Positions 1 through 64,000 of a DNA stretch of 64,000 bases are shown piece after piece. Both the position numbers and the translations under genes were made by a program. The notes beneath the pieces were generated by a model, which was not told the DNA's origin, ran no database searches, and was given only the letters and a program-made list of their open reading frames with translations. The stretch comes from Laetmonice hystrix. Its lineage: Eukaryota. Where the stretch lies: the NCBI GenBank assembly GCA_965235115.1, contig OZ249436.1, positions 5,334,001 to 5,398,000 of the forward strand, read 5' to 3'. The stretch's first letter is position 1; each line of letters begins with the position of its first letter.

Positions 1-2
1 AT

Positions 3-2411
3 GTATTCTCCTTCCCTTTTTCGGAAACTTGCATCTTGACGCTTTTTGTTAATGTATTCCTGGTCAGCATGTTTATTTGCTAGATTGAGCCTACGTTGCT
101 TCTTGGACTGTCTTTCAGTCTCTAGGAATTGGCTATCTGATCTTCTCTTTCTCATATATTGTCTCATGTATTCTTTTCTGTCACGTGTTTCAAGTTCAGT
201 CTTTTGATTATTTCTTTGAGCATGGTCTGCTGGGGGCAAGTCTTCCATAGAGCTGCCAACACTGTTTACAACTGTTAAGGCAACAAGTCGACAACGTGTA
301 ACACTTTTCTTCATGTTTTTTAGCAGTTTTTCGATAACCTCACTGACTTGGTCTACACTTTTGCACACAACAAGCATGGCTTTCCCAAGATGTGGTTCTT
401 TTACGTTGTACGGACTGGGAGTAAATACAACCCATGAGTCATGTTTTGTCTTCAAGGCAGTAAGGAAGCAGTTTTCTGTGGATATAATCAGGCTGTTTGA
501 AACAGAAAAGGCCTTTTGAACCTCACTGCAAAGATTAGTGCTTTTTTGCCTTCGAGTTTTCATACCACCGCTCAAAACAATGTCAACAGACTGTATTTTT
601 TGCACAACAGAGGATCTGTCAGTTTGTTCATGCAGTTTAACCACTGCTTTCTCGATATTGTTTGTGTCAACCTTTACCTGTGATTTGCTACAAAGTCGAG
701 CCCCCTCTAGAAGTATATAGTTAACATCAGAAGGATGATATTGTTCACAGTTTGTTAGATACATGAGACTTGTGAGCGCATTACTCAGTGACAATCTTTG
801 TTTATTGTACTGTGAAAAGCAATCATCGGCTTGACTTATGTTACCATAGACAACATCTTTATAGATGTCAGTGTCACAGGATTTATTTGAAATCATTCCA
901 TGGCTTTGCAGTGGTTCAGACAGATGGGGTATTTTATTGGTTGACTGTTCATCTTGCTGATCATGGACTGTTAATTCTTTGTCTGTTCTATGCGTGTCAG
1001 TAGGTTCAGTTAAAATTGAAAATCGGTTGGAACATTGAATTCCATGAGAGTTCTTACAGATGGGATCTGATAATTGAACATTTTGCACTGGCTGTACAAC
1101 AGGCACATCACTTCTTTCCACAAACCTTTTAGTTCTCACACCAGAAATCATAGACAGGTTCCCATCATCATGTTTTATCTGTACTGGTTGCATTTCGTAT
1201 CTGACAGTACATGGATCATTTGTAGTACTACACACAAATTTCAGTAGCTGGTCTTGTAATTCTGTCAAGGTGGTGAAACACATAAATATGGCAGTTCCAT
1301 TGCAAGTTTGCTGACCTTGTATATCTCTTGAATGAGAGTCAAAGAGGCAGAATTTTCCTTTACAATTCAGGAATACACTGATGGCTTCAAGACCTATGAT
1401 AATGAGACCTGCATTGTGTCGATCAAACGTGTCTTTTACAGCTTCAGCAAGTGATACATTGTCATCATCAATGCTGACACAGGTACCCAGTGAGAGGTCA
1501 CTTTCGTTCATATCACACACAAACTGACTGCTGCCACTTTCTAAATGACGGGAAAGATCATTGAACGACAGATAATCATCTGGTACATGAACCCTTTGTT
1601 CTCTTATTTTGTTCCGAACTTTTTCATATACAGTAGAACCTTCAATTAGAACTCTATCAACGTCAGCTGTTGAGACATTTCTCATATTCTGAAGCCTTTC
1701 AATGGCTACTACGGCAGCACCTACACAAAATCTACCTCTGACATTGTCTGGAAATTTGACATTCCCCTGGTGCATACTGCCTGGAACAACACATGTTTCA
1801 AGATCAATATCTGAAGTTTTACCATGAGCAGAACAGCAGTCACTTGATGGGGTTTTGGAACTTGTATTACTTGTAGTCCTTTTCACATCTTGTACAATGT
1901 TAATGTCCTCGACAGCCAGTTTGGGTTGTCTATTTGTCGTTTGCTGCTCTGGTACATTTGTAGATTGCATGACGTTAGGTTTGGTGGATGTGCTGTTGGT
2001 CTGTTTCCCATGTTCACCTTTATAGTGTTGATCTGGTACACTGTCCTGGACTTGTAAACTAGTGCTCGTTTCATCTGTAACAGTAGCACTACGTATGGTC
2101 GCTAGAGTGGTACTTGGCACGTTTGATTTCATACTGTCATTTTGCCCGTTTGGTATCATTTTGTCATTTTGCACATTTTTTGGTACAATAGCACAAGTAC
2201 CAAGGTATTCATTTTTTTGAACCAGCTGGTATCCTACTGGTTGGTATTCTGCTGGTACGGGGGGATCTGTTGTACCAGGTCCAGGTTTTTTTGTACGGAG
2301 GGGCTGGACAGCCTCCGTGAGGTCAGAGACCTCCGATCCAGGGACAGGTTTTGTTGAACGGAGGGCCTGATCAACCTCCGTGAGGTCAGAGACCTCCGTG
2401 CAGCCCTTCCC
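3..2411 (-). CDS. Large coding exon (803 codons, open to the window edge) of a probable Helitron/Helentron-type polyprotein N-terminus: herpes tegument-like (peptidase C76-like) cysteine protease domain, degenerate second copy, charged R/K/E-rich segment
   Basis: Manual minus-strand translation finds no stop from 2411 to 3. It is preceded by a polypyrimidine tract and acceptor (TCCTTTTTCTCTTTGCAG, AG at 2413-2412); first in-frame ATG at 2159. Motifs VVPGSMHQGNVKFPDNVRGRFCVGAAVVAI, DVDRVLIEGSTVY and FCLFDSHSRDIQGQQTCNGTAIFMCF match the herpes-tegument-like DUB pattern. It ends in RKEYMRQYMRKRR...REGEY. Rep/helicase domains are not in the window. Confidence 0.8.
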
Positions 2412-4082
2412 CTGCAAAGAGAAAAAGGATGTTTGTTAATACCAAACATAATACCAAACAATTACCAATTTTTGTACTAGATTGCTGTAATTACCCCGAG
2501 TTCTAGACGGTATCAATCTCCAGGACATTTAGTGAGCCTGAATAATGTACCCCACAAGGCGCCATTCTGTAATTTGGTCAAGTATAAATCAATTCAGTTC
2601 ACTTCTAAAATCCGGATGGCTACACATCAGCTACTCTTATAATCATGTATGATAATTCTGAGAGGAAAAAAAGTATGGCATACACTCTCAAAAATACATT
2701 ATTAATAGTCTACTACATGAAGATTTTTAATATCTGCAACAAAAGAAACAAACAAAATGTCAGGGCTTCTACCAGTGGTTTTGAATGGAAGGTAGGACTG
2801 GACCGCAGGGGCCCTTTTGCAGTTTGGAGGGGGGGGGGAGGACGTTTGGCACTGTCCAAAATTTGGGGTTTTTTTACCGTAAAAGACCATGTATAGAACG
2901 CTATCATGGATAGGATGCAACTGGTTTTTGTGGTGCAAGACCCATGGAGTAAAAATTCCAGGCGTACTAATGCCATCGGTGAAGCCCGGTACAGCAGTAG
3001 ACGTAGTTCATGCTCCCAGATTGACAAACCCAAGAGCCGTGGTGACACAAGTCAGTAGGCTGCCAAATAGTCCGGTGGAATGACTTTTCCCTTTTGTAAC
3101 GCTATGGTGTGGGAGTGACACTGCCGTGGGGATTCTTACCCGTGATGTCACAGCAGTTCCCCGACTTGAGCCGCAGTGGCTATAGACGTGGATGCTTCAG
3201 CCGGCTGTAGTCCTGGCGGTAGTTAGTTAGAATGTGATTGCACATTACAGCAAGTTTCACAAACCCAAGAAACGTCCTCACCTTTAATGGTCTATTTAGT
3301 AATTCCAGTTTAATGCCTTTATTATATCTGGGCTTCTTTGTTTTATAATTGTATGTGTATTAATAATTTTCAAGTACTACCGTACTTACCGCGAGACATC
3401 TCTCAGTGCAAAGACACTGCACTTATATTCATTTTTGGCTGATGACATACCCCAAAACAACGCGATTTTGTAGAATTTTTTAGATTCAATGGGACATCAG
3501 GGACAAAGCAGACAGTACAAAACTGAAACTATAATTTACCGTAAAAAACTTTTTTCCCACAAATGTTAATTAAAGTAGCCTTTTTAGCCTTGGTAAGGAA
3601 GTAGGCTATGCGCTGATACAAATGGGCTTAGCCTTGGGCCTATCACTAGGGCTCTCAGACAGAATATGAAACACTATAGATTGGACTGGGAACCAGTTTA
3701 GTGAGTGGATTTTAGGATGTAAAGGTAGGCTATGCATTACTAGCAATCAGATCTGGGACAAATTTTGCATTTCTAAGGGTGTTCGCGGGATGCGGGATGG
3801 GCAAATTTGTTTGGCAGTAAAAAAATGTGTTCCTAACATTCTTTTATGGTAATCTGGATTCAGAGACAAGAACCACATTGAGGGGAAGAACACTGGATGC
3901 TTTAAGAAAAACATCCCAGTTATAAATGTACATGTGTACATAAATTCTAGTCCTGGGCCCAGCACCAGTGGCTATCTATGTGGCTTCAGGTGGCTGTAGT
4001 CCTAGGGGCAGTTCCTTACAATCACAATGTGTGTAGGGGGGAGGGTCCATTGTCCTGCTCGACCACCAAAGCTCCTTTTTTA

Positions 4083-4180
4083 GGGGAGTGGCGGTGGCCT
4101 AGTGGGCATGGATGTCGACACCTTATGCTATGCGAATGGGTGCAGTAATCTTAGGGCCTGGGTTCGATGCCTGTAGAGGA
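4083..4180 (+). mobile_element. tRNA-derived SINE-like head / tRNA-like relic
   Basis: Pol III A-box-like TGGCCTAGTGG and B-box-like GGTTCGATGCC, followed by a T-rich tract. No clean cloverleaf. Confidence 0.45.
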
Positions 4181-4452
4181 CTATACAACTTTTCTCTTTA
4201 GGGACATTGTCAAAGTAATTGGGTTACCCCTGATGCCCGTGCATTTCAAAAGAAAAATACAGGCATGTTTCACAAACCCAAGAAACGGCCTTACCTCTTA
4301 TAGTATACAATGTATTTCGTAATTCCAGTTTGTAACAACATTTTTCAGAAATATGCATTTAAATCACAAACTAATGCCTTTATTGAATATATCTGGGCTT
4401 CTTTGTATTATTGTATTTCCAAGTACTACTTACCATGAGACATCTCTCAGTG

Positions 4453-5003
4453 CATCTTGAGTTGTCAAGGAGCATCACGCATTCTGCCTTATGAATATTA
4501 ATACTATAATATAATAATAGGACCTGGCATGCATCGTCGTCATAGACTCACCACCCACAGTAAACGGTCCTCACCGAAGGGTTACTTCTCACAAAAATTC
4601 CTGATAGCCTTGCCCAGTTCACTGATTTATAAACAGATGTGTCCCTCCCTAACAATGCAGTTTGTAACACTCTGACTTGATATGTTTTAACAGGTGAAAT
4701 TCCAAAGTTTAGTTCCCCTGATTTCAGCATCGTCGCGCTGGCATCCAAACATTCACTGGCATGCTCCCGGCTCCCTGTCGCTGGCTGTCGGTCTCTGCCT
4801 GTGACGATGTTCCTATTCGCTAACCAGAAATGCACGCTAATTTTTATGAATGCACCTCAGGCAGTGCTGTAATCTGATTGGTTGTTACAAGTACTAAACT
4901 AGGTGGAAAACAGATGGCGCTGAGAAGTACACGTTTCTGAGAATAGGCAGGCATTCGGGAGGCGGGGAATCAGTGGGAGCGGTTCAACCCCGACCGTAGG
5001 ATG
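4453..5003. mobile_element. Unclassified ~550-bp insertion with target-site duplication
   Basis: Flanked by direct repeat CTCTCAGTG(CA) at 4444 and 5004, with short inverted ends CATC(T/C)T. The paralogous site near 3400 is uninterrupted. Confidence 0.5.
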
Positions 5004-7528
5004 CTCTCAGTGCAAAGACCCTGCACTTTTGTCCATTTTCGGCTGATGAGATGTTCCATCTGTCCATGGATTTTTGCTTCGACTTGGGGATTGGATGCAC
5101 ATATTTAACCCATTAAGGACGGGTGATGCCTTGAGGCATTCCCGGGCGGGGGCCGGATGATGCCCTGAGGCATTCCCGGGCGGGGGCCGGATGATGCCTT
5201 GAGGCCTCATTTGACTTACGTCAGAGCCCATTGTGTATAGAGCGACAGGGCAGCGCTGTGACGTAACGTCACAATTGAGTGCTAGCTGCGCTGGACCTAG
5301 ACCAACTCTCGACTCAATTCCCTACTTTTGTCTAAAACATGGATCATTTTTCTGGATATGACAGTGATTGGAAGCATGGAAGGCAATGCGTTATCACATG
5401 TGGCCGCCCAGAATGGCCCGTCCTTACGGCACATTCACGCATTTGTTACGTCGTCACTAGTGCACGTCTCGGCCACAAGGGGCCCGAGTAAAAAATGTGT
5501 CCTTGACAGGGTTTTACAATAATCTGAATTCAGAGACAAGAATTAAAAGCAACAAACTAAACAGCTCTTTTTAGGGCCCATACGAGTCAAACTGATAATG
5601 CTGTTTCCCTTAATACAACATGATGTCATTTTACCACATCACCAGTACAATAGAGTATGAATGAAATGACTACTTTATTACAGACTTGACATATATGGGT
5701 AACATTACATATTACATAATTATGCTTGTCCATAGGTATAATGGGGGAGGGGGGAGAAGAAAAAAAAAAGCTACTAGATTTAGGACAAGTAGCCAGTAAG
5801 TAAATAGAGCTACTAAATTATACGGCACTTTACTAGTATCATAATGGAGATAGAGAATCTTGTACCAGTGTCTCCATATTGTTGAGGTAAACTTAAAATC
5901 ATTCTTCTCTATGTTGACTAGTTCTGGTACAACTGTGTTCTCTGAATTCTCAAGCCTAATAACTGCTTGGCAATTAACAAATGACTAGCACTGTGAGATC
6001 TGGGTAGGCAGAGCAACAGTCACATAATATCGTTATAAGCTACTGTTAGCTTCCTGAGTTCCATAGTTCTACCATAATTGGGCGGTGTAGAGAAAAAAGG
6101 TAGGACATGTGGTGGTAAAACAAAACACTAATGTTTCACCTTTGGCATTCCTCAGTAATCAGGACAAATCAATAATCAGTAATCGATCAAAGTTGCAAAT
6201 TCATTAGAAAGTATTTAAAAAATACACTTTCAAAAGACAGACTAATGCCTTTATTGAAAACAGTAAACCTCGCATACAACAGATTCAATTGGACCAGCAC
6301 GTTTTGTCCGTTATATGCGAAATCTGTTATGTGTGTAAACTGGACAAAATCGGCTACGGACGTTCCCCATCTTCTACGACAGCTTCAGCTCAAAAACGCA
6401 GGAAACGTGAACGAGATGCCAGTAGAGCTCAACGACACCCGCCCGGTCATGTTCGCCCCCGGGATGTAGGCCCCTACCCCCGGTCATGCCTTCATGCCCG
6501 GCCCTCGCCGCTCTGCTGGAGAGGTGCCCGGCAAGGGACACATTACTCGTTAGGCCTACCTATGAGGTGGCTCTCATTTTGTTGGGAACTTAGACTAGTG
6601 ACTACAATAGTTGATCTAGGGTTGTTGGTACACTCCTCTAACTCAGTAGACTGTTCTAGTCAAGTTGATGGCTTTTTTCCCACCACGGGCGGCAGGGCGG
6701 GCGGTTGACTGAGTCGAGTGCATGTCTATCACAGAGGCAAGGCGACCGGGAGGGCACAGTGTCAATTTGTCAACAAGCTGTGTGCGTCACATGACACCAT
6801 GGAATTCCCCTGCCCATTCCCAGTTCAAATGGCGTCTTAATGCGCAAGAACGGATTAACGGTGCATGGCTGACGAATTCATGTAAATACGTCCAGATTAT
6901 CGTTTATTTCTCAGCTAAAAGGCAGGTATACCTATGATAGCGTTTCTGCTTGATGTTGAAAGAGTTTGGGGGGAAATACAGGAAATTTGTCAACATTGTT
7001 TGTACGTATAGTCGTTTAAACTTTAACGCGACGACATCGAGGGTTTCTGATTAGTGGCAGCCATATTAACAGGATTTGAATGTACATGATCTTTTATGGT
7101 AAATGATATCATTATTAACAGGAGTTAACCATGCATGGTCTTTTACGGTAAATCAGTGATGAGAAAAATGTATGTGCAAGGACAGGACATATATATACAG
7201 GACAGGACTTCTGGTGAAACAAATAAAAACCCACCTATTTGGTTGGAAGTTTCATGTCTGATAATTAAAATAAATTCCTGATAAATATCACTCTGACCTG
7301 TGTACCACTGCTTTAAATGGTTATTTACTCTGATACATTTAAATAAAACCATAATATTCAATATTGTATACTATTTACCTCTGGGAGTCTCCGTGCCGCC
7401 CTTTCCTTTGCAGCTCGCTGGGATTTCCTCTGTCTTGGCATGTCTAAAACATGAACACATACAGCACAGCATAACTTTATAGTAATAAAGTAAAACCCAA
7501 CTTCGACTTCACTTAAAACTATGATATG

Positions 7529-7656
7529 GGCCCGGTTCACAAACAAAGTCAAGTCAATTTTAATTGACTTGAAGTCTATTATACTCAAATCTGATTGGTT
7601 AAAATGGATTTCAAGTTACATGTAATTAAAATTGACTTGACTTTGTGAACCGGGCC
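7529..7656. mobile_element. Palindromic PIF/Harbinger-type MITE
   Basis: TIRs GGCCCGGTTCACAAA...TTTGTGAACCGGGCC, long internal inverted repeat, 3-bp TSD ATG (7526-7528 and 7657-7659). Confidence 0.75.
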
Positions 7657-7784
7657 ATGATGTCCACGTACTTCAAGATTCAGAAACTGCCGGGTTCTAG
7701 GGTTCTACCTAGAAAAAAATGTCAGCATGGGGACAACCATCGGAAATGGCCAAGGAATATGACGCAGCGCCATGGTGGGGCGCC

Positions 7785-8339
7785 CAGGGGCGGATCTAGG
7801 GTCCAGGCCTCGAATTAGAAGTTAAAAGGGGCACAGCAAAAACGTTGAGGGCCTTGTTTAAAGGAGGGCACCACGGCATTTTTAACAAGTTTAGAAGGGC
7901 ACCACGGCAAATTTACTTCTCCAAAACCAAACCTCGCATGTCTGGCTTAACAGTAAAACAAGGAATCTTCACACTTTAGGTTAGTTGTGTTGGTGATCAC
8001 TAGGGGATCGATGTCAGGGATGATTCGGGGATGGCTGATGGGCACATCACGGCAAGGGAGAAGGGCACCACGGCACTGGACTGCCGTCAATGGGGCAAAA
8101 AATAGGAGGGCACCACGGTAAATGGAAGGGGCACGACGGCAATTGCCGTCGATGCCGTCGTGTAATTCGAGGCCTGAGGGTCTATATTCAGGGGGGGTCC
8201 TAGGGGGGTCCAGCATAAAAAGGGCAAATCGAGGGGGGTCCGTTGTAAAAACAAAAGGCATTTTGGTTATAAAAAATTAAATTTGGCAAATTTGAGGGGG
8301 GGTCCGGACGTCGCCGACACCCCCCTGGATCCGCCACTG
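7785..8339. mobile_element. hAT-like MITE (CAG(G/T)GGCGGATC TIRs, 6-bp TSD) carrying a nested MITE
   Basis: CAGGGGCGGATCTAGG...CCTGGATCCGCCACTG, TSD GGCGCC on both sides. After removing the nested insert it matches 10543-10730 in reverse orientation. Confidence 0.8.
7804..8176. mobile_element. Nested MITE (TIR CAGGCCTCGAATTA, 6-bp TSD AGGGTC)
   Basis: Perfect 14-bp TIRs, TSD at 7798-7803 and 8177-8182, internal repeated AGGGCACCACGGCA motifs. Confidence 0.8.
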
Positions 8340-10542
8340 GGCGCCCTAGAAAATTGGTAAGGAGGGCCCCTAGAAAATTTTTGGAAAAACGGATGAAATT
8401 TGGTGCAATCTGAGCGAAAAACACACTTCCATTCTAAGGTGAGGGCAGTGAAAAGCAGGAATCCTTCTAAGCTTTACAGCTAATATCATTATCAGTGATT
8501 GCGCCCGGGTGTATAGAGTATACAGTGTATACGAAACAACCGTTCGCCTGTTAATCTCAGGCTTGCAAAATTTGCAGGTAAACGGATTTTCGTTCTCGGC
8601 CTTTCCATGATCGTTCGCGTCTTAAAATCAGGCCTGACCATGTTTAGTAAGACGGGGGACACATAAATCTTGGAGCGCTTGCGAGCGGGGTCGAATAATT
8701 CAAAACGCTCGTCTAGTTAACGTATGGTCAGCGTCTAAAGTTAACCATTTTGTAGCAATTTATTAGTCATCGCAGAATGGCAGACCACGTCTGAAGAATT
8801 GGTTAAAGAAACACTCTTCTCCTGCTTATTGAGTTATCAGATGTTAACTTGATAGTACTAGAGCCCGTCTATACCATATTCATATTTTTAGGCTGCCCTT
8901 GTAATTAATGATTATTAATCAAAAATGGGACTTAGTAGTTGATAGTCTTTTCGCCATCTTGCAAAAGTCTAGACTGAAGGCGTAGACTAGCTAAACTTAC
9001 CGCGAGTTTGGCCCACAACAAGGAGTATTCCAGGACTTTGTGCGGCAGTGGGGTTGTAACAACCGAAACTGGATTAAGAATTTGGATCAACAAAGGAGCT
9101 TTCGTGCTTTCCCCTCTAAAATAAAACCTGTAGGCTGTATAATTCTGAAGAGGTGGGTGCACAACAATACATGCGTCGAGGTAGGCCTAAGGCTAAGCTA
9201 AGGCTAAGCTAAAGTAAAGTGGATTTGTTCCAACAGCGATCCACCCGCATAGTGTGAATGTCTCGATTTTTTTCTGTGACTAACTCAACTTGTCAGTCTT
9301 AAACTTCTACCTAACTGATTAGGCCTAGACTCCGTTTCTGCTGTGACTAGAGTCGAGAGTGCAGTCTAGTGACTAGTCTAGGCCCCGTAGATCTAATCTC
9401 ATTCTAGTATTTCTACTGTCCAGTCACCAGTGCAGTGGCAGTGATTAGTAAATTGGCTGAAGGAGGGGGCAAACGGCCCAATATACCACCAATTTACACT
9501 TTGAAAATTCTGAGGGGTGGGGGAGTATTTACCAAAGACCGTTTTCCAAGACAACCCGTGGGCGTGACCGGCCTGTAGCAGGCCTACTGTAGCAAGCCGC
9601 CCCCGCCAACTCCGTCGCCAAGCTGCACGCCGGGCTCAGGCACTGAGTGAGCCGAGGACAGACACCCATACTAAGGCCATTGGGGGGGGGGGGGATGATC
9701 CAGGATTTTGCATAAAAAAATAATTTTGCAAGGGGGGGGGGGGCTTGACCTAGCTAGGTGCGCCGTAGTCTGACATAGACACACTGCAAAATGATAACCC
9801 TCAGCCTGGACTGGCTGGAGTCAGCCGGGGGGGGGGGGGGGCTTAGCCTTAGGCAGGGCCTACTACTAGTAGCCTACTGCTACTGCTGCCCCCCCCTCAG
9901 AAATTTCTAGATACGGCCCTACATACATGTAGGGCCTACCTCCATAGCTTATATTATCTTGGAAAACGGTTAGGGCATATTTTCGACCTACTTCCTTAGG
10001 CTAATGCTATGGGTATGGCTATGTCTATGGATGATGGATGTAGCCGGGGGAGGGGGCGGGGGTTCCGAGGGTTCTGACGAACCCCTCTCACTTTTGTGGG
10101 CCACTATTAAAATAAATACACTATAGAACTAGATATCATTGCCGAAACTTATTTAACAGGTCCCTATTTAAACTATCAGGTCGCTACATGAGCAGACCGC
10201 CCACTTGTCAACACTTGTTTAACGAGGGCCGAGGCATATCCAGGGCTGAGTGAGTCCCTTCGTGACGTAGTCAAAGATGTAGCCAAGTAATTGCTATTAT
10301 TGCCGCAAGAGGGCGCGCGGTGCGCCAATGGCGGCGACTATGAATCTGCATTAAAGTTCTTTTTGACAATATAATATAAACTGTTTGATGTTAAAAAAAT
10401 AACATGGGTTGTAGAATTATGCCTTCTTCAATTCTAAATATGATTTAGCTCGAGAAAAGCATTCCTTTAAATTTATATTTTTCGACTTCGAGCACAAAAG
10501 CTCCGAAATCTGATAGAAATCTATAATTAGAAAGATACTAAG

Positions 10543-10730
10543 CATAGGCGGATCCAGGGGGGGTGTCGGCGACGTCCCGCCCCCCCCCCCCCCCCCCTCA
10601 AATTTAATTTTTTATAACCAAAATGCCTTATTGTTTTTACAAGGGACCCCCCCCCTCGATTTGCCCTTTTTATGCTGGACCTCCCTCCGCCTCGGACCCC
10701 CCCTGAATGTAGACCCTAGATCCGCCCCTG
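10543..10730. mobile_element. hAT-like MITE, same family as 7785-8339, opposite orientation
   Basis: CATAGGCGGATCCAGG...CCTAGATCCGCCCCTG, 5-bp TSD CTAAG. Internal sequence is the reverse complement of 8177-8339. Confidence 0.8.
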
Positions 10731-13689
10731 CTAAGCGACTCCAATTCGAAATTGATTAAGTTTTAATGTGCAGACAGCATTTTTGTCAAAGCATGCGATT
10801 TTACTTCGAGTCGTCTCGGTCGCATTGTTTTGGTTCTTACAATTATATCGCTCGACCTAGATGGCACTGCGAATGCGAACGCCCTAGTTCTCATTCGGAA
10901 AACCTCGGCCAAACTTCCGGTCGCTTCGCTGTAGTTGTGCTCGGACACCCCTCGACGCATTGATATACATGGATTCCATGTATCGCCCCAGTGACACAAG
11001 ACTGGCACAGGTAGTGAGATGCCGGCAAAAATTGAGTCCCTTATATATAGTGGGTAGAGCCTCTATTAATGGTGTTAGTAAAATCATATAGACCAGATAT
11101 CATTATAAAGTTGTTGTTACGTTAACAACTTTGACCAAACATAGATTAATCGAATAAAATGACCCGGCAACTTCGCGACAGCTCTGCAGGGCCGCACGGG
11201 TGGCTCCCGGTGGGGATAGCTAGGGCAGCCCGGCGGTCCGCGGGCTCCGAGACGCCCTGGCTCATAATATTGAACCACTTTGAGTATGGATTTGCCGTAT
11301 TATTTACCTTGATTTGACTGGATTCAACACAAGGGTGTTCAACATAACGCTTAACATGAGAGTCAAGTCGTCAAAATGAACCGTGACAATCGGCGTAAAA
11401 TGAAAGAAGTCAAAGTTCAAACCGTCACAGAAAAACGGGTGTTACGATTCAACGGTGGCGTGTAACGGTTTGACAGGCTACCTTGATTCGATCCTCTTAT
11501 CACACGGATCATACATGCTAAATAAGGAATAGTCCACGTTTTCATGGCTTAATGTCATTGTCAAGAAAGGCTACAATCCGTGACAAATTCGGTTTCAGTT
11601 TTTTGCCAACTATTAACGAAGAAAGCCGTCTATTGACAGCACCACAGCCCAGACACTGGCCGTTGTTTGACGCTACGACAATAGTGCGCTGACCCCATCT
11701 GACCCAATATGGCGACCTCCGATTGGTATCCGAGTCTCTCTACATCGTAAAGGGCTCGGTGTTCCGAATGCCTAACGTTAGTTCTATGATAAATTCAAGA
11801 TGGCTGTTGCCTCTCCACCGCCAGCGCAGGGGCCCAATGCTAAACTTTCAGCGTTCAATTTCATCGTCCCTTCAAGTCTAACAGCTACAAATTGGACTCC
11901 AGAACGTCTACTACACACTTACTAAAATTAGATCACATTAGATTCATTGAAAGTAATGGTGGCACCACATAAATCAAGCATAAATACAGCGAGTAACACC
12001 GTCAATACCGACCTGGTACGATGAACGCAGTCAATTGCCTCGTGCGGTCACTTCCGGGAACACTATGGTGCCACCTGACGGGAGTTCGCTGGAGACGCTG
12101 CCGCTGCTTGAAGAGACATCTAGCGAGGGAGCAGGGAACTGGCCGTTTCTGGCTCTAAACGCGCGTGCTTCTGGTGCAAATGAACTTTAGAGAGTGAAGT
12201 GATTTTTCTTTCTTTGTGTCCTCACAAGGCCGGAACCCCCCTTAGAACCCCCTCCCCTCGAATAAAAATTGTCAGATTCTTTCCTCAAAGAGCCACGTAG
12301 GGTAGGCCTACAGTAGGCCTATGAATGATCTAAAACGACTCTACCATAGGCCTACGACTGCTGAACGACTGGTCTGAGTTGATGATTGCAACCCTGCCCC
12401 CCTTCCCCCGGACAAAAAATCCTGGTAAAGGCCTATAGTCCTTTGCAGCAAGTTAGGGACTGTCTCGGGTAGCTCATTTGATCCTCAACAAATTCAGGGT
12501 TACCATTCTTAAATTTCAATAAAAGCTTCTAACATTATAAAATAGTGTATGATCATAATAATAACCCAGTTCAAAAGTTTTATCATGCAAGATTTTATAA
12601 TATTAGAAAGAAAACACGATGACAACCCGGACTTTTAGTCAAACACGTGGCCCGTCTCATGGCCGCCGACGTCACAGCAGAGTCAGACTTCGCAGTGCTT
12701 GCAGCAGACTGCTTGTACAAAAACTAGAAATCGGCTATGATTCAAACTTACAGAGAAGCTTTACATTAATTACAATCATCTCAGCCAAAGGGCCAGAAAG
12801 TTTGAGTTAAATCGCACGCTTCCTTATTGAGAAAACATCAAGTTTACAAGAGACTTTTTGTGACAAGTTTTGACAGCCGTGACCCGGATGATAAACATGA
12901 TGAGGTCGACATCCTGGCAGTTAACATTATGCCAAACAGGAAGCTCTTGCAAGGTCAAAATATCCCAACATTAGAAAACAATAATACAGTGGAAAACAGA
13001 AAAAGATTCCCTTTAAAAAGACATAAAATATTATGTTGTAAAAAAATTTGGACCTTAACTTATCATTGAAAATTAGCAATGACGTTGTTCTTCTGTGACG
13101 TCTGACAATGCATCTGTGACGTTTTGACCTATAAACGTACAAAAACGGCAAATTTCGATCTCGCAGTGTGCTGCTGCTACAACTGGCAAAGTTGAAGCTA
13201 TAAAGATGACTGTAGTACCATTCGATCGGGAATTTAATTTTGAAACCAGCATGCAAGTTAGGATGTGTCAAGTTGAATACGATGACCGCAGCGATACATT
13301 TACTGGTGCAGAGTCAAGGAAAATGGAAAATTTCGGCAAGTTTCTGTAGCTCTTCACACACTGCTAGCTTGTAGGATTTAAAGATTAGACAGATGTCATG
13401 TTGTGAATTACGTAGATCTAAGTCTAAGGGCTAGAATGATGTTTATTTGAATACTGTAGACCCAATAGTTGCTGAGATATTAGCACCGGCACAAAAAATG
13501 TCAGGGCAACATGATGTTTCAGTCCCATACTTGGTGACACGCGCTATAGCCTAGGCATTCCTTGTAGGCCTATTTAAACCTGACGATTTATAATAGACCT
13601 AGAGGGGATCTATAGCATTATTTTTATCATAGGCCTACTGTCAGGTATTCTGTTAAGCTAGTAGTGTTTAATTAGGCCTAGGGCCTATA

Positions 13690-15660
13690 ATAACTATGAC
13701 CCTAACTTCCACTATTACAAGTTATAGCCTTGAGACAATATTGATGACATCATTATGCCGTCATCGGTCACGTGAGCTGAAAAATAATGCCAAATAAAAG
13801 ATCATGACTTCCTATTAGCGTTTAATAGTAGGCTACAGGCGCGGATCCAGGATTTTTGCAGCGGCGGGGGGGTGGGGGGGGGGGGGGGGGGAGTCCGAAG
13901 GATGCGAGCCGCTGGGGGAGGGGGCAATACTCTGGCCAGTCTGGGGCCCTTCCCCGATAACATACTTATAGCAAAAACCTAAGTTGGTCCTGAGCAGGGG
14001 GGCCTACCCCCTGGAACCCCCCCCCCCCGATCCGTGCCTAGCTGTAGTAGGCCTATCACCCTAACCTCAGCCATTTACAAGTTATAGCCCTGAGAAAATA
14101 TTGATAACATCGTTATGACGTCATAGGTCACGTGACCTGAAAGATAATGGTGCCAAAATGAAAGAGCACATATGACTTCATATTAGCGTTTAATAGTATG
14201 GCTCTAACGTCAACCATTTACAAGTTATAGCCCTGAGAAAATATGGATGACATCATTATGACGTCATAGGTCACGTGATGTAAAAAATAATAGTACGAAA
14301 TGAAAGAGCATATATGACTTCCTATTAGTGTTTAATAGTAACTATGGCTCTAACTTGAACCATTTACAAGTTATAGCTCTGAGCAAATAAGAATGACATT
14401 ATGACCTCATAGGTCACGTGACCTGAAAAATAATGGTGTCAAATGAAAGCACATAGACCTCTATATATGACTTCCTATTAGTGTTTAATAGTAACTATGG
14501 CTCTAACTTCAACAATTTTCAAGTCATAACCCTGGGAAAATATTGATGACATCGTTATGACATCACAGGTCACGTGACCTAAAAAAAAGGTGCCAGATGA
14601 AAGAGCATGATTTCCTATTCATGTCTAATAGTAACTATGGTTCTAACTTCAACCATTTACAAGTTATATCCCTGAGAAAATATCGATGACATCATAATGA
14701 CGTCATAGGTCACGTGACCTAAAATATAATGGTGCCAAATGAAAGAGCATGTTTAATAGTAACTATGGCTCTAACTTCAACCATTTACAAGTGATAGCCT
14801 TGAGAAAATATGAATAACATCATTATGACGTCATAGGTCACGTGACCTGAAAAATAATGGTGCCAAATGAAAGAGCAGATATGACTTCCTATTAGCGTTT
14901 AATAGTAATTATGGCTCTAACGTGAACTGTTTACAAGTTATAGCCCTGAGAAAATATGGATGACATCATTATGACGTCATAGGTCACGTGATGTAAAAAA
15001 ATAATGGTACGAAATGAAAGAGCATATATGACTTCCTATTAGTGTTTAATAGTAACTATGGCTCTAACTTGAACCATTTACAAGTTATAGCTCTGAGCAA
15101 ATAAGGATGACATTATGACGTCATAGGTCACGTGCCCTGAAAAATAATAGTGTCAAATGAAAGAGCATATATATGACTTCCTATTAGTGTTTAATAGTAA
15201 CTATGGCTCTAACTTCAACAATTTTCAAGTCATAACCCTGAGAAAATATTGATAACATCGTTATGACGTCATAGGTCACGTGACCTGAAAAATAACGGTG
15301 CCAAATGAAAGAGCATATATGACTTCCTATTCGTCTTCAATAGTAACTCGGACTCTAACTTCAACCATTTACAAGTGATAGCCCTGAGCAAATATGGATA
15401 ACATCATTATGACGTCATAGGTCACGTGACCTGAAAAATAATGGTGCCAAATGAAAGAGCATATATGACTTCCTATTAGTGTTTAATAGTAACTTTGGGT
15501 CTAACTTCAACCATTTACAAGTTATAGCCCTGAGAAAATATTAATGACATCGTTATGACGTCATAGGTCACGTGACCTGAAAAAAATGGTGCCAAATGAA
15601 AGAGCATAGCTTCCTATTCATGTTCAATACTAACTATGGCCCTATCTGGTACTGTTTAGA
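13690..15660. repeat. ~146-bp tandem repeat (about 12 copies), internal to the HINE/Helentron 5' region
   Basis: TCACGTGA-like cores recur at about 14128, 14271, 14414, 14570, 14710, 14838, 14984, 15128, 15276, 15422 and 15568, with a detached copy near 13770. The consensus unit carries adjacent palindromes TATGACGTCATA and GGTCACGTGACC. Confidence 0.9.
13836..14040. mobile_element. Degenerate hAT-like MITE inserted in the 146-bp repeat tract
   Basis: CAGGCGCGGATC...GATCCGTGCCTA imperfect TIRs, G/C runs like the other MITEs. TSD unclear. Confidence 0.5.
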
Positions 15661-16132
15661 AGTTGTAGCCATAAATAGCTAAACTGGACACTTTTGAAAA
15701 CTTCAAGGTCACGTGATTCAGCCAATATAGGTCAAATCGCTTATCCTTGGATGTTTCTATTAAAACACTTGTTAGAGAGTGTTCCTGCCCAATATTGTCA
15801 AATTTTACCCATAAATGAAGAAGAAGTAGCGATTTAACCGATTTGTGACCTAGGACCCAGTTCTCCCTAAGGTCAAAGGTCAAAGGTCAAATGAAGGGTC
15901 AGTTTTAGGCTAGACCCTTGCCTGATCATAACGCCATGATAGATCTTGGAAATTCCCAATATGAACTTTAAAAATGGCCCTAAATATCCCAAACACGTTT
16001 GACGTCATGACGTTATGACGTGACGTCACGTGACCTCATGATTAATTGTGTGACCTGACTTTGTCATGGTCAAGATATGTGCCAAGTTTGATTGAGATAT
16101 CTTGAAAAATGACTGAGATAGAGGTACTGTTT

Positions 16133-16170
16133 ACGACTACTACTACTACTACTACTACTACTACAACTAC
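16133..16170. repeat. (ACT)n microsatellite of the HINE 5' region; homologous tracts at ~29945-29970 and ~34856-34899
   Basis: Read directly. A microsatellite just inside the 5' sub-TIR is typical of DINE-1/HINE elements. Confidence 0.9.
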
Positions 16171-16246
16171 GCAAAAAATAATAATAATAGGGAAGACGAA
16201 ACCAGACAATTTCTAAATCCCATCCCCTGGATAGGGGATGGGATAA

Positions 16247-16307
16247 TAATAGGGAAGACGAAACCGTACAATCTGAAGATCCCATCCCCCTGTAGGGGAT
16301 GGGATAA
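16247..16307 (-). mobile_element. 5' terminal 61 bp of an outer HINE, identical to 34969-35029
   Basis: TAATAGGGAAGACGAAACCGTACAATCTGAAGATCCCATCCCCCTGTAGGGGATGGGATAA, containing hairpin ATCCCATCCCC/GGGGATGGGAT and abutting satellite TTACACATCTAGAG. Confidence 0.85.
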
Positions 16308-19300
16308 TTACACATCTAGAGATGCTGCAGGCAGAAAACACCAGGGTGCAGCTCAGCTGACTGCACTGCCGCCTTCTGGCCAGCGGTGGAATCACCACGT
16401 ACACCTGGCCGGGCTGGCAGGCACCTGTGGGTCTGAGGCGAGAGACAGGTTAAAGCAATGATAAGCGCAAAATGGCTACATTTTTGATACGTCAATTTGA
16501 AACTACGCCCCCCAAAATTATGATTCTTCGGCCACATGTAGAACTGTCAAACGTATAGGTCTCGTACGTTCGCTACAGATATATGGTTGTGATGTGTACA
16601 CTTCCCATTTGAGTATCTTCTCCAGATTTTAACATTAGAATGTCGTCGCCTGTACCTTTCATTTCCAGCTACCTCACTGTAGTGTTTGCATGACTGCTAT
16701 AGGCCAGCCGGTAAAATGTTGGGACTTCTCACTCTACTGGTTGGCCTCCCACAATGCTTGGCCCCACAGTGTAATGTTTGGCCTCACTGTACACTTTGGC
16801 CTCAATGTAGTGTTAGCTTGGGTGGTAGGCCACCCACTATACCTTGTAGCGATTCCTCCCTCTACTGTTTGGCCTTCCGGTACCGTTTGCTTGTATACAA
16901 GTGTAGCCAGTAGTATAGGGACGCCTCATGTTTCATGTTTCCATGCCTTTATTGTCCAGAAGGCAGGCCATACGTTTCGTTTATCATCTACTCCAATCTA
17001 ATCTGTGTGCCCTACAGACCATCGGTAAGCGTCCGACAACGTTGTCAGGTCGTCGCAATGACTGTTTGCCGTAAAGGTTTTGTTAACAATGGCAAATGAC
17101 GTTGTACGCCTTTTCTATATCAGATTTCCTATCCCCAAGTAACAAACAAACAAAGATTACACATCTAGAGATGCTGCAGGCAGAAAACACCAGGGTGCAG
17201 CTCAGCTGACTGCACTGCCGCCTTCCGGCCAGTGGTGAAATCACCACGTACACCTGTACGGGCTGGCAGGCACCTGTTGGTCTGAGGCGAGAGACAGGTT
17301 AAAGCAATGATAAGCGCAAAATGGCTACATTTTTGATACGTCAAATTGAAACTACGCGCCCCAAAATCATGATTCTTAGGCCAGATGTAGAACTGTCAAA
17401 CGTATAGGTCTCGTACGTTCGCTACAGATATATGGTTGTGATGTGTACACTTCCCATTTGAGTACCTTCTCCAGATTTTAACATTAGAATGTCCTCGCCT
17501 GTACCTTTCATTTCCAGCTACCTCACTGTAGTGTTTGCATGGCTGCTATAGGCCAGCCGGTAAAATGTTGGGACTTCTCACTCTACTGGTTGGCCTCCCA
17601 CAATGCTTGGCCCCACAGTGTAATGTTTGGCCTCACTGTACTCTTTGGCCTCACTGTAGTGTTCGCCTGGGTGCTAGGCCACCCAGTATACCTTGTAGCG
17701 ATTCCTCCCTCTACTGTTTGGCCTTCCTGTACCGTTTGCTTGTATACAAGAGTAGCCAGTAGTATAGGGACGCCTCATGTTTCATGTTTCCATGCCTTTA
17801 TTGTCCAGGAGGCAGGCCATACGTTTCGTTTATCATCTACTCCAATCTAATCTGTGTGCCCTACAGACCATCGGTAAGCGTCCGACAACGTTGTCAGGTC
17901 GTCGCAATGACTGTTTGGCGTAAAGGTTTTGTTAACAATGGCAAATGACGTTGTACGCCTTTTCTCTATCATTAAGGATACCGATCCTATCCCCAAGTAA
18001 CAAACAAACAAAGATTACACATCTAGAGATGCTGCAGGCAGAAAACACCAGGGTGCAGCTCAGCTGACTGCACTGCCGCCTTCTGGCCAGCGGTGGAATC
18101 ACCACGTACACCTGGCCGGGCTGGCAGGCACCTGTGGGTCTGAGGCGAGAGACAGGTTAAAGCAATGATAAGCGCAAAATGGCTACATTTTTGATACGTC
18201 AATTTGAAACTACGCCCCCCAAAATTATGATTCTTCGGCCACATGTAGAACTGTCAAACGTATAGGTCTCGTACGTTCGCTACAGATATATGGTTGTGAT
18301 GTGTACACTTCCCATTTGAGTATCTTCTCCAGATTTTAACATTAGAATGTCGTCGCCTGTACCTTTCATTTCCAGCTACCTCACTGTAGTGTTTGCATGA
18401 CTGCTATAGGCCAGCCGGTAAAATGTTGGGACTTCTCACTCTACTGGTTGGCCTCCCACAATGCTTGGCCCCACAGTGTAATGTTTGGCCTCACTGTACA
18501 CTTTGGCCTCACTGTAGTGTTAGCTTGGGTGCTAGGCCACCCACTATACCTTGTAGCGATTCCTCCCTCTACTGTTTGGCCTTCCGGTACCGTTTGCTTG
18601 TATACAAGTGTAGCCAGTAGTATAGGGACGCCTCATGTTTCATGTTTCCATGCCTTTATTACCCAGGAGGCAGGCCATACGTTTCGGTTATCATCTACTC
18701 CAATCTAATCTGTGTCCCCTACAGACCATCGGTAAGCGTCCGACAACGTTGTCAGGTCGTCCCAATGACTGTTTGCCGTAAAGGTTTTGTTAACAATGGC
18801 AAATGACGTTGTACGCCTTTTCTATATCAGATTTCCTATCCCCAAGTAACAAACAAACAAAGATTACACATCTAGAGATGCTGCAGGCAGAAAACACCAG
18901 GGTGCAGCTCAGCTGACTGCACTGCCGCCTTCCGGCCAGTGGTGGAATCACCACGTACACCTGTACGGGCTGGCAGGCACCTGTGGGTCTGAGGCGAGAG
19001 ACAGGTTAAAGCAATGATAAGCGCAAAATGGCTACATTTTTGATACGTCAAATTGAAACTACGCGCCCCAAAATCATGATTCTTAGGCCAGATGTAGAAC
19101 TGTCAAACGTATAGGTCTCGTACGTTCGCTACAGATATATGGTTGTGATGTGTACACTTCCCATTTGAGTACCTTCTCCAGATTTTAACATTAGAATGTC
19201 CTCGCCTGTACCTTTCATTTCCAGCTACCTCACTGTAGTGTTTGCATGGCTGCTATAGGCCAGCCGGTAAAATGTTGGGACTTCTCACTCTACTGGTTGG

Positions 19301-22300
19301 CCTCCCACAATGCTTGGCCCCACAGTGTAATGTTTGGCCTCACTGTACTCTTTGGCCTCACTGTAGTGTTCGCCTGGGTGCTAGGCCACCCAGTATACCT
19401 TGTAGCGATTCCTCCCTCTACTGTTTGGCCTTCCTGTACCGTTTGCTTGTATACAAGAGTAGCCAGTAGTATAGGGACGCCTCATGTTTCATGTTTCCAT
19501 GCTTTTATTGTCCAGGAGGCAGGCCATACGTTTCGTTTATCATCTTCTCCAATCTAATCTGTGTGCCCTACAGACCATCGGTAAGCGTCCGACAACGTTG
19601 TCAGGTCGTCGCAATGACTGTTTGCCGTAAAGGTTTTGTTAACAATGGCAAATGACGTTGTACGCCTTTTCTCTATCATTGGGGATACCGATCCTATCCC
19701 CAAGTAACAAACAAACAAAGATTACACATCTAGAGATGCTGCAGGCAGAAAACACCAGGGTGCAGCTCAGCTGACTGCACTGCCGCCTTCTGGCCAGCGG
19801 TGGAATCACCACGTACACCTGGCCGGGCTGGCAGGCACCTGTGGGTCTGAGGCGAGAGACAGGTTAAAGCAATGATAAGCGCAAAATGGCTACATTTTTG
19901 ATACGTCAATTTGAAACTACGCCCCCCAAAATTATGATTCTTCGGCCACATGTAGAACTGTCAAACGTATAGGTCTCGTACGTTCGCTACAGATATATGG
20001 TTGTGATGTGTACACTTCCCATTTGAGTATCTTCTCCAGATTTTAACATTAGAATGTCGTCGCCTGTACCTTTCATTTCTAGCTACCTCACTGTAGTGTT
20101 TGCATGACTGCTATAGGCCAGCCGGTAAAATGTTGGGACTTCTCACTCTACTGGTTGGCTTCCCACAATGCTTGGCCCCACAGTGTAATGTTTGGCCTCA
20201 CTGTACACTTTGGCCTCACTGTAGTGGTAGCTTGGGTGCTAGGCCACCCAGTATACCTTGTAGCGATTCCTCCCTCTACTGTTTGGCCTTCCTGTACCGT
20301 TTGCTTGTATACAAGAGTAGCCAGTAGTATAGGGACGCCTCATGTTTCATGTTTCCATGCCTTTATTGTCCAGGAGGCAGGCCATACGTTTCGTTTATCA
20401 TCTACTCCAATCTAATCTGTGTGCCCTACAGACCATCGGTAAGCGTCCGACAACGTTGTCAGGTCGTACCAATGACTGTTTGCCGTAAATGTTTTGTTAA
20501 CAATGGCAAATGACGTTGTACGCCTTTTCTATATCAGATATCCTATCCCCTAGTAACAAACAAACAAAGATGACACATCTAGAGATGATGCAGGCAGAAA
20601 ACACCAGGGTGCAGCTCAGATGACTGCACTGCCGCCTTCCGGCCAGCGGTGGAATCACCACGTACACCTGGCCGGGCTGGCAGGCACCTGTGGTAAAAGC
20701 CGGTAAAATGTTGGGACTTCTCACTCTACTGGTTGGCCTCCCACAATGCTTGGCCCCACAGTGTAATGTTTGGCCTCACTGTACACTTTGGCCTCACTGT
20801 AGTGTTAGCTTGGGTGGTAGGCCACCCAGTATACCTTGTAGCGATTCCTCCCTCTACTGTTTGGCCTTCCGGTACCGTTTGCTTGTATACAAGTGTAGCC
20901 AGTAGTATAGGGACGCCTCATGTTTCATGTTTCCATGCCTTTATTGTCCAGGAGGCAGGCCATACGTTTCGGTTATCATCTACTCCAATCTAATCTGTGT
21001 CCCCTACAGACCATCAGTAAGCGTCCGACAACGTTGTCAGGTCGTCGCAATGACTGTTTGCCGTAAAGGTTTTGTTAACAGTGGCAAATGACGTTGTACG
21101 CCTTTTCTATATCAGATATCCTATCCCCAAGTAACAAACAAACAAAGATTACACATCTAGAGATGCTGCAGGCAGAAAACACCAGGGTGCAGCTCAGCTG
21201 ACTGCACTGCCGCCTTCCGGCCAGCGGTGGAATCACCACGTACACCTGTCCGGGCTGGCAGGCACCTGTGGGTCTGAGGCGAGAGACAGGTTAAAGCAAT
21301 GATAAGCGCAAAATGGCTACATTTTTGATACGTCAAATTGAAACTACGCGCTCCAAAATCATGATTCTTAGGCCAGATGTAGAACTGTCAAACGTATAGG
21401 TCTCGTACGTTCGCTACAGATATATGGTTGTGATGTGTACCCTTCCCATTGGAGTACCTTCTCCAGATTTTAACATTAGAATGTCCTCGCCTGTACCTTT
21501 CATTTCCAGCTACCTCACTGTAGTGTTTGCATGGCTGCTATAGGCCAGCCGGTAAAATGTTGGGACTTCTCACTCTACTGGTTGGCCTCCCACAATGCTT
21601 GGCCCCACAGTGTAATGTTTGGCCTCACTGTACACTTTGGCCTCACTGTAGTGTTAGCTTGGGTGCTAGGCCACCCAGTATACCTTGTAGCGATTCCTCC
21701 CTCTACTGTTTGGCCTTCCTGTACCGTTTGCTTGTATACAAGTGTAGCCAGTAGTATAGGGACGCCTCATGTTTTATGTTTCCATGCCTTTATTGTCCAG
21801 GAGGCAGGCCATACGTTTCGTTTTTCATCTACTCCAATCTAATCTGTGTCCCCTACAGACCATCGGTAAGCGTCCGACAACGTTGTCAGGTCGTCGCAAT
21901 GACTGTTTGCCGTAAATGTTTTGTTAACAATGGCAAATGACGTTGTACGCCTTTTCTCTATCATTGGGGATACCGATCCTATCCCCAAGTAACAAACAAA
22001 CAAAGATTACACATCTAGAGATGCTGCAGGCAGAAAACACCAGGGTGCAGCTCAGCTGACTGCACTGCCGCCTTCTGGCCAGCGGTGGAATCACCACGTA
22101 CACCTGGCCGGGCTGGCAGGCACCTGTGGGTCTGAGGCGAGAGACAGGTTAAAGCAATGATAAGCGCAAAATGGCTACATTTTTGATACGTCAATTTGAA
22201 ACTACGCCCCCCAAAATTATGATTCTTCGGCCACATGTAGAACTGTCAAACGTATAGGTCTCGTACGTTCGCTACAGATATATGGTTGTGATGTGTACAC

Positions 22301-25300
22301 TTCCCATTTGAGTATCTTCTCCAGATTTTAACATTAGAATGTCGTCGCCTGTACCTTTCATTTCCAGCTACCTCACTGTAGTGTTTGCATGACTGCTATA
22401 GGCCAGCCGGTAAAATGTTGGGACTTCTCACTCTACTGGTTGGCCTCCCACAATGCTTGGCCCCACAGTGTAATGTTTGGCCTCACTGTACACTTTGGCC
22501 TCACTGTAGTGTTAGCTTGGGTGGTAGGCCACCCACTATACCTTGTAGCGATTCCTCCCTCTACTGTTTGGCCTTCCGGTACCGTTTGCTTGTATACAAG
22601 TGTAGCCAGTAGTATAGGGACGCCTCATGTTTCATGTTTCCATGCCTTTATTGTCCAGGAGGCAGGCCATACGTTTCGGTTATCATCTACTCCAATCTAA
22701 TCTGTGTCCCCTACAGACCATCAGTAAGCGTCCGACAACGTTGTCAGGTCGTCGCAATGACTGTTTGCCGTAAAGGTTTTGTTAACAGTGGCAAATGACG
22801 TTGTACGCCTTTTCTATATCAGATATCCTATCCCCAAGTAACAAACAAACAAAGATTACACATCTAGAGATGCTGCAGGCAGAAAACACCAGGGTGTAGC
22901 TCAGCTGACTGCACTGCCGCCTTCCGGCCAGCGGTGGAATCACCACGTACACCTGTCCGGGCTGGCAGGCACCTGTGGGTCTGAGGCGAGAGACAGGTTA
23001 AAGCAATGATAAGCGCAAAATGGCTACATTTTTGATACGTCAAATTGAAACTACGCGCTCCAAAATCATGATTCTTAGGCCAGATGTAGAACTGTCAAAC
23101 GTATAGGTCTCGTACGTTCGCTACAGATATATGGTTGTGATGTGTACCCTTCCCATTGGAGTACCTTCTCCAGATTTTAACATTAGAATGTCCTCGCCTG
23201 TACCTTTCATTTCCAGCTACCTCACTGTAGTGTTTGCATGGCTGCTATAGGCCAGCCGGTAAAATGTTGGGACTTCTCACTCTACTGGTTGGCCTCCCAC
23301 AATGCTTGGCCCCACAGTGTAATGTTTGGCCTCACTGTACACTTTGGCCTCACTGTAGTGTTAGCTTGGGTGCTAGGCCACCCAGTATACCTTGTAGCGA
23401 TTCCTCCCTCTACTGTTTGGCCTTCCTGTACCGTTTGCTTGTATACAAGTGTAGCCAGTAGTATAGGGACGCCTCATGTTTTATGTTTCCATGCCTTTAT
23501 TGTCCAGGAGGCAGGCCATACGTTTCGTTTATCATCTACTCCAATCTAATCTGAGTCCCCTACAGACCATCGGTAAGCGTCCGACAACGTTGTCAGGTCG
23601 TCGCAATGACTGTTTGCCGTAAAGGTTTTGTTAACAATGGCAAATGACGTTGTACGCCTTTTCTCTATCATTGGGGATACCGATCCTATCCCCAAGTAAC
23701 AAACAAACAAAGATTACACATCTAGAGATGCTGCAGGCAGAAAACACCAGGGTGCAGCTCAGCTGACTGCACTGCCGCCTTCTGGCCAGCGGTGGAATCA
23801 CCACGTACACCTGGCCGGGCTGGCAGGCACCTGTGGGTCTGAGGCGAGAGACAGGTTAAAGCAATGATAAGCGCAAAATGGCTACATTTTTGATACGTCA
23901 ATTTGAAACTACGCCCCCCAAAATTATGATTCTTCGGCCACATGTAGAACTGTCAAACGTATAGGTCTCGTACGTTCGCTACAGATATATGGTTGTGATG
24001 TGTACACTTCCCATTTGAGTATCTTCTCCAGATTTTAACATTAGAATGTCGTCGCCTGTACCTTTCATTTCTAGCTACCTCACTGTAGTGTTTGCATGAC
24101 TGCTATAGGCCAGCCGGTAAAATGTTGGGACTTCTCACTCTACTGGTTGGCTTCCCACAATGCTTGGCCCCACAGTGTAATGTTTGGCCTCACTGTACAC
24201 TTTGGCCTCACTGTAGTGGTAGCTTGGGTGCTAGGCCACCCAGTATACCTTGTAGCGATTCCTCCCTCTACTGTTTGGCCTTCCTGTACCGTTTGCTTGT
24301 ATACAAGAGTAGCCAGTAGTATAGGGACGCCTCATGTTTCATGTTTCCATGCCTTTATTGTCCAGGAGGCAGGCCATACGTTTCGTTTATCATCTACTCC
24401 AATCTAATCTGTGTGCCCTACAGACCATCGGTAAGCGTCCGACAACGTTGTCAGGTCGTACCAATGACTGTTTGCCGTAAATGTTTTGTTAACAATGGCA
24501 AATGACGTTGTACGCCTTTTCTATATCAGATATCCTATCCCCTAGTAACAAACAAACAAAGATGACACATCTAGAGATGATGCAGGCAGAAAACACCAGG
24601 GTGCAGCTCAGATGACTGCACTGCCGCCTTCCGGCCAGCGGTGGAATCACCACGTACACCTGGCCGGGCTGGCAGGCACCTGTGGTAAAAGCCGGTAAAA
24701 TGTTGGGACTTCTCACTCTACTGGTTGGCCTCCCACAATGCTTGGCCCCACAGTGTAATGTTTGGCCTCACTGTACACTTTGGCCTCACTGTAGTGTTAG
24801 CTTGGGTGGTAGGCCACCCAGTATACCTTGTAGCGATTCCTCCCTCTACTGTTTGGCCTTCCGGTACCGTTTGCTTGTATACAAGTGTAGCCAGTAGTAT
24901 AGGGACGCCTCATGTTTCATGTTTCCATGCCTTTATTGTCCAGGAGGCAGGCCATACGTTTCGGTTATCATCTACTCCAATCTAATCTGTGTCCCCTACA
25001 GACCATCAGTAAGCGTCCGACAACGTTGTCAGGTCGTCGCAATGACTGTTTGCCGTAAAGGTTTTGTTAACAGTGGCAAATGACGTTGTACGCCTTTTCT
25101 ATATCAGATATCCTATCCCCAAGTAACAAACAAACAAAGATTACACATCTAGAGATGCTGCAGGCAGAAAACACCAGGGTGCAGCTCAGCTGACTGCACT
25201 GCCGCCTTCCGGCCAGCGGTGGAATCACCACGTACACCTGTCCGGGCTGGCAGGCACCTGTGGGTCTGAGGCGAGAGACAGGTTAAAGCAATGATAAGCG

Positions 25301-28300
25301 CAAAATGGCTACATTTTTGATACGTCAAATTGAAACTACGCGCTCCAAAATCATGATTCTTAGGCCAGATGTAGAACTGTCAAACGTATAGGTCTCGTAC
25401 GTTCGCTACAGATATATGGTTGTGATGTGTACCCTTCCCATTGGAGTACCTTCTCCAGATTTTAACATTAGAATGTCCTCGCCTGTACCTTTCATTTCCA
25501 GCTACCTCACTGTAGTGTTTGCATGGCTGCTATAGGCCAGCCGGTAAAATGTTGGGACTTCTCACTCTACTGGTTGGCCTCCCACAATGCTTGGCCCCAC
25601 AGTGTAATGTTTGGCCTCACTGTACACTTTGGCCTCACTGTAGTGTTAGCTTGGGTGCTAGGCCACCCAGTATACCTTGTAGCGATTCCTCCCTCTACTG
25701 TTTGGCCTTCCTGTACCGTTTGCTTGTATACAAGTGTAGCCAGTAGTATAGGGACGCCTCATGTTTTATGTTTCCATGCCTTTATTGTCCAGGAGGCAGG
25801 CCATACGTTTCGTTTTTCATCTACTCCAATCTAATCTGTGTCCCCTACAGACCATCGGTAAGCGTCCGACAACGTTGTCAGGTCGTCGCAATGACTGTTT
25901 GCCGTAAATGTTTTGTTAACAATGGCAAATGACGTTGTACGCCTTTTCTCTATCATTGGGGATACCGATCCTATCCCCAAGTAACAAACAAACAAAGATT
26001 ACACATCTAGAGATGCTGCAGGCAGAAAACACCAGGGTGCAGCTCAGCTGACTGCACTGCCGCCTTCTGGCCAGCGGTGGAATCACCACGTACACCTGGC
26101 CGGGCTGGCAGGCACCTGTGGGTCTGAGGCGAGAGACAGGTTAAAGCAATGATAAGCGCAAAATGGCTACATTTTTGATACGTCAATTTGAAACTACGCC
26201 CCCCAAAATTATGATTCTTCGGCCACATGTAGAACTGTCAAACGTATAGGTCTCGTACGTTCGCTACAGATATATGGTTGTGATGTGTACACTTCCCATT
26301 TGAGTATCTTCTCCAGATTTTAACATTAGAATGTCGTCGCCTGTACCTTTCATTTCCAGCTACCTCACTGTAGTGTTTGCATGACTGCTATAGGCCAGCC
26401 GGTAAAATGTTGGGACTTCTCACTCTACTGGTTGGCCTCCCACAATGCTTGGCCCCACAGTGTAATGTTTGGCCTCACTGTACACTTTGGCCTCACTGTA
26501 GTGTTAGCTTGGGTGGTAGGCCACCCACTATACCTTGTAGCGATTCCTCCCTCTACTGTTTGGCCTTCCGGTACCGTTTGCTTGTATACAAGTGTAGCCA
26601 GTAGTATAGGGACGCCTCATGTTTCATGTTTCCATGCCTTTATTGTCCAGGAGGCAGGCCATACGTTTCGGTTATCATCTACTCCAATCTAATCTGTGTC
26701 CCCTACAGACCATCAGTAAGCGTCCGACAACGTTGTCAGGTCGTCGCAATGACTGTTTGCCGTAAAGGTTTTGTTAACAGTGGCAAATGACGTTGTACGC
26801 CTTTTCTATATCAGATATCCTATCCCCAAGTAACAAACAAACAAAGATTACACATCTAGAGATGCTGCAGGCAGAAAACACCAGGGTGTAGCTCAGCTGA
26901 CTGCACTGCCGCCTTCCGGCCAGCGGTGGAATCACCACGTACACCTGTCCGGGCTGGCAGGCACCTGTGGGTCTGAGGCGAGAGACAGGTTAAAGCAATG
27001 ATAAGCGCAAAATGGCTACATTTTTGATACGTCAAATTGAAACTACGCGCTCCAAAATCATGATTCTTAGGCCAGATGTAGAACTGTCAAACGTATAGGT
27101 CTCGTACGTTCGCTACAGATATATGGTTGTGATGTGTACCCTTCCCATTGGAGTACCTTCTCCAGATTTTAACATTAGAATGTCCTCGCCTGTACCTTTC
27201 ATTTCCAGCTACCTCACTGTAGTGTTTGCATGGCTGCTATAGGCCAGCCGGTAAAATGTTGGGACTTCTCACTCTACTGGTTGGCCTCCCACAATGCTTG
27301 GCCCCACAGTGTAATGTTTGGCCTCACTGTACACTTTGGCCTCACTGTAGTGTTAGCTTGGGTGCTAGGCCACCCAGTATACCTTGTAGCGATTCCTCCC
27401 TCTACTGTTTGGCCTTCCTGTACCGTTTGCTTGTATACAAGTGTAGCCAGTAGTATAGGGACGCCTCATGTTTTATGTTTCCATGCCTTTATTGTCCAGG
27501 AGGCAGGCCATACGTTTCGTTTATCATCTACTCCAATCTAATCTGAGTCCCCTACAGACCATCGGTAAGCGTCCGACAACGTTGTCAGGTCGTCGCAATG
27601 ACTGTTTGCCGTAAATGTTTTGTTAACAATGGCAAATGACGTTGTACGCCTTTTCTCTATCATTAAGGATACCGATCCTATCCCCAAGTAACAAACAAAC
27701 AAAGATTACACATCTAGAGATGCTGCAGGCAGGAAACACCAGGGTGCAGCTCAGCTGACTGCACTGCCGCCTTCTGGCCAGCGGTGGAATCACCACGTAC
27801 ACCTGGCCGGGCTGGCAGGCACCTGTGGGTCTGAGGCGAGAGACAGGTTAAAGCAATGATAAGCGCAAATGGCTACATTTTTGATACGTCAATTTGAAAC
27901 TACGCCCCCCAAAATTATGATTCTTCGGCCAGATGTAGAACTGTCAAACGTATAGGTCTCGTACGTTCGCTACAGATATATGGTTGTGATGTGTACACTT
28001 CCCATTTGAGTATCTTCTCCAGATTTTAACATTAGAATGTCGTCGCCTGTACCTTTCATTTCCAGCTACCTCACTGTAGTGTTTGCATGACTGCTATAGG
28101 CCAGCCGGTAAAATGTTGGGACTTCTCACTCTACTGGTTGGCCTCCCACAATGCTTGGCCCCACAGTGTAATGTTTGGCCTCACTGTACACTTTGGCCTC
28201 ACTGTAGTGTTAGCTTGGGTGCTAGGCCACCCACTATACCTTGTAGCGATTCCTCCCTCTACTGTTTGGCCTTCCGGTACCGTTTGCTTGTATACAAGTG

Positions 28301-28553
28301 TAGCCAGTAGTATAGGGACGCCTCATGTTTCATGTTTCCATGCCTTTATTGTCCAGGAGGCAGGCCATACGTTTCGGTTATCATCTACTCCAATCTAATC
28401 TGTGTCCCCTACAGACCATCGGTAAGCGTCCGACAACGTTGTCAGGTCGTCCCAATGACTGTTTGCCGTAAAGGTTTTGTTAACAATGGCAAATGACGTT
28501 GTACGCCTTTTCTATATCAGATATCCTATCCCCAAGTAACAAACAAACAAAGA
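16308..28553. repeat. ~850-bp macrosatellite, block 1 (15 monomers of 849/858/578 bp; 1707-bp dimer and 3992-bp higher-order repeat)
   Basis: Equivalent positions at 17001, 17850, 18708, 19557, 20415, 20993, 21842, 22700, 23549, 24407, 24985, 25834, 26692, 27541, 28398. Confidence 0.97.
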
Positions 28554-29243
28554 CTAGATACGTTGTGGAGTACCACAATGGATCCCATCCCCGGGGTGTC
28601 CCATGTAACATGTTCTGAATAGGGATAACTATGGTACTATCTTGCACCCGTGACGACTTATGAGCCTTAGAAGATGGAAGTTACGTCATTATGACCTTAT
28701 GCTACGTCATAAATATTGATCTCAATGGACTTCCTATTCATGTTCAAAAATAACTATAGGTGTATCTAGCACCGTTTACTAGTTACAGGCTTCTACCAAT
28801 CCTTAGAAGGGCTCAGTTACGTCATAAGGATGTAATAGATCACACAACAGAATAAATCTTGGTGTCAATTGAAAGAACATAATGAGGACTTCCTGTTTAT
28901 AAATATTCAATACTAACTATGGGTCTAACTCCTACCATTTACAAGTTAAAACCCTGAGAAAATATCGATGACATCGTTATGTCATGGGTCACGTGACCTA
29001 AGAAATAATGATGCCAAACGAAAGAGTATACATGACTTCCTATTCGTGTTCAATAGTAACTATGGGTCTAACTTCAAGCATTAACAAGTTATATCCCTTA
29101 GAAAATATCGATGACATCTTTACGACGTCACAGGTGACGTGACCTTAAGGATGACGATACCAAGTGATAGCAAGTTATAGCCCTCACAAAATATAGGTTC
29201 ACTGGCTGTGGTAATCAGTACTAGTTCAATCCAGTATTAGCTT

Positions 29244-29322
29244 GTCAGATGGCGTAGCACTGGCGATAAGTGTCTTGACTCACATGCTATGGGTCGCCGG
29301 TTCAATCCCAGGCCGAGTCACC
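29244..29322 (+). pseudogene. tRNA-like relic / SINE head inside the outer HINE
   Basis: A-box-like TGGCGTAGCACTGG, B-box GGTTCAATCCC, then a T run. The 3' part GTTCAATCCCAGGCCGAGTCAC is duplicated at ~29356. Confidence 0.5.
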
Positions 29323-30239
29323 TATTTTTTTGGACTTCTACCGGAAGGGTCCCGCGTTCAATCCCAGGCCGAGTCACGTTTCTTTTTGTTTTTGTTTTTT
29401 CCCTCTAATTTTTAAAAATGGTCACGTGACCTGAAAAAAAAAATATCATAAAAGAGCATAATGACTTCTTATCTGTGTTTAATAGTAACCAATGCCAAAT
29501 CTGGCACCGTTTACAAGTTCTAGAAAATTGACAATTTTTCGAAATTTCAAAGTCACGTGATTCAGCGAATATTAGTCAAATCGCTTATCTTTTGATGATT
29601 TGAGACAAGCTCATGTTAGAGAGTCCTTCTGCCTAATATTGTCGAATTTCACCAAAAAATGAAGAAGGAGTAGCGATTTAAGAGATTTGTGACTGAGGAC
29701 CCAGTTCTCCTAAAGTTCAAGGTCAAATGACAAATGAAGGGTCCATGTTAGACTAGACCATTGCCTGATTAAAACACCATGATGGGGTTTGGAAATTTCC
29801 AATATGAACGTCATGACGTGACGTCATACGTCACGTCACGTGATATGTCACAACTCATTGTCTGACGAGTCCTTGTCATGGTCAAGATGTGTGCCAAATT
29901 TGATTGAGATATCTTGAAAACTGACTGAGATGGACGCCACTGTTTACTACTACTACTACTACTACTACGACGCAAAGAATAACTAGCCCGACTGATTGCT
30001 TAAGCAATACAGGGATCCCTTCCCCTGACGAGGAACAATGAAGCAATAATAAAAATAATAATGATAACGAGGCAATAGGTGTTGCTAGGCAACACCAGAT
30101 CCCATTTCCCATTTATGTACATGACGTGCACCTAGCCATGACGTGTACAACTACGTGACGTGTACCTAGCCATGACGTGTACCTAGCCAAAACCAGACAT
30201 GGCGATTAGTATGGCTATAACAATGGCACAACAGGCATT

Positions 30240-31730
30240 GGTGTATTATGACGTCATTATGACGTTATACGTCACACGACGTCATAAGTCTTGGTGGCAA
30301 CTGAAAGAGCATCTATGAGTTCCTATTCGGGTTCAATAGTAACTATGATCGTATCTAGCACCGTTTAGGAGTTACAGGCCTCTGAAAATCCTTAGAAAAT
30401 GGCTATGACGTCATTATGACGTCATACGTGATGATAGGTCAAAAAGGTTGGTGGCATTCGAAAGAGCATATATGACTTCCTATTCATGTTCAATATTAAC
30501 CATGGCTCTATCTTACACCGTTTCAGAGTTACCGCCATTTGTTTCTCAAAAATGGCTATGACCCAATTTCGATGTCACATGGTATGCTAAAAATAGTGCA
30601 CAGCCCTTAGTCTGATCCCGGGGATCTGGGAAATCCCATGGAGATTCCCTGGTATAAATTTGGGCTCGATTTGTCAAAAATTGTTGGAGTTCAGGCGAAT
30701 TAGTAACATTTTGAGCTGTGACCTAGATTTCAAGAAGGTCAAAGGTCAGAGGTCAAATTGATGAATAAAATTATTCCCTCTCAAGTGGCAAGCTAAGTGC
30801 TATGAATGAATTTTCTCTGATCATGGGACTGGTAAAATGAGGCACAATGAGGTACTTCCCAAAACACCAAATTACGTCATGACGTCACGTCATATGACGT
30901 AAATCTTGGTGTCATTTGAAAGAGCATCTATGAGATCCTATTCGTGTTCAATAGTACCTATGACCCTATCTAGCACAGTTTAAGAGTTATAGGCCTCTGA
31001 AAATGCCAATGACGTCATTATGACGTTATACGTCACATGACGTCATAAATCCTGGTGTCAATTGAAAGAGCATATATGACTTCCTATTCATGTTCAATAG
31101 TAACCATGGCTCTATCTTAAACGGTTTCAGAGTTACAGCCATTTGTTTCTCAAAAATGGCTATGACCCAATTTCGATGTCACGTACGTGGTATGCTAAAA
31201 ATAGGGCACAACACCTAGTCTGATCCCGGGCCTCTGGGGAATCCTATGGAGATTCCCTGGTATCAATTTGGGCTCGATTTGTCAAAAATTGTGAGAGGAG
31301 TATCGAAATAGTCACATTTTGACCTGTAACCTAGATCTCAAGAAGGTCAAGGGTCAGAGGTCAAATTGATAAATAAAATGATTCCCCCTCGAGAGGCAAG
31401 CTGGGTGCTATGAATGAATTTTCTCTAACTGATCATGGGACTGGTACAATGTGGTACAATGAGGTACTTGCCAAAGCATCAAATAACGTCATGACGTCAG
31501 GTCATATGACGTAAATGTTAGTAACTGAAAATCCTTAGAAAATGTGAATGACGTCACTATGACGTCATAGTTTATACGTCACGATAGGTAAAAATGTTGG
31601 TGTCAATTGCAAGAGTATTTAAGACTTACTATTCATGTTGAGTAGTAACCATGGCTCTATAATACCGTTTCAGAGTTACAGTCATTTGTTTCTCAAAAAT
31701 GGCTATGACCCAAATTCAATGTCACATGCC
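30240..31730. repeat. ~600-bp internal tandem repeat (about 2.5 copies) of the inner HINE, built from TGACGTCA-rich subunits
   Basis: GTTTCTCAAAAATGGCTATGACCCAA at 30541, ~31146 and ~31688. Shares GAAAGAGCATATATGACTTCCTATT with the 146-bp repeat. Confidence 0.8.
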
Positions 31731-32299
31731 ATTTCTCTTGTTTCAAAGTTTAGCACCTGGTCGCACCCCCCCCCCCCCCCCCCCGGCAATATCCCGGGTC
31801 ATGGGCTGCCACATATCGCCATGTGGGAGGAAGGGGGTCCCCGATAAAATATAATATTTAGCCGACATATTGATATGTGACCATCCCTGGCCCAGATATT
31901 CTCCATCCAATACAATACAATATGTTTATTCACAACCTCGATGGAGGCAAAGGAACAGGGTCAGGGATTGTATCTTATAGTAGCACTGCTCACTCCATTT
32001 GCCACCGCCAGGGCCCAGCCCCCTAGCGTGAGGACAGTGTATAGTTGAGACGTGCTGCTACCTGGTGTCAAACTTCGCCCCCCCCCCCCCCCCCCCCCAC
32101 GGTTGATTGTGTGCTAACAAGATGGGTTTTTGATTTCTTACTCTAGCCATTTCCTTAGCCAAAACGCAGCCATACTTTTTAAAACGTTACACACAAGAAG
32201 CTATAAATGTTTAATCTATACATCGACTTTCAAAGCAAAAGTCTACATTAAATATTTACAAAGACAGGCAGCAGTAGCAATTCAAAGCCATGCATTAAG

Positions 32300-33522
32300 T
32301 AGCTTGGTTCCCGCCTCCCGTGTAGGTGGCGCTAGGCGCGCACGGTAGGCTAGGCACAAAGGTTGACGTCATCGCTCGTCCGGAAGTAAACAAAAGCACG
32401 TGGACTGGTGGAGTCGATCGAGCGGTACCGATCTAGCTGTTGGAATCACGCCAGAAATGGCAAGTTTTTGTTGGAGTGGTAGGCCTAGGCTATATGGCCC
32501 GTAATAATTTGATTTTACATCTCATATCACCTATGGCTATATTACAGCTCCCACCATCTCTCCTCGTCCCCCACTACCTGAACGCTTCCGAGTCCTTGTA
32601 CCACTACGGCCAGTGCTGGTTACCTGCCTGGCATCACGTCACTTACGCCCGCCGCGAATGATCCCGGGAGGCCGCCGAGCCTGCCCGGGGTGAGCGAGGG
32701 AGCGGCGGCCAGTGGCTCGCTTACTCGCTCAAACTGCCGCCGGCCCGCCGGCCGCTCGCTCGCTCGCTGCCGGGGCTTGTAGTGGGCCTCGGCCGGTCCG
32801 TTCGGCCGGGACTTGTATAGGGGGCCTCGCCCTCGGCCAGTCGGTTCGGCTAGGGCTTGTTGATCTAGGCGGATCTAGGATTTTTAAACAATTGCCGAGA
32901 ATTGGACTATATAATTGGCTGACCTATACCAACCAGCACCAGGGCGCCGCTACCGTCTGCTTTGACGGGACCCTTGGCCTTGCTGGGTCGGCGGGCTCAG
33001 TCAAATCGCGTCGGGCTCATACGCCGTGTATTCGTTCCGAACATTAAAACGGTCGCTGTCATGAGACGAAATGCGACATATTGCTCATATTTGTACCACA
33101 TCATGAGGTACATCCCCTTTGTGATTTACCAAGTTTTCAGCCATATGTCGCGATCCAGTAAAATTTTAGAGGAATTCAAACATGAAACGAACCCATCAGA
33201 CTACCCCTCAATCGACCTATTATCGCCCAATGGGGGTCACCCGATACTTCGCGTTTTCTTTACAATTCCTCCCATTAACTCACAAACTTTGATCTTAAGG
33301 TTGAATCGGTGAAGTGTATAAACATTTTAACAACGTTCTAACAGTTAATTATAAATAATAAACTGTTAGTGCTACTTATTTTCTCTTTTTTTCCGCGCAC
33401 ACGATCGCCTTTTCTGCCCGCACAGGCTCACGTGGTTTGTTTACATCTGAGCGCAAAGGATTGTGGGTGATGACGTAAACCTTTGTGCAAGACCTACACC
33501 AGTAGGTCGCGGAACAAGGCTA
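32300..33522. mobile_element. Non-autonomous DNA transposon with 9-bp TSD and long imperfect TIRs (MULE-like), nested in the inner HINE
   Basis: TSD TGCATTAAG at 32291-32299 and 33523-33531. Ends TAGCTTGGTTCC / GGAACAAGGCTA. Subterminal inverted match GCACAAAGGTT(G/T)ACGTCATC. Confidence 0.75.
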
Positions 33523-35029
33523 TGCATTAAGCAGAAAGTCATAGCTCTTCAGAAAAGTATATGCTTGATGTGCGACAGGTCTGGCGTTCGATTCCCCATC
33601 AAGTCATTTGCTGTTTTCGTTTTGATGTTGTTTTTCGACTGAATTTGAAAAATATTATGTTTCTCCCCTTTACAATTGCCAGTCATTCGGCTACAGATAA
33701 TTTACAGCTATATTTCACGTTTAATGACGAAATATACAGCATACACCACTCACTCTCTGCAGTGTGGACTTACTATGGAGAACGCCATTGGATTTAACTG
33801 AGTTTTGTTAGTAAATAGCTTCGGTCTTCACATGGCGAGTTCCATTCCGAGACTTGGAATCTCCTCTTCAAAGTTGCCTGACATTGAGCTAAATATCTAC
33901 TTGAAGTACTCCCCATAGTTTTAGGCAGAAATATTAGATACTTATTAATACAGAGGGCGATAGGCTCAGCGTCCACAGTCGGCCCATCACGCGGACACCA
34001 AGCGAGGCCCCGACATCACTCACGAAACCAGGTTTCTAGGTCACTCGATCAGTGGTCAAATTGCCTGTCTCTCTTCACGACCTTCTCTTATATAATTGAT
34101 CTCCGTATTGTTAATTATATATTTTGCCAATTGAAATTTATATTATCTTAAAGTAGACAGTTTAAAGTCCACACCGTGTAAATATTAAAACGCTGAGCTT
34201 ATTGTCCTGTAGTTGAGACGTGCCCCAAATTAAGAAAGAGATGACGTTGTAGATGACGTTGTAGATGACGTCACAAGTCACGTGGCACAAAAAATATGGT
34301 ACCTAATTAAAGTAGACATAAAACTTTCTAAGGTTCATTAAGAATTATGGCTCTGTCTCAAATCATTCAAGAGTTACAGCACAGAATCTTCGAAATGACC
34401 TAAGTCAAGCCCAAGTTCAAAACTTTCAGGTCACGTGGTTCAGCGAAAATAGGTCAAATCGCTTATCCACCGAGGAATCTGTTGGAGCTGTCCCTAGAGA
34501 GTGCCTCTGCGAAATATTGTCAAGATTTATCCAAAAATGGGGAAGAAGTAATGATTTAACCGATTTACGAGCTAGGGACCAGGTCTCTCTAAGTTCAAAG
34601 GTCAAAGGTCAAATGAAGGGTCAGACTTATGCAGCACCCTTGCCCGACTAAAATGCCATGACGGATTTTCGAAATTCCCAAGATGAGGTTCAAAAATGAG
34701 CTTTAATGTACACAACACGTTTCACGTCATGACGTCATGACGTGACGTTACGTGACGTCATGACGCACCATGAGATCAGAGTTTGTCATCGTGAAGACGT
34801 AGCCCAAGTTTCATTGAGATATCTTGAAAAATGACTGAGATATACGTATAGGTTTACGACTACTACGACTACGACTACTACTACTACTACTACTACTACA
34901 GGCATAAAAATAAGGAAGACGAAACCAGACAATTTCAAGATCCCTTCCCCTATCGGGGGAAGGGATAATAATAGGGAAGACGAAACCGTACAATCTGAAG
35001 ATCCCATCCCCCTGTAGGGGATGGGATAA

Positions 35030-38000
35030 TTACACATCTAGAGATGCTGCAGGCAGAAAACACCAGGGTGCAGCTCAGCTGACTGCACTGCCGCCTTCCG
35101 GCCAGTGGTGGAATCACCACGTACACCTGTACGGGCTGGCAGGCACCTGTGGGTCTGAGGCGAGAGACAGGTTAAAGCAATGATAAGCGCAAAATGGCTA
35201 CATTTTTGATACGTCAAATTGAAACTACGCGCCCCAAAATCATGATTCTTAGGCCAGATGTAGAACTGTCAAACGTATAGGTCTCGTACGTTCGCTACAG
35301 ATGTATGGTTGTGATGTGTACCCTTCCCATTTGAGTACCTTCTCCAGATTTTAACATTAGAATGTCCTCGCCTGTACCTTTCATTTCCAGCTACCTCACT
35401 GTAGTGTTTGCATGGCTGCTATAGGCCAGCCGGTAAAATGTTGGGACTTCTCACTCTACTGGTTGGCCTCCCACAATGCTTGGCCCCACAGTGTAATGTT
35501 TGGCCTCACTGTACTCTTTGGCCTCACTGTAGTGTTCGCCTGGGTGCTAGGCCACCCAGTATACCTTGTAGCGATTCCTCCCTCTACTGTTTGGCCTTCC
35601 TGTACCGTTTGCTTGTATACAAGAGTAGCCAGTAGTATAGGGACGCCTCATGTTTCATGTTTCCGTGCCTTTATTGTCCAGGAGGCAGGCCATACGTTTC
35701 GTTTATCATCTTCTCCAATCTAATCTGTGTGCCCTACAGACCATCGGTAAGCGTCCGACAACGTTGTCAGGTCGTCGCAATGACTGTTTGCCGTAAAGGT
35801 TTTGTTAACAATGGCAAATGACGTTGTACGCCTTTTCTCTATCATTGGGGATACCGATCCTATCCCCAAGTAACAAACAAACAAAGATTACACATCTAGA
35901 GATGCTGCAGGCAGAAAACACCAGGGTGCAGCTCAGCTGACTGCACTGCCGCCTTCTGGCCAGCGGTGGAATCACCACGTACACCTGGCCGGGCTGGCAG
36001 GCACCTGTGGATCTGAGGCGAGAGACAGGTTAAAGCAATGATAAGCGCAAAATTGCTAAATTTTTGATACGTCAATTTGAAACTACGCCCCCCAAAATTA
36101 TGATTCTTCGGCCACATGTAGAACTGTCAAGTGTATAGGTCTCGTACGTTCGCTACAGATATATGGTTGTGATGTGTACACTTCCCATTTGAGTATCTTC
36201 TCCAGATTTTAACATTAGAATGTCGTCGCCTGTACCTTTCATTTCTAGCTACCTCACTGTAGTGTTTGCATGACTGCTATAGGCCAGCCGGTAAAATGTT
36301 GGGACTTCTCACTCTACTGGTTGGCTTCCCACAATGCTTGGCCCCACAGTGTAATGTTTGGCCTCACTGTACACTTTGGCCTCACTGTAGTGTTAGCTTG
36401 GGTGCTAGGCCACCCAGTATACCTTGTAGCGATTCCTCCCTCTACTGTTTGGCCTTCCTTTACCGTTTGCTTGTATACAAGTGTAGCCAGTAGTATAGGG
36501 ACGCCTCGTGTTTCATGTTTCCATGCCTTTATTGTCCAGGAGGCAGGCCATACGTTTCGGTTATCATCTACTCCAATCTAATCTGTGTCCCCTACAGACG
36601 ATCGGTAAGCGTCCGACAACGTTGTCAGGTCGTCCCAATGACTGTTTGCCGTAAAGGTTTTGTTAACAATGGCAAATGACGTTGTACGCCTTTTCTATAT
36701 CAGATATCCTATCCCCAAGTAACAAACAAAGACGACACATCTAGAGATGCTGTAGGCAGAAAACACCAGGGTGCAGCTCAGCTGACTGCACTGCCGCCTT
36801 CTGGCCAGCGGTGGAATCACCACGTACACCTGGCCGGGCTGGCAGGCACCTGTGGCTCTGAGGCGAGAGACAGGTTAAAGCAATGATAAGCGCAAAATGG
36901 CTACATTTTTGATACGTCAATTTGAAACTACGCGCCCCAAAATTATGATTCTTAGGCCAGATGTAGAACTGTCAAACGTATGGGTCTCGTACGTTCGCTA
37001 CACATATATAGTTGTGATGTGTACACTTCCCATTTGAGTATCTTCTCCAGATTTTAATATTAGAATGTCCTCGCCTGTACTTTTCATTTCCACTACCTCA
37101 CTGTAGTGTTTCGATGGCTGCTATAGGCCAGCCGGTAAAATGTTGGGACTTCTCACTCTACTGATTGGCCTCCCACAATGCTTGGCCCCACAGTGTAATG
37201 TTTGGCCTCACTGTACTCTTTGGCCTCACTGTAGTGTTCGCTTGGGTGCTAGGCCACCCAGTATACCTTGTAGCGATTCCTCCCTCTACTGTTTGGCCTT
37301 CCTGTACCGTTTGCTTGTATACAAGTGTAGCCAGTAGTATAGGGACGCCTCATGTTTTATGTTTCCATGCCTTTATTGTCCAGGAGGCAGGCCATACGTT
37401 TCGTTTATCATCTACTCCAATCTAATCTGAGTCCCCTACAGACCATCGGTAAGCGTCCGACAACGTTGTCAGGTCGTCGCAATGACTGTTTGCCGTAAAT
37501 GTTTTGTTAACAATGGCAAATGACGTTGTACGCCTTTTCTATATCAGATATCCTATCCCCAAGTAACAAACAAAGACGACACATCTAGAGATGCTGTAGG
37601 CAGAAAACACCAGGGTGCAGCTCAGCTGACTGCACTGCCGCCTTCTGGCCAGCGGTGGAATCACCACGTACACCTGGCCGGGCTGGCAGGCACCTGTGGC
37701 TCTGAGGCGAGAGACAGGTTAAAGCAATGATAAGCGCAAAATGGCTACATTTTTGATACGTCAATTTGAAACTACGCGCCCCAAAATTATGATTCTTAGG
37801 CCAGATGTAGAACTGTCAAACGTATGGGTCTCGTACGTTCGCTACACATATATAGTTGTGATGTGTACACTTCCCATTTGAGTATCTTCTCCAGATTTTA
37901 ATATTAGAATGTCCTCGCCTGTACTTTTCATTTCCACTACCTCACTGTAGTGTTTCGATGGCTGCTATAGGCCAGCCGGTAAAATGTTGGGACTTCTCAC

Positions 38001-41000
38001 TCTACTGATTGGCCTCCCACAATGCTTGGCCCCACAGTGTAATGTTTGGCCTCACTGTACTCTTTGGCCTCACTGTAGTGTTCGCTTGGGTGCTAGGCCA
38101 CCCAGTATACCTTGTAGCGATTCCTCCCTCTACTGTTTGGCCTTCCTGTACCGTTTGCTTGTATACAAGAGTAGCCAGTAGTATAGGGACGCCTCATGTT
38201 TCATGTTTCCATGCTTTTATTGTCCAGGAGGCAGGCCATACGTTTCGGTTATCATCTACTCCAATCTAATCTGTGTCCCCTACAGACCATCGGTAAGCGT
38301 CCGACAACGTTGTCAGGTCGTCCCAATGACTGTTTGCCGTAAATGTTTTGTTAACAATGGCAAATGACGTTGTACGCCTTTTCTATATCAGATAACCTAT
38401 CCCCTAGTAACAAACAAACAAAGATGACACATCTAGAGATGATGCAGGCAGAAAACACCAGGGTGCAGCTCAGATGACTGCACTGCCGCCTTCCGGCCAG
38501 CGGTGGAATCACCACGTACACCTGGCCGGGCTGGCAGGCACCTGTGGTAAAAGCCGGTAAAATGTTGGGACTTCTCACTCTACTGGTTGGCCTCCCACAA
38601 TGCTTGGCCCCACAGTGTAATGTTTGGCCTCACTGTACTCTCTGGCCTCACTGTAGTGTTCGCTTGGGTGCTAAGCCACCCAGTATACCTTGTAGCGATC
38701 CCTCCCTCTACTGTTTGGCCTTCCGGTACCGTTTGCTTGTATACAAGAGTAGCCAGTAGTATAGGGACGCCTCATGTTTCATGTTTCCATGCCTTTATTG
38801 TCCAGGAGGCAGGCCATACGTTTCGGTTATCATCTACTCCAATCTAATCTGTGTCCCCTACAGACCATCGGTAAGCGCCCGACAACGTTGTCAGGTCGTC
38901 CCAATGACTGTTTGCCGTAAAGGTTTTGTTAACAATGGCAAATGACGTTGTACGCCTTTTCTATATCAGATATCCTATCCCCAAGTAACAAACAAACAAA
39001 GATTACACATCTAGAGATGCTGCAGGCAGAAAACACCAGGGTGCAGCTCAGCTGACTGCACTGCCGCCTTCCGGCCAGTGGTGGAATCACCACGTACACC
39101 TGTACGGGCTGGCAGGCACCTGTGGGTCTGAGGCGAGAGACAGGTTAAAGCAATGATAAGCGCAAAATGGCTACATTTTTGATACGTCAAACTGAAACTA
39201 CGCGCCCCAAAATCATGATTCTTCGGCCAGATGTAGAACTGTCAAACGTATAGGTCTCGTACGTTCGCTACAGATATATGGTTGTGATGTGTACACTTCC
39301 CATTTGAGTACCTTCTCCAGATTTTAACATTAGAATGTCCTCGCCTGTACCTTTCATTTCCAGCTACCTCACTGTAGTGTTTGCATGGCTGCTATAGGCC
39401 AGCCGGTAAAATGTTGGGACTTCTCACTCTACTGGTTGGCCTCCCACAATCCTTGGCCCCACAGTGTAATGTTTGGCCTCACTGTACTCTTTGGCCTCAC
39501 TGTAGTGTTCGCCTGGGTGCTAGGCCACCCAGTATACCTTGTAGCGATTCCTCCCTCTACTGTTTGGCCTTCCTGTACCGTTTGCTTGTATACAAGAGTA
39601 GCCAGTAGTATAGGGACGCCTCATGTTTCATGTTTCCATGCCTTTATTGTCCAGGAGGGAGGCCATACGTTTCGTTTATCATCTTCTCCAATCTAATCTG
39701 TGTGCCCTACAGACCATCGGTAAGCGTCCGACAACGTTGTCAGGTCGTCGCAATGACTGTTTGCCGTAAAGGTTTTGTTAACAATGGCAAATGACGTTGT
39801 ACGCCTTTTCTCTATCATTGGGGATACCGATCCTATCCCCAAGTAACAAACAAACAAAGATTACACATCTAGAGATGCTGCAGGCAGAAAACACCAGGGT
39901 GCAGCTCAGCTGACTGCACTGCCGCCTTCTGGCCAGCGGTGGAATCACCACGTACACCTGGCCGGGCTGGCAGGCACCTGTGGATCTGAGGCGAGAGACA
40001 GGTTAAAGCAATGATAAGCGCAAAATTGCTAAATTTTTGATACGTCAATTTGAAACTACGCCCCCCAAAATTATGATTCTTCGGCCACATGTAGAACTGT
40101 CAAGTGTATAGGTCTCGTACGTTCGCTACAGATATATGGTTGTGATGTGTACACTTCCCATTTGAGTATCTTCTCTAGATTTTAACATTAGAATGTCGTC
40201 GCCTGTACCTTTCATTTCTAGCTACCTCACTGTAGTGTTTGCATGACTGCTATAGGCCAGCCGGTAAAATGTTGGGACTTCTCACTCTACTGGTTGGCTT
40301 CCCACAATGCTTGGCCCCACAGTGTAATGTTTGGCCTCACTGTACACTTTGGCCTCACTGTAGTGTTAGCTTGGGTGCTAGGCCACCCAGTATACCTTGT
40401 AGCGATTCCTCCCTCTACTGTTTGGCCTTCCTTTACCGTTTGCTTGTATACAAGTGTAGCCAGTAGTATAGGGACGCCTCATGTTTCATGTTTCCATGCC
40501 TTTATTGTCCAGGAGGCAGGCCATACGTTTCGGTTATCATCTACTCCAATCTAATCTGTGTCCCCTACAGACGATCGGTAAGCGTCCGACAACGTTGTCA
40601 GGTCGTCCCAATGACTGTTTGCCGTAAAGGTTTTGTTAACAATGGCAAATGACGTTGTACGCCTTTTCTATATCAGATATCCTATCCCCAAGTAACAAAC
40701 AAAGACGACACATCTAGAGATGCTGTAGGCAGAAAACACCAGGGTGCAGCTCAGCTGACTGCACTGCCGCCTTCTGGCCAGCGGTGAAATCACCACGTAC
40801 ACCTGGCCGGGCTGGCAGGCACCTGTCGCTCTGAGGCGAGAGACAGGTTAAAGCAATGATAAGCGCAAAATGGCTACATTTTTGATACGTCAATTTGAAA
40901 CTACGCGCCCCAAAATTATGATTCTTAGGCCAGATGTAGAACTGTCAAACGTATGGGTCTCGTACGTTCGCTACACATATATAGTTGTGATGTGTACACT

Positions 41001-44000
41001 TCCCATTTGAGTATCTTCTCCAGATTTTAATATTAGAATGTCCTCGCCTGTACTTTTCATTTCCACTACCTCACTGTAGTGTTTCGATGGCTGCTATAGG
41101 CCAGCCGGTAAAATGTTGGGACTTCTCACTCTACTGATTGGCCTCCCACAATGCTTGGCCCCACAGTGTAATGTTTGGCCTCACTGTACTCTTTGGCCTC
41201 ACTGTAGTGTTCGCTTGGGTGCTAGGCCACCCAGTATACCTTGTAGCGATTCCTCCCTCTACTGTTTGGCCTTCCTGTACCGTTTGCTTGTATACAAGAG
41301 TAGCCAGTAGTATAGGGACGCCTCATGTTTCATGTTTCCATGCTTTTATTTTCCAGGAGGCAGGCCATACGTTTCGGTTATCATCTACTCCAATCTAATC
41401 TGTGTCCCCTACAGACCATCGGTAAGCGTCCGACAACGTTGTCAGGTCGTCCCAATGACTGTTTGCCGTAAATGTTTTGTTAACAATGGCAAATGACGTT
41501 GTACGCCTTTTCTATATCAGATAACCTATCCCCTAGTAACAAACAAACAAAGATGACACATCTAGAGATGATGCAGGCAGAAAACACCAGGGTGCAGCTC
41601 AGATGACTGCACTGCCGCCTTCCGGCCAGCGGTGGAATCACCACGTACACCTGGCCGGGCTGGCAGGCACCTGTGGTAAAAGCCGGTAAAATGTTGGGAC
41701 TTCTCACTCTACTGGTTGGCCTCCCACAATGCTTGGCCCCACAGTGTAATGTTTGGCCTCACTGTACTCTCTGGCCTCACTGTAGTGTTCGCTTGGGTGC
41801 TAAGCCACCCAGTATACCTTGTAGCGATCCCTCCCTCTACTGTTTGGCCTTCCGGTACCGTTTGCTTGTATACAAGAGTAGCCAGTAGTATAGGGACGCC
41901 TCATGTTTCATGTTTCCATGCCTTTATTGTCCAGGAGGCAGGCCATACGTTTCGGTTATCATCTACTCCAATCTAATCTGTGTCCCCTACAGACCATCGG
42001 TAAGCGCCCGACAACGTTGTCAGGTCGTCCCAATGACTGTTTGCCGTAAAGGTTTTGTTAACAATGGCAAATGACGTTGTACGCCTTTTCTATATCAGAT
42101 ATCCTATCCCCAAGTAACAAACAAACAAAGATTACACATCTAGAGATGCTGCAGGCAGAAAACACCAGGGTGCAGCTCAGCTGACTGCACTGCCGCCTTC
42201 CGGCCAGTGGTGGAATCACCACGTACACCTGTACGGGCTGGCAGGCACCTGTGGGTCTGAGGCGAGAGACAGGTTAAAGCAATGATAAGCGCAAAATGGC
42301 TACATTTTTGATACGTCAAACTGAAACTACGCGCCCCAAAATCATGATTCTTCGGCCAGATGTAGAACTGTCAAACGTATAGGTCTCGTACGTTCGCTAC
42401 AGATATATGGTTGTGATGTGTACACTTCCCATTTGAGTACCTTCTCCAGATTTTAACATTAGAATGTCCTCGCCTGTACCTTTCATTTCCAGCTACCTCA
42501 CTGTAGTGTTTGCATGGCTGCTATAGGCCAGCCGGTAAAATGTTGGGACTTCTCACTCTACTGGTTGGCCTCCCACAATCCTTGGCCCCACAGTGTAATG
42601 TTTGGCCTCACTGTACTCTTTGGCCTCACTGTAGTGTTCGCCTGGGTGCTAGGCCACCCAGTATACCTTGTAGCGATTCCTCCCTCTACTGTTTGGCCTT
42701 CCTGTACCGTTTGCTTGTATACAAGAGTAGCCAGTAGTATAGGGACGCCTCATGTTTCATGTTTCCATGCCTTTATTGTCCAGGAGGGAGGCCATACGTT
42801 TCGGTTATCATCTACTCCTATCTAATCTGTGTCCCCTACAGACTATCGGTAAGCGTCCGACAACGTTGTCAGGTCGTCGCAATGACTGTTTGCCATAAAG
42901 GTTTTGTTAACAATGGCAAATGACGTTGTACGCCTTTTCTCTATCATTGGGGATACCGATCCTATCCCCAAGTAACAAACAAACAAAGATTACACATCTA
43001 GAGATGCTGCAGGCAGAAAACATCAGGGTGCAGCTCAGCTGACTGCACTGCCGCCTTCTGGCCAGCGGTGGAATCACCACGTACACCTGGCCGGGCTGGC
43101 AGGCACCTGTGGGTCTGAGGCGAGAGACAGGTTAAAGCAATGATAAGCGCAAAATGGCTACATTTTTGATACGTCAATTTGAAACTACGCCCCCCAAAAT
43201 TATGATTCTTCGGCCACATGTAGAACTGTCAAGTGTATAGGTCTCGTACGTTCGCTACAGATATATGGTTGTGATGTGTACACTTCCCATTTGAGTATCT
43301 TCTCCAGATTTTAACATTAGAATGTCGTCGCCTGTACCTTTCATTTCCAGCTACCTCACTGTAGTGTTTGCATGACTGCTATAGGCCAGCCGGTAAAATG
43401 TTGGGACTTCTCACTCTACTGGTTGGCCTCCCACAATGCTTGGCCCCACAGTGTAATGTTTGGCCTCACTGTACACTTTGGCCTCACTGTAGTGTTAGCT
43501 TGGGTGCTAGGCCACCCACTATACCTTGTAGCGATTCCTCCCTCTACTGTTTGGCCTTCCGGTACCGTTTGCTTGTATACAAGTGTAGCCAGTAGTATAG
43601 GGACGCCTCATGTTTCATGTTTCCATGCCTTTATTGTCCAGGAGGCAGGCCATACGTTTCGGTTATCATCTACTCCAATCTAATCTGTGTCCCCTACAGA
43701 CGATCGGTAAGCGTCCGACAACGTTGTCAGGTCGTCCCAATGACTGTTTGCCGTAAAGGTTTTGTTAACAATGGCAAATGACGTTGTACGCCTTTTCTAT
43801 ATCAGATATCCTATCCCCAAGTAACAAACAAAGACGACACATCTAGAGATGCTGTAGGCAGAAAACACCAGGGTGCAGCTCAGCTGACTGCACTGCCGCC
43901 TTCTGGCCAGCGGTGAAATCACCACGTACACCTGGCCGGGCGGGCAGGCACCTGTCGCTCTGAGGCGAGAGACAGGTTAAAGCAATGATAAGCGCAAAAT

Positions 44001-47000
44001 GGCTACATTTTTGATACGTCAATTTGAAACTACGCCCCCAAAAATTATGATTCTTAGGCCAGATGTAGAACTGTCAAACGTATAGGTCTCGTACGTTCGC
44101 TACAGATATATGGTTGTGATGTGTACACTTCCCATTTGAGTATCTTCTCCAGATTTTAACATTAGAATGTCCTCGCCTGTACCTTTCATTTCCACTACCT
44201 CACTGTAGTGTTTGCATGGCTGCTATAGGCCAGCCGGTAAGATTTTGGGACTTCTCACTCTACTGGTTGGCCTCCCACAATGCTTGGTCCCAAAATGTAA
44301 TGTTTGGCCTCACTGTACTCTTTGGCCTCACTGTAGTGTTCGCTTGGGTGCTAGGCCACCCAGTATACCTTGTAGCGATTCCTCCCTCTACTGGTTGGCC
44401 TTCCTGAACCGTTTGCTTGTATACAAGAGTAGCCAATAGCATAGGGACGCCTCATGTTTCATGTTTCCATGCCTTTATTGTCCATGAGGCAGGCCATACG
44501 TTTCGTTTATCATCTACTCCAATCTAATCTGTGTCCCCTACAGACCATCGGTAAGCGTCCGACAACGTTGTCAGGTCGTCGCAATGACTGTTTGCCGTCA
44601 AGGTTTTGTTAACAATGGCAGATGACGTTGTACGCCTTTTCTATATCATTGGGGATACCGATCCTATCCCCAAGTAACAAACAAACAAAGATGACACATC
44701 TAGAGATGCTGCAGGCAGAAAACACCAGGGTGCAGCTCAGCTGACTGCACTGCCGCCTTCTGGCCAGCGGTGAAATCACCACGTACACCTGGCCGGGCTG
44801 GCAGGCACCTGTGGCTCTGAGGCGAGAGACAAGTTAAAGCAATGATAAGCGCAAAATGGCTACATTTTTGATACGTCAAATTGAAACTACGCGCCCCAAA
44901 ATTATGATTCTTAGGCCAGATGTAGAACTGTCAAACGTATAGGTCTCGTACGTTCGCTACAGATATATGGTTGTGATGTGTACACTTCCCATTTGAGTAT
45001 CTTCTCCAGATTTTAACATTAGAATGTCCTCGCCTGTACCTTTCATTTCCAGCTACCTCACTGTAGTGTTTGCATGGCTCCTATAGGCCAGCCGGTAAAA
45101 TCTTGGGACTTCTCACTCTACTGATTGGCCTCCCACAATGCTTGGCCCCACAGTGTAATGTTTGGCCTCACTGTACTCTTTGGCCTCACTGTAGTGTTCG
45201 CTTGGGTGCTATGCCACCCAGTATACCTTGTAGCGATTCCTCCCTGTACTGTTTGGCCTCCCTGTACCGTTTGCTTGTATACAAGAGTAGCCAGTAGTAT
45301 AGGGACGCCTCATGTTTCATGTTTCCATGCCTTTATTGTCCAGGAGGCAGGCCATACGTTTCGTCTATCATCTACTCCCATCTCATCTTTGTCCCCTACA
45401 GACCATCGGTAAGCGTCCGACAACGTTGTCAGGTCGTCCCAATGACTGTTTGCCGTAAAGGTTTTGTTCGCAATGGCAAATGACGTTGTACGCCTTTTCT
45501 AAATTAGATATCCCATCCCCAAATAACAAAAAAAGAAAGATTACACATCTAGAGATTTTGCAGGCAGAAAACACCAGGGTGCAGCGCAGCTGACTGTACT
45601 GCCGCCTTCCGGCCAGCGGTGGAATCACCACGTACACCTGGCCGGGCTGGCAGGCACCTGTGGCTCTGAGGCGAGAGACAGGTTAAAGCAATGATAAGCG
45701 CAAAATGGCTACATTTTTGATACGTCAAATTGAAACTACGCCCCCCAAAATTATGATTCTTAGGCCAGATGTATAACTGTCAAACGTATAGCTCTCGTAC
45801 GTTCGCTACACATATATAGTTGTGATGTGTACACTTCCCATTTGAGTATCTTCTCCAGATTTTAATATTAGAATGTCCTCGCCTGTACTTTTCATTTCCA
45901 CTACCTCACTGTAGTGTTTCGATGGCTGCTAAGGGGGAAGCCGGTAAGATGTTGGGACTTTTCACTCTACTGGTTGGCCTCCCACAATGTTTGGCTCCAC
46001 AGTGTACTCTTTGGCCTCACTGTAGTGTTCGCTTGGCTGCTAGGCCAACCAGTATACCTTGTAGCGATTCCTCCCTGTACTGTTTGACCTCCCTGTACCG
46101 TTTGCTTGTATACAAGAGTAGCCAGTAGTATAGGGACGCCTCATGTTTCATGTTTCCATGCCTTTATTGTCCAGGAGGCAGGCCATAAGTTTCGTTTATC
46201 ATCTACTCCAATCTAATCTGTGTCCCCTACAGACCATCGGTAAGCGTCCGACAACGTTGTCAGGTCGTCCCAATGACTGTTTGCCGTAAAGGTTTTGTTA
46301 ACAATGGCAAGTGACGTTGCACGCCTTTTCTATATTAGATATTCCATCCCCAAGTAACAAACACACAAAGAAAGAATACACAGAGATGTTGCAGGCAGAA
46401 ACACCAGGGTGCAGCGCAGCTGACTGCACTGCCGCCTTCCGGCCAGCGGTGGAATCACCACGTACACCTGGCCGGGCTGGCAGGCACCTGTGGCTCTGAG
46501 GCGAGAGACAGGTTAAAGCAATGATAAGCGCAAAATGGCTACATTTTTGATACGTGAAATTGAAACTACGCCCACCAAAAATTATGATTCTTAGGCCAGA
46601 TGTAGAACTGTCAAACGTATAGGTCTCGTACGTTCGCTACACATATATAGTTGTGATGTGTACACTTCCCATTTGAGTATCTTCTCCAGATTTTAATATT
46701 AGAATGTCCTCGCCTGTACTTTTCATTTCCACTACCTCACTGTAGTGTTTCGATGGCTGCTACAGGCCAGCCGGTAAGATGTTGGGACTTTTCACTCTAC
46801 TGGCTGGCCTCCCACAATGTTTGGCCCCACAGTGTACACTTGGCCTCACTGTAGTGTTCGCTTGGCTGCTAGGCCAACCAGTATGTATACCTTGTAGCGA
46901 TTCCTCCCTGTACTGTTTGGCCTCCCTGTACCGTCTGCTTGTATACAAGAGTAGCCAGTAGTATAGGGACGCCTCATGTTTCATGTTTCCATGCCTTTAT

Positions 47001-47810
47001 TGTCCAGGAGGCAGGCCATAAGTTTCGTTTATCATCTACTCCAATCTAATCTGTGTCCCCTACAGACCATCGGTAAGCGTCCGACAACGTTGTCAGGTCG
47101 TCCCAATGACTGTTTGCCGTAAAGGTTTTGTTAACAATGGCAAATGACGTTGTACGCCTTTTCTATATTAGATATCCCATCCCCATGTACCAAACACACA
47201 AAGAAAGAATACACAGAGATGTTGCAGCCAGAAAACACCAGGGTGCAGCGCAGCTGACTGCACTGCCGCCTTCCGGCCAGCGGTGGAATCACCACGTACA
47301 CCTGGCCGGGCTGGCAGGCACCTGTGGCTCTGGGGCGAGAGACAGGTTAAAGCAGTGATAAGCGCAAAATGGCTACATTTTTGATACGTCAAATTGAAAC
47401 TTCGCCCCCAAAATTATGATTCTTAGGCCAGATGTAACTGTCAAACGTATAGGTCTCGTACGTTCGCTACAGATGTATGGTTGTGATGTGTACACTTCTA
47501 ATTTGAGTATCTTCTCCGGTTTTTAATATTAGAATGTCCTCGCCTGTACCTTTCATTTGGGTGCTAGGCCAGCCAGTATACCTTGTAGCCATTCTTCCCT
47601 GTACTGTTTGGCCTCCCTGTACCGTTTGCTTGTATACAAGAGTAGCCAGTAGTATAGGGACGCCTCATGTTTCATGTTTCCATGCCTTTATTGTCCAGGA
47701 GGCAAGCCATACCTTTCGTCTATCATCTACTCCCATCTAATCTCTGTCCCCTACAGACCATCTGTAAGCGTCCGACAACGTTGTCAGGTCGTCCCAATGA
47801 CTGTTTGCCG
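35030..47810. repeat. ~850-bp macrosatellite, block 2 (about 16 monomers; 3129-bp higher-order repeat; increasingly diverged toward the right edge)
   Basis: Equivalent positions 35723, 36581, 37425, 38269, 38847, 39696, 40554, 41398, 41976, 42825, 43683, then degenerate units to 47740. Confidence 0.97.
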
Positions 47811-49530
47811 ATCTGTTGGCATTGTACAAATACCATGTGTTTCTTGAAAGTGTTCAAAATACATGCCAGTCAATACATGTAGGGGGGGCCCTCACTGTAG
47901 TGTTTGCTCCAGCCCAAGGAAAGTCAATACACGTTCGGAGCCATCACTGTAGAGTTTGCTCCATTCTAAGGTTAGCCAATACATGTATAGAGCCCTCACT
48001 GCAGTGGTCGCTAGAGTATAAGGCCAGTCAGTACATGTGGTGAGCCCTCACTATAGTGTTTGCTCGAATATAGGGCCAGACAGTACATCTTGGGAGCCGT
48101 TCGCCGATTAAGATGTAAATTTTTGGCTTAGGATTGCAGAATCCTCACCGGGAAGCGCCGCAGGTGCCCAGTATCCCGGCCAGGTATACGTGGTGATTCC
48201 ATCGGAAGCCGGAAGGTGGCGGAGCCCGGCCAGGTGTACGTGGTGTTTCGATCGGAAACCGAAAGGTGGCACTGCAGTCGGACGCGCCGCTTTAGTACAG
48301 CACGGCGGCGTTTGCCTGCAACATCTCTCTAACCTTCATGCTTGGGGATGGGATATCTGATGTAGAAAAGTCGTACGACCATTTCATTTGCCATTGCTAA
48401 TTAAACCTTTACGGCAAATTCCCATTGGAAATACTTGACAACGTGGTCGCACGCTTACAGGCGGTCTGTAGGGGAAACAGATCAGGCCTAGATGGTGGTA
48501 GTAAATGATCGACCAAACGTATCCGCTGCCTCCTGGATAGTAATGGCATGGAATCATGAAATGAGGGGACATTAATAAATATGGTGTATGTGTACAAAAC
48601 GAGCAGGTTTTATACCAACAATCTCCCCGTTTCTGTCAACTTTGAGAATCCGAGAGTGTGTGCCAACTTGATATTTTTCCTATGTGTGTCATTGCTACCT
48701 TCTCGAGTCTGCACAAATATGCTTGTACTGGCCAGGGAATGATTTAAAACGCTAAGTATCTGTTTAATATAAGATTGGGTCCTTATTGCAAAGATTGTAT
48801 GCATATCTGGTATTGTAATTCGCTACTGGAATTTTCGCAGAGTATTCATCTCGTACGTTCGCTCATAGAAAAGAGAGCACTCAATCTTCACTATTTAAGG
48901 GGCATCGAAGTATTTCTATATCAAAAGCATGTAATATTATTACTTCCATCTGTTGGCATTGTACAAATATCATGTGCTTCTTGAAAGTATTCAAAATACA
49001 TGCCAGTCAATACATGTAGGGAGCCCTCACTGTAGTGTTTGCTCGAGTATAAAGCCAGTCAATACATGTAGAAAGCCCTCACTGTAGTGTTTGCTCCAGC
49101 CCAAGGGCAGTCAATACATGTGGGGAGCCATAACTGCAGTGTTTCCTCCAGTCTAAGGCCAGCCAATACATGAAGAGAGCCCTCACTGTAGTCTTCGCTA
49201 GAGTATAAGGCCATGCAGTCAGTACATGTGGTGAGCCCTCACTGTAGTGTTTGCTCGAGTATAAGGCCAGACAGTACATCTTGGGAGCCGTTCGCCGATT
49301 AAGATGTATATCTTTAGCTTAGGTCTGTAGGGGAAAACAGATCAGGCCTAGATGGTGGTAGTAAATGATCGACCAAACGTATCCCCTGCCTCCTGGATAG
49401 TAATGGCATGGAAACATGAAATGAGGTGACATTAATAAATGGCAATGGTGTATGTGTACAAAACGAGCAGGTTTTATACCAACAATCTCCCCGTTTCTGT
49501 ATGCTTTGAGAAGCCGAGAGTGTGTGCCAA
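47811..49530. repeat. Related, rearranged ~1.14-kb repeat (one full and one internally deleted copy) containing an inverted homolog of part of the satellite monomer and ~43-bp subrepeats
   Basis: ATCTGTTGGCATTGTACAAATA at 47811 and 48948; GGTCTGTAGGGGAAA..GATCAGGCCTAGATGG at ~48463 and ~49322. 48175-48570 is a diverged reverse complement of the monomer segment CCTCATGTTTC...CACCACGTACACCTGGCCGGG. Confidence 0.85.
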
Positions 49531-49796
49531 ATGGATTCCCATTCCACATGAAAGAGAATAGCGGCAATCTATCGGACCGTTGTATTAAACTGGAAACCCG
49601 ACATTTCAGAATTTCAGAGATTTAAAAATGTCGGGTTTCCCAATGGATGTTATCAGAAAAAGTTCATAGAGTCTAGGCCTATTGGTTGAAGAGACCAAAG
49701 ATATTCAAATATGTGTCCATAGCAAACGAGACATTGTCATGGTTACGATCCTCGACCCTACCATCTCTTTCCTTGTAAACGTCTGACCACTGACCT

Positions 49797-50071
49797 CAGT
49801 GGCGTATCCAGGGGGGTTTCGAGGTATCCCGGAACCCCCCCCCCCCTTAAAAAATTACTATATTAAGGACATTTTGGTAAAAAAAAGGGGATGTAAAATG
49901 CATTAGTTTAACCAAAGGAAACCTGCATATTTCCACACAAAATGTCCCGAGATTGCATTATTTGATGTCCTTTTTTAAATTCCCAGAGAACCACGGCCTA
50001 ATGGCCACCTCTGAAGTAGGCCTACCTAAACTTCGGAAACCACCCTTAAAAAGATTCTGGATACGCCACTG
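49797..50071. mobile_element. hAT-like MITE (TIR CAGTGGCGTATCCAG, 5-bp TSD GACCT)
   Basis: Perfect 15-bp TIRs, TSD at 49792-49796 and 50072-50076. Confidence 0.8.
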
Positions 50072-50257
50072 GACCTGTACGTTTAGCCTATACAGTCTCA
50101 GTCGGTTGCCAAAGTTAACGAAGCGTTACCATGTAAAGTGTAGGCATACACCTGTGAAGACATTTTTTGTCTGGAGACTCTGAAACAGGAAACGTGAATC
50201 ACTCAAGGTGGGCTGTTGCAAAGCAGCCAACCGTATTCGTGTACCCCCTACATATCC

Positions 50258-50351
50258 ACCTATTCTTCTTACACCTGTCATCGCGTGCACAATGAAGGCT
50301 TTTATAAAAGCCTTCATTGTGCACGCGATGACAGGTGTAAGAAGAATAGGT
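50258..50351. repeat. 94-bp perfect spacer-less palindrome
   Basis: ACCTATTCTTCTTACACCTGTCATCGCGTGCACAATGAAGGCTTTTA|TAAAAGCCTTCATTGTGCACGCGATGACAGGTGTAAGAAGAATAGGT. Confidence 0.95.
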
Positions 50352-52063
50352 ACCACAAATTAGATATGTGACCAATTAGAGGTGGTAGGTCAGAAACTAG
50401 GCCGTCCGTCCCAGTTCCCGCTAGGTCTGACACAGGTATGGTTAGATGGAATCTCACTCGCTGCCAGGCAACGGTTGGCTAGTGCCTGTACAGAGGTATA
50501 AGGATAGTGCGCGGATCGAAACGACAGCATATCATCCCGCGCTTGGCATCCAGGTGGAATCCAGTCAGTAACCGTCTGTGGTAGGTTGGTTTACGTCTTA
50601 TATAATCCTAGACAGTGACGTCAAGATAATCTTTAGAGATTACAATCGTTGTGTAGTGAGGAGGAACTCCGCTGGCAGGTAGAATGCCGTAGCCCTACAC
50701 GGTCCGATGGGTCATAGACCGCGTAGTTAGAGAATTTTACGTCTAACTGTTATGGATTTCTTTAGGATATTCACCGGGTGTATCTCGTACACATGAGCAT
50801 AGTTTTGATCAAGTGACTGCGGGAAGCCTACTTAACCTTAAGCCACATCAGTGATTATAAAATATTATATGATCAGAAATGGTCTTATAGCTAAGAGGAT
50901 CGGCGTCGGCAACCTTGGCAACAAGCTGGGGTGCGTTTCACAACTATCGTTATCCTCTCTAATCCTCTCTTTAAAATCCCCATTGAAAATACGTTGGTGT
51001 TAAAGGGGAACCCTGACTATAATTAGGGCCAACATGGCACCTGCCCCAGTAGCCCAGCAGACAGGTCTCCACCCCATTTTTCAAATGTTTGCTATGAAAC
51101 AGAGAACATAATGCCTACAATGTAGACTCCTCTAGGCCTACTTAAAAACTGTTCTATTAAAAGCAGAAGATACATGGAACAATAATATACACTTGACATG
51201 AAAATCCACCCAAACTCTTTTCTGATATATGTGACAGAAAATCTATGTTCTTTATGTGTTGGTTAATATGAATTTACCAGTGGGCTAAGTGGCACAAGCT
51301 AACGACAGGTTAGGAAACGCGCCCCTGAGATCGATAACCCAGGGTCTGGTAGCGTCTGCTCCGGCCCAGCACGGGGTGTGGTAGGGTGATCCAGAGTGGC
51401 CAACCAGTGAAAGACGCGAGACTCCATTATTATTGTGCAGGACATAATTGTTTGTCGTACGTCACGCCAGTGACTCTCTGTCTCTCTTGAGTTGTACAGA
51501 GAGGAAGATAGAAATCAGTGTTAACTTACAATTCGTTGAAAGAAACAAACCAAAGCAATTAGATACAGCCATGGAAACAATTGGTTTTGGACGTCATACC
51601 CGTATAAATGTCCGCCATACTGCAAATCTCTGGACATTGAGGCTACCTGACGATCTTCGTCTCGAGTACCTTGTTGTCGGTCGCCGTTTTCTCGATTTTT
51701 TTTTTACAATTTTCATCAATATCCTTTAATATAATTAATTAGCAGTAAAAATATATAGACCGTCGTTGTATTTTTATTCCACCAGAAGAAATATTTATGG
51801 CTCAGCCAAATTGCATTCTTCGCTATTGTGACATTGGTTTTGAGTGCCGTTGGTAGAAGAAATAATTATGTAAAGAATTTTAAACAAAAAACAGTTTGGT
51901 TTGAGGGGTGTGTCAGCGTATATAGCGGCGTTGATTTCTAGCTGTAACAGGTAAGAACATAGCGCCACCCTCTTGCTGACGGCAAGGGCGATGCCTATAC
52001 ACATCATTGAGCATGTGCATTAAAAAGTTGGTCTATGATGTCGGATTTTTGATGTTATGCCCC

Positions 52064-54139
52064 CTCTCCACTAAGCCGATATCTGAAGCGATAACAGGGG
52101 CGAAAAAGTTCGCTTCTAGATCGCCTTAGTGGAGATGGTTCTCGGTTGAGGTTCGCCCGGTCGCCTGAAAATCGGTTGAAGATCGCTTCGCCAACCGATA
52201 ACATTAAACTGCAAAACCCGTCTCCACTAAGCCGAAATCTGAAACGATAACAGGAGCGAAAAAGTTCGCTTCTAGATCGCCTGCATGAGCCGAACTTCGC
52301 CTTAGTGGAGATGGTTCTCGGTTGAGCATCGCCCGGTCGCCTGAAGGTCGGTTCACGATCGCTCCGCCAACCGATAACATTAAACTTGTTTAATGTTCTC
52401 GGTTCTGAATCGGCTGATCGGCGCGTTCGCTTCAGTTTCCACTAGGCCTAGTCTTCTCAGCTAAGTGGTGTGTGCAAGGACCTGTAGGTGTCGCGAAAAG
52501 TATGTCACGTGACACAATTCTTCTTTCGGCAATACAAAATATGACCGCGTGACAAGATGGTTCGAACAGCAAGTAATGTGCAAGGAAAGACGATCATTAC
52601 CGAATATGGAAAGCGTAAAAAAAATATTCGAAATCGAACTGCAGCATCTGTAGCACATAAAAAAGGAAGAGATGGACCATCAGAGCGGAACCATCAAGGG
52701 AGGGGCCCGATGTCAGTCCAGATTGTGCAGTGGCGTACAGGTCTACGGGGTAGCGCCGACAATAGTTGTGAAGTACAACTCCAGCGAGGATCACTTTATC
52801 CACATTTCTTGATATCATTTCGATTTCGCGCCGAAAAATACTGAATTTTGTTGGACCATTCATTATAATCATGGAATGTGGATTGGCGCCAGATCTGACC
52901 CCCCCCCCCCCCCCCATCAATGGCTCTTCCCTCCCCGCCAACATCGACGAAGATAAATAAGATTTTAGATTTTAAATAAATTTTGCTCATAAATACTTTG
53001 ATCCAATTCATGGGGCCATGCAAAATAACAGCACAATTATAAGAGTGAGTATTCCCATATTTTATTAACTTACTGTCCTTGGTAGGTATATGCAAAATAC
53101 AAGACAACAGGTTCATCCTGGGAATATTGTTTCTGTACGAGTGGTGCCAAAATGGCGTTTTGGCCAATTTTTACCTAAAATATTTAGCTGTGCAACAGGG
53201 TTTTCCCCCATTTGAAAAGGCATATTTTCTTTAATTCTTTATAGATCTTCACAAAACTTTCAGGGAATGCTTACAGGCCATATTCCTATATATAATCATA
53301 GTCCAAAATGGTTCATTTATGCTAAAAATTCCTAGTTCTTTGACCTTAAGCATAGTGATATCCGACTTTTTGGAGGAGATGGATATTTCTGAAAGTTTAA
53401 AGTGCTCTAAAAAAAGTTAGTTTTCAATATTTTTATTTCAAATTTGGCACACGAATAGTCTATGGGGAGTTCTTTTAAGAAAATATATTACAAGTTTCGA
53501 ACTTGGATTAGATTTTTAATGAAGTCCTATCAAAAATGGCAAAAAATGAAAAATATGGTATCAGGCCCCACATATGAAAAATTGTCACACAAAAGGGATT
53601 GAGAGCACAGTCTCCAAACTTTTTTCAAATAATAAGGACATACATATGTACAGTTTACAAAAAAATCAGTAATGTGCTAGCTTTCCTTCCAGTCTTTAAT
53701 GTATCATGAATACAGCCATTCTTTTTGACATTCGCAGGTGGGTCATTCCATGTTGAACCAATGGCAAAAAAGTTGATGTCTCCGAATTTCTTGAAATTGT
53801 AACCACATATTTGACAGCCATATTTGGCCACCTCTGCAAAATTGCAGCTGGATAACCCCAGAGTAGTTCCCAGGGGACGCGGCTATTGGGTACACCGATA
53901 ACGATAAACGATAATGTTCGCGGCGGGCAGTGGAGACGCCTTTCGGTTCAGTATCGTTCGTTCGCTTCGCCAAGCGATTTCTATCTTTCCGATTTATCGG
54001 ATGATCGCCTTAGTGGAGCAGGCAGTGGAGACGCCTTTCGGTTCAATATCGTTCGTTCGCTTCACCCAAGCGATTTCCATCCGATGACAGCAAAGATCGG
54101 CTTGTCGCTTTATCGGATGATCGCCTTAGTGGAGAGCCT
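52064..54139 (-). mobile_element. Decayed PIF/Harbinger DNA transposon
   Basis: Inverted ends CTCTCCACTAAG(C/G)CGAT...ATCGCCTTAGTGGAGAG, with duplicated subterminal blocks at both ends and an internal transposase remnant. Confidence 0.65.
52750..52850 (-). pseudogene. Harbinger (DDE_Tnp_4/HARBI1-like) transposase C-terminal fragment
   Basis: KFSIFRREIEMISRNVDKVILAGVVLHNYCRR resembles the RFxIxxxxI...VxxIIxACxxLHNF motif of Harbinger transposases. Confidence 0.7.
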
Positions 54140-54400
54140 ACATTACATACACACAGGGCCTACTGCTAGCGCTCCCTGTCCTCTCTCCCTTTCCCGTAGA
54201 CTATGTATAGGCTTTATCTATAGCAGAAGGGTGACAGATCTGATATATTGAATTTGACAGTGAGTAGTTTATAGTGTTGTATGCCACTGTAATTTCAAAG
54301 AGTGAAATATGCCATCAATCATTCAGTGCAGATTTCGCGAGCAGCCGAACCTCTAGTAGACTCATCCCCGCCGGCAGTATAGTACATGTACCAGACGACA

Positions 54401-54533
54401 ATGCCATCTTACAAACTTACCTACTTCAACTCGCGAGGGTCGGCTGAAACTGCACGCATGATCATGGCGTGTGGGGGTATACAGTATGACGACAACCGTT
54501 TGAACAGAGAACAGTGGCTCGCCATGAAACCAA
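54401..54533 (+). CDS. Sigma GST coding exon 1
   Basis: ATG at 54401, donor GTAAGC at 54534. Confidence 0.93.
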
Positions 54534-57500
54534 GTAAGCTACGTATCGCATTTATTTATTTGTTTTTTAGTTAGTTTGCTTATTTATTGACTTATTTATT
54601 TATGTAATTTCTGTATTATTTATTTATTATTTATTTATTTATTTTACGTTATTCACTTCCTCATAAAGTTTGTTGGTTAGTTAGATAGTTAATTAGCTAG
54701 TCAGTTAATTATTCCTTTTTATTATTTCTTTCCTTCTCAAAAAAAAGAGAGAATAAAAATACATGAATAAGGAATCGGTAACTATCAAACCATTAAGAAA
54801 ACAAAATTCACCTTATAGCATGGCTTCCTTTTGCAGACAGCCCATTCGGCCAACTGCCTGTGCTGGAAATTGACGGGAATATTATCAGTCAGAGCGATGC
54901 CATATCCCGCTACCTGGCGAAACAGTGTGGTGGGTGTATACCACATATTGACGGCAGCACCAGTTTACCTGTAGTCGTACTGGTATAGTATACTCCAGAC
55001 TGACTTTGATGGCAGCAGGATTACAAGTTGTGAAGGGGGGGCTGCGTCCCCACCTGTTTTGATTTAAGGCTGGCGTCATGTATTATGTATACGGTAATAT
55101 ATTACAACCGGCATTAATTATCCACTTATCAGATCATAATATCCGCGTAATATTATTTATACCTATACTTTTATAGCCCTATACCTTGAAGAAGATCAAT
55201 TACAGATGTAGGCCTATTGGACTTAACCTATATTTTCTACTTCCGAAATAAGAATTTCAACCCTAGACTATTATAGGTCTACACCTGCAACTAACACTCG
55301 TTTTTCCCTTTCTCTCTACTACTGTACATACTGCTTTATATGAGGGAGTACGATACATCTAGATACCAGTTTACATACTATGCTTTATATGAGGGAGTAC
55401 GATACATCTAGATACCAGTTTACATACTATACTTTATATGAGGGAGTACAATACATCTAGATACCAGTTTACATACTATACTTTATATGAGGGAGTACGA
55501 TACATCTAGATACCAGTTTACATACTATGCTTTATATGAGGGAGTACGATACATCTAGATACCAGTTTACATACTATACTTTAGCATGAGGGAGTACGAT
55601 ACATCTTGATACCAGTTTACATACTATACTTTATATGAGGGAGTACGATACATCTAGATACCAGTTTACATACTATATGCTTTATATGAGGGAGTACGAT
55701 ACATCTAGATACCAGTTTACATACTATGCTTTATATGAGGGAGTACGATACATCTAGATACCAGTTTACATACTATACTTTATATGAGGGAGTACGATAC
55801 ATCTAGATACCAGTTTACATACTATACTTTATATGAGGGAGTACGATACATCTAGATACCAGTTTACATACTATGCCTTATATGAGGGAGTACTATACAT
55901 CTAGATACCAGTTTACATACTATGCTTTATATGAGGGAGTACTATACATCTAGATACCAGTTTACATACTATGCTTTATATGAGGGAGTACTATACATCT
56001 AGATACCAGTTTACATACTATACTTTATATAAGGGAGTACGATACATCTAGATACCAGTTTACATACTATACTTTAGCATGAGGGAGTACGATACATCTA
56101 GATACCAGTTTACATACTATGCTTTATATGAGGGAGTACTATACATCTAGATACCAGTTTACATACTATGCTTTATATGAGGGAGTACTATACATCTAGA
56201 TACCAGTTTACATACTATACTTTATATGAGGGAGTACGATACATCTAGATACCAGTTTACATACTATACTTTATATGAGGGAGTACGATACATCTAGATA
56301 CCAGTTTACATACTATACTTTATATGAGGGAGTACGATACATCTAGATACCAGTTTACATACTATACTTTAGCATGAGGGAGTACGATACATCTAGATAC
56401 CAGTTTACATACTATGCTGTATATGAGGGAGTACGATACATCTAGATACCAGTTTACATACTATACTTTAGCATGAGGGAGTACGATACATCTAGATACC
56501 AGTTTACATACTATACTTTATATAAGGGAGTACGATACATCTAGATACCAGTTTACATACTATACTTTAGCATGAGGGAGTACGATACATCTAGATACCA
56601 GTTTACATACTATACTTTATATGAGGGAGTACGATACATCTAGATACCAGTTTACATACTATGCTTTAGCATGAGGGAGTACTATACATCTAGATACCAG
56701 TTTACATACTATGCTTTATATGAGGGAGTACTATACATCTAGATACCAGTTTACATACTATACTTTATATGAGGGAGTACGATACATCTAGATACCAGTT
56801 TACATACTATACTTTAGCATGAGGGAGTACGATACATCTAGATACCAGTTTACATACTATACTTTAGCATGAGGGAGTACTATACATCTAGATACCAGTT
56901 TACATACTATACTTTATATGAGGGAGTACGATACATCTAGATACCAGTTTACATACTATACTTTAGCATGAGGGAGTACTATACATCTAGATACCAGTTT
57001 ACATACTATACTTTATATGAGGGAGTACGATACATCTAGATACCAGTTTACATACTATACTTTATATGAGGGAGTACGATACATTTAGATACCAGTTTAC
57101 ATACTATACTTTATATGAGGGAGTACGATACATCTAGATACCAGTTTACATACTATACTTTATATGAGGGAGTACGATACATCTAGATACCAGTTTACAT
57201 ACTATACTTTATATGAGGGAGTACGATACATCTAGATACCAGTTTACATACTATGCTTTATATGAGGGAGTACGATACATCTAGATACCAGTTTACATAC
57301 TATGCTTTATATGAGGGAGTACGATACATCTAGATACCAGTTTACATACTATGCTTTATATGAGGGAGTACGATACATCTAGATACCAGTTTACATACTA
57401 TACTTTATATGAGGGAGTACGATACATCTAGATACCAGTTTACATACTATACTTTATATGAGGGAGTACGATACATCTAGATACCAGTTTACATACTATG

Positions 57501-60239
57501 CTTTATATGAGGGAGTACTATACATCTAGATACCAGTTTACATACTATACTTTAGCATGAGGGAGTACTATACATCTAGATACCAGTTTACATACTATGC
57601 TTTAGCATGAGGGAGTACTATACATCTAGATACAGGTTTACATACTATACTTTAGCATGAGGGAGTACGATACATCTAGATACCAGTTTACATACTATAC
57701 TTTAGCATGAGGGAGTACGATACATCTAGATACAGGTTTACATACTATACTTTAGCATGAGGGAGTACGATACATCTAGATACCAGTTTACATACTATAC
57801 TTTAGCATGAGGGAGTACGATACATCTAGATACAGGTTTACATACTATACTTTAGCATGAGGGAGTACGATACATCTAGATACCAGTTTACATACTATAC
57901 TTTAGCATGAGGGAGTACTATACATCTAGATACCAGTTTACATACTATACTTTAGCATGATGGAGTACGATACATCTAGATACCAGTTTACATACTATGC
58001 TTTATATGAGGGAGTACGATACATCTAGATACCAGTTTACATACTATACTTTATATGAGGGAGTACGATACATCTAGATACCAGTTTACATACTATACTT
58101 TATATGAGGGAGTACGATACATCTAGATACCAGTTTACATACTATGCTTTATATGAGGGAGTACGATACATCTAGATACCAGTTTACATACTATACTTTA
58201 GCATGAGGGAGTACGATACATCTAGATACCAGTTTACATACTATACTTTATATGAGGGAGTACGATACATCTAGATACCAGTTTACATACTATACTTTAT
58301 ATGAGGGAGTACGATACATCTAGATACCAGTTTACATACTATACTTTATATGAGGGAGTACGATACATCTAGATACCAGTTTACATACTATACTTTAGCA
58401 TGAGGGAGTACGATACATCTAGATACCAGTTTACATACTATACTTTATATGAGGGAGTACGATACATCTAGATACCAGTTTACATACTATACTTTATATG
58501 AGGGAGTACGATACATCTAGATACCAGTTTACATACTATGCTTTATATGAGGGAGTACGATACATCTAGATACCAGTTTACATACTATACTTTATATGAG
58601 GGAGTACGATACATCTAGATACCAGTTCACATACTATACTTTATATGAGGGAGTACGATACATCTAGATACCAGTTTACATACTATACTTTAGCATGAGG
58701 GAGTACTATACATCTAGATACCAGTTTACATACTATACTTTATATGAGGGAGTACGATACATCTAGATACCAGTTCACATACTATACTTTATATGAGGGA
58801 GTACGATACATCTAGATACCAGTTTACATACTATACTTTAGCATGAGGGAGTACTATACATCTAGATACCAGTTTATATAAACGCATTCAGAGTGACGCC
58901 TCTATATTCAAGGACTTGTTGGCAAGAATGACTACGAGACCGCGCGTGTAGATATGGTAGTGGACTGCATAAAGGACATCACAAAGCCTCTCTACGCCAT
59001 CTTTTCCGAGAAGGACGAGGCCAAGAAGGTATGCAGCCTATAGATCTATAGCAGGGAGCTCTTGATGACTTTAAATACAACCCGTATGTCTGACATTCTC
59101 ATAATGTTATGCAGTAGAATATTTAGGTCGATCCACATTTTTTGAGAACATTTTTTACCGCAACTTGTCTCCCCGCGAAGTTGCAGTCCTGTACGAACAA
59201 TTCATCTGCTGCCATCAGTTTCCAGCAGTAGGTCAGCAGTAGGTCAGCAGTAGGTCAGTAGTAGCAGCAGCAATGGTCCAGCTCGATCTTATGGTGTTGA
59301 GCAGGTTCTGTATACCAATTGCATGTACAAAATCTGATCATTTCTGGTTATGATCTGCAGGATGAAATACGCAAACAATGCCAGGAAGTGACACTACCGG
59401 ACATGTTGGGTCGGCTAGAAAAACTTCTCATCAGTAACAATAAAGGAGACGGATACTTTGTTGGCGATCAGGTGAGACCATCTTTTTTTAAACGGAGTGT
59501 ACAATCCTTCTGTTTATTCCGTCGGAAGCACAAATAAGAAGTCTATGCAATGGCATACCGTACTATATAGAAATAGTATTACAACACCAATTTACATAGA
59601 CGCCACATCGGGTTCCTCTGCCAGTAAAACTGACCACCTTGATATGACCTTGCCGGGTGCGAAGGCGTAAAATCTCACTCTAATCTGACTTGACATGACC
59701 TTGCCGGGTGCGAAGGCGTAAAATCTCACTCTAATCTGACTTGATATGACCTTGCCGGGTGCGAAGGCGTAAAATCTCACTCTAATCTGACTTGATATGA
59801 CCTTGCCGGGTGCGAAGGCGTAAAATCTCACTCTAATCTGACTTGATGTGACCTTGCCGGGTGCGAAGGCGTAAAACCTCATTCTAATCCAAAACATCGC
59901 GCCAAAACCAACTACATGAAAATGGACCGCCCCCTATACGCACATTTTATTAAATGGAATGTTGCAAAGGGCTACATGCATACGAGTATATGCCTATACA
60001 TTTACGGCTCTAGTATTATGTTGAATTATCACATGCCCTATGTACTTTTCCTATTCACATTGTTACAGATGACGTGGGCAGACATCAAGTTCGCGAACGA
60101 CATCATGGGATTGAAGCTACTTGGAATCACCATGGACTGGGAGGCGATCTGCCCTAAGTTATCAGCCCTCAAACAACGGGTAGAAAGCAATCCCAAACTG
60201 GCTGCTTGGATTCAATCCCGACCTCAGACAAACTACTGA
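54401..60239 (+). CDS. Sigma-class glutathione S-transferase (HPGDS/S-crystallin-related), 207 aa; join(54401..54533,54837..54929,58913..59028,59361..59471,60069..60239)
   Basis: GT-AG introns join in frame (133+93+116+111+171=624 nt): MPSYKLTYFNSRGSAETARM...[57 protein letters not shown]...GDGYFVGDQMTWADIKF...IQSRPQTNY. Catalytic Tyr8 and the PFGQLP, QS and TWAD motifs are present. Confidence 0.95.
54837..54929 (+). CDS. Sigma GST coding exon 2
   Basis: Acceptor TTTTGCAG, encodes [13 protein letters not shown]...[12 protein letters not shown], donor GTGGGT. Confidence 0.93.
55326..58875. repeat. 49/50-bp minisatellite (about 72 copies) in GST intron 2
   Basis: Unit ATGAGGGAGTAC(G/T)ATACATCTAGATACCAGTTTACATACTAT(A/G)CTTT(AT/AGC), period 49 (55340 to 55389). 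Confidence 0.97.
58913..59028 (+). CDS. Sigma GST coding exon 3
   Basis: Acceptor TTCAAG, encodes [18 protein letters not shown]...EKDEAKK, donor GTATGC. Confidence 0.9.
59361..59471 (+). CDS. Sigma GST coding exon 4
   Basis: Acceptor CTGCAG, encodes DEIRKQC...LEKLLISNNKGDGYFVGDQ, donor GTGAGA. Confidence 0.93.
59638..59889. repeat. 51-bp minisatellite (about 5 copies) in GST intron 4
   Basis: Unit CTTGATATGACCTTGCCGGGTGCGAAGGCGTAAAATCTCACTCTAATCTGA. Confidence 0.95.
60069..60239 (+). CDS. Sigma GST coding exon 5
   Basis: Acceptor TTACAG, encodes MTWADIKF...RPQTNY, stop TGA at 60237-60239. Confidence 0.93.
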   Translation: MTWADIKFANDIMGLKLLGITMDWEAICPKLSALKQRVESNPKLAAWIQSRPQTNY

Positions 60240-60813
60240 GACATCTCCGCAGTATGCCCGCTACACGAGGCTTGCTAACTCTGCCATACATATATGCGAT
60301 GGCAAGTCAACGTTATAAACGGTAGTCGATATAAATTAGTCTTGTTTTTTGCAATGGTTAACCGCTTCGTATTTAAGGTGGCATGTAAAGATATGAAAGA
60401 TATGATATGTTAAAGTTCTGGCTGACCATGTTGAGTAACTACCTCACACGCTCGACAATGCACGGGTATATAGTATATACTGCTCCTTCGAATCTCAGGA
60501 AAAGAATCGAAGTTTTTACACCCGCACCCCTCTCTACAGCATCGTTGTCTCCTGACGTTGATCAGTGCCCGTTTTGTTCAGTACAGCTACAGGGCCGTAC
60601 CTAGCCCCCCCCCCCCCCGCCAGGTAATCATGGTGAAAAGGTGTCCTTTTTACGAGCTGGTGCCCTTTTTAATTGCCCTTCTGAATCCCTGAGCTATGGC
60701 ACCGTTCTCATTACTTTATTTTTTCCTTTTTTTCGGTATGGATTTTTTTTACCGCGATATACTATCTTGCATGCCGTGCCTCTCTAGATGTGCCTTAGAC
60801 CCTTACATATTTG

Positions 60814-60819
60814 AATAAA
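60814..60819 (+). promoter_or_regulatory. Candidate polyadenylation signal for the GST gene
   Basis: AATAAA about 575 nt after the stop. Unverified. Confidence 0.35.
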
Positions 60820-63260
60820 GGTAATTTATAACATCCTTACTCGTCCCTGACACTTCTTGGGAACTAATGGGGCCCTTCCAGTAAATCCGACTGTCTGCTT
60901 GAAATCCTGCTGGCAATCCACAATTTCTCGATCCGACATCATGCAAAAACTTCTACTTACATGTACTTCTTATAGTCACACCGAACGGCATATATCTTCT
61001 ACTTTAGCCTTATTTTTGCCCAAGTTCAAGACATCTTCATGAAGGAAGAAAAATAAAGAAAGGATGATGCTTAGTAAAACTCCGCAGACACATTGCGCTA
61101 TTGCAATCACTTTTTTTATTACTATTCCGGTTCATTTCCTTGGTAGGTTAACAGGTACAGACATCATATTATACCATCGATCTGTAGAACGTATGTAAAA
61201 CATCTTTTCACATATCTATACAGTCACAGAACCAGTACGCGGCATCCAGGATAACAGTTCATTCTAACTGCCTACCCCCATGATGGGTTTTATGTATTCC
61301 TCTAATATACCAATTTAACATTTTCACTAAACACCAACTTGCCCTCAACCTTCCTAGTATTTTTAGCTTCTTCAGCTTATGTTTTCTCCTTTCTCACCCT
61401 GTTTACATGAGTGCCCGGAATTTCATAAACTCTCCTGAATGTAACTCATGTGCAAAGGTGACACTAAATTACCTGTGTCAATTAGTTGGGACATATTTCA
61501 ATTTTTTAATTACATAAAGACGCCACTGTGTCGTGGACAGAATATCCCATCGTTTACTCTGGAAATGGAATCTTTTATCTGATAAATTATACACAGTCCA
61601 TTCGTTCCATACGAGCCGTTACTATGGTTTTCTCACAGGACTGTGGTAGCGAGTTCCTGAAGGGAGCATGTTAAAATGTGGCCAAGCTACAACCACCTAC
61701 AGATAATGTTTACAGTCCTGATTATAACCTGACGGCTCCGAAAACACAACCATGATCAACCATTTCTTTCTTGTCAGGTAAAACAAAAATCTTGAACAAT
61801 GCGCTGGCCACCAGTAGCACCTGGCGCCACCTAGCGATTAGAGACATGACACTCACGCCAACCTCAGCCAGTGTGAGCTCACTGGTTTATTTATTCCATC
61901 CTTCTTGTACTTTTATAGTAATCTAAGAGAAAAATAGATTTCATACAAACGTAATAAATGCAGTCAATACAGAAATAGACTGAACCGCAAAACGTAAAAA
62001 TAGTATAAGTAAAAGATTTCTGGCCATCTGCCATGGATCTTTCAAATGTTAAACATTGCTGGTCTCTGTCCCCCTTGATTCGCTCCAGCTCAGAGCTATG
62101 TAAACTTTGATCACGGGATACTCTTCCAGGGAGACGTACCAATTAATATAAGGCAACGCTGGAAGCTAAGCATACATTTGTACAGCATATACTACCTTGG
62201 CAATTAAGTCGGAATTTGGGCCCGTACCTAATAATGTCGGGGCATCCCCAACCAACAACAAAACACACATACTTGTCGTGAGTCACATCATCTGTTAGTA
62301 TACCCCCACTCAGAGAGGTGTATATTTATACAGCCCCCGCCCCACTGGGGTCAATCTGCCATGACATGGATATTTATAATAGACAGTAACCCAACCGTGT
62401 GTTCTAAACGCTGGAGTCTTTAATCGGAGCATACTGGGACGCTGGGTTCACGTTGTGTTTGCCAAGATAGCCGTACGGTGGCGCCCCGGCATGACCTGAC
62501 TCACAATATTCCACTGCAGTAATAGGATGGTGTTATATTCTAAAGTATATTACACAGATAATAGTCCTTTGAATATGCGTATATTAGTTCGGTGCTTATC
62601 ACCATCCCTTTCACGACGTCCCATTAATGCCTCTACGCGGGAAATGGTTAAAGCTATGAAGCCATAATACTTCCATAACAGCCCCCACCCCCACCAAAAA
62701 TACATACAGCATATATCCTGATTCTAATGTCTGTAGTTAGCATAAAGCGAGAGTGAAATCACCCATTGCCGCCTGAGTTATCGTATACCGTCACCAGCCG
62801 GAGGGTTAGTAGTTATAGGATGTTAGCCTATCTAGGATCTCCATGACGGTGGAAGGTGAACTGACCAATGTCCTGTAAGTAAATATAACGCCAAACCAGG
62901 CTATGTCTTAGAATACTAGCGAGAATATTGCAAGCGGCCAGCACATAGGCCATAACGCCCTCTTAGAGAGCTCCCTGATGGCAGAGTTGTAATTCCGACA
63001 ATAATAAGAAAATAACGTTGCGGACACAAAGGTCAGATGATGTATACGAAAGTGAAAATATGCAGCATATATTCGAGTAAGGTCACGTTACATACACGTA
63101 CATGAAAGTGACAAAACCTTTCACATTCAGGAAACAATGCTGATAACGTTTTCAGCGCCAACCTTTATATCAAAGTGAACGAGGCCACTGTCCGCCCCTT
63201 GGGACAGTGCCGTCAGATATATAGCCTGACTCTAATCTTCATTTTGATATACTACTTAGT

Positions 63261-63560
63261 GACGTTGACGTTTAGCATCACATGAACCATTGCCCTGACA
63301 GACGTTGACGTTTAGCATCACATGAACCATTGCCCTGACAGCCACGGACGTTGACGTTTAGCATCACATGAACCATTGCCCTGACAGCCACGGACGTTGA
63401 CGTTTAGCATCACATGAACCATTGCCCTGACAGACGTTGACGTTTAGCATCACATGAACCATTGCCCTGACAAACGTTGACGTTTAGCATCACATGAACG
63501 CCCTGACAGCCACGGACGTTGACGTTTAGCATCACATGAACCATTGCCCTGACAGCCACG
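63261..63560. repeat. 40/46-bp minisatellite (about 7 copies)
   Basis: Unit GACGTTGACGTTTAGCATCACATGAACCATTGCCCTGACA with or without GCCACG. Confidence 0.93.
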
Positions 63561-64000
63561 GCTGCAGACTCTCCACTCAGTAATGTTATCGTCTCTATAC
63601 GATAGAAATGACCATACGCACTCTTATATCTATGTATACATACATAACGTACATACAGGCAGTGTACGCCTGACCCAGAGTACCATGTGTTCGGTGAGGG
63701 AATATAATGAACAAGTATGATCATCGTTACATTCACACTGTGTGCAGCTCTGTATACATGGATAAAATACTGATGATTTCACGTGATCTTCAAACATATA
63801 TACTGGCACAAAACGTCATCAAAACGTTCTGTTCGTAGATTATACCGTCTTTGAAACGTTTTCAAAACGGTCGTTGCTAGTTGGGACAGATCTGTGTACC
63901 GGCGATATACATGCAGCTAGATGAATACACAGAATTTGTTTAGGGTCACAGGATATAAAGAGTTAAAAAAATGTCCGGTGTCTGGATCTGTGGTCATGAT

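Follow-up and report, generated by a model that had tools for sequence, protein, structure and literature searches.

The left 16 kb of the analysed window (64,000 nucleotides of Laetmonice hystrix; all results were drawn from the one assembly GCA_965235115.1) form the 5′ part of a single Helentron of 26,708 bp, as the original prediction of one giant element had supposed. We consider it very probable that this is an intact, recently mobile autonomous Helentron (HLE2), and that this identity, with the locus history and targeting set out below, is the best explanation overall. The element lies on the minus strand from window position 16246 to −10461 (G000:C1:5323539-5350246); positions 1–16246 are in the window and 10,462 bases extend beyond its left edge. 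Established directly are the boundaries, empty sites without duplication, the domain order, the catalytic motifs, near-identical copies elsewhere, and the insertion pile-ups.

The 5′ terminus (16185–16246, minus strand) consists of TT, the subTIR ATCCCATCCCC and the inverted repeat GGGGATGGGAT, arranged as a hairpin and followed by a (TTA)n tract. Two termini of the form ATCCCATCCCC-loop-GGGGATGGGAT-AA are present, one ending at 16246 and another at 16307, and the folding energies of their hairpins are −14.1 and −14.3 kcal/mol (z −5.5 and −4.3), values that none of 200 shuffles reached. Also on the minus strand, the 5′ subterminal block contains a (TAG)n microsatellite (16132–16170), matching DINE-1/HINE anatomy, and 14061–15644 hold a central tandem repeat that the HINEs have too (11 copies of 146 bp). 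A nested repeat of ~1.1 kb with ends TATAG...CTATA (12433–13548) is missing from the C2 and C6 copies and has 36 further near-full matches at 93–100%. As the earlier observation had it, no 3′ terminus was found within 1–16217; neither was a 5′ end nearer to the ORF than 16246. At its left end the element has the subTIR GGGGATGGGAT, then a short stem-loop, then CTAG with its last base at −10461, and the 11-bp subTIR is found at both ends. The 3′ stem-loops appear in the centroid fold, yet their stability does not exceed that of shuffled sequences (z −0.03 and −0.91).

The adjoining 61 bp (16247–16307, minus strand) are the 5′ piece of an outer HINE (HINE-A) severed from its body by the big element. 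Their assignment to the big element itself was rejected, as the C2, C3 and C6 copies have other neighbours. The outer HINE is 1.49 kb in all, and its 1,425-bp body (C1:5322114-5323538) adjoins satellite. The predicted nesting in the satellite holds by way of the outer HINE, with the refinement that 16247–16307 belong to the latter. The order forecast beyond the endonuclease was also recovered: GGGGATGGGAT, hairpin and CTAG extend to −10461, the remainder of the outer HINE reaches −11886, and satellite comes next, starting with TCTTTGTTTG on the minus strand. A second HINE-A (28554–35029, minus strand), 98.8% identical to the first and at the same satellite position, hosts a different family member (29983–34968) at the same TAA site. 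The empty sites of both insertions, of HINE-A and of the big element, were rebuilt exactly, showing T-rich insertion without target duplication, and they match all 71 intact HINE-A ends. For the satellite site in the window there are two readings, T^C and A^T, according to which terminal T is assigned to the element.

The satellite, with a monomer of ~855 bp, spans 16308–47812 (right end approximate) and resumes left of C1:5322114. The monomers contain an ATCCYATCCCC motif and then an A-rich tract receiving insertions. Compared with two reference monomers, identity is 98–100% from 16327 to 42151 and again left of the outer HINE, and 95.7% at 44711; self-BLAST gave 91–92% at 44.7–47.6 kb, in line with the undiverged left end and decaying right end noted earlier. 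Genome-wide, we counted 24,693 monomers (~3.4% of the genome). HINE-A would have entered the satellite first, and the autonomous element would have entered HINE-A second.

Left of the window, the frame encodes Rep, a PIF1 helicase and an EEP endonuclease, in the order predicted. Profile searches returned Helitron_like_N (E = 1.5e-35) with the motifs FFCTFS, EWQARGSPHIH and YILSYISK (motif 1, HUH, Y2), a PIF1-family helicase (4.6e-20) with Walker A, Walker B and motifs III, V and VI all present, and, in the same frame, a C-terminal AP-like endonuclease (Exo_endo_phos, 1.3e-10; TETWL, GDFN, SYHDA). F/Y-x-R ahead of Rep motif 2 and S between G and P are diagnostic of Helentrons (PMC4067079), and F-Y-R and S are both present in HFYRVEWQARGSPHIH. 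DUF6570, a marker of HLE2 (PMC11417382), was matched as well (PF20209, 2.1e-20). The homologues in the match list carry the Helentron domain set, and named relatives at ~40–45% identity come from fish, amphioxus, molluscs and echinoderms. Judged by its predicted domain set and motifs, the element is very probably an HLE2 member, and the continuing frame encodes a Helentron RepHel-EN protein. We also considered a canonical Helitron (HLE1), which starts with 5′-TC, lacks subTIRs and endonuclease, and has L in motif 2; our element starts with TTATCCC and has subTIRs, EN and S, the CTAG end being its sole HLE1 trait. For the N-terminal 811 aa, Pfam gave only a sub-threshold N_Asn_amidohyd match, and nothing for residues 200–430. 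The herpes-tegument-like protease call comes from alignment to relatives with precomputed PF04843, with no direct Pfam match; Cys and D-S-H are retained in the first copy of the domain.

The minus-strand frame 3–2435 is still open at the window edge and contains an acceptor at 2412|2411 (pyrimidine tract and CAG). The main exon (1–2411 in the window, holding the protease-like domain pair) has 2,894 codons in total and a stop at C1:5327727; left of the window it continues with 17-aa repeats, DUF6570, Rep (HUH/Y2), PIF1 helicase and EEP endonuclease. Upstream on the same strand lie a predicted intron of 4,967 bp (2412–7378), which ends in TTTTTCTCTTTGCAG and may contain further small exons, and a predicted 65-nt start exon (7379–7443; AG|AC ATG ... 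MPRQRKSQRAAKERAARRLPE |GT, phase 0; ATG at 7441) whose peptide begins MPRQRKSQR.... A putative promoter and non-coding exon 1 (12013–12222), with a conserved CAG|GTCGGT donor at its end, are the weakest part of the model. We infer a three-exon transcript that would encode a RepHel-EN protein of ~2,915 aa. The same-strand ORF noted 14 kb downstream of the 5′ end corresponds to the main exon only; the likely start codon (7441) is 8.8 kb from that end.

The intron-containing structure, also part of the original prediction, is supported by comparison. Splice signals and the start exon are kept in five of five element copies, read-through of the acceptor is seen at the N-terminus of four of the eight closest outside relatives, and 40 of 122 proteins compared start with MP/MG+R/K. 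None of the joints listed within 1–14050 (15 of 193; four runs, all contigs of one sample and uninformative on splicing) equals a predicted intron. A single-exon ORF with an internal ATG start, the upstream 14 kb being non-coding cargo, seems to us very improbable. It would fit an in-frame Met at residue 93 of the open frame and the Met at the corresponding exon start in the relatives P0003 and P0004. Moreover, MP/MG+R/K starts occur at 6 of 258 upstream ATGs, and the exon chain is not unique because further conserved donor-like sites exist. However, the acceptor at 2411 is kept in position and phase in relatives at 68–73% identity. The 7441 ATG also speaks against a single exon: it has an acceptor 2 nt upstream, a phase-0 donor and a basic peptide resembling the N-termini of named Helentron proteins, and its exon is free of indels between subfamilies, while the nearby flanks carry them. 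In a tblastn search of 2301–16400 for upstream coding cargo, with residues 1–1,300 of 120 homologues as queries, the best E was not below 0.1, and the upstream DNA gave no OTU or other protein match.

On other contigs the entire span is again present as one unit, next to different sequences. There, two near-identical copies (25.7 and 26.5 kb) and two from a diverged subfamily (21.2 kb) were traced over their full length. In the C2 copy the frame is open, with 17 of 8,682 coding bases different. Against the diverged subfamily, the core ORF shows 56 silent and 24 replacement codon changes (1,754 codons). In the N-terminal part, replacement changes (94) exceed silent ones (54; 1,001 codons), which counts against our best explanation.

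According to the Helentron literature, Rep would nick the 5′ end, the helicase would peel off one strand, and a second nick past the 3′ stem-loop would release a circle, which would then integrate at a T-rich target. HINEs would be moved by this same enzyme via their common ends. The ORF lies inside the autonomous element, as proposed, and its enzyme probably mobilises these HINEs too, because the 11-bp subTIR and the 5′ end are shared.

The genome contains 2,111 3′ ends of the family (control, 5). On the reverse strand (n = 991, the redundant forward count of 2,532 being left out), 362 3′ ends fall within the 5′ TAA tract of another copy and 181 adjoin a 5′ hairpin. Among 200 HINE-A 5′ ends, 129 are invaded at one site and 71 are intact, meaning that ~65% of the subfamily is invaded at one 10-bp site. 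In the satellite, 31 insertions lie just beside the subTIR-like motif, compared with 0 and 1 in two control windows; 31 is about the number expected from the ~3.4% genome share, and the satellite overall is not clearly enriched. The satellite motif accounts for 14 of 85 examined HINE-A flanks. All these counts are of junctions, not events, and include some segmental duplicates (L038=L039, L046=L047).

On balance we slightly favour a model in which binding of the transposase to the GGGGATGGGAT/ATCCCATCCCC motif in a resident copy places the incoming element at whichever T-rich sites lie nearest. Landing would occur just outside the resident 5′ end or ~50 nt inside it, in the (TTA)3 tract, and the look-alike motif of the satellite would act as a weaker decoy. 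One fixed geometry does not serve both hot spots because they flank the motif on opposite sides. That the family recognises its own terminal motif in target DNA, so that a eukaryotic rolling-circle transposon would direct integration to itself by motif guidance, we advance only tentatively; in that reading, resident 5′ ends would serve as landing pads. Most primary insertions are motif-free, a TCCCC-like word occurring within 45 nt in just 2 of 79 ordinary flanks.

The pile-up might instead reflect plain preference for TT in (TTA)n or T-rich tracts, with the best sites in the 5′ block and the A-rich tract of the satellite and no recognition of the subTIR, which we think unlikely. A TT/T-rich preference is reported for Helentrons (PMC4067079), and at 72 of 79 ordinary sites, profiled on one side only, the drawn strand finishes with AA (TT on the coding strand), the commonest form being TAA (26). 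The single control-window insertion falls in a T-rich satellite stretch, and one HINE-A (L117) sits elsewhere in the satellite. However, a 12-position matrix of ordinary sites assigns the satellite window only 6.4–7.0% of the monomer weight, while 14 of 15 examined satellite insertions (11 of 12 with duplicates collapsed) are in the motif window, and a same-strand, A-rich control window contains none. The GA| junction, rare at ordinary sites (1 of 79), is frequent at the satellite motif (18 of 31; Fisher p = 1.7e-11).

It is quite unlikely, in our view, that the counts are inflated by nests moving or duplicating as units (composite transposition, 5′ read-in, segmental duplication) together with head-to-tail junctions of rolling-circle concatemers. 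Duplicate flanks are present, nine HINE-A 3′ ends on C1 are spaced by ~1,432 bp, both HINE-A of the locus have the same satellite offset, and chimeric elements with two 5′ ends and 5′ read-in were proposed in Fusarium (PMC5148889). Against this, 35 nests (heuristic nearest-neighbour pairing) show distances of 3.0–71 kb between HINE-A 3′ end and nearest invaded 5′ piece, with one identical and one near-identical pair. Moreover, members of several distinct 3′ subfamilies are found at one and the same site, satellite offsets spread over 8 to 25 nt, and five copies of the big element have four distinct 5′ neighbours. The tandem-junction pattern was found in 0 stretches of metagenome contigs.

For the way in which Helentrons pick and open targets, a role of the endonuclease was only hypothesised, and biochemistry was called for (PMC4067079). 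This family provides an intact, recently copied autonomous element and two natural hot spots that are precise to the base and bring their own controls, and Helentron target choice is therefore directly testable. Self-nesting would account for large Helentron clusters as well as for the stacking of 5′ ends, and would restrict harm to host genes. In the literature searched, largely open-access papers, we found no report of genome-wide, site-precise Helentron self-targeting.

The element type itself is already well known. As in other Helentrons/HLE2 and their HINE/DINE-1 partners (PMC4067079; PMC11417382), Rep, Pif1 and EN share one frame with DUF6570, F-Y-R and S; subTIRs, a 5′ inverted repeat and a 3′ stem-loop are present; insertion is T-flanked without duplication; and non-autonomous partners have the same ends. 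What sets the present family apart is that over half of its copies are located within or next to the 5′ end of a further copy. In the Pacific oyster, Cg_HINE (PMC7492417) likewise has a 5′ subTIR, IR and microsatellite, 11–12-bp subTIRs, central satellite-like tandem repeats, and a 3′ subTIR with palindrome. Its autonomous partner could not be assigned, whereas identical subTIRs provide the link here, and the large satellite here is target, not cargo. FoHeli of Fusarium oxysporum (PMC5148889) also inserts at or near the 5′ end of another copy and stacks short 5′ termini, but in single or few cases, compared with hundreds of base-precise junctions here. The telomere-inserting Helitrons of Paramecium (PMC13085455) are similarly large and satellite-stuffed, and they enter a host repeat in a single orientation; however, they form a clade outside HLE1/HLE2 and use telomeric repeats as a rule, whereas the primary insertions of our family are mostly at ordinary TT sites. 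At 26.7 kb, the element exceeds the Repbase autonomous mean of 9.7 kb (75% under 12.3 kb; all-HLE maximum 39.9 kb). Its 5′ end is ~18 kb from the Rep domain, compared with the 10-kb default window of HELIANO, and a 27-kb element with nested ends escapes default annotation windows.

Positions in this 627-Mb, 35-contig eukaryotic assembly are given as the C1 position minus 5,334,000, values of 0 or less lying left of the window. Two stacked 5′ ends lay at the right of the large minus-strand element, with ATCCCATCCCC-loop-GGGGATGGGAT-AA terminating at 16246, the element's own end, and again at 16307, the end of HINE-A, the outer non-autonomous HINE. Both folded into strong hairpins (z -5.5 and -4.3), and no 3′ end was found to their left inside the window. 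The minus-strand frame 3-2435 was open past the window edge and continued without interruption to a stop at -6273 (2,902 codons in total). A profile search of this frame located DUF6570, Helitron_like_N, PIF1 and Exo_endo_phos, in this order; the HUH, Y2, Walker and endonuclease motifs were all present. The 3′ region that follows contains a 187-bp repeat and a (GA)n tract, and the element ended at -10461 with the subterminal inverted repeat motif (subTIR), a small stem-loop and CTAG. Then came a 1,425-bp HINE body with its CTAG terminus at -11886, and satellite beginning TCTTTGTTTG on the minus strand. In-silico removal of the element (26,708 bp) gave the sequence of all 71 intact HINE ends, and taking out the HINE too rebuilt the satellite monomer, in both cases with no duplication. 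The satellite beside the element was 98-100% homogeneous, with decay beyond ~44.7 kb. The original prediction, which started from an unpaired 5′ terminus at 16246 and a satellite undiverged at its left end and decaying rightward, had anticipated this arrangement: an ORF continuing into Rep, PIF1-like helicase and possibly an endonuclease, a 3′ end with hairpin and CTAG further left, the rest of the outer HINE, and then satellite.

All the Helentron features that we tested were found, and the element is an unusually large member of an already known group. According to PMC11417382, 75% of autonomous HLEs are shorter than 12.3 kb, and sizes among HLEs as a whole reach 39.9 kb. Nested DNA accounts for part of the length, e.g. 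the 1.1-kb repeat at 12433-13548, which has no counterpart in the copies on contigs C2 (26.5 kb, 96-99%) and C6 (25.7 kb, 99% over the 5′ region). The whole span recurs on other contigs and, judging from these copies, the element moves as a unit; C3 and C7 carry a 21.2-kb subfamily. The frame was open to its end in C1, C2, C3 and C7, with a stop after 67 codons in C6, and C1 and C2 differed at 17 of 8,682 coding bases. The protein search returned 89 matching stretches among the matches listed, many within open frames of 2,500-3,600 codons. The C6 and C7 copies likewise lie inside a HINE-A nest within the same satellite, at differing offsets. We also observed two tandem herpes-tegument-like cysteine-protease domains (216-1838, minus strand); Cys and D-S-H are kept in the first and apparently lost from the second.

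The gene model was built by comparison of copies and relatives. The predicted acceptor 2412|2411 is conserved in the diverged subfamily, and four of the eight outside proteins that are closest begin with its read-through (FFSLQ, LFSLQ, FVLQ), at an identical position and phase. The predicted start exon (7443-7379, minus strand, 65 nt) comprises an acceptor, an ATG, the peptide MPRQRKSQRAAKERAARRLPE and a phase-0 donor, and is conserved in 5/5 copies without indels. MP or MG followed by R or K opens 40 of the 122 proteins compared (e.g. MPRKGKRSQAQK in fish); such starts also occur at 6/258 upstream ATGs, so the peptide alone is weak evidence, and it is the combined features that persuade us of this putative exon. 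A conserved block at 12222-12013 with a donor at its end is a candidate non-coding first exon. Strong donor-like sites at 4551-3139 are conserved in the diverged subfamily; donor scores were computed with generic frequencies. Internally duplicated segments within 3139-5100 (3246-3410, 4258-4454 and 5004-5052) bear donor-like sites and are possibly small or alternative exons. A ~170-bp repeat occurs twice, as inverted copies (85%), in the predicted first intron, at 8177-8335 and 10547-10717.

The family inserted extensively into its own copies. Its 3′-end pattern matched 2,111 times in the genome (control pattern, 5). Among the 991 3′ ends on the reverse strand, whose matches are non-redundant, 362 came after the (TAC)n tract in the 5′ block of another copy and 181 adjoined a 5′ hairpin; these are junction counts, which exceed true events wherever nests were duplicated. 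The first 88 ends on C1 comprised 31 nested ends, 20 that adjoin a 5′ hairpin, 4 within satellite and 33 located elsewhere. HINE-A 5′ pieces were preceded by another element's 5′ end in 129 cases vs 71 intact; since there are 269 HINE-A 3′ ends, 69 fall outside these two exact patterns. Unit amplification, in which duplicated nests would account for the pattern, is improbable in our judgment, the spans of the 35 measured nests being mostly different. At G000:C1:70577250-70602667, nine HINE-A 3′ ends follow one another every ~1,432 bp (the body without its 5′ 61 bp), with a stacked pair of HINE-A 5′ pieces 25 kb away; this is apparently a self-nest that grew into a young tandem array. Separately, a second HINE-A carries, at the same TAA site, a nested 5-kb non-autonomous family member (29983-34968) that has internal duplications and whose subTIR is a variant (ATCCCTTCCCC).

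A further hot spot lay in the satellite, which with at least 24,693 monomers is a major satellite of the genome. The tested orientation gave 31 insertions at distances of 8-25 nt from the satellite's ATCCCC motif, peaking near 9 and 24 nt, vs 0 and 1 in two control windows of similar size (A-rich, same strand, and T-rich, other strand, respectively). Among the first 100 HINE-A ends (85 flanks seen directly, 9 classed by spacing, 6 outside the count), 14 were at the motif and 1 elsewhere in the satellite; with three duplicate pairs collapsed, 11 of 12 satellite insertions were at the motif (p ~4e-13 at 6%). A plain sequence preference, as an explanation of the hot spots, predicts a motif-window share of 6-7%, whether estimated from AA sites or with a matrix built on 79 ordinary flanks, and we consider it unlikely. 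The matrix excluded 19 of 98 fetched flanks (those in satellite, nested or in tandem, plus a single duplicate, one probable chance match and one within a HINE repeat). A GA| junction occurred in 18/31 hot-spot insertions vs 1/79 ordinary ones. Close to the beginning of C1, this satellite makes up an array at least 90 kb long (G000:C1:373602-465081). The right edge of the satellite in the window has a decayed, inverted monomer (48140-48560) flanked by two 52-bp repeat arrays.

Transposition would proceed by the rolling-circle steps described in PMC13085455, with an endonuclease nick at T-rich sequence, as proposed in PMC4067079. Transposase bound to a resident copy's subTIR motif would then capture the nearest T-rich site, a guidance that we regard as somewhat probable on balance. 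Counted against it are that most primary insertions fall in ordinary TT sites without a neighbouring motif, that family insertions in the whole satellite approximate the number predicted by its genome share, and that the two self hot spots flank the motif, one on each side. PMC5148889 describes self-insertion close to 5′ ends in Fusarium as an occasional event. Our literature search, covering article text in part, found no genome-wide, site-precise case of self-insertion; longer Helentrons or further nesting may be recorded in supplements. Through the self-directed pattern of its family's insertions, the element is a variant worth testing. One HINE-A (L113, G000:C3:7566024-7566109) lies a few bases from a putative tRNA gene, recognized by eye. 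The window also contains, on the plus strand at 54400-60239, what we take, by eye from its motifs, to be an intron-containing glutathione S-transferase-like gene, within whose region a 49-bp minisatellite spans 55334-58880 in 72 copies.

Follow-up and report, generated by a model that had tools for sequence, protein, structure and literature searches.

Target rules published for Helitron-like elements are, in the passages cited here, limited to di- to pentanucleotides. For Helentrons and HINEs/DINE-1 (HLE2), the relevant part of the source gives only a preference for T-rich or TT targets (PMC4067079). The elements at the Laetmonice hystrix locus described below resemble those accounts in having a 5' subTIR and IR hairpin, a microsatellite, central tandem repeats, a 3' subTIR with stem-loop, no TSD, a T-rich target, and a RepHel-plus-endonuclease partner with a common subTIR. 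They differ from the same sections in their CTAG 3' end (or CTAGT in a T|T site, given a 1-nt ambiguity), in a defined TNA|TT core, and in two long-range hot spots beside a subTIR (PMC4067079). FoHeli1/2 of Fusarium oxysporum likewise have targets starting with TNAT and stacked short (<200 bp) 5' termini, for which self-insertion was proposed; the cited portion of that report contains one nested example and no fixed site (PMC5148889), whereas complete nests, in which a guest separates a host's body from its stub, recur here at a single site and with high frequency, alongside a second hot spot in a satellite. The telomere-associated Helitrons of Paramecium have also been proposed to insert specifically and in fixed orientation into a host tandem repeat, but in the extract cited they form a separate clade with a telomeric repeat as target and an absolute orientation bias (PMC13085455); the satellite described below instead receives a minority of the insertions and is similar to the element's own end. 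The oyster Cg_HINE is another association of a HINE with satellite DNA in a marine invertebrate, in which, by the cited section, the satellite is cargo inside the HINE (PMC7492417), whereas here a HINE enters an unrelated 850-bp satellite. In the mostly open-access articles searched for Helentron and HINE target sites, nesting, self-insertion and hot spots, no subTIR-adjacent or satellite hot spot was found. A working analogy for own-end-guided targeting is IS911, whose transposase directs insertion beside IR-like sequences resembling its own ends; this is a bacterial DDE enzyme using a double-stranded circle and a fixed short spacing, and its chemistry is unrelated.

The window, a 64,000-nucleotide stretch of L. 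hystrix DNA, contains a satellite array on the + strand at 16308..28553, continued at 35030..47810, made up of alternating 849- and 858-bp monomers and showing a 3,992-bp higher-order repeat. Both junctions of the array with HINE sequence were present where the original prediction had placed them, at 16307|16308 and 35029|35030, and were identical to each other over 68 bp to the left and 69 bp to the right; the monomers next to them belonged to different subtypes, as had also been stated. Deletion of 28554-35029 (6,476 bp; insertion 2) reconstituted the array at AAAGA|TTACAC without a TSD, as predicted. That the satellite is interrupted twice was evident within the window only at 35029/35030, since at 16308 the left-hand satellite is absent from it. 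The left partner end of this junction was located at C1:5322114, 11,886 bp upstream of the window, where the satellite starts again. Because the array resumes there, the 16308 junction is a true interruption of 28,194 bp (insertion 1).

The 61-bp HINE 5' end said to be shared was indeed identical in sequence at both junctions, but it is not a whole end common to the adjacent bodies. It is a 5' stub, severed from a 1.49-kb HINE ("A") by a second family member nested inside A, this guest being C in insertion 1 and B in insertion 2, at the same internal site. The stub left by nesting accounts for the shared end, and because the two guests differ, the bodies directly left of the stubs are only ∼75 to 81% alike. 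Copy 1 of A consists of a stub at 16247..16307 (− strand; IR at 16279-16289, subTIR at 16295-16305) and a 1,426-bp body upstream of the window, at window coordinates −11886 to −10462. Copy 2 consists of a body with 3' end at 28554..29982 (− strand; CTAG, stem-loop, and 3' subTIR at 28582) and a stub at 34969..35029 (− strand). Its guest, B (29983..34968, − strand), occupies the self hot spot AATAA|TAATAGGG and has the subTIR variant ATCCCTTCCCC near each of its termini (30015 and 34940/34956). Taken together, the two insertions are best read as independent arrivals of a young, dispersed, non-autonomous Helentron (HINE A), each of which was later struck by a further member of the family.

The two halves of A copy 1 are separated by a single 3' end and a single 5' hairpin that has the family subTIR; both belong to the autonomous Helentron C. 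Its 5' part fills 1..16246 (− strand) and it runs on upstream to a CTAG 3' end at window coordinate −10461, ∼26.7 kb in total. The 5' end of C with its subTIR/IR hairpin lies at 16217..16246 (− strand), a (TAC)n microsatellite of the HINE/Helentron 5' region at 16132..16170, and 11 copies of a 146-bp central tandem repeat, homologous to the repeats of A and B, at 14061..15644. An open frame of 2,902 codons begins at 1..2435 (− strand), extends to window coordinate −6270 and encodes Rep (HUH), a Pif1 helicase and an APE-type endonuclease. Pfam matches in its upstream part were Helitron_like_N (E 1.5e-35), PIF1 (4.6e-20) and Exo_endo_phos (1.3e-10), while the Pfam search of the 811 codons lying inside the window returned no domain; the frame also matched Helraiser 7lcc (E 1.7e-18). 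C shares the 11-mer subTIR with A and encodes all three domains, as an autonomous HLE2 partner does, and from its sequence it is a candidate mover of A. The family anatomy agrees with the Helentron/HINE class, whose subTIRs measure 11 to 15 bp and lie 2 to 4 nt from the 5' end and some tens of nucleotides from the 3' end: an 11-bp subTIR lies 2 nt from the 5' end with an IR near it, the 3' subTIR starts 28 to 32 nt from the 3' end (far edge at ∼39 to 43 nt) and is accompanied by a stem-loop, and there is no TSD, the AA|TNA site reading as T|T on the element strand after a 1-nt boundary shift permitted by the sequence. A canonical Helitron (HLE1; 5' TC, no terminal inverted repeats) was rejected on the 5' end, which here is TT(A), and on the presence of subTIRs; only the CTAG 3' end and the A|T reading are held in common with HLE1. 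Across the genome, ∼2,300 family ends and ∼100 intact RepHel frames were found.

The exact 27-nt junction occurs twice in the genome, with one further relative at three mismatches, and offsets and diverged satellite subfamilies must be allowed before a wider hot spot appears. Of the 263 A 3' ends, at least 33, on 12 contigs, were then located 7 to 25 nt away from an 11-mer of the satellite that matches the family subTIR (29/263 plus 4 at variant motifs), compared with 0.53 to 1.10 expected at the tract from the AA|TNA rule under three PWMs. The monomer landing site is therefore a real hot spot, as the original prediction held, but not the sole or dedicated target. In the window, the 11-mer lies at 28523..28533 (+ strand), with one mismatch in this array, and the hot spot corresponds to the A-rich tract at 28534..28553 (+ strand). 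The 11-mer is perfect in most hit monomers elsewhere and intact in a monomer relative diverged 69 to 78%; 7 of the 33 insertions hit monomers with a mismatched motif, both window monomers among them. The motif was perfect in 16/24 hit and 5/22 unhit monomers, the unhit set being mostly the window's variant array, so that this difference is not evidence. In 20/33 cases the cut was at the distal end of the tract (AGA/GGA/TGA), which is homologous to the window site, and in the other 13 it was only 7 to 14 nt from the C-rich motif, with 7 to 11 A upstream in those examined. The remainder of the monomer received 3 to 4 of 172 A insertions (∼2%) versus 2.5 to 5% expected. In the main satellite lineages, the two events outside the tract both lay 29 nt before the motif, which is the 3'-end spacing; this secondary AAA|TGA site (28493..28494, + strand), at self-site spacing, is empty here and weakly used elsewhere (two independent events), and is also a top-4 PWM site. 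The monomer is not itself a HINE: it has the 11-mer, but neither a 5' hairpin nor a CTAG/stem-loop at the appropriate distance. An RNA-gene array was likewise rejected, with no Rfam match for the window at gathering score or for two monomers at E ≤ 1, unlike the conserved RNA-gene targets of R2/Dada-type elements.

The 225 5' ends and 263 3' ends of subfamily A are spread across all large contigs among those listed. About 110 of the 172 flanks examined were at unrelated genomic loci, and ∼87% of A copies lie outside the satellite site, so a dedicated landing pad fails. The satellite, at 45 Mb (52,643 motif copies) and at least 7% of the genome, holds only ∼14% of A, which speaks against a safe-haven array. 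Dedication of the family to one phosphodiester, as originally proposed, could draw on the 20/33 tract insertions at the distal end, but the dispersed ends, unrelated flanks and cut positions spanning 7 to 25 nt refute an exclusive rule and leave this reading extremely improbable. Strict specificity of the R2 or Dada type, with most copies at one nucleotide, was rejected on the same counts (at least 33/263 spread over a 19-nt zone, of which 20 fell at the distal site).

At ordinary sites the local rule is AA|TNA on the + strand shown, equivalent to TNA|TT on the element strand, with no TSD; the background model was built from 94 kb of flanks, with 32 right flanks. The subTIR motif with ≤2 mismatches was found near 0/95 ordinary A sites. 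A weak A bias was present at −16 to −3, and T-rich targets are reported for HINEs in the cited parts of earlier accounts (PMC4067079, PMC7492417); with the TAA repeat at the self site (below), these would be consistent with a preference, beyond an additive PWM, for easily melted or bent A/AAC/AAAG tracts. However, tracts that are just as A-rich (≥14 A in 20) number ∼263,000 outside the satellite, about five-fold more than there are monomers, and they took 1/95 ordinary insertions, so that A-richness alone was rejected. The 13 cuts close to the C-rich motif and the subfamily bias are also unexplained by local structure, which we regard as improbable.

That bias was specific to subfamily A: 28/263 A ends lay at the tract versus 7/∼2,016 ends of other family members, and the latter proportion (0.35%) is no more than the PWM predicted. 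As the subTIR is common to all subfamilies, the motif alone is insufficient. The satellite cuts also often broke the core rule, with G at −2 in 20/33 satellite sites versus 2/95 ordinary sites and +1 often A or C at proximal satellite sites, which fits tethering that relaxes local choice.

A second hot spot was the family's own 5' subterminal site, a TAA repeat 32 to 38 nt from the internal repeat. This site or the adjoining 5' end received 26 of 40 sampled non-A ends, all from one 20-Mb stretch of C1, and 31/172 A ends (counted by eye), against an expectation of 0.1 to 0.35%. Nested units were present in 21 of the 30 A 5' ends inspected first and in 13 of 20 satellite-resident A copies. The self site is thus a stronger hot spot than the satellite tract and the family's main preferred target, and the counts suggest that, in some subfamilies, nesting onto own copies takes up over half of all new insertions. 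The self-site spacing of 32 to 38 nt corresponds to the 28 to 32 nt from 3' subTIR to 3' end, and the tract spacing of 7 to 25 nt brackets the 18 nt separating the IR from the 5' end; with respect to the motif, the self site and the tract are on opposite sides.

The two window insertions are independent, as originally claimed, rather than one junction duplicated: the monomers have opposite phase on both flanks, and the A bodies, although 98.7% identical, are not sisters (AU p 4.5e-4). Duplication of a single junction within the array was excluded by flank phase and the A tree. Of 69 bodies, 6 (partial or diverged) were left out and 1 duplicate row was removed, giving a tree of 62 bodies with 25 satellite copies, whose bootstraps were not fully settled. 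Multiplication of one or a few founder insertions through satellite turnover, unequal crossover or homing-like gene conversion would be in keeping with three identical-flank pairs that are probably duplicates (C1:12.11/12.13 Mb, C3:25.90/26.04 Mb, and C7:24.54/24.56 Mb) and with two small supported clades rich in satellite copies. A single clade for all satellite copies was rejected, however (AU p 1.7e-106), supported branches force at least 7 changes, and clustering was no better than shuffled (19 changes needed versus 19.6). The eight different offsets, which vary within the satellite-rich clades too, add to the case against founder spread, and we consider it very improbable.

Tethering beside subTIR-like DNA, on top of the AA|TNA rule, may explain the two hot spots and is the likeliest mechanism; we hold this account to be about as likely as not. 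RepHel with its donor would bind a subTIR-like duplex in the target and then nick whichever usable A|T is closest. Genuine 5' ends, having two motif copies, would attract most insertions, while the satellite half-site would attract weakly and require an extra A-specific determinant, either a different partner transposase or sequence beside A's IR. The satellite would then be a decoy target rather than a dedicated pad.

Overall, A is only about two-fold more abundant in the satellite than the satellite's share of the genome would predict, so that much of the signal comes from funnelling inside the monomer. This could arise if phased nucleosomes, or a protein that binds the satellite, left only the A-tract exposed, with A's transposase drawn to the satellite and the subTIR match incidental or historical; the tract is the monomer's most A-rich 20-mer, and AT-rich, open DNA is favoured by Helraiser in the cited part of its description (PMC4778049). 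Against this, the remainder of the monomer shows no deficit of insertions against the PWM, the tract does not draw in non-A members, and neither the self hot spot nor the same 11-mer beside both hot spots is explained. We regard a chromatin or host-protein origin as doubtful.

The ends of IS608-type HUH elements base-pair with the target strand, and the single-stranded 5' end of A might do likewise. A's subTIR (12 nt) and the blocks TCAGAT and TTGTACG just past the IR all match the satellite within 35 nt. Of the common 5' units, only that of A contains the two blocks (the others match over 4 to 6 nt at most), which would account for the A bias. TCAGAT adjoins the satellite 11-mer, giving 17 contiguous pairable bases, and is kept in 20/24 hit monomers; the two-block null was 0.00175 in a test devised post hoc. 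However, a single local alignment fell short of significance (7.5% of shuffles), the 858-type monomer behind which insertion 1 lies has no TCAGAT, and cut positions spread across 19 nt, whereas IS608-type guidance implies a fixed one. The 6-mers of the 5' end showed no excess at ordinary A sites (21/95 versus 21.9 shuffled), and the near-palindrome ATCAGAT equally allows an extended protein site. It seems unlikely that the family picks part of its targets via its own single-stranded 5' end, such that an altered end would redirect insertion. On that reading, the 45-Mb satellite, with its matching sequence, and the elements' own 5' ends would be sinks for a family with ∼100 intact transposases. 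Were end-sequence pairing involved, it would indicate a eukaryotic integrase that can be retargeted and that carries large cargo (27 kb here).

For target choice and nicking by Helitron-like transposases, this genome is a natural mapping experiment. The two hot spots, each beside the family subTIR, exceed the expectation from the local rule by factors of tens to hundreds and suggest that target choice of these transposons follows a way absent from the searched literature. With natural hot spots and intact RepHel frames in the same genome, the question can be put directly to the test using a natural enzyme on defined targets. Nesting also provides a concrete origin for stacked 5' termini, previously proposed from the single Fusarium case, and explains the mis-annotation of such elements as chimeras.

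Removal of the 6,476-bp insert at 28554-35029 (insertion 2), the one gap in an array of 849/858-bp satellite monomers spanning 16308-47810 of the window, regained AAAGA|TTACAC with zero duplication. The junctions at 16307|16308 and 35029|35030 were identical over 68 bp leftward and 69 bp rightward, so the original prediction had described both accurately, in their shared flanks and in the restoration of the target without a target site duplication. The partner of the 16308 junction lies upstream of the window: at -11886 in window coordinates, a 3' end abuts the same AAAGA, and the array continues beyond; insertion 1 therefore measures 28,194 bp. In the assembly (627 Mb, 35 contigs), of which the window covers 5,334,001-5,398,000 of contig OZ249436.1 (C1), a 26-mer of the satellite gave 52,643 matches, equivalent to at least 45 Mb or 7% of the genome.

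Both insertions are minus-strand nests whose outer element is subfamily A, a 1.49-kb non-coding HINE composed of a CTAG 3' end, a stem-loop, a 3' copy of the family's 11-bp terminal motif (subTIR), 146-bp repeats, a core, (TAC)n, and a 5' hairpin of subTIR and its inverted partner (IR). In both copies, A was interrupted at AATAA|TAATAGGG, 61 bp from its own 5' end, and the interrupting element has the subTIR of A; hence, the identical 61-bp end at the two junctions is the stub of A. The guest in insertion 2 is B (29983-34968, minus strand), with a subTIR variant at each end, and that in insertion 1 is C (-10461 to 16246, minus strand), an autonomous Helentron. The 2,902-codon open frame of C encodes HUH, Pif1, and APE-endonuclease domains and matched the structure of Helraiser (7lcc, E = 1.7e-18). 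Genome-wide, 125 Rep-domain matches were found, of which 103 are full-length and lie in open frames of >1,600 codons (counted by eye). Many of the latter span 2,800 to 3,600 codons, so that intact Helitron-like transposases are unusually numerous here. Long stretches of the B and C interiors (31800-34200, GC-rich at 32300-33500, and 2436-14000) contain no recognised coding frame and may be captured DNA or other insertions. When the ends of A were joined as in a circle (28554-28600 plus 34969-35029), the final 9 nt of the 3' end were predicted to pair with the segment following the IR.

The two insertions were not simple duplicates, as originally proposed, and this was borne out by the flanking monomer types and by phylogeny. 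Insertion 1 is flanked by 858-type and CCTTCTGG monomers and insertion 2 by 849-type and CCTTCCGG monomers, each pair in native array order. A single origin of both junctions, which was rejected, would place exchanges no farther than about 30 bp to the left and 69 bp to the right. The A bodies of the two insertions are 98.7% identical. A tree was built from 62 A bodies, 25 residing in the satellite and 37 elsewhere, with six partial bodies left out. It rejected a sister relationship of the two (AU P = 4.5e-4) and a single clade of satellite-resident copies (19 changes versus 19.6 when shuffled; AU P = 1.7e-106).

To the left of insertion 2, the higher-order repeat of the array measures 3,992 bp and is made up of four complete monomers plus a deleted one; to the right, it measures about 3,129 bp. 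In the 858-type monomers (e.g., 19681-19701), the subTIR-like motif of the satellite (the 11-mer) is part of a small hairpin, GGGGATA-7 nt-TATCCCC, and insertion 1 follows one of these monomers. An inverted relative of the monomer at 48158-48566 (minus strand), 69 to 78% diverged, has a perfect 11-mer at 48344-48354; thus, the motif was conserved while the remaining monomer drifted. Tandem repeats of 52 bp (47865-48098 and 49002-49279) have CCTCACTGTAGTGTTTG in common with the 18-bp subrepeat of the monomer and are possibly of the same origin. Further along lie a minisatellite (55334-58880; 49-bp unit, 72 copies, 96% matches), an exon-like frame matching a glutathione S-transferase C-terminal domain (59847-60236, plus strand; GST_C_3, E = 5e-8), and a frame at 52600-52971 (minus strand) that had no Pfam match and in which one stretch is reminiscent of the end of a Harbinger-type nuclease.

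The satellite is a real hot spot of subfamily A, and the counts behind this target bias are strong. Of 225 5' ends and 263 3' ends of A found genome-wide, 39 3' ends lay within 30 nt past an 11-mer, 29 in the satellite and 10 behind a HINE 5' hairpin. With four variant-motif cases added, at least 33 of the 263, on 12 contigs, were at the satellite tract (the A-rich stretch 7 to 25 nt past the 11-mer), representing at least 30 insertions once likely duplicates were collapsed. Their offsets were 7, 8, 9, 10, 14, 20, 24, and 25 nt (20 distal, 13 proximal). A target PWM built on ordinary flanks (95 left, 32 right) gave AA|TNA with a slight upstream A bias. At three PWM widths, the window site ranked 2nd to 13th within the monomer, and 0.53 to 1.10 of 263 insertions were expected at the tract, versus at least 33 observed; the monomer outside the tract received about 2% of insertions versus 2.5 to 5% expected. 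One of 95 ordinary insertions fell in equally A-rich tracts outside the satellite, which number about 263,000 as estimated from a 94-kb background; rough though this estimate is, the gap is 30- to 60-fold.

Left flanks of 172 A 3' ends were classified by eye (100 + 72), with 106 distinct flanks cross-checked by BLAST. They comprised 110 unrelated loci, 31 family 5' regions, 3 HINE-repeat interiors, 25 satellite tracts, and 3 cases at one other satellite position; at one of the 110 unrelated loci, the right flank was 76% satellite-like. The proposed landing pad therefore holds as a hot spot but not as an exclusive target: a satellite-specific family is ruled out, and A, B, and C do not qualify as strict site-specific elements.

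The satellite hot spot is subfamily-specific. An all-family 3'-end pattern gave 35 ends at the tract, 28 from A and 7 from others, after exclusion of 11 rows that were 5' hairpins of another subfamily. With 2,279 family 3' ends in the same pattern class genome-wide, tract use was 28/263 for A versus 7/about 2,016 for other ends (Fisher P = 5e-21). Of 20 satellite-resident A copies retrieved, 13 had another member nested inside, so non-A members are not simply older.

The family's own 5' region is a stronger hot spot than the satellite. Among the initial 30 5' ends of A on C1, 21 have a 5' unit of another member ahead of them. Non-A members were sampled as 40 3' ends (C1, 2 to 22.5 Mb; about 2% of all): 26 were at the 5' subterminal site (self site) or directly behind a 5' hairpin, including three script-labelled "HINE other" and judged by eye as self site, 14 were ordinary, and none resided in the satellite. 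The PWM expectation for the self site, with about 3,000 5' hairpins (2 x 1,454 forward matches), was 0.1 to 0.35%. At C1:70577200-70602703, nine consecutive A 3' ends occur at 1,432-bp steps, each past the self site of the preceding body, with stacked 5' units downstream; this is a Russian-doll nest resembling a tandem array. Another subfamily, whose 62-bp 5' units have the same hairpin, shows stacks of them at C2:39789506-39789703 and eight other places, indicating that stacking also occurs outside subfamily A. For Fusarium, self-insertion was suggested as the source of stacked 5' termini from one nested case (in sections of PMC5148889).

The subTIR 11-mer adjoins both hot spots. It follows the self site at 32 nt, comparable to the 28 to 32 nt between the 3' end and the 3' subTIR, and satellite cuts lie 7 to 25 nt past it, around the 18-nt IR-to-5'-end spacing. 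The only other position used in the main satellite lineages was 29 nt before the 11-mer (2 events). Satellite cuts admitted bases nearly absent from ordinary sites, G at -2 occurring in 20/33 versus 2/95. For the mechanism of targeting we infer, as the simplest account and one that may well hold, tethering by RepHel: loaded with its donor, RepHel would bind subTIR-like DNA in the target and, tethered there, would nick the nearest usable A|T. Tethering would require an additional A-specific factor. Targeting of the IS911 type beside end-like sequences and the guidance of IS608 are analogous. As one lead to the A-specific factor, TCAGAT and TTGTACG follow the IR in A alone, and both also stand beside the satellite motif (0.00175 under a post hoc two-block null; 0.075 by single alignment). 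This sharing would suit an extended protein site; it would also suit pairing between donor and target, which we consider improbable. Against all motif models, RepHel tethering included, stand the ordinary sites without the motif, its mismatches in 7/33 hit monomers, and the absence of TCAGAT at insertion 1; a rival route through chromatin, via a different partner transposase, appears unlikely, if less so than donor-target pairing.

A, B, and C have the structure that defines HINEs and Helentrons in portions of PMC4067079 and PMC11417382, their class being assigned from structure rather than from a transposase tree. The targets of FoHeli1/2 likewise start with TNAT, legend and text disagreeing on the next base (sections of PMC5148889). 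Helraiser is described, in part of PMC4778049, as preferring AT and AT-rich DNA, with local hopping absent. Telomeric repeats were proposed as a target of Paramecium Helitrons (excerpts of PMC13085455), and oyster HINEs carry satellites internally (excerpts of PMC7492417). Hot spots adjacent to a subTIR had no report in the literature searched, beyond which supplements and subscription journals could hold one. These are elements of a known kind with a target bias that is new relative to that literature, and the 103 full-length Rep frames suggest that the family is probably still mobile.

What the first reader, a model, noticed from the sequence alone, without database searches (positions are those of the whole stretch)
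28520..35029. Target sites mimic the element's own end geometry around the sub-TIR motif
Seen (minus strand): the element's 5' cut lies 18-19 nt before GGGGA(T/A)GGGAT, and the satellite target lies 20 nt before a near-identical GGGGATAGGAT. Edge monomers (~45510, ~47174) and the inverted relic (~48344) carry the exact ATCCCATCCCC. The 3' CTAG ends lie 28 nt (outer) and 32 nt (inner) after the sub-TIR. The site where inner elements inserted in the outer 5' end is exactly 32 nt after its GGGGATGGGAT. Inference: the HUH Rep binds the sub-TIR motif and nicks at end-like distances, so its own ends and motif-bearing satellites become preferred targets. That would be a protein-guided targeting rule for a eukaryotic rolling-circle transposon.
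Basis: inference. Interest (0 to 1): 0.8.

Follow-up and report, generated by a model that had tools for sequence, protein, structure and literature searches.

The report
Rolling-circle transposon hot spot in satellite
A family of rolling-circle jumping elements lands far more often than its local sequence taste explains beside a short motif that its own ends share with a satellite repeat, hinting that the transposase is drawn to copies of that end motif, though not at a fixed distance.

Summary
The element is a non-autonomous Helitron2/Helentron-type (HINE) composite. Genome-wide the hot spot is real. Of the first 100 listed copies of the outer family, 15 sit in the 850-bp satellite, all on the motif strand: 14 lie 7-25 nt before the motif, 1 lies 32 nt after it, and none lies elsewhere in the monomer. 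Another 21 sit at end regions of relatives. The satellite insertions are independent, come from several families, and exceed a local-sequence model at least about 20-fold. The fixed-ruler claim fails. Spacers at 49 loci run 7-25 with mode 24, and none is 18-19. Nesting falls at +29 to +41 in 3-nt steps of a (TTA)n tract. About 63 of 100 targets have no motif. Families matching the motif at only 8-9 of 11 bases use the same site. Best reading: loose tethering near the motif plus local choice of a T-rich site (inferred; no transposase found or tested). Self-insertion is known; a base-precise motif-linked satellite hot spot was not found in my searches.

The parts
34969..35029 (-). 5' 61 nt of outer non-autonomous HLE2/HINE element (family O): TT start, sub-TIR, 5-nt loop, inverted repeat (35001-35011), then (TTA)n target tract
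   Evidence: 229 exact 5' ends genome-wide
29983..34968 (-). Inner nested HINE (family I), inserted in the outer (TTA)n 32 nt after the outer 5' motif; own 5' hairpin 34940-34966, (GTA)n 34855-34899, 3' sub-TIR 30015-30025, CTAG end at 29983
   Evidence: 28 of 30 top-scoring I 3' ends are followed by (TTA)n/body or 5' end of a relative, judged by eye
28554..29982 (-). Body and 3' end of outer element O: (GTA)n, internal sequence, 3' sub-TIR 28582-28592, 3' hairpin 28563-28578, CTAG end at 28554
   Evidence: 245 exact 3' ends genome-wide
28534..28553 (-). T-rich tract of the satellite monomer, downstream half of the target site
   Evidence: empty sites in neighbouring monomers
28523..28533 (-). 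Sub-TIR-like motif of the satellite monomer (one-mismatch variant in this array)
35030..47790 (-). Satellite array of ~850-bp monomers (satellite M), upstream of the element; 35030-35040 is the upstream half of the target
   Evidence: at least 7,800 empty sites genome-wide
16308..28553 (-). Satellite M array downstream of the element
16247..16307 (-). 5' end of a second O copy at the same monomer position; a different inner element starts at 16246, again 32 nt after the motif. The nearest O 3' end downstream is outside the window at G000:C1:5322114, before a different monomer type
48170..48570 (+). Inverted, diverged relative of satellite M (about 79% identical over 222 nt) that keeps the exact motif at 48344-48354; boundaries approximate

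Best explanation
These are non-autonomous Helitron2/Helentron-type elements moved in trans by a RepHel transposase (inferred). Most copies integrate at the family's short local consensus TNA^TT (shown). About a third integrate within about 40 nt of a same-strand GGGGATGGGAT-like motif, either in satellite M or in the end regions of related elements (shown for M; for relatives partly inferred). The likeliest cause is loose tethering: the integration complex is attracted to copies of the purine-rich end motif shared by these families, then cuts at the nearest usable T-rich site on that strand, on either side, at no fixed distance (inferred). Insertion into the (TTA)n just behind a relative's 5' hairpin, followed by transposition from the outermost 5' end to the first 3' end, builds the stacked 5' ends and nested composites (structures shown; cycle as proposed in PMC5148889).
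For: 15 of the first 100 listed O 3' ends are in M, all on the motif strand and within -25..+32 of the motif, none elsewhere in 850 bp. A local-sequence model puts at most about a third of M's insertion odds there; P about 6e-7 for 13 events. Expected O copies in the tract are 0.2-1.2 of 245, against 28 loci seen (about 22 after allowing for likely duplicates). All-family 5' junctions: 27 in the tract window, 2 in the +29 window (one event), 0 in a matched control window of M, although the tract anchor matched only 7 monomers in held loci against 17 and 18 for the other two anchors. Local consensus is relaxed at M: +2 base is C in 17 of the 18 M sites (spacers of 10 or more only) versus 1 of 61 unique sites. 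T-richness alone is insufficient: about 0.9 T-rich A^T sites per kb of background, yet only 2 of 61 unique targets are that T-rich. Insertions are independent: filled monomers are 0.2-5% from their own array neighbours (9 of 10 loci testable) and mostly 5-9% from each other, while the elements differ by 0.5-1.3%. Precedent for an HUH protein integrating near genomic copies of its own end motif: AAV Rep (PMC2900306, passages).
Against: The motif-linked targets are only two sequence contexts (satellite M and the elements themselves), so the motif is confounded with everything else at those sites. No insertion was seen beside a motif in any other context, though power is low. No degenerate motif in 61 unique 3' flanks (mean best match 5.3 of 11, shuffles 5.4; GGGAT core in 0 of 61). 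14 of 49 satellite loci come from families whose sub-TIR matches at only 8 or 9 of 11 bases. 4 of the 15 M targets have a one-mismatch motif. The two hot spots lie mainly on opposite sides of the motif. The (TTA)n is already the best-scoring local site in O (14% of O's odds). No head-to-head insertions beside the palindromic 5' hairpin (0 of 24). No transposase gene was identified. Background (64 kb) and M copy number (7,800 counted; 25,000 extrapolated from a non-random sample) are rough.
Confidence: 0.5

Rival explanations
1. The sites are hot for a motif-independent reason: a pyrimidine-rich microsatellite beside a G-run that unwinds easily, a host protein or transcription complex that exposes that strand, or chromatin at that monomer position. 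The shared 11-mer is coincidence or a relic of common ancestry.
For: Both hot spots are T-rich microsatellite tracts. The cut follows the tract start whatever the tract length (20, 24, 25). Families with different sub-TIRs use the same site. HUH enzymes cut single strands and Helraiser prefers AT-rich DNA 3' of the cut (PMC4778049, passages). HINEs prefer T-rich DNA (PMC4067079; PMC7492417).
Against: Similar tracts away from the motif are common in background sequence (0.08-0.7 per kb by four definitions) yet account for at most 2 of 61 unique targets. The only satellite insertions outside the tract fall at +29 and +32 after the motif, and the control window has none.
Confidence: 0.3
2. DNA-guided targeting: the element's 5' sub-TIR, held as single strand by the transposase, anneals to the complementary motif on the target strand, as it may do with its own 3' sub-TIR, and the nearby T-rich site is attacked.
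For: The motif is always on the cut strand and is the complement of the element's 5' end (12 bases for family O; sequence). No inverted insertions were seen.
Against: Families A and T would pair at only 8 and 9 of 11 positions yet give 14 of 49 satellite loci; 7 of 18 5' hairpins read at filled satellite sites are of these types. Their copy numbers were not counted, so per-family rates are unknown.
Confidence: 0.12
3. One reading: Rep binds the motif and nicks at end-like fixed distances (about -18 to -20, and +28 to +32).
For: 7 of 49 satellite loci at 20; 34 of 65 stacked-end spacings in held loci are 32 (many are copies of one composite); two satellite events at +29 and +32.
Against: 0 of 49 at 18-19, mode 24, second cluster at 7-10. 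Nested spacings 29-47, mostly in steps of 3. Each family's own 3' spacing differs (28-33).
Confidence: 0.05
4. There is no targeting: one ancestral insertion was multiplied by satellite amplification, segmental duplication or transduction.
For: Some pairs are duplicates (C7 pair identical over 151 nt; C1:12112708 and C1:12132105). Composites move as units.
Against: Ten different spacer lengths, several inserted families, many contigs. Both flanks are contiguous satellite in the four cases checked. Filled monomers resemble their local neighbours, not each other.
Confidence: 0.03

Closest known systems
HINE / DINE-1 non-autonomous Helentrons (PMC4067079; oyster Cg_HINE, PMC7492417; passages read)
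   Same: 5' sub-TIR with adjacent inverted repeat, microsatellite, central tandem repeats, 3' sub-TIR plus hairpin, no target duplication, T-rich targets.
   Different: Those passages report only a TT / T-rich preference; no motif-linked hot spot. These elements end in CTAG(T).
Fusarium FoHeli1/2 Helitron2 (PMC5148889, passages)
   Same: Asymmetric TIRs and hairpins at both ends; target TNAT^T, equal to the TNA^TT found here in a shifted register; self-insertion proposed to give multiple short 5' termini.
   Different: No recurrent base position or motif-linked targeting in the passages read; here stacks are deep and mix families, and an unrelated satellite is targeted.
Maize Helitrons with multiple termini (PMC3288121) and Xenopus HelenXT233 double LTS (PMC11417382); passages
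   Same: Preference to insert near or inside other Helitrons; multiple 5' ends.
   Different: Regional preference only in those passages, not a site defined to within tens of bases.
Paramecium telomere-capping Helitrons (PMC13085455, passages)
   Same: Helitrons proposed to insert strand-specifically into a repeat.
   Different: Target is the telomeric repeat and is near-exclusive; here about two thirds of copies go elsewhere and the target shares a motif with the element's ends.
AAV Rep integration near Rep-binding sites; TrwC integration at oriT (PMC2900306, PMC5714925; passages)
   Same: HUH protein favours genomic copies of the motif it binds in its own DNA; integration away from a fixed nick distance.
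   Different: Viral and plasmid proteins, binding shown experimentally; AAV association acts over kilobases, here within about 40 nt.
Helraiser (Helitron1; PMC4778049, passages)
   Same: A^T insertion, AT-rich DNA 3' of the cut, CTAG end after a hairpin.
   Different: No sub-TIRs, 5' TC start, no local hopping or motif-linked sites reported in the passages.

Membership tests
HLE2 (Helitron2/Helentron), non-autonomous HINE | Asymmetric terminal inverted repeats of 11-17 nt, the 3' one subterminal | tested here: met
   11-nt repeats at +3 of the 5' end and 28 or 32 nt before the 3' end; each family's ends co-vary
HLE2 (Helitron2/Helentron), non-autonomous HINE | 5' inverted repeat pairing with the 5' sub-TIR, followed by a microsatellite | tested here: met
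   hairpin z = -5.1; (GTA)n at 34855-34899
HLE2 (Helitron2/Helentron), non-autonomous HINE | 3' stem-loop after the 3' sub-TIR | tested here: met
   6-bp stem in O and 5-bp in I in the centroid structures, though whole-segment z-scores are only -0.8 and -1.1
HLE2 (Helitron2/Helentron), non-autonomous HINE | No target-site duplication; T^T-type target | tested here: met
   filled versus empty monomers show no duplication; consensus TNA^TT (55 of 61 flanks start TT, 32 of 35 end in A), which reads as T^T if one T is given to the 3' end; register is ambiguous
HLE2 (Helitron2/Helentron), non-autonomous HINE | Autonomous partner with HLE2-type RepHel (with or without endonuclease) and matching termini | not tested
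HLE1 (canonical Helitron) | 5' TC start, no terminal inverted repeats | tested here: not met
   starts TT and has sub-TIRs; only the hairpin plus CTAG end is shared
HUH proteins that target genomic copies of their own binding motif (AAV Rep type) | Insertions enriched near the motif genome-wide | tested here: inconclusive
   strong in satellite M and relatives; absent in 61 unique targets; isolated motif copies not counted
HUH proteins that target genomic copies of their own binding motif (AAV Rep type) | Protein binds the motif and mutation abolishes targeting | not testable with these tools
   needs biochemistry
   spacers 7-25 at 49 loci, none at 18-19; nested +29 to +41

The most novel reading that the evidence does not exclude
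Helitron2/Helentron transposases have a second, end-seeking integration mode: they recognise the sub-TIR motif in target DNA (by protein binding or by annealing of the carried 5' end) and integrate within about 40 nt of it. This would explain nested and stacked-end elements across fungi, plants and animals as active targeting, make motif-bearing satellites sinks for these elements, and may mean satellite M itself descends from or is spread by the same machinery.
Probability: 0.45. Interest if true: 0.8.

Novelty: new variant of a known kind. Interest (0 to 1): 0.58.

Why it matters
The role of sub-TIRs and the target choice of Helitron2/Helentron elements are untested: the papers read give only dinucleotide or T-rich preferences and explain multiple termini as chance nesting. 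This genome offers a young family (0.5-1.3% divergence, about 240 copies) with a measurable, strand-specific hot spot and a defined 60-bp target that can be mutated. If the motif drives it, a eukaryotic rolling-circle transposon would share the AAV-Rep logic of targeting its own binding motif, a possible handle for directing Helitron vectors and a link between these elements and satellite evolution.

Tried and rejected
Rfam on three monomers: 3 matches, none near a gathering score. No tRNA genes in the window. No RepHel-sized ORF. Satellite M as a tandem of elements whose termini lie at the hot spot: not supported; the few array edges seen lie elsewhere in the monomer, and only five extra loci were examined. 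Motif conservation in M: high (0.98) but ranked 19 of 250 11-mers in 14 segments, some selected for carrying it, so no evidence of special constraint. Degenerate-motif enrichment in unique targets: none. Insertion upstream of the elements' own 3' sub-TIRs: none among 28 matches, but uninformative since O has almost no usable site there. Sequencing runs: no RNA holder listed. Contigs of four other runs laid on one monomer showed the satellite in three other coded organisms and a marine metagenome but no element junction among the loose ends shown (9 not shown); this is no evidence on insertions. Earlier findings: three look-ups returned nothing. The Helraiser structure paper was not held. Not done: search for the autonomous partner, genome-wide count of isolated motifs, copy numbers of families A and T, filled-versus-empty comparison by motif variant.
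Full report
The window is G000:C1:5334001-5398000 of a 627-Mb assembly in 35 contigs. On the minus strand, 35029-28554 is a composite: an outer 1.49-kb element (family O) with a 4.99-kb inner element (family I) inserted 61 nt from its 5' end, sitting in an array of about 850-bp monomers (satellite M). Both have HINE anatomy: 5' sub-TIR with an adjacent inverted repeat forming a hairpin, a (GTA)n microsatellite, a 3' sub-TIR, a small hairpin and CTAG. No coding partner lies in the window.

Census. Exact patterns give 245 O 3' ends and 229 O 5' ends. I classified the first 100 listed 3' ends (contigs C1 to early C5): 89 by reading flanks and 11 from the matches. Result: 15 in M, 21 at end regions of related elements (8 of these are one tandem array), 1 inside a relative, and 63 elsewhere. 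For modelling I dropped 2 of the 63 (one duplicate, one flank not starting with T), leaving 61. 'Elsewhere' means no match to O, I or M; other repeats were not excluded.

Ordinary targets. The 61 3' flanks and 35 5' flanks give the consensus TNA^TT with mild T-richness downstream. This equals the 'TNAT'^'T' target of Fusarium FoHeli1/2 in a shifted register (PMC5148889). These targets carry no trace of the motif.

Satellite hot spot. All 15 M insertions are on the motif strand; 14 are 7-25 nt before the motif and 1 is 32 nt after it. An all-family search gave 65 rows, 49 loci after removing 16 overlapping rows; I counted spacers by hand from coordinates: 7 x2, 8 x3, 9 x7, 10, 14 x2, 17, 20 x7, 22, 24 x21, 25 x4 (the pattern allowed up to 32). 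26 of the 49 are O; 14 belong to two families whose sub-TIRs match at 8 and 9 of 11 bases (3' sub-TIR read at one locus each). Filled monomers are closer to their own array neighbours than to each other, while the elements are nearly identical, so the events are independent (one of ten loci lacked a neighbour, and two loci of one array are equally close to each other). M has at least 7,800 empty sites, perhaps 25,000 given the anchor's low match rate. The local model expects 0.2-1.2 of 245 O copies in the tract against 28 loci seen, and places most of M's odds elsewhere in the monomer. A control window chosen beforehand for similar model odds gave 0 junctions, the +29 window 2 (identical over 151 nt, one event), the tract 27. 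T-rich tracts without the motif are common in 64 kb of background but rarely hit.

Nesting. 24 O 5' ends have the motif 15-45 nt upstream: 12 directly after a relative's 3' end, 10 at +29 to +41 in a relative's 5' region, 2 in M; none head-to-head (its pattern is shorter than the one that counted 229). Held loci show stacks of up to six or more 5' ends from mixed families (output partly cut), spacings 29-47 with 34 of 65 at 32. 28 of the 30 best-scoring I 3' ends are followed by a relative's (TTA)n/body or 5' end, in about a dozen host contexts judged by eye; many are passengers in composites. The (TTA)n is an array of perfect local targets and O's top-scoring site, so this hot spot is weaker evidence for the motif than M is.

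Reading. Shown: two strand-specific hot spots within about 40 nt of the motif, one of them in a satellite and not explained by local sequence. Refuted: a fixed, end-like ruler and a general rule. Inferred: loose tethering to the motif followed by local choice of a T-rich site (0.5). The motif is confounded with its two contexts, mismatched families and one-mismatch targets are used, and the hot spots lie mostly on opposite sides, so a motif-independent cause stays open (0.3), as does annealing of the carried 5' end (0.12).

Literature. I read passages only (keyword finds), no full texts or supplements, of PMC4067079, PMC5148889, PMC4778049, PMC13286980, PMC11417382, PMC3288121, PMC10288648, PMC13085455, PMC2900306, PMC7492417 and PMC5714925. 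Self-insertion, multiple 5' termini, insertion near other Helitrons and strand-specific insertion into telomeric repeats are in print. Nine searches showed no report of a sub-TIR-linked hot spot in a satellite; the library lacks most subscription papers, and unread supplements of the Fusarium, oyster and HELIANO papers could hold insertion-site data that bear on novelty. The family labels O, I, A, T and M are mine.

Verdict: observation confirmed, interpretation partly supported, a new variant of a known kind, interest 0.58.

Noticed in passing
G000:C1:70577251-70602703 (L037-L045, L195): Nine O 3' ends at a 1,432-bp period, joined at the +61 nesting site, with two stacked O 5' ends about 14 kb upstream: a self-insertion appears to have seeded a tandem array of element bodies.
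   Followed up: partly
window 1-16307 and G000:C1:5322114: The second O copy seems to enclose about 28 kb of nested material, including the whole left part of the window; the intervening 12 kb outside the window was not read.
   Followed up: partly
window 28494-28502 versus 28560-28566 (minus strand): Satellite M and the O 3' end share a 7-mer downstream of the motif at different offsets (+21 and +16); a weak hint that M's motif derives from an element end.
   Followed up: no
window 35846-35867 and equivalent monomers: Alternate monomers of this array carry a 9-nt addition that turns the motif into a small inverted repeat; the array has a two-monomer higher-order repeat.
   Followed up: no
L095:560-1400: Satellite M is present in contigs of three other coded organisms and a marine metagenome, with no difference listed across the motif among the rows shown (45 rows not shown).
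   Followed up: partly
window 14061-15644; 30259-31516: 146-bp central tandem repeat (11 copies) inside the second inner element, and a duplicated ~620-bp segment inside family I, as in oyster Cg_HINEs.
   Followed up: no
window 55334-58880: 49-bp minisatellite, about 72 copies, 96% identical; smaller tandem repeats at 59638-59889 and 63261-63561.
   Followed up: no
L129 (G000:C3:7566025-7566084): One O copy lies directly before a tRNA-like sequence (resemblance by eye, not scanned).
   Followed up: no
L092:1-130 and L091:300-870 (minus-strand numbering): Other, unrelated elements inserted in or beside satellite M at positions away from the motif; useful as controls if counted.
   Followed up: no

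Follow-up and report, generated by a model that had tools for sequence, protein, structure and literature searches.

Nested Helentron-like elements of Laetmonice hystrix suggest recurrent insertion into the 5′ ends of close relatives

The window (the whole stretch of DNA analyzed here, 64,000 nucleotides) contains a host satellite array interrupted by two nests of transposable elements, and in each nest the inner element begins at the same internal position of the outer one. This arrangement raises the question of whether these elements repeatedly select their own relatives as targets and, if so, which feature of the resident element is recognized.

Architecture of the two nests

The nested features of the right nest were confirmed where the original prediction had placed them, all on the minus strand, with an outer HINE at 35029 to 28554 and an inner HINE of 4,986 bp at 34968 to 29983. 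Both start with TTATCCC and an 11-bp hairpin and finish with a box, a hairpin, and CTAG. The predicted junction, CCCTATTA followed by the inner element and then TTATTC, is exact and lies at +61 of the outer element. The outer 5′ head (family a, 34969 to 35029) comprises TT, a sub-TIR left arm (35027 to 35017), a 5-nt loop, a right arm (IR, 35011 to 35001), a conserved core (34993 to 34975), and the first part of a TTA tract. The inner element (family b, with a T-variant box) was inserted without target duplication. Its head (34900 to 34968) contains a left arm (34966 to 34956), an IR (34950 to 34940), a core, and a T-rich tract, followed by a GTA microsatellite (34855 to 34899), a module of the DINE-1/HINE type. 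Although the ends had been correctly predicted to match in their sub-TIRs, the 12-mers cited near 35000 and 34939 proved to be the right arms of the 5′ hairpins, which are direct repeats of the 3′ sub-TIRs; the true inverted partners are the left arms.

Within the inner element lies a third-level insert of 1.2 kb (32300 to 33522) with imperfect terminal inverted repeats and a 9-bp target duplication, which is missing from related b copies and which we take to be a Mutator-like MITE. A relic tail (30050 to 30109, minus strand; box at 30109 to 30099, hairpin, TTA tract) also occurs within b and serves as a secondary insertion site in two other b copies (L032 and L044). The inner 3′ end (29983 to 30025, minus strand) consists of the sub-TIR (30025 to 30015), a hairpin (30008 to 29995), and CTAG (29986 to 29983). 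The remaining outer body and 3′ end (28554 to 29982, minus strand) carry the rest of the TTA tract, a GTA microsatellite, degenerate repeats, and the closing sub-TIR (28592 to 28582), hairpin (28578 to 28563), and CTAG (28557 to 28554). Judged from its repeat content, the interval from 28554 to 35029 probably lacks coding capacity.

In the left nest, a second family-a head (16247 to 16307, minus strand), identical to the first, occupies the same satellite-unit position, with its tail outside the window at G000:C1:5322113. As predicted, a different element fills the identical +61 position of this head at 16246/16247. This inner element has a family d head, occupies positions 1 to 16246 (minus strand), and continues to G000:C1:5323538, for a total of 26.7 kb. 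Bracket matching identifies it as a putative autonomous-type Helentron: a head at C1:5350246 and a tail at C1:5323538 flank, on the same strand, an open reading frame of 2,902 amino acids (L051), the link being made by coordinates. This single frame includes predicted Rep (PF14214, E value of 4e-36) and PIF1 (PF05970, E value of 4e-20) domains and, at its C terminus, an apurinic-type endonuclease domain (PF03372, E value of 9e-11). The window holds its 5′ 811 codons (3 to 2435, minus strand), and the domains fall in the later part. A single difference in 477 bases separates the two nest hosts and says nothing about shared origin. Derivation of both nests from one duplicated event was rejected, as the satellite unit variants differ on both flanks and the inner families differ.

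The satellite array (16308 to 28553, continuing from 35030 to 47810) has a unit of ~850 bp and a higher-order period of 849/858/849/858/578. Rfam and tRNA searches of the satellite returned no match, and its interpretation as an RNA-gene array was rejected. Among the listed units, 27 of 29 are empty target sites uninterrupted by an element. Comparison with these empty sites revealed no target-site duplication, nor did comparison with the host tract at 9 of 9 loci. With the element read as TT...CTAG, most cuts are A^T; with T...CTAGT, they are T^Y; both readings fit.

By their sequence features, the elements are best classified as Helentrons/HINEs (HLE2). HINE/DINE-1 elements have sub-TIRs of 11 to 15 bp, situated 2 to 4 nt from the 5′ end and about 40 nt from the 3′ end; here, the arms are 11 bp long, lie 2 nt from the 5′ end with a 5′ IR, and have tail boxes beginning 39 and 43 nt before the 3′ terminus. 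The 3′ hairpin, microsatellite, and central repeats are all present. An HLE1 Helitron was rejected because the elements start with TTA rather than 5′-TC and possess sub-TIRs; only the CTAG end and the A^T-like target are common to both.

Stacked ends and independent insertions across the genome

Genome-wide statements rest on exact-pattern counts, the first 100 listed matches per pattern, and 52 fetched loci; L001 to L050 were chosen for a doubled head and are thus a biased sample, with 20 of 30 extended. The 5′ head pattern matched 3,045 times (0 for the reversed control) and the 3′ tail pattern 3,249 times (46 for the reversed control), so the patterns do not arise by chance. Directly behind another head were 1,211 of the 3,045 heads, as were 654 of 1,960 heads in other box classes (strand-skewed counts that may hold some repeats). 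A further ~23% of heads adjoin the 3′ end of a sibling element: 355 tail-head junctions, counted irrespective of any surrounding host element, versus 1,526 heads, both on the reverse strand because the forward count was doubled. Approximately 60% of insertions lie in a short TTA tract, 61 to 82 nt from the start of another member and in its orientation, without target duplication. Elements running from TTATCCC to CTAG insert before a T and leave both host ends intact. Heads and tails are numerically balanced and can be matched like brackets. Such interlocking involves about 20 families in six box classes, and elements cluster on contig C1 at 22 to 26 Mb. The stacked-head pattern had no match in metagenome contigs; three matches in sequencing runs came from one study, were not independent, and were left out.

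The original prediction proposed two independent self-targeting events, a claim now borne out far more strongly than two nests could reveal. Un-nested outer copies were found, so the doubled end is not a consensus lacking empty sites; one empty outer copy of 1,489 bp (L031) differs from the outer pieces in the window at 11 of 1,489 positions. Bracket matching of the first 100 listed heads and 100 listed tails of C1, after removal of three tail matches judged spurious, yielded 83 pairs (a-A, 14/14; b-B, 8/8), leaving 17 heads and 14 tails unpaired. Of the family-a copies among these listed matches, 4 had no insert and 10 carried one, from four inner families; all 10 filled copies closed with their own tail, and none was a two-head/one-tail product. 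All 9 loci compared had an unchanged target and, between them, three insertion registers, and at least five inner lineages each occurred in several host families. Inner elements were younger than their hosts: in three composite pairs sharing an inner lineage, inner copies differed at 4 of 1,440 positions and hosts at 45 of 4,133 (P = 0.003). Weighing on the other side are the unpaired heads and tails and a borderline Mantel test of outer versus inner distances (ρ = 0.20, P = 0.07). Because a given inner lineage is not bound to particular outer copies, insertions recur independently. Taken together with the 1,211 stacked heads, these results make it very probable that the nests arise by recurrent, site-specific self-insertion.

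Like-into-like assortment and target choice

Inner and outer elements belonged to the same end-box class in 62 of 74 pairs (22.1 when shuffled) and, with one pair per locus, in 21 of 22 (9.9 when shuffled). Classes A and C, which share a core motif and differ in the box, crossed in 2 of 74 pairs. The self-insertion cut falls 29 to 32 nt behind the 5′ box, and the box-to-CTAG distance in the 3′ end is 28 to 33 nt (spacing counts include overlapping loci). Very frequent insertion ~60 bases inside the start of close relatives suggests that the enzyme recognizes the ends of its own elements as a place to land. We lean toward the view that a recently active Helentron (HLE2) superfamily prefers to integrate into the 5′ ends of fellow members, and consider the chances about even that targeting works through recognition of the cognate end by a protein. 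The Rep domain would hold a single-stranded donor circle (junction CTAG^TT), bind the cognate box or hairpin of a resident head, and open that head. Since the spacing behind the box matches that of the 3′ end, the resident head would present a mimic of the natural 3′ cleavage site, to be nicked by the transposase at the first TTA^TT behind the box. Each insertion would add a new head and leave the old site usable, so stacks could grow and siblings could align tail to head in one tract. The other ~40% of insertions, at T-rich sites, may reflect a second, box-independent mode. For donor circles and single-strand transfer, this model draws on the available account of Helraiser (PMC4778049).

The box itself appears to be insufficient. 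Within class A, where boxes are identical, pairs still assorted by family (14/33 versus 4.0 expected; per locus, 5/14 versus 2.1, P = 0.04), which requires more than the box, and 9 of 14 loci were cross-family. A satellite hot spot carries a class-A box 14 to 25 nt away, but the predicted use by class A only failed, with 16 of 34 insertions belonging to class F or G. With three box classes all accepted at this hot spot, a lone box does not select its own class, and box tethering at the satellite site was rejected.

Overall head identity declines from A-A (0.87) through A-B (0.85), A-C (0.80), and A-F (0.76) to A-G (0.69). Insertion preference appears to follow this identity too, which would equally suit a DNA-guided alternative. 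Here, the first ~60 nt of the incoming single strand would pair with the opposite strand of the resident (a D-loop), and the displaced top strand would fold into its hairpin and be nicked at the TTA tract, the point at which homology stops. Such guiding would explain why the insertion site is the point at which heads of all families cease to be alike and why assortment is graded from family to class to cross-class in step with head identity. It would also yield same-strand insertion and the single-stranded target that HUH enzymes require, as described in the available text on Helraiser (PMC4778049). We nonetheless judge it rather unlikely: 12 of 74 pairs are cross-class insertions between heads only ~70 to 80% alike, the donor's own 5′ hairpin (approximately −13 kcal/mol) would compete with invasion, and the protein has no evident strand-exchange activity.

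Less probable still is capture on a peeled strand, in which a host under mobilization exposes a single-stranded, Rep-bound 5′ part that a second circle joins, after which the composite lands or religates, including cases of a copy reinserting into its own donor. This would account for strand, 5′ proximity, and same-family bias, and some nests among the listed C1 matches have equal inner and outer lengths (2,224/2,224; 1,080/1,079/1,079). It is opposed by the 9 of 14 cross-family loci in class A, by one b lineage nested inside another (L047), and by younger inserts in older hosts; Helraiser, moreover, did not hop locally according to the text available (PMC4778049).

An ordinary TTA or T-rich preference combined with regional clustering and survival in harmless places is very unlikely and already largely refuted. 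T-rich preference is documented for HINEs in the consulted portions of PMC4067079 and PMC7492417, fresh sites here resemble YTHA^TY, one insertion lies within a body TTA tract (L043), and elements cluster on C1. However, the genome offers 20,259 overlapping matches to an 11-nt TTA tract and ~2 million TTATT (extrapolated from 30 kb), yet ~60% of insertions fall in a few thousand heads; TTA tracts account for only 1 or 2 of about 17 distinct nonself sites, and this preference cannot produce class assortment (21/22). Spread of a doubled head as the family consensus or as one founder chimera, as with Fusarium FoHeli1, may explain a few copies (a 150-nt doubled head is 97 to 100% identical at 10 loci on 6 contigs, and two a[c] composites 27 kb apart are equal in length) but is scarcely credible and refuted as a general cause by empty hosts, three registers, at least five inner lineages in several host families each, and closure of every host with its own tail. 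Crossover of a circle with a resident head was rejected because it would yield tandem copies with swapped heads rather than stacks.

The original prediction also held that co-variation of the ends implies functional end pairing. Co-variation is real, with four box classes paired in loci, but is an already known HINE feature, matched sub-TIRs being described for HINE/DINE-1 families in the available text of PMC4067079 and PMC7492417. Changes in the left arm are accompanied by changes in the IR and tail box, and the variable 6-mer matches exactly in 39 of 48 parsed pairs (two of the 48 are parse errors in L039; L042, overlapping L039, was dropped). Pairing did not follow from this: descent keeps the co-variation of nonpairing parts (head loop and tail hairpin) equally tight, and protein recognition of one box in three copies may explain the co-variation equally well. 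As a separate question, pairing of the 5′ left arm with the 3′ sub-TIR during mobilization, leaving the 5′ hairpin and requiring matched ends, is possible but falls short of an even chance. Besides the co-variation, matched duplexes (approximately −15 kcal/mol, versus −12 for mismatched ones and −13 for the 5′ hairpin) and the lack of two-head/one-tail products among the 10 filled family-a copies listed on C1 speak for it. Against it, 6 young copies among the 18 correctly parsed ones of the inner family carry an outer-position mismatch, the box is identical in most class-A families so that the inner tail is indistinguishable from that of the host, and protein binding predicts identical co-variation.

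Implications and relation to known systems

What is new beyond the original prediction is like-into-like insertion and a cut spacing behind the box equal to that of the 3′ end, both of which bear on Helentron target choice and the role of sub-TIRs. We offer only tentatively the idea that the transposase acts as a site-specific integrase, with the 5′ end of its own element encoding the target and the 60-nt head perhaps serving as a base-pairing DNA guide. If so, each box class would be a near-orthogonal pair of transposase and landing pad, delivering cargo of up to 27 kb with single-base precision, no target duplication, and a regenerated landing site, and this rule might also account for unexplained 5′-end doubling in other HLE2 elements. 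The experimentally studied active element Helraiser belongs to HLE1, according to the text available (PMC4778049). With about 100 long open transposase frames, some 5,000 intact ends in six box classes, and thousands of natural insertions at one defined site, this genome allows direct tests of how ends are recognized, whether they pair, and how targets are captured. By targeting itself, a very active transposon could plausibly multiply yet spare its host. The self-insertion hypothesis for multiheaded Helitrons becomes an observed, ordered process; bracket nests date families relative to each other and will mislead repeat annotation because doubled heads resemble a consensus.

A fixed, class-matched self-insertion site was not described in the literature searched, including the accessible portions of PMC11934779 and PMC3630058; Repbase, subscription reviews, and most supplements lay outside this search and could hold a precedent. 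In the sections consulted (PMC4067079, PMC2374699, PMC7492417, PMC11417382), Helentrons/HINEs/DINE-1 elements likewise have a 5′ sub-TIR and IR, microsatellite, central repeats, 3′ sub-TIR and hairpin, a T-rich target without duplication, a Rep-helicase-endonuclease partner, and family-specific sub-TIRs. These published HINEs show TT preference and clustering, whereas here we find a fixed internal self-site, class-matched nesting, a CTAG end, and mostly A before the cut (A^T, not T^T, with the T assignable to either side). Maize Helitrons with multiple termini also insert near or inside other Helitrons, with nested intermediates proposed, but are HLE1, lack a fixed position, and have mostly damaged internal 3′ ends, as far as the available text describes (PMC3288121). 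Paramecium telomere-targeting Helitrons share inferred target specificity and absolute orientation bias; their target, in the text available, is the host telomere repeat rather than their own end, and they form a separate clade (10.1101/2025.11.06.686955). Fusarium FoHeli elements (Helitron2) have short (31 to 85 nt) stacked 5′ ends, up to five, that are ascribed to self-insertion in the consulted parts of PMC5148889 and PMC13342296. Those portions describe several 5′ ends with one 3′ end, strain-specific repeat length, spread by transposition, and one nested example. Here, in contrast, heads and tails are balanced, complete nests are the rule, and insertion recurs at a fixed tract across about 20 families and six box classes.

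Relaxase-mediated oriT-oriT integration and IS200/IS605 guide pairing are analogous HUH systems. Adeno-associated virus (AAV) Rep at AAVS1 is an HUH enzyme that, in the available text, integrates where the target has its own binding site near a nick (PMC2900306). In our elements, the corresponding observations are the spacing and assortment, with a negative result at the satellite hot spot. All three systems are unrelated to the elements described here, and the likeness is an analogy of working rather than of membership.

Nested elements of the window

As the original prediction held, sequence features place an outer element (35029 to 28554, minus strand; family a) around an inner element (34968 to 29983, minus strand; family b), each with its own ends. 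Both 5′ ends (heads) open with TTATCCC and an 11-bp hairpin, after which come a conserved core, a T/A tract and then a GTA microsatellite; both 3′ ends (tails) consist of an 11-bp box followed by a small hairpin and a final CTAG. The one-base difference between inner and outer box is present in all three box copies. At the 5′ ends, the 12-mers predicted to match at both ends are the right arm of the hairpin, which repeats the 3′ box directly; the true inverted partner of the 3′ box is the left arm.

The outer element cleanly splits a unit of an ~850-bp satellite (16308-28553 and 35030-47810; repeat analysis, higher-order period 849/858/849/858/578), the site being empty in 27 of 29 units among those listed. 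A second outer head lies at 16307, at the identical place in the unit, with a different element (family d) inside at +61 (nucleotides from the host 5′ end), confirming what was claimed for this left locus. An inverted satellite-unit piece, ~70-80% diverged, was observed at 48154-48566, beside a shorter repeat region (47811-49536). Locus comparison showed that the inner HINE is itself interrupted by a 1.2-kb insert (32300-33522), flanked by a 9-bp target duplication. Stretches of both HINE bodies (29230-29390 and 33560-33620) look tRNA-derived by eye; ARAGORN and Rfam made no call on them.

The left inner element reaches past the window, from its head (contig C1:5350246) to a matching tail 26.7 kb away (C1:5323538); the host tail lies 1.4 kb beyond, and the satellite then resumes. 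Between head and tail runs a 2,902-codon open frame (first 811 codons within the window), whose later part matches Rep, PIF1 and endonuclease profiles, a layout that is Helentron architecture. The N-terminal part of this transposase (3-2435, minus strand) seemingly holds two related segments, presumably peptidase-like; Pfam gave one weak match there, below cut-off, and nothing else. Short palindromic and inverted-pair inserts were seen within this left Helentron at 7529-7656, 8177-8335 and 10547-10717. By our count, 102 of the 106 best genome Rep matches lie in open frames of >1,600 codons and match without a stop, and the superfamily was therefore active recently. Four equal-length transposase frames spaced ~28 kb apart on contig C5 (29448625-29533159) probably represent complete Helentrons arrayed in tandem.

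Recurrent insertion at a self-site

Across 627 Mb (35 contigs), pattern counts gave 3,045 exact heads of the window's two box classes (0 in the control) and 3,249 tails (46 in the control). Heads lay directly behind another head in 1,211 of the 3,045 cases, and on one strand 355 heads began ≤18 nt after a tail, versus 1,526 heads (~23%, approximate because the junction search used a looser head pattern); self sites thus receive about 60% of insertions. Four further box classes added about 1,960 heads, 654 of them stacked, with repeats possible among them. On C1 to 23.9 Mb, 74 of the 184 heads among the matches listed trail another head by 61-82 nt, and no opposite-strand head lies closer than 300 nt to any of them. 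Plus-strand elements do occur within the body of a minus-strand element (C1:22930098-22937519), so opposite-strand insertion happens away from the head site. At one rare inverted junction (C1:25819997-25820063), two unlike tails are fused facing opposite ways and flanked by a head on either side.

When the first 100 heads and the first 100 tails of C1 were matched as brackets, with 3 tails judged spurious set aside, 83 pairs resulted, leaving 17 heads and 14 tails unpaired; families a (14/14) and b (8/8) always paired with their own tails. The deepest nest at a cleanly parsed locus has four levels, and family a is almost always outermost in the C1 list. None of the nine family-b heads listed on C1 carries an insertion; the family-b tract is TTATTTTT, not TTA repeats. 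Family b also carries a class-F-like relic tail (30050-30109) upstream of its true tail, and the TTA tract behind it holds insertions in two copies (L032:3977 and L044:5840, in fetched loci), neither of class F.

Family-a copies on C1 were empty in four cases (1,486-1,499 bp) and filled in ten, the latter holding four different inner families. The tract halves restored one identical empty tract in all nine fetched loci, cut at +61 (five), +64 (three) or +65 (one). The inner family b falls into at least five lineages, most of them present in several host families. In three pairs of a hosts with the same b lineage, 4 of 1,440 bases differed between inserts, against 45 of 4,133 between hosts (p = 0.003); across all 8 composites compared, outer and inner distances correlated weakly (ρ = 0.20, p = 0.07). 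The doubled head, then, is no family consensus, and, a few duplicates aside, most composites did not multiply as units. Together, these results bear out the predicted independence of the self-targeting events.

Class matching, end recognition and rival readings

Box class was shared in 62 of 74 adjacent pairs (22.1 in shuffles) and, taking one pair per locus, in 21 of 22 (9.9 shuffled); two tallies made by eye, each over the first 100 stacked heads listed, agreed, with 9 and 7 crossings between two class groups. Class-A pairs were of the same family in 14 of 33 cases (4.0 expected), or 5 of 14 per locus (2.1 expected, p = 0.04). Re-entry of a copy into its own donor cannot explain everything, because 9 of 14 class-A loci are cross-family.

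Cuts most often fall 32 nt past the head box (29 nt for family b); from the tail box to the 3′ end the distance is 28-33 nt. Given these similar spacings, the head appears to mimic a natural nick site, a situation we liken to AAVS1 with its Rep sites (PMC2900306). Helraiser passes through a circle joined at CTAG, and its HUH enzyme transfers a single strand (PMC4778049); by analogy, these Helentrons may do the same. We somewhat favor a reading in which the transposase would bind the resident's cognate end and then nick the first TTA^TT.

The satellite puts this binding model to the test, and the outcome counts against it. The satellite, which numbers at least 28,222 units and makes up about 4% of the genome, carries a class-A-box-like sequence 14-25 nt from a hot spot with at least 39 insertions, some duplicated along with the array, against roughly 0.5 expected by our estimate under uniform insertion. 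Yet its 34 listed heads comprise 18 family-a types, 9 of class G and 7 of class F; since 16 of 34 belong to classes G and F, a lone box does not select its class, and the site follows another rule. Users at these 34 places are three families only (family-a types, one class G, one class F), the common families e, d, c and b all being absent; several copies are about 1.5 kb by coordinates. Counted per target, heads take insertions some hundreds of times more often than this satellite site does.

An unlikely rival, in which the incoming head would pair with the resident one, suits the graded preference (head identities) as well as cognate-end binding does. Capture on the strand being peeled ranks third and seems improbable. 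Plain TTA preference does not suffice: the 11-nt TTA tract has 20,259 overlapping genome matches and TTATT about two million copies (extrapolated from 30 kb), yet TTA tracts account for just 1-2 of the roughly 17 distinct non-self sites in the loci.

The predicted co-variation of the ends was recovered, with 39 of 48 head-tail pairs parsed from the fetched loci exact across the variable 6-mer (6 outer-base mismatches, 1 degenerate head, 2 parse errors). Functional pairing did not follow: by computation, matched arms gain about 3 kcal/mol over mismatched ones and slightly exceed the hairpin in stability, but head loops and tail hairpins, parts unable to pair, were linked equally tightly. Three binding sites of one protein could co-vary likewise, and pairing between the 5′ and 3′ ends is a tentative proposal.

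Relation to known systems

The feature is real; its element type is known and self-insertion was anticipated. In the literature searched (outside Repbase, subscription reviews and most supplements), we found no self-site reported as fixed, recurrent and class-matched and bearing balanced nests, and no description of this precision, scale or like-with-like rule. Such precise, large-scale, like-with-like nesting makes Helentron end recognition testable. The short copies match published descriptions of HINE/DINE-1 elements (PMC4067079, PMC2374699, PMC7492417), and family-specific sub-TIRs are described in the last of these. Maize Helitrons tend to insert near or inside one another (PMC3288121), and Paramecium Helitrons seem to target telomere repeats (10.1101/2025.11.06.686955). 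Fusarium FoHeli elements have stacked short 5′ ends ascribed to self-insertion (PMC5148889, PMC13342296), with the same 73- or 31-nt duplication repeating within a strain (supplement of PMC5148889); as described there, unlike the nests reported here, those stacks have a single 3′ end and a strain-specific length.
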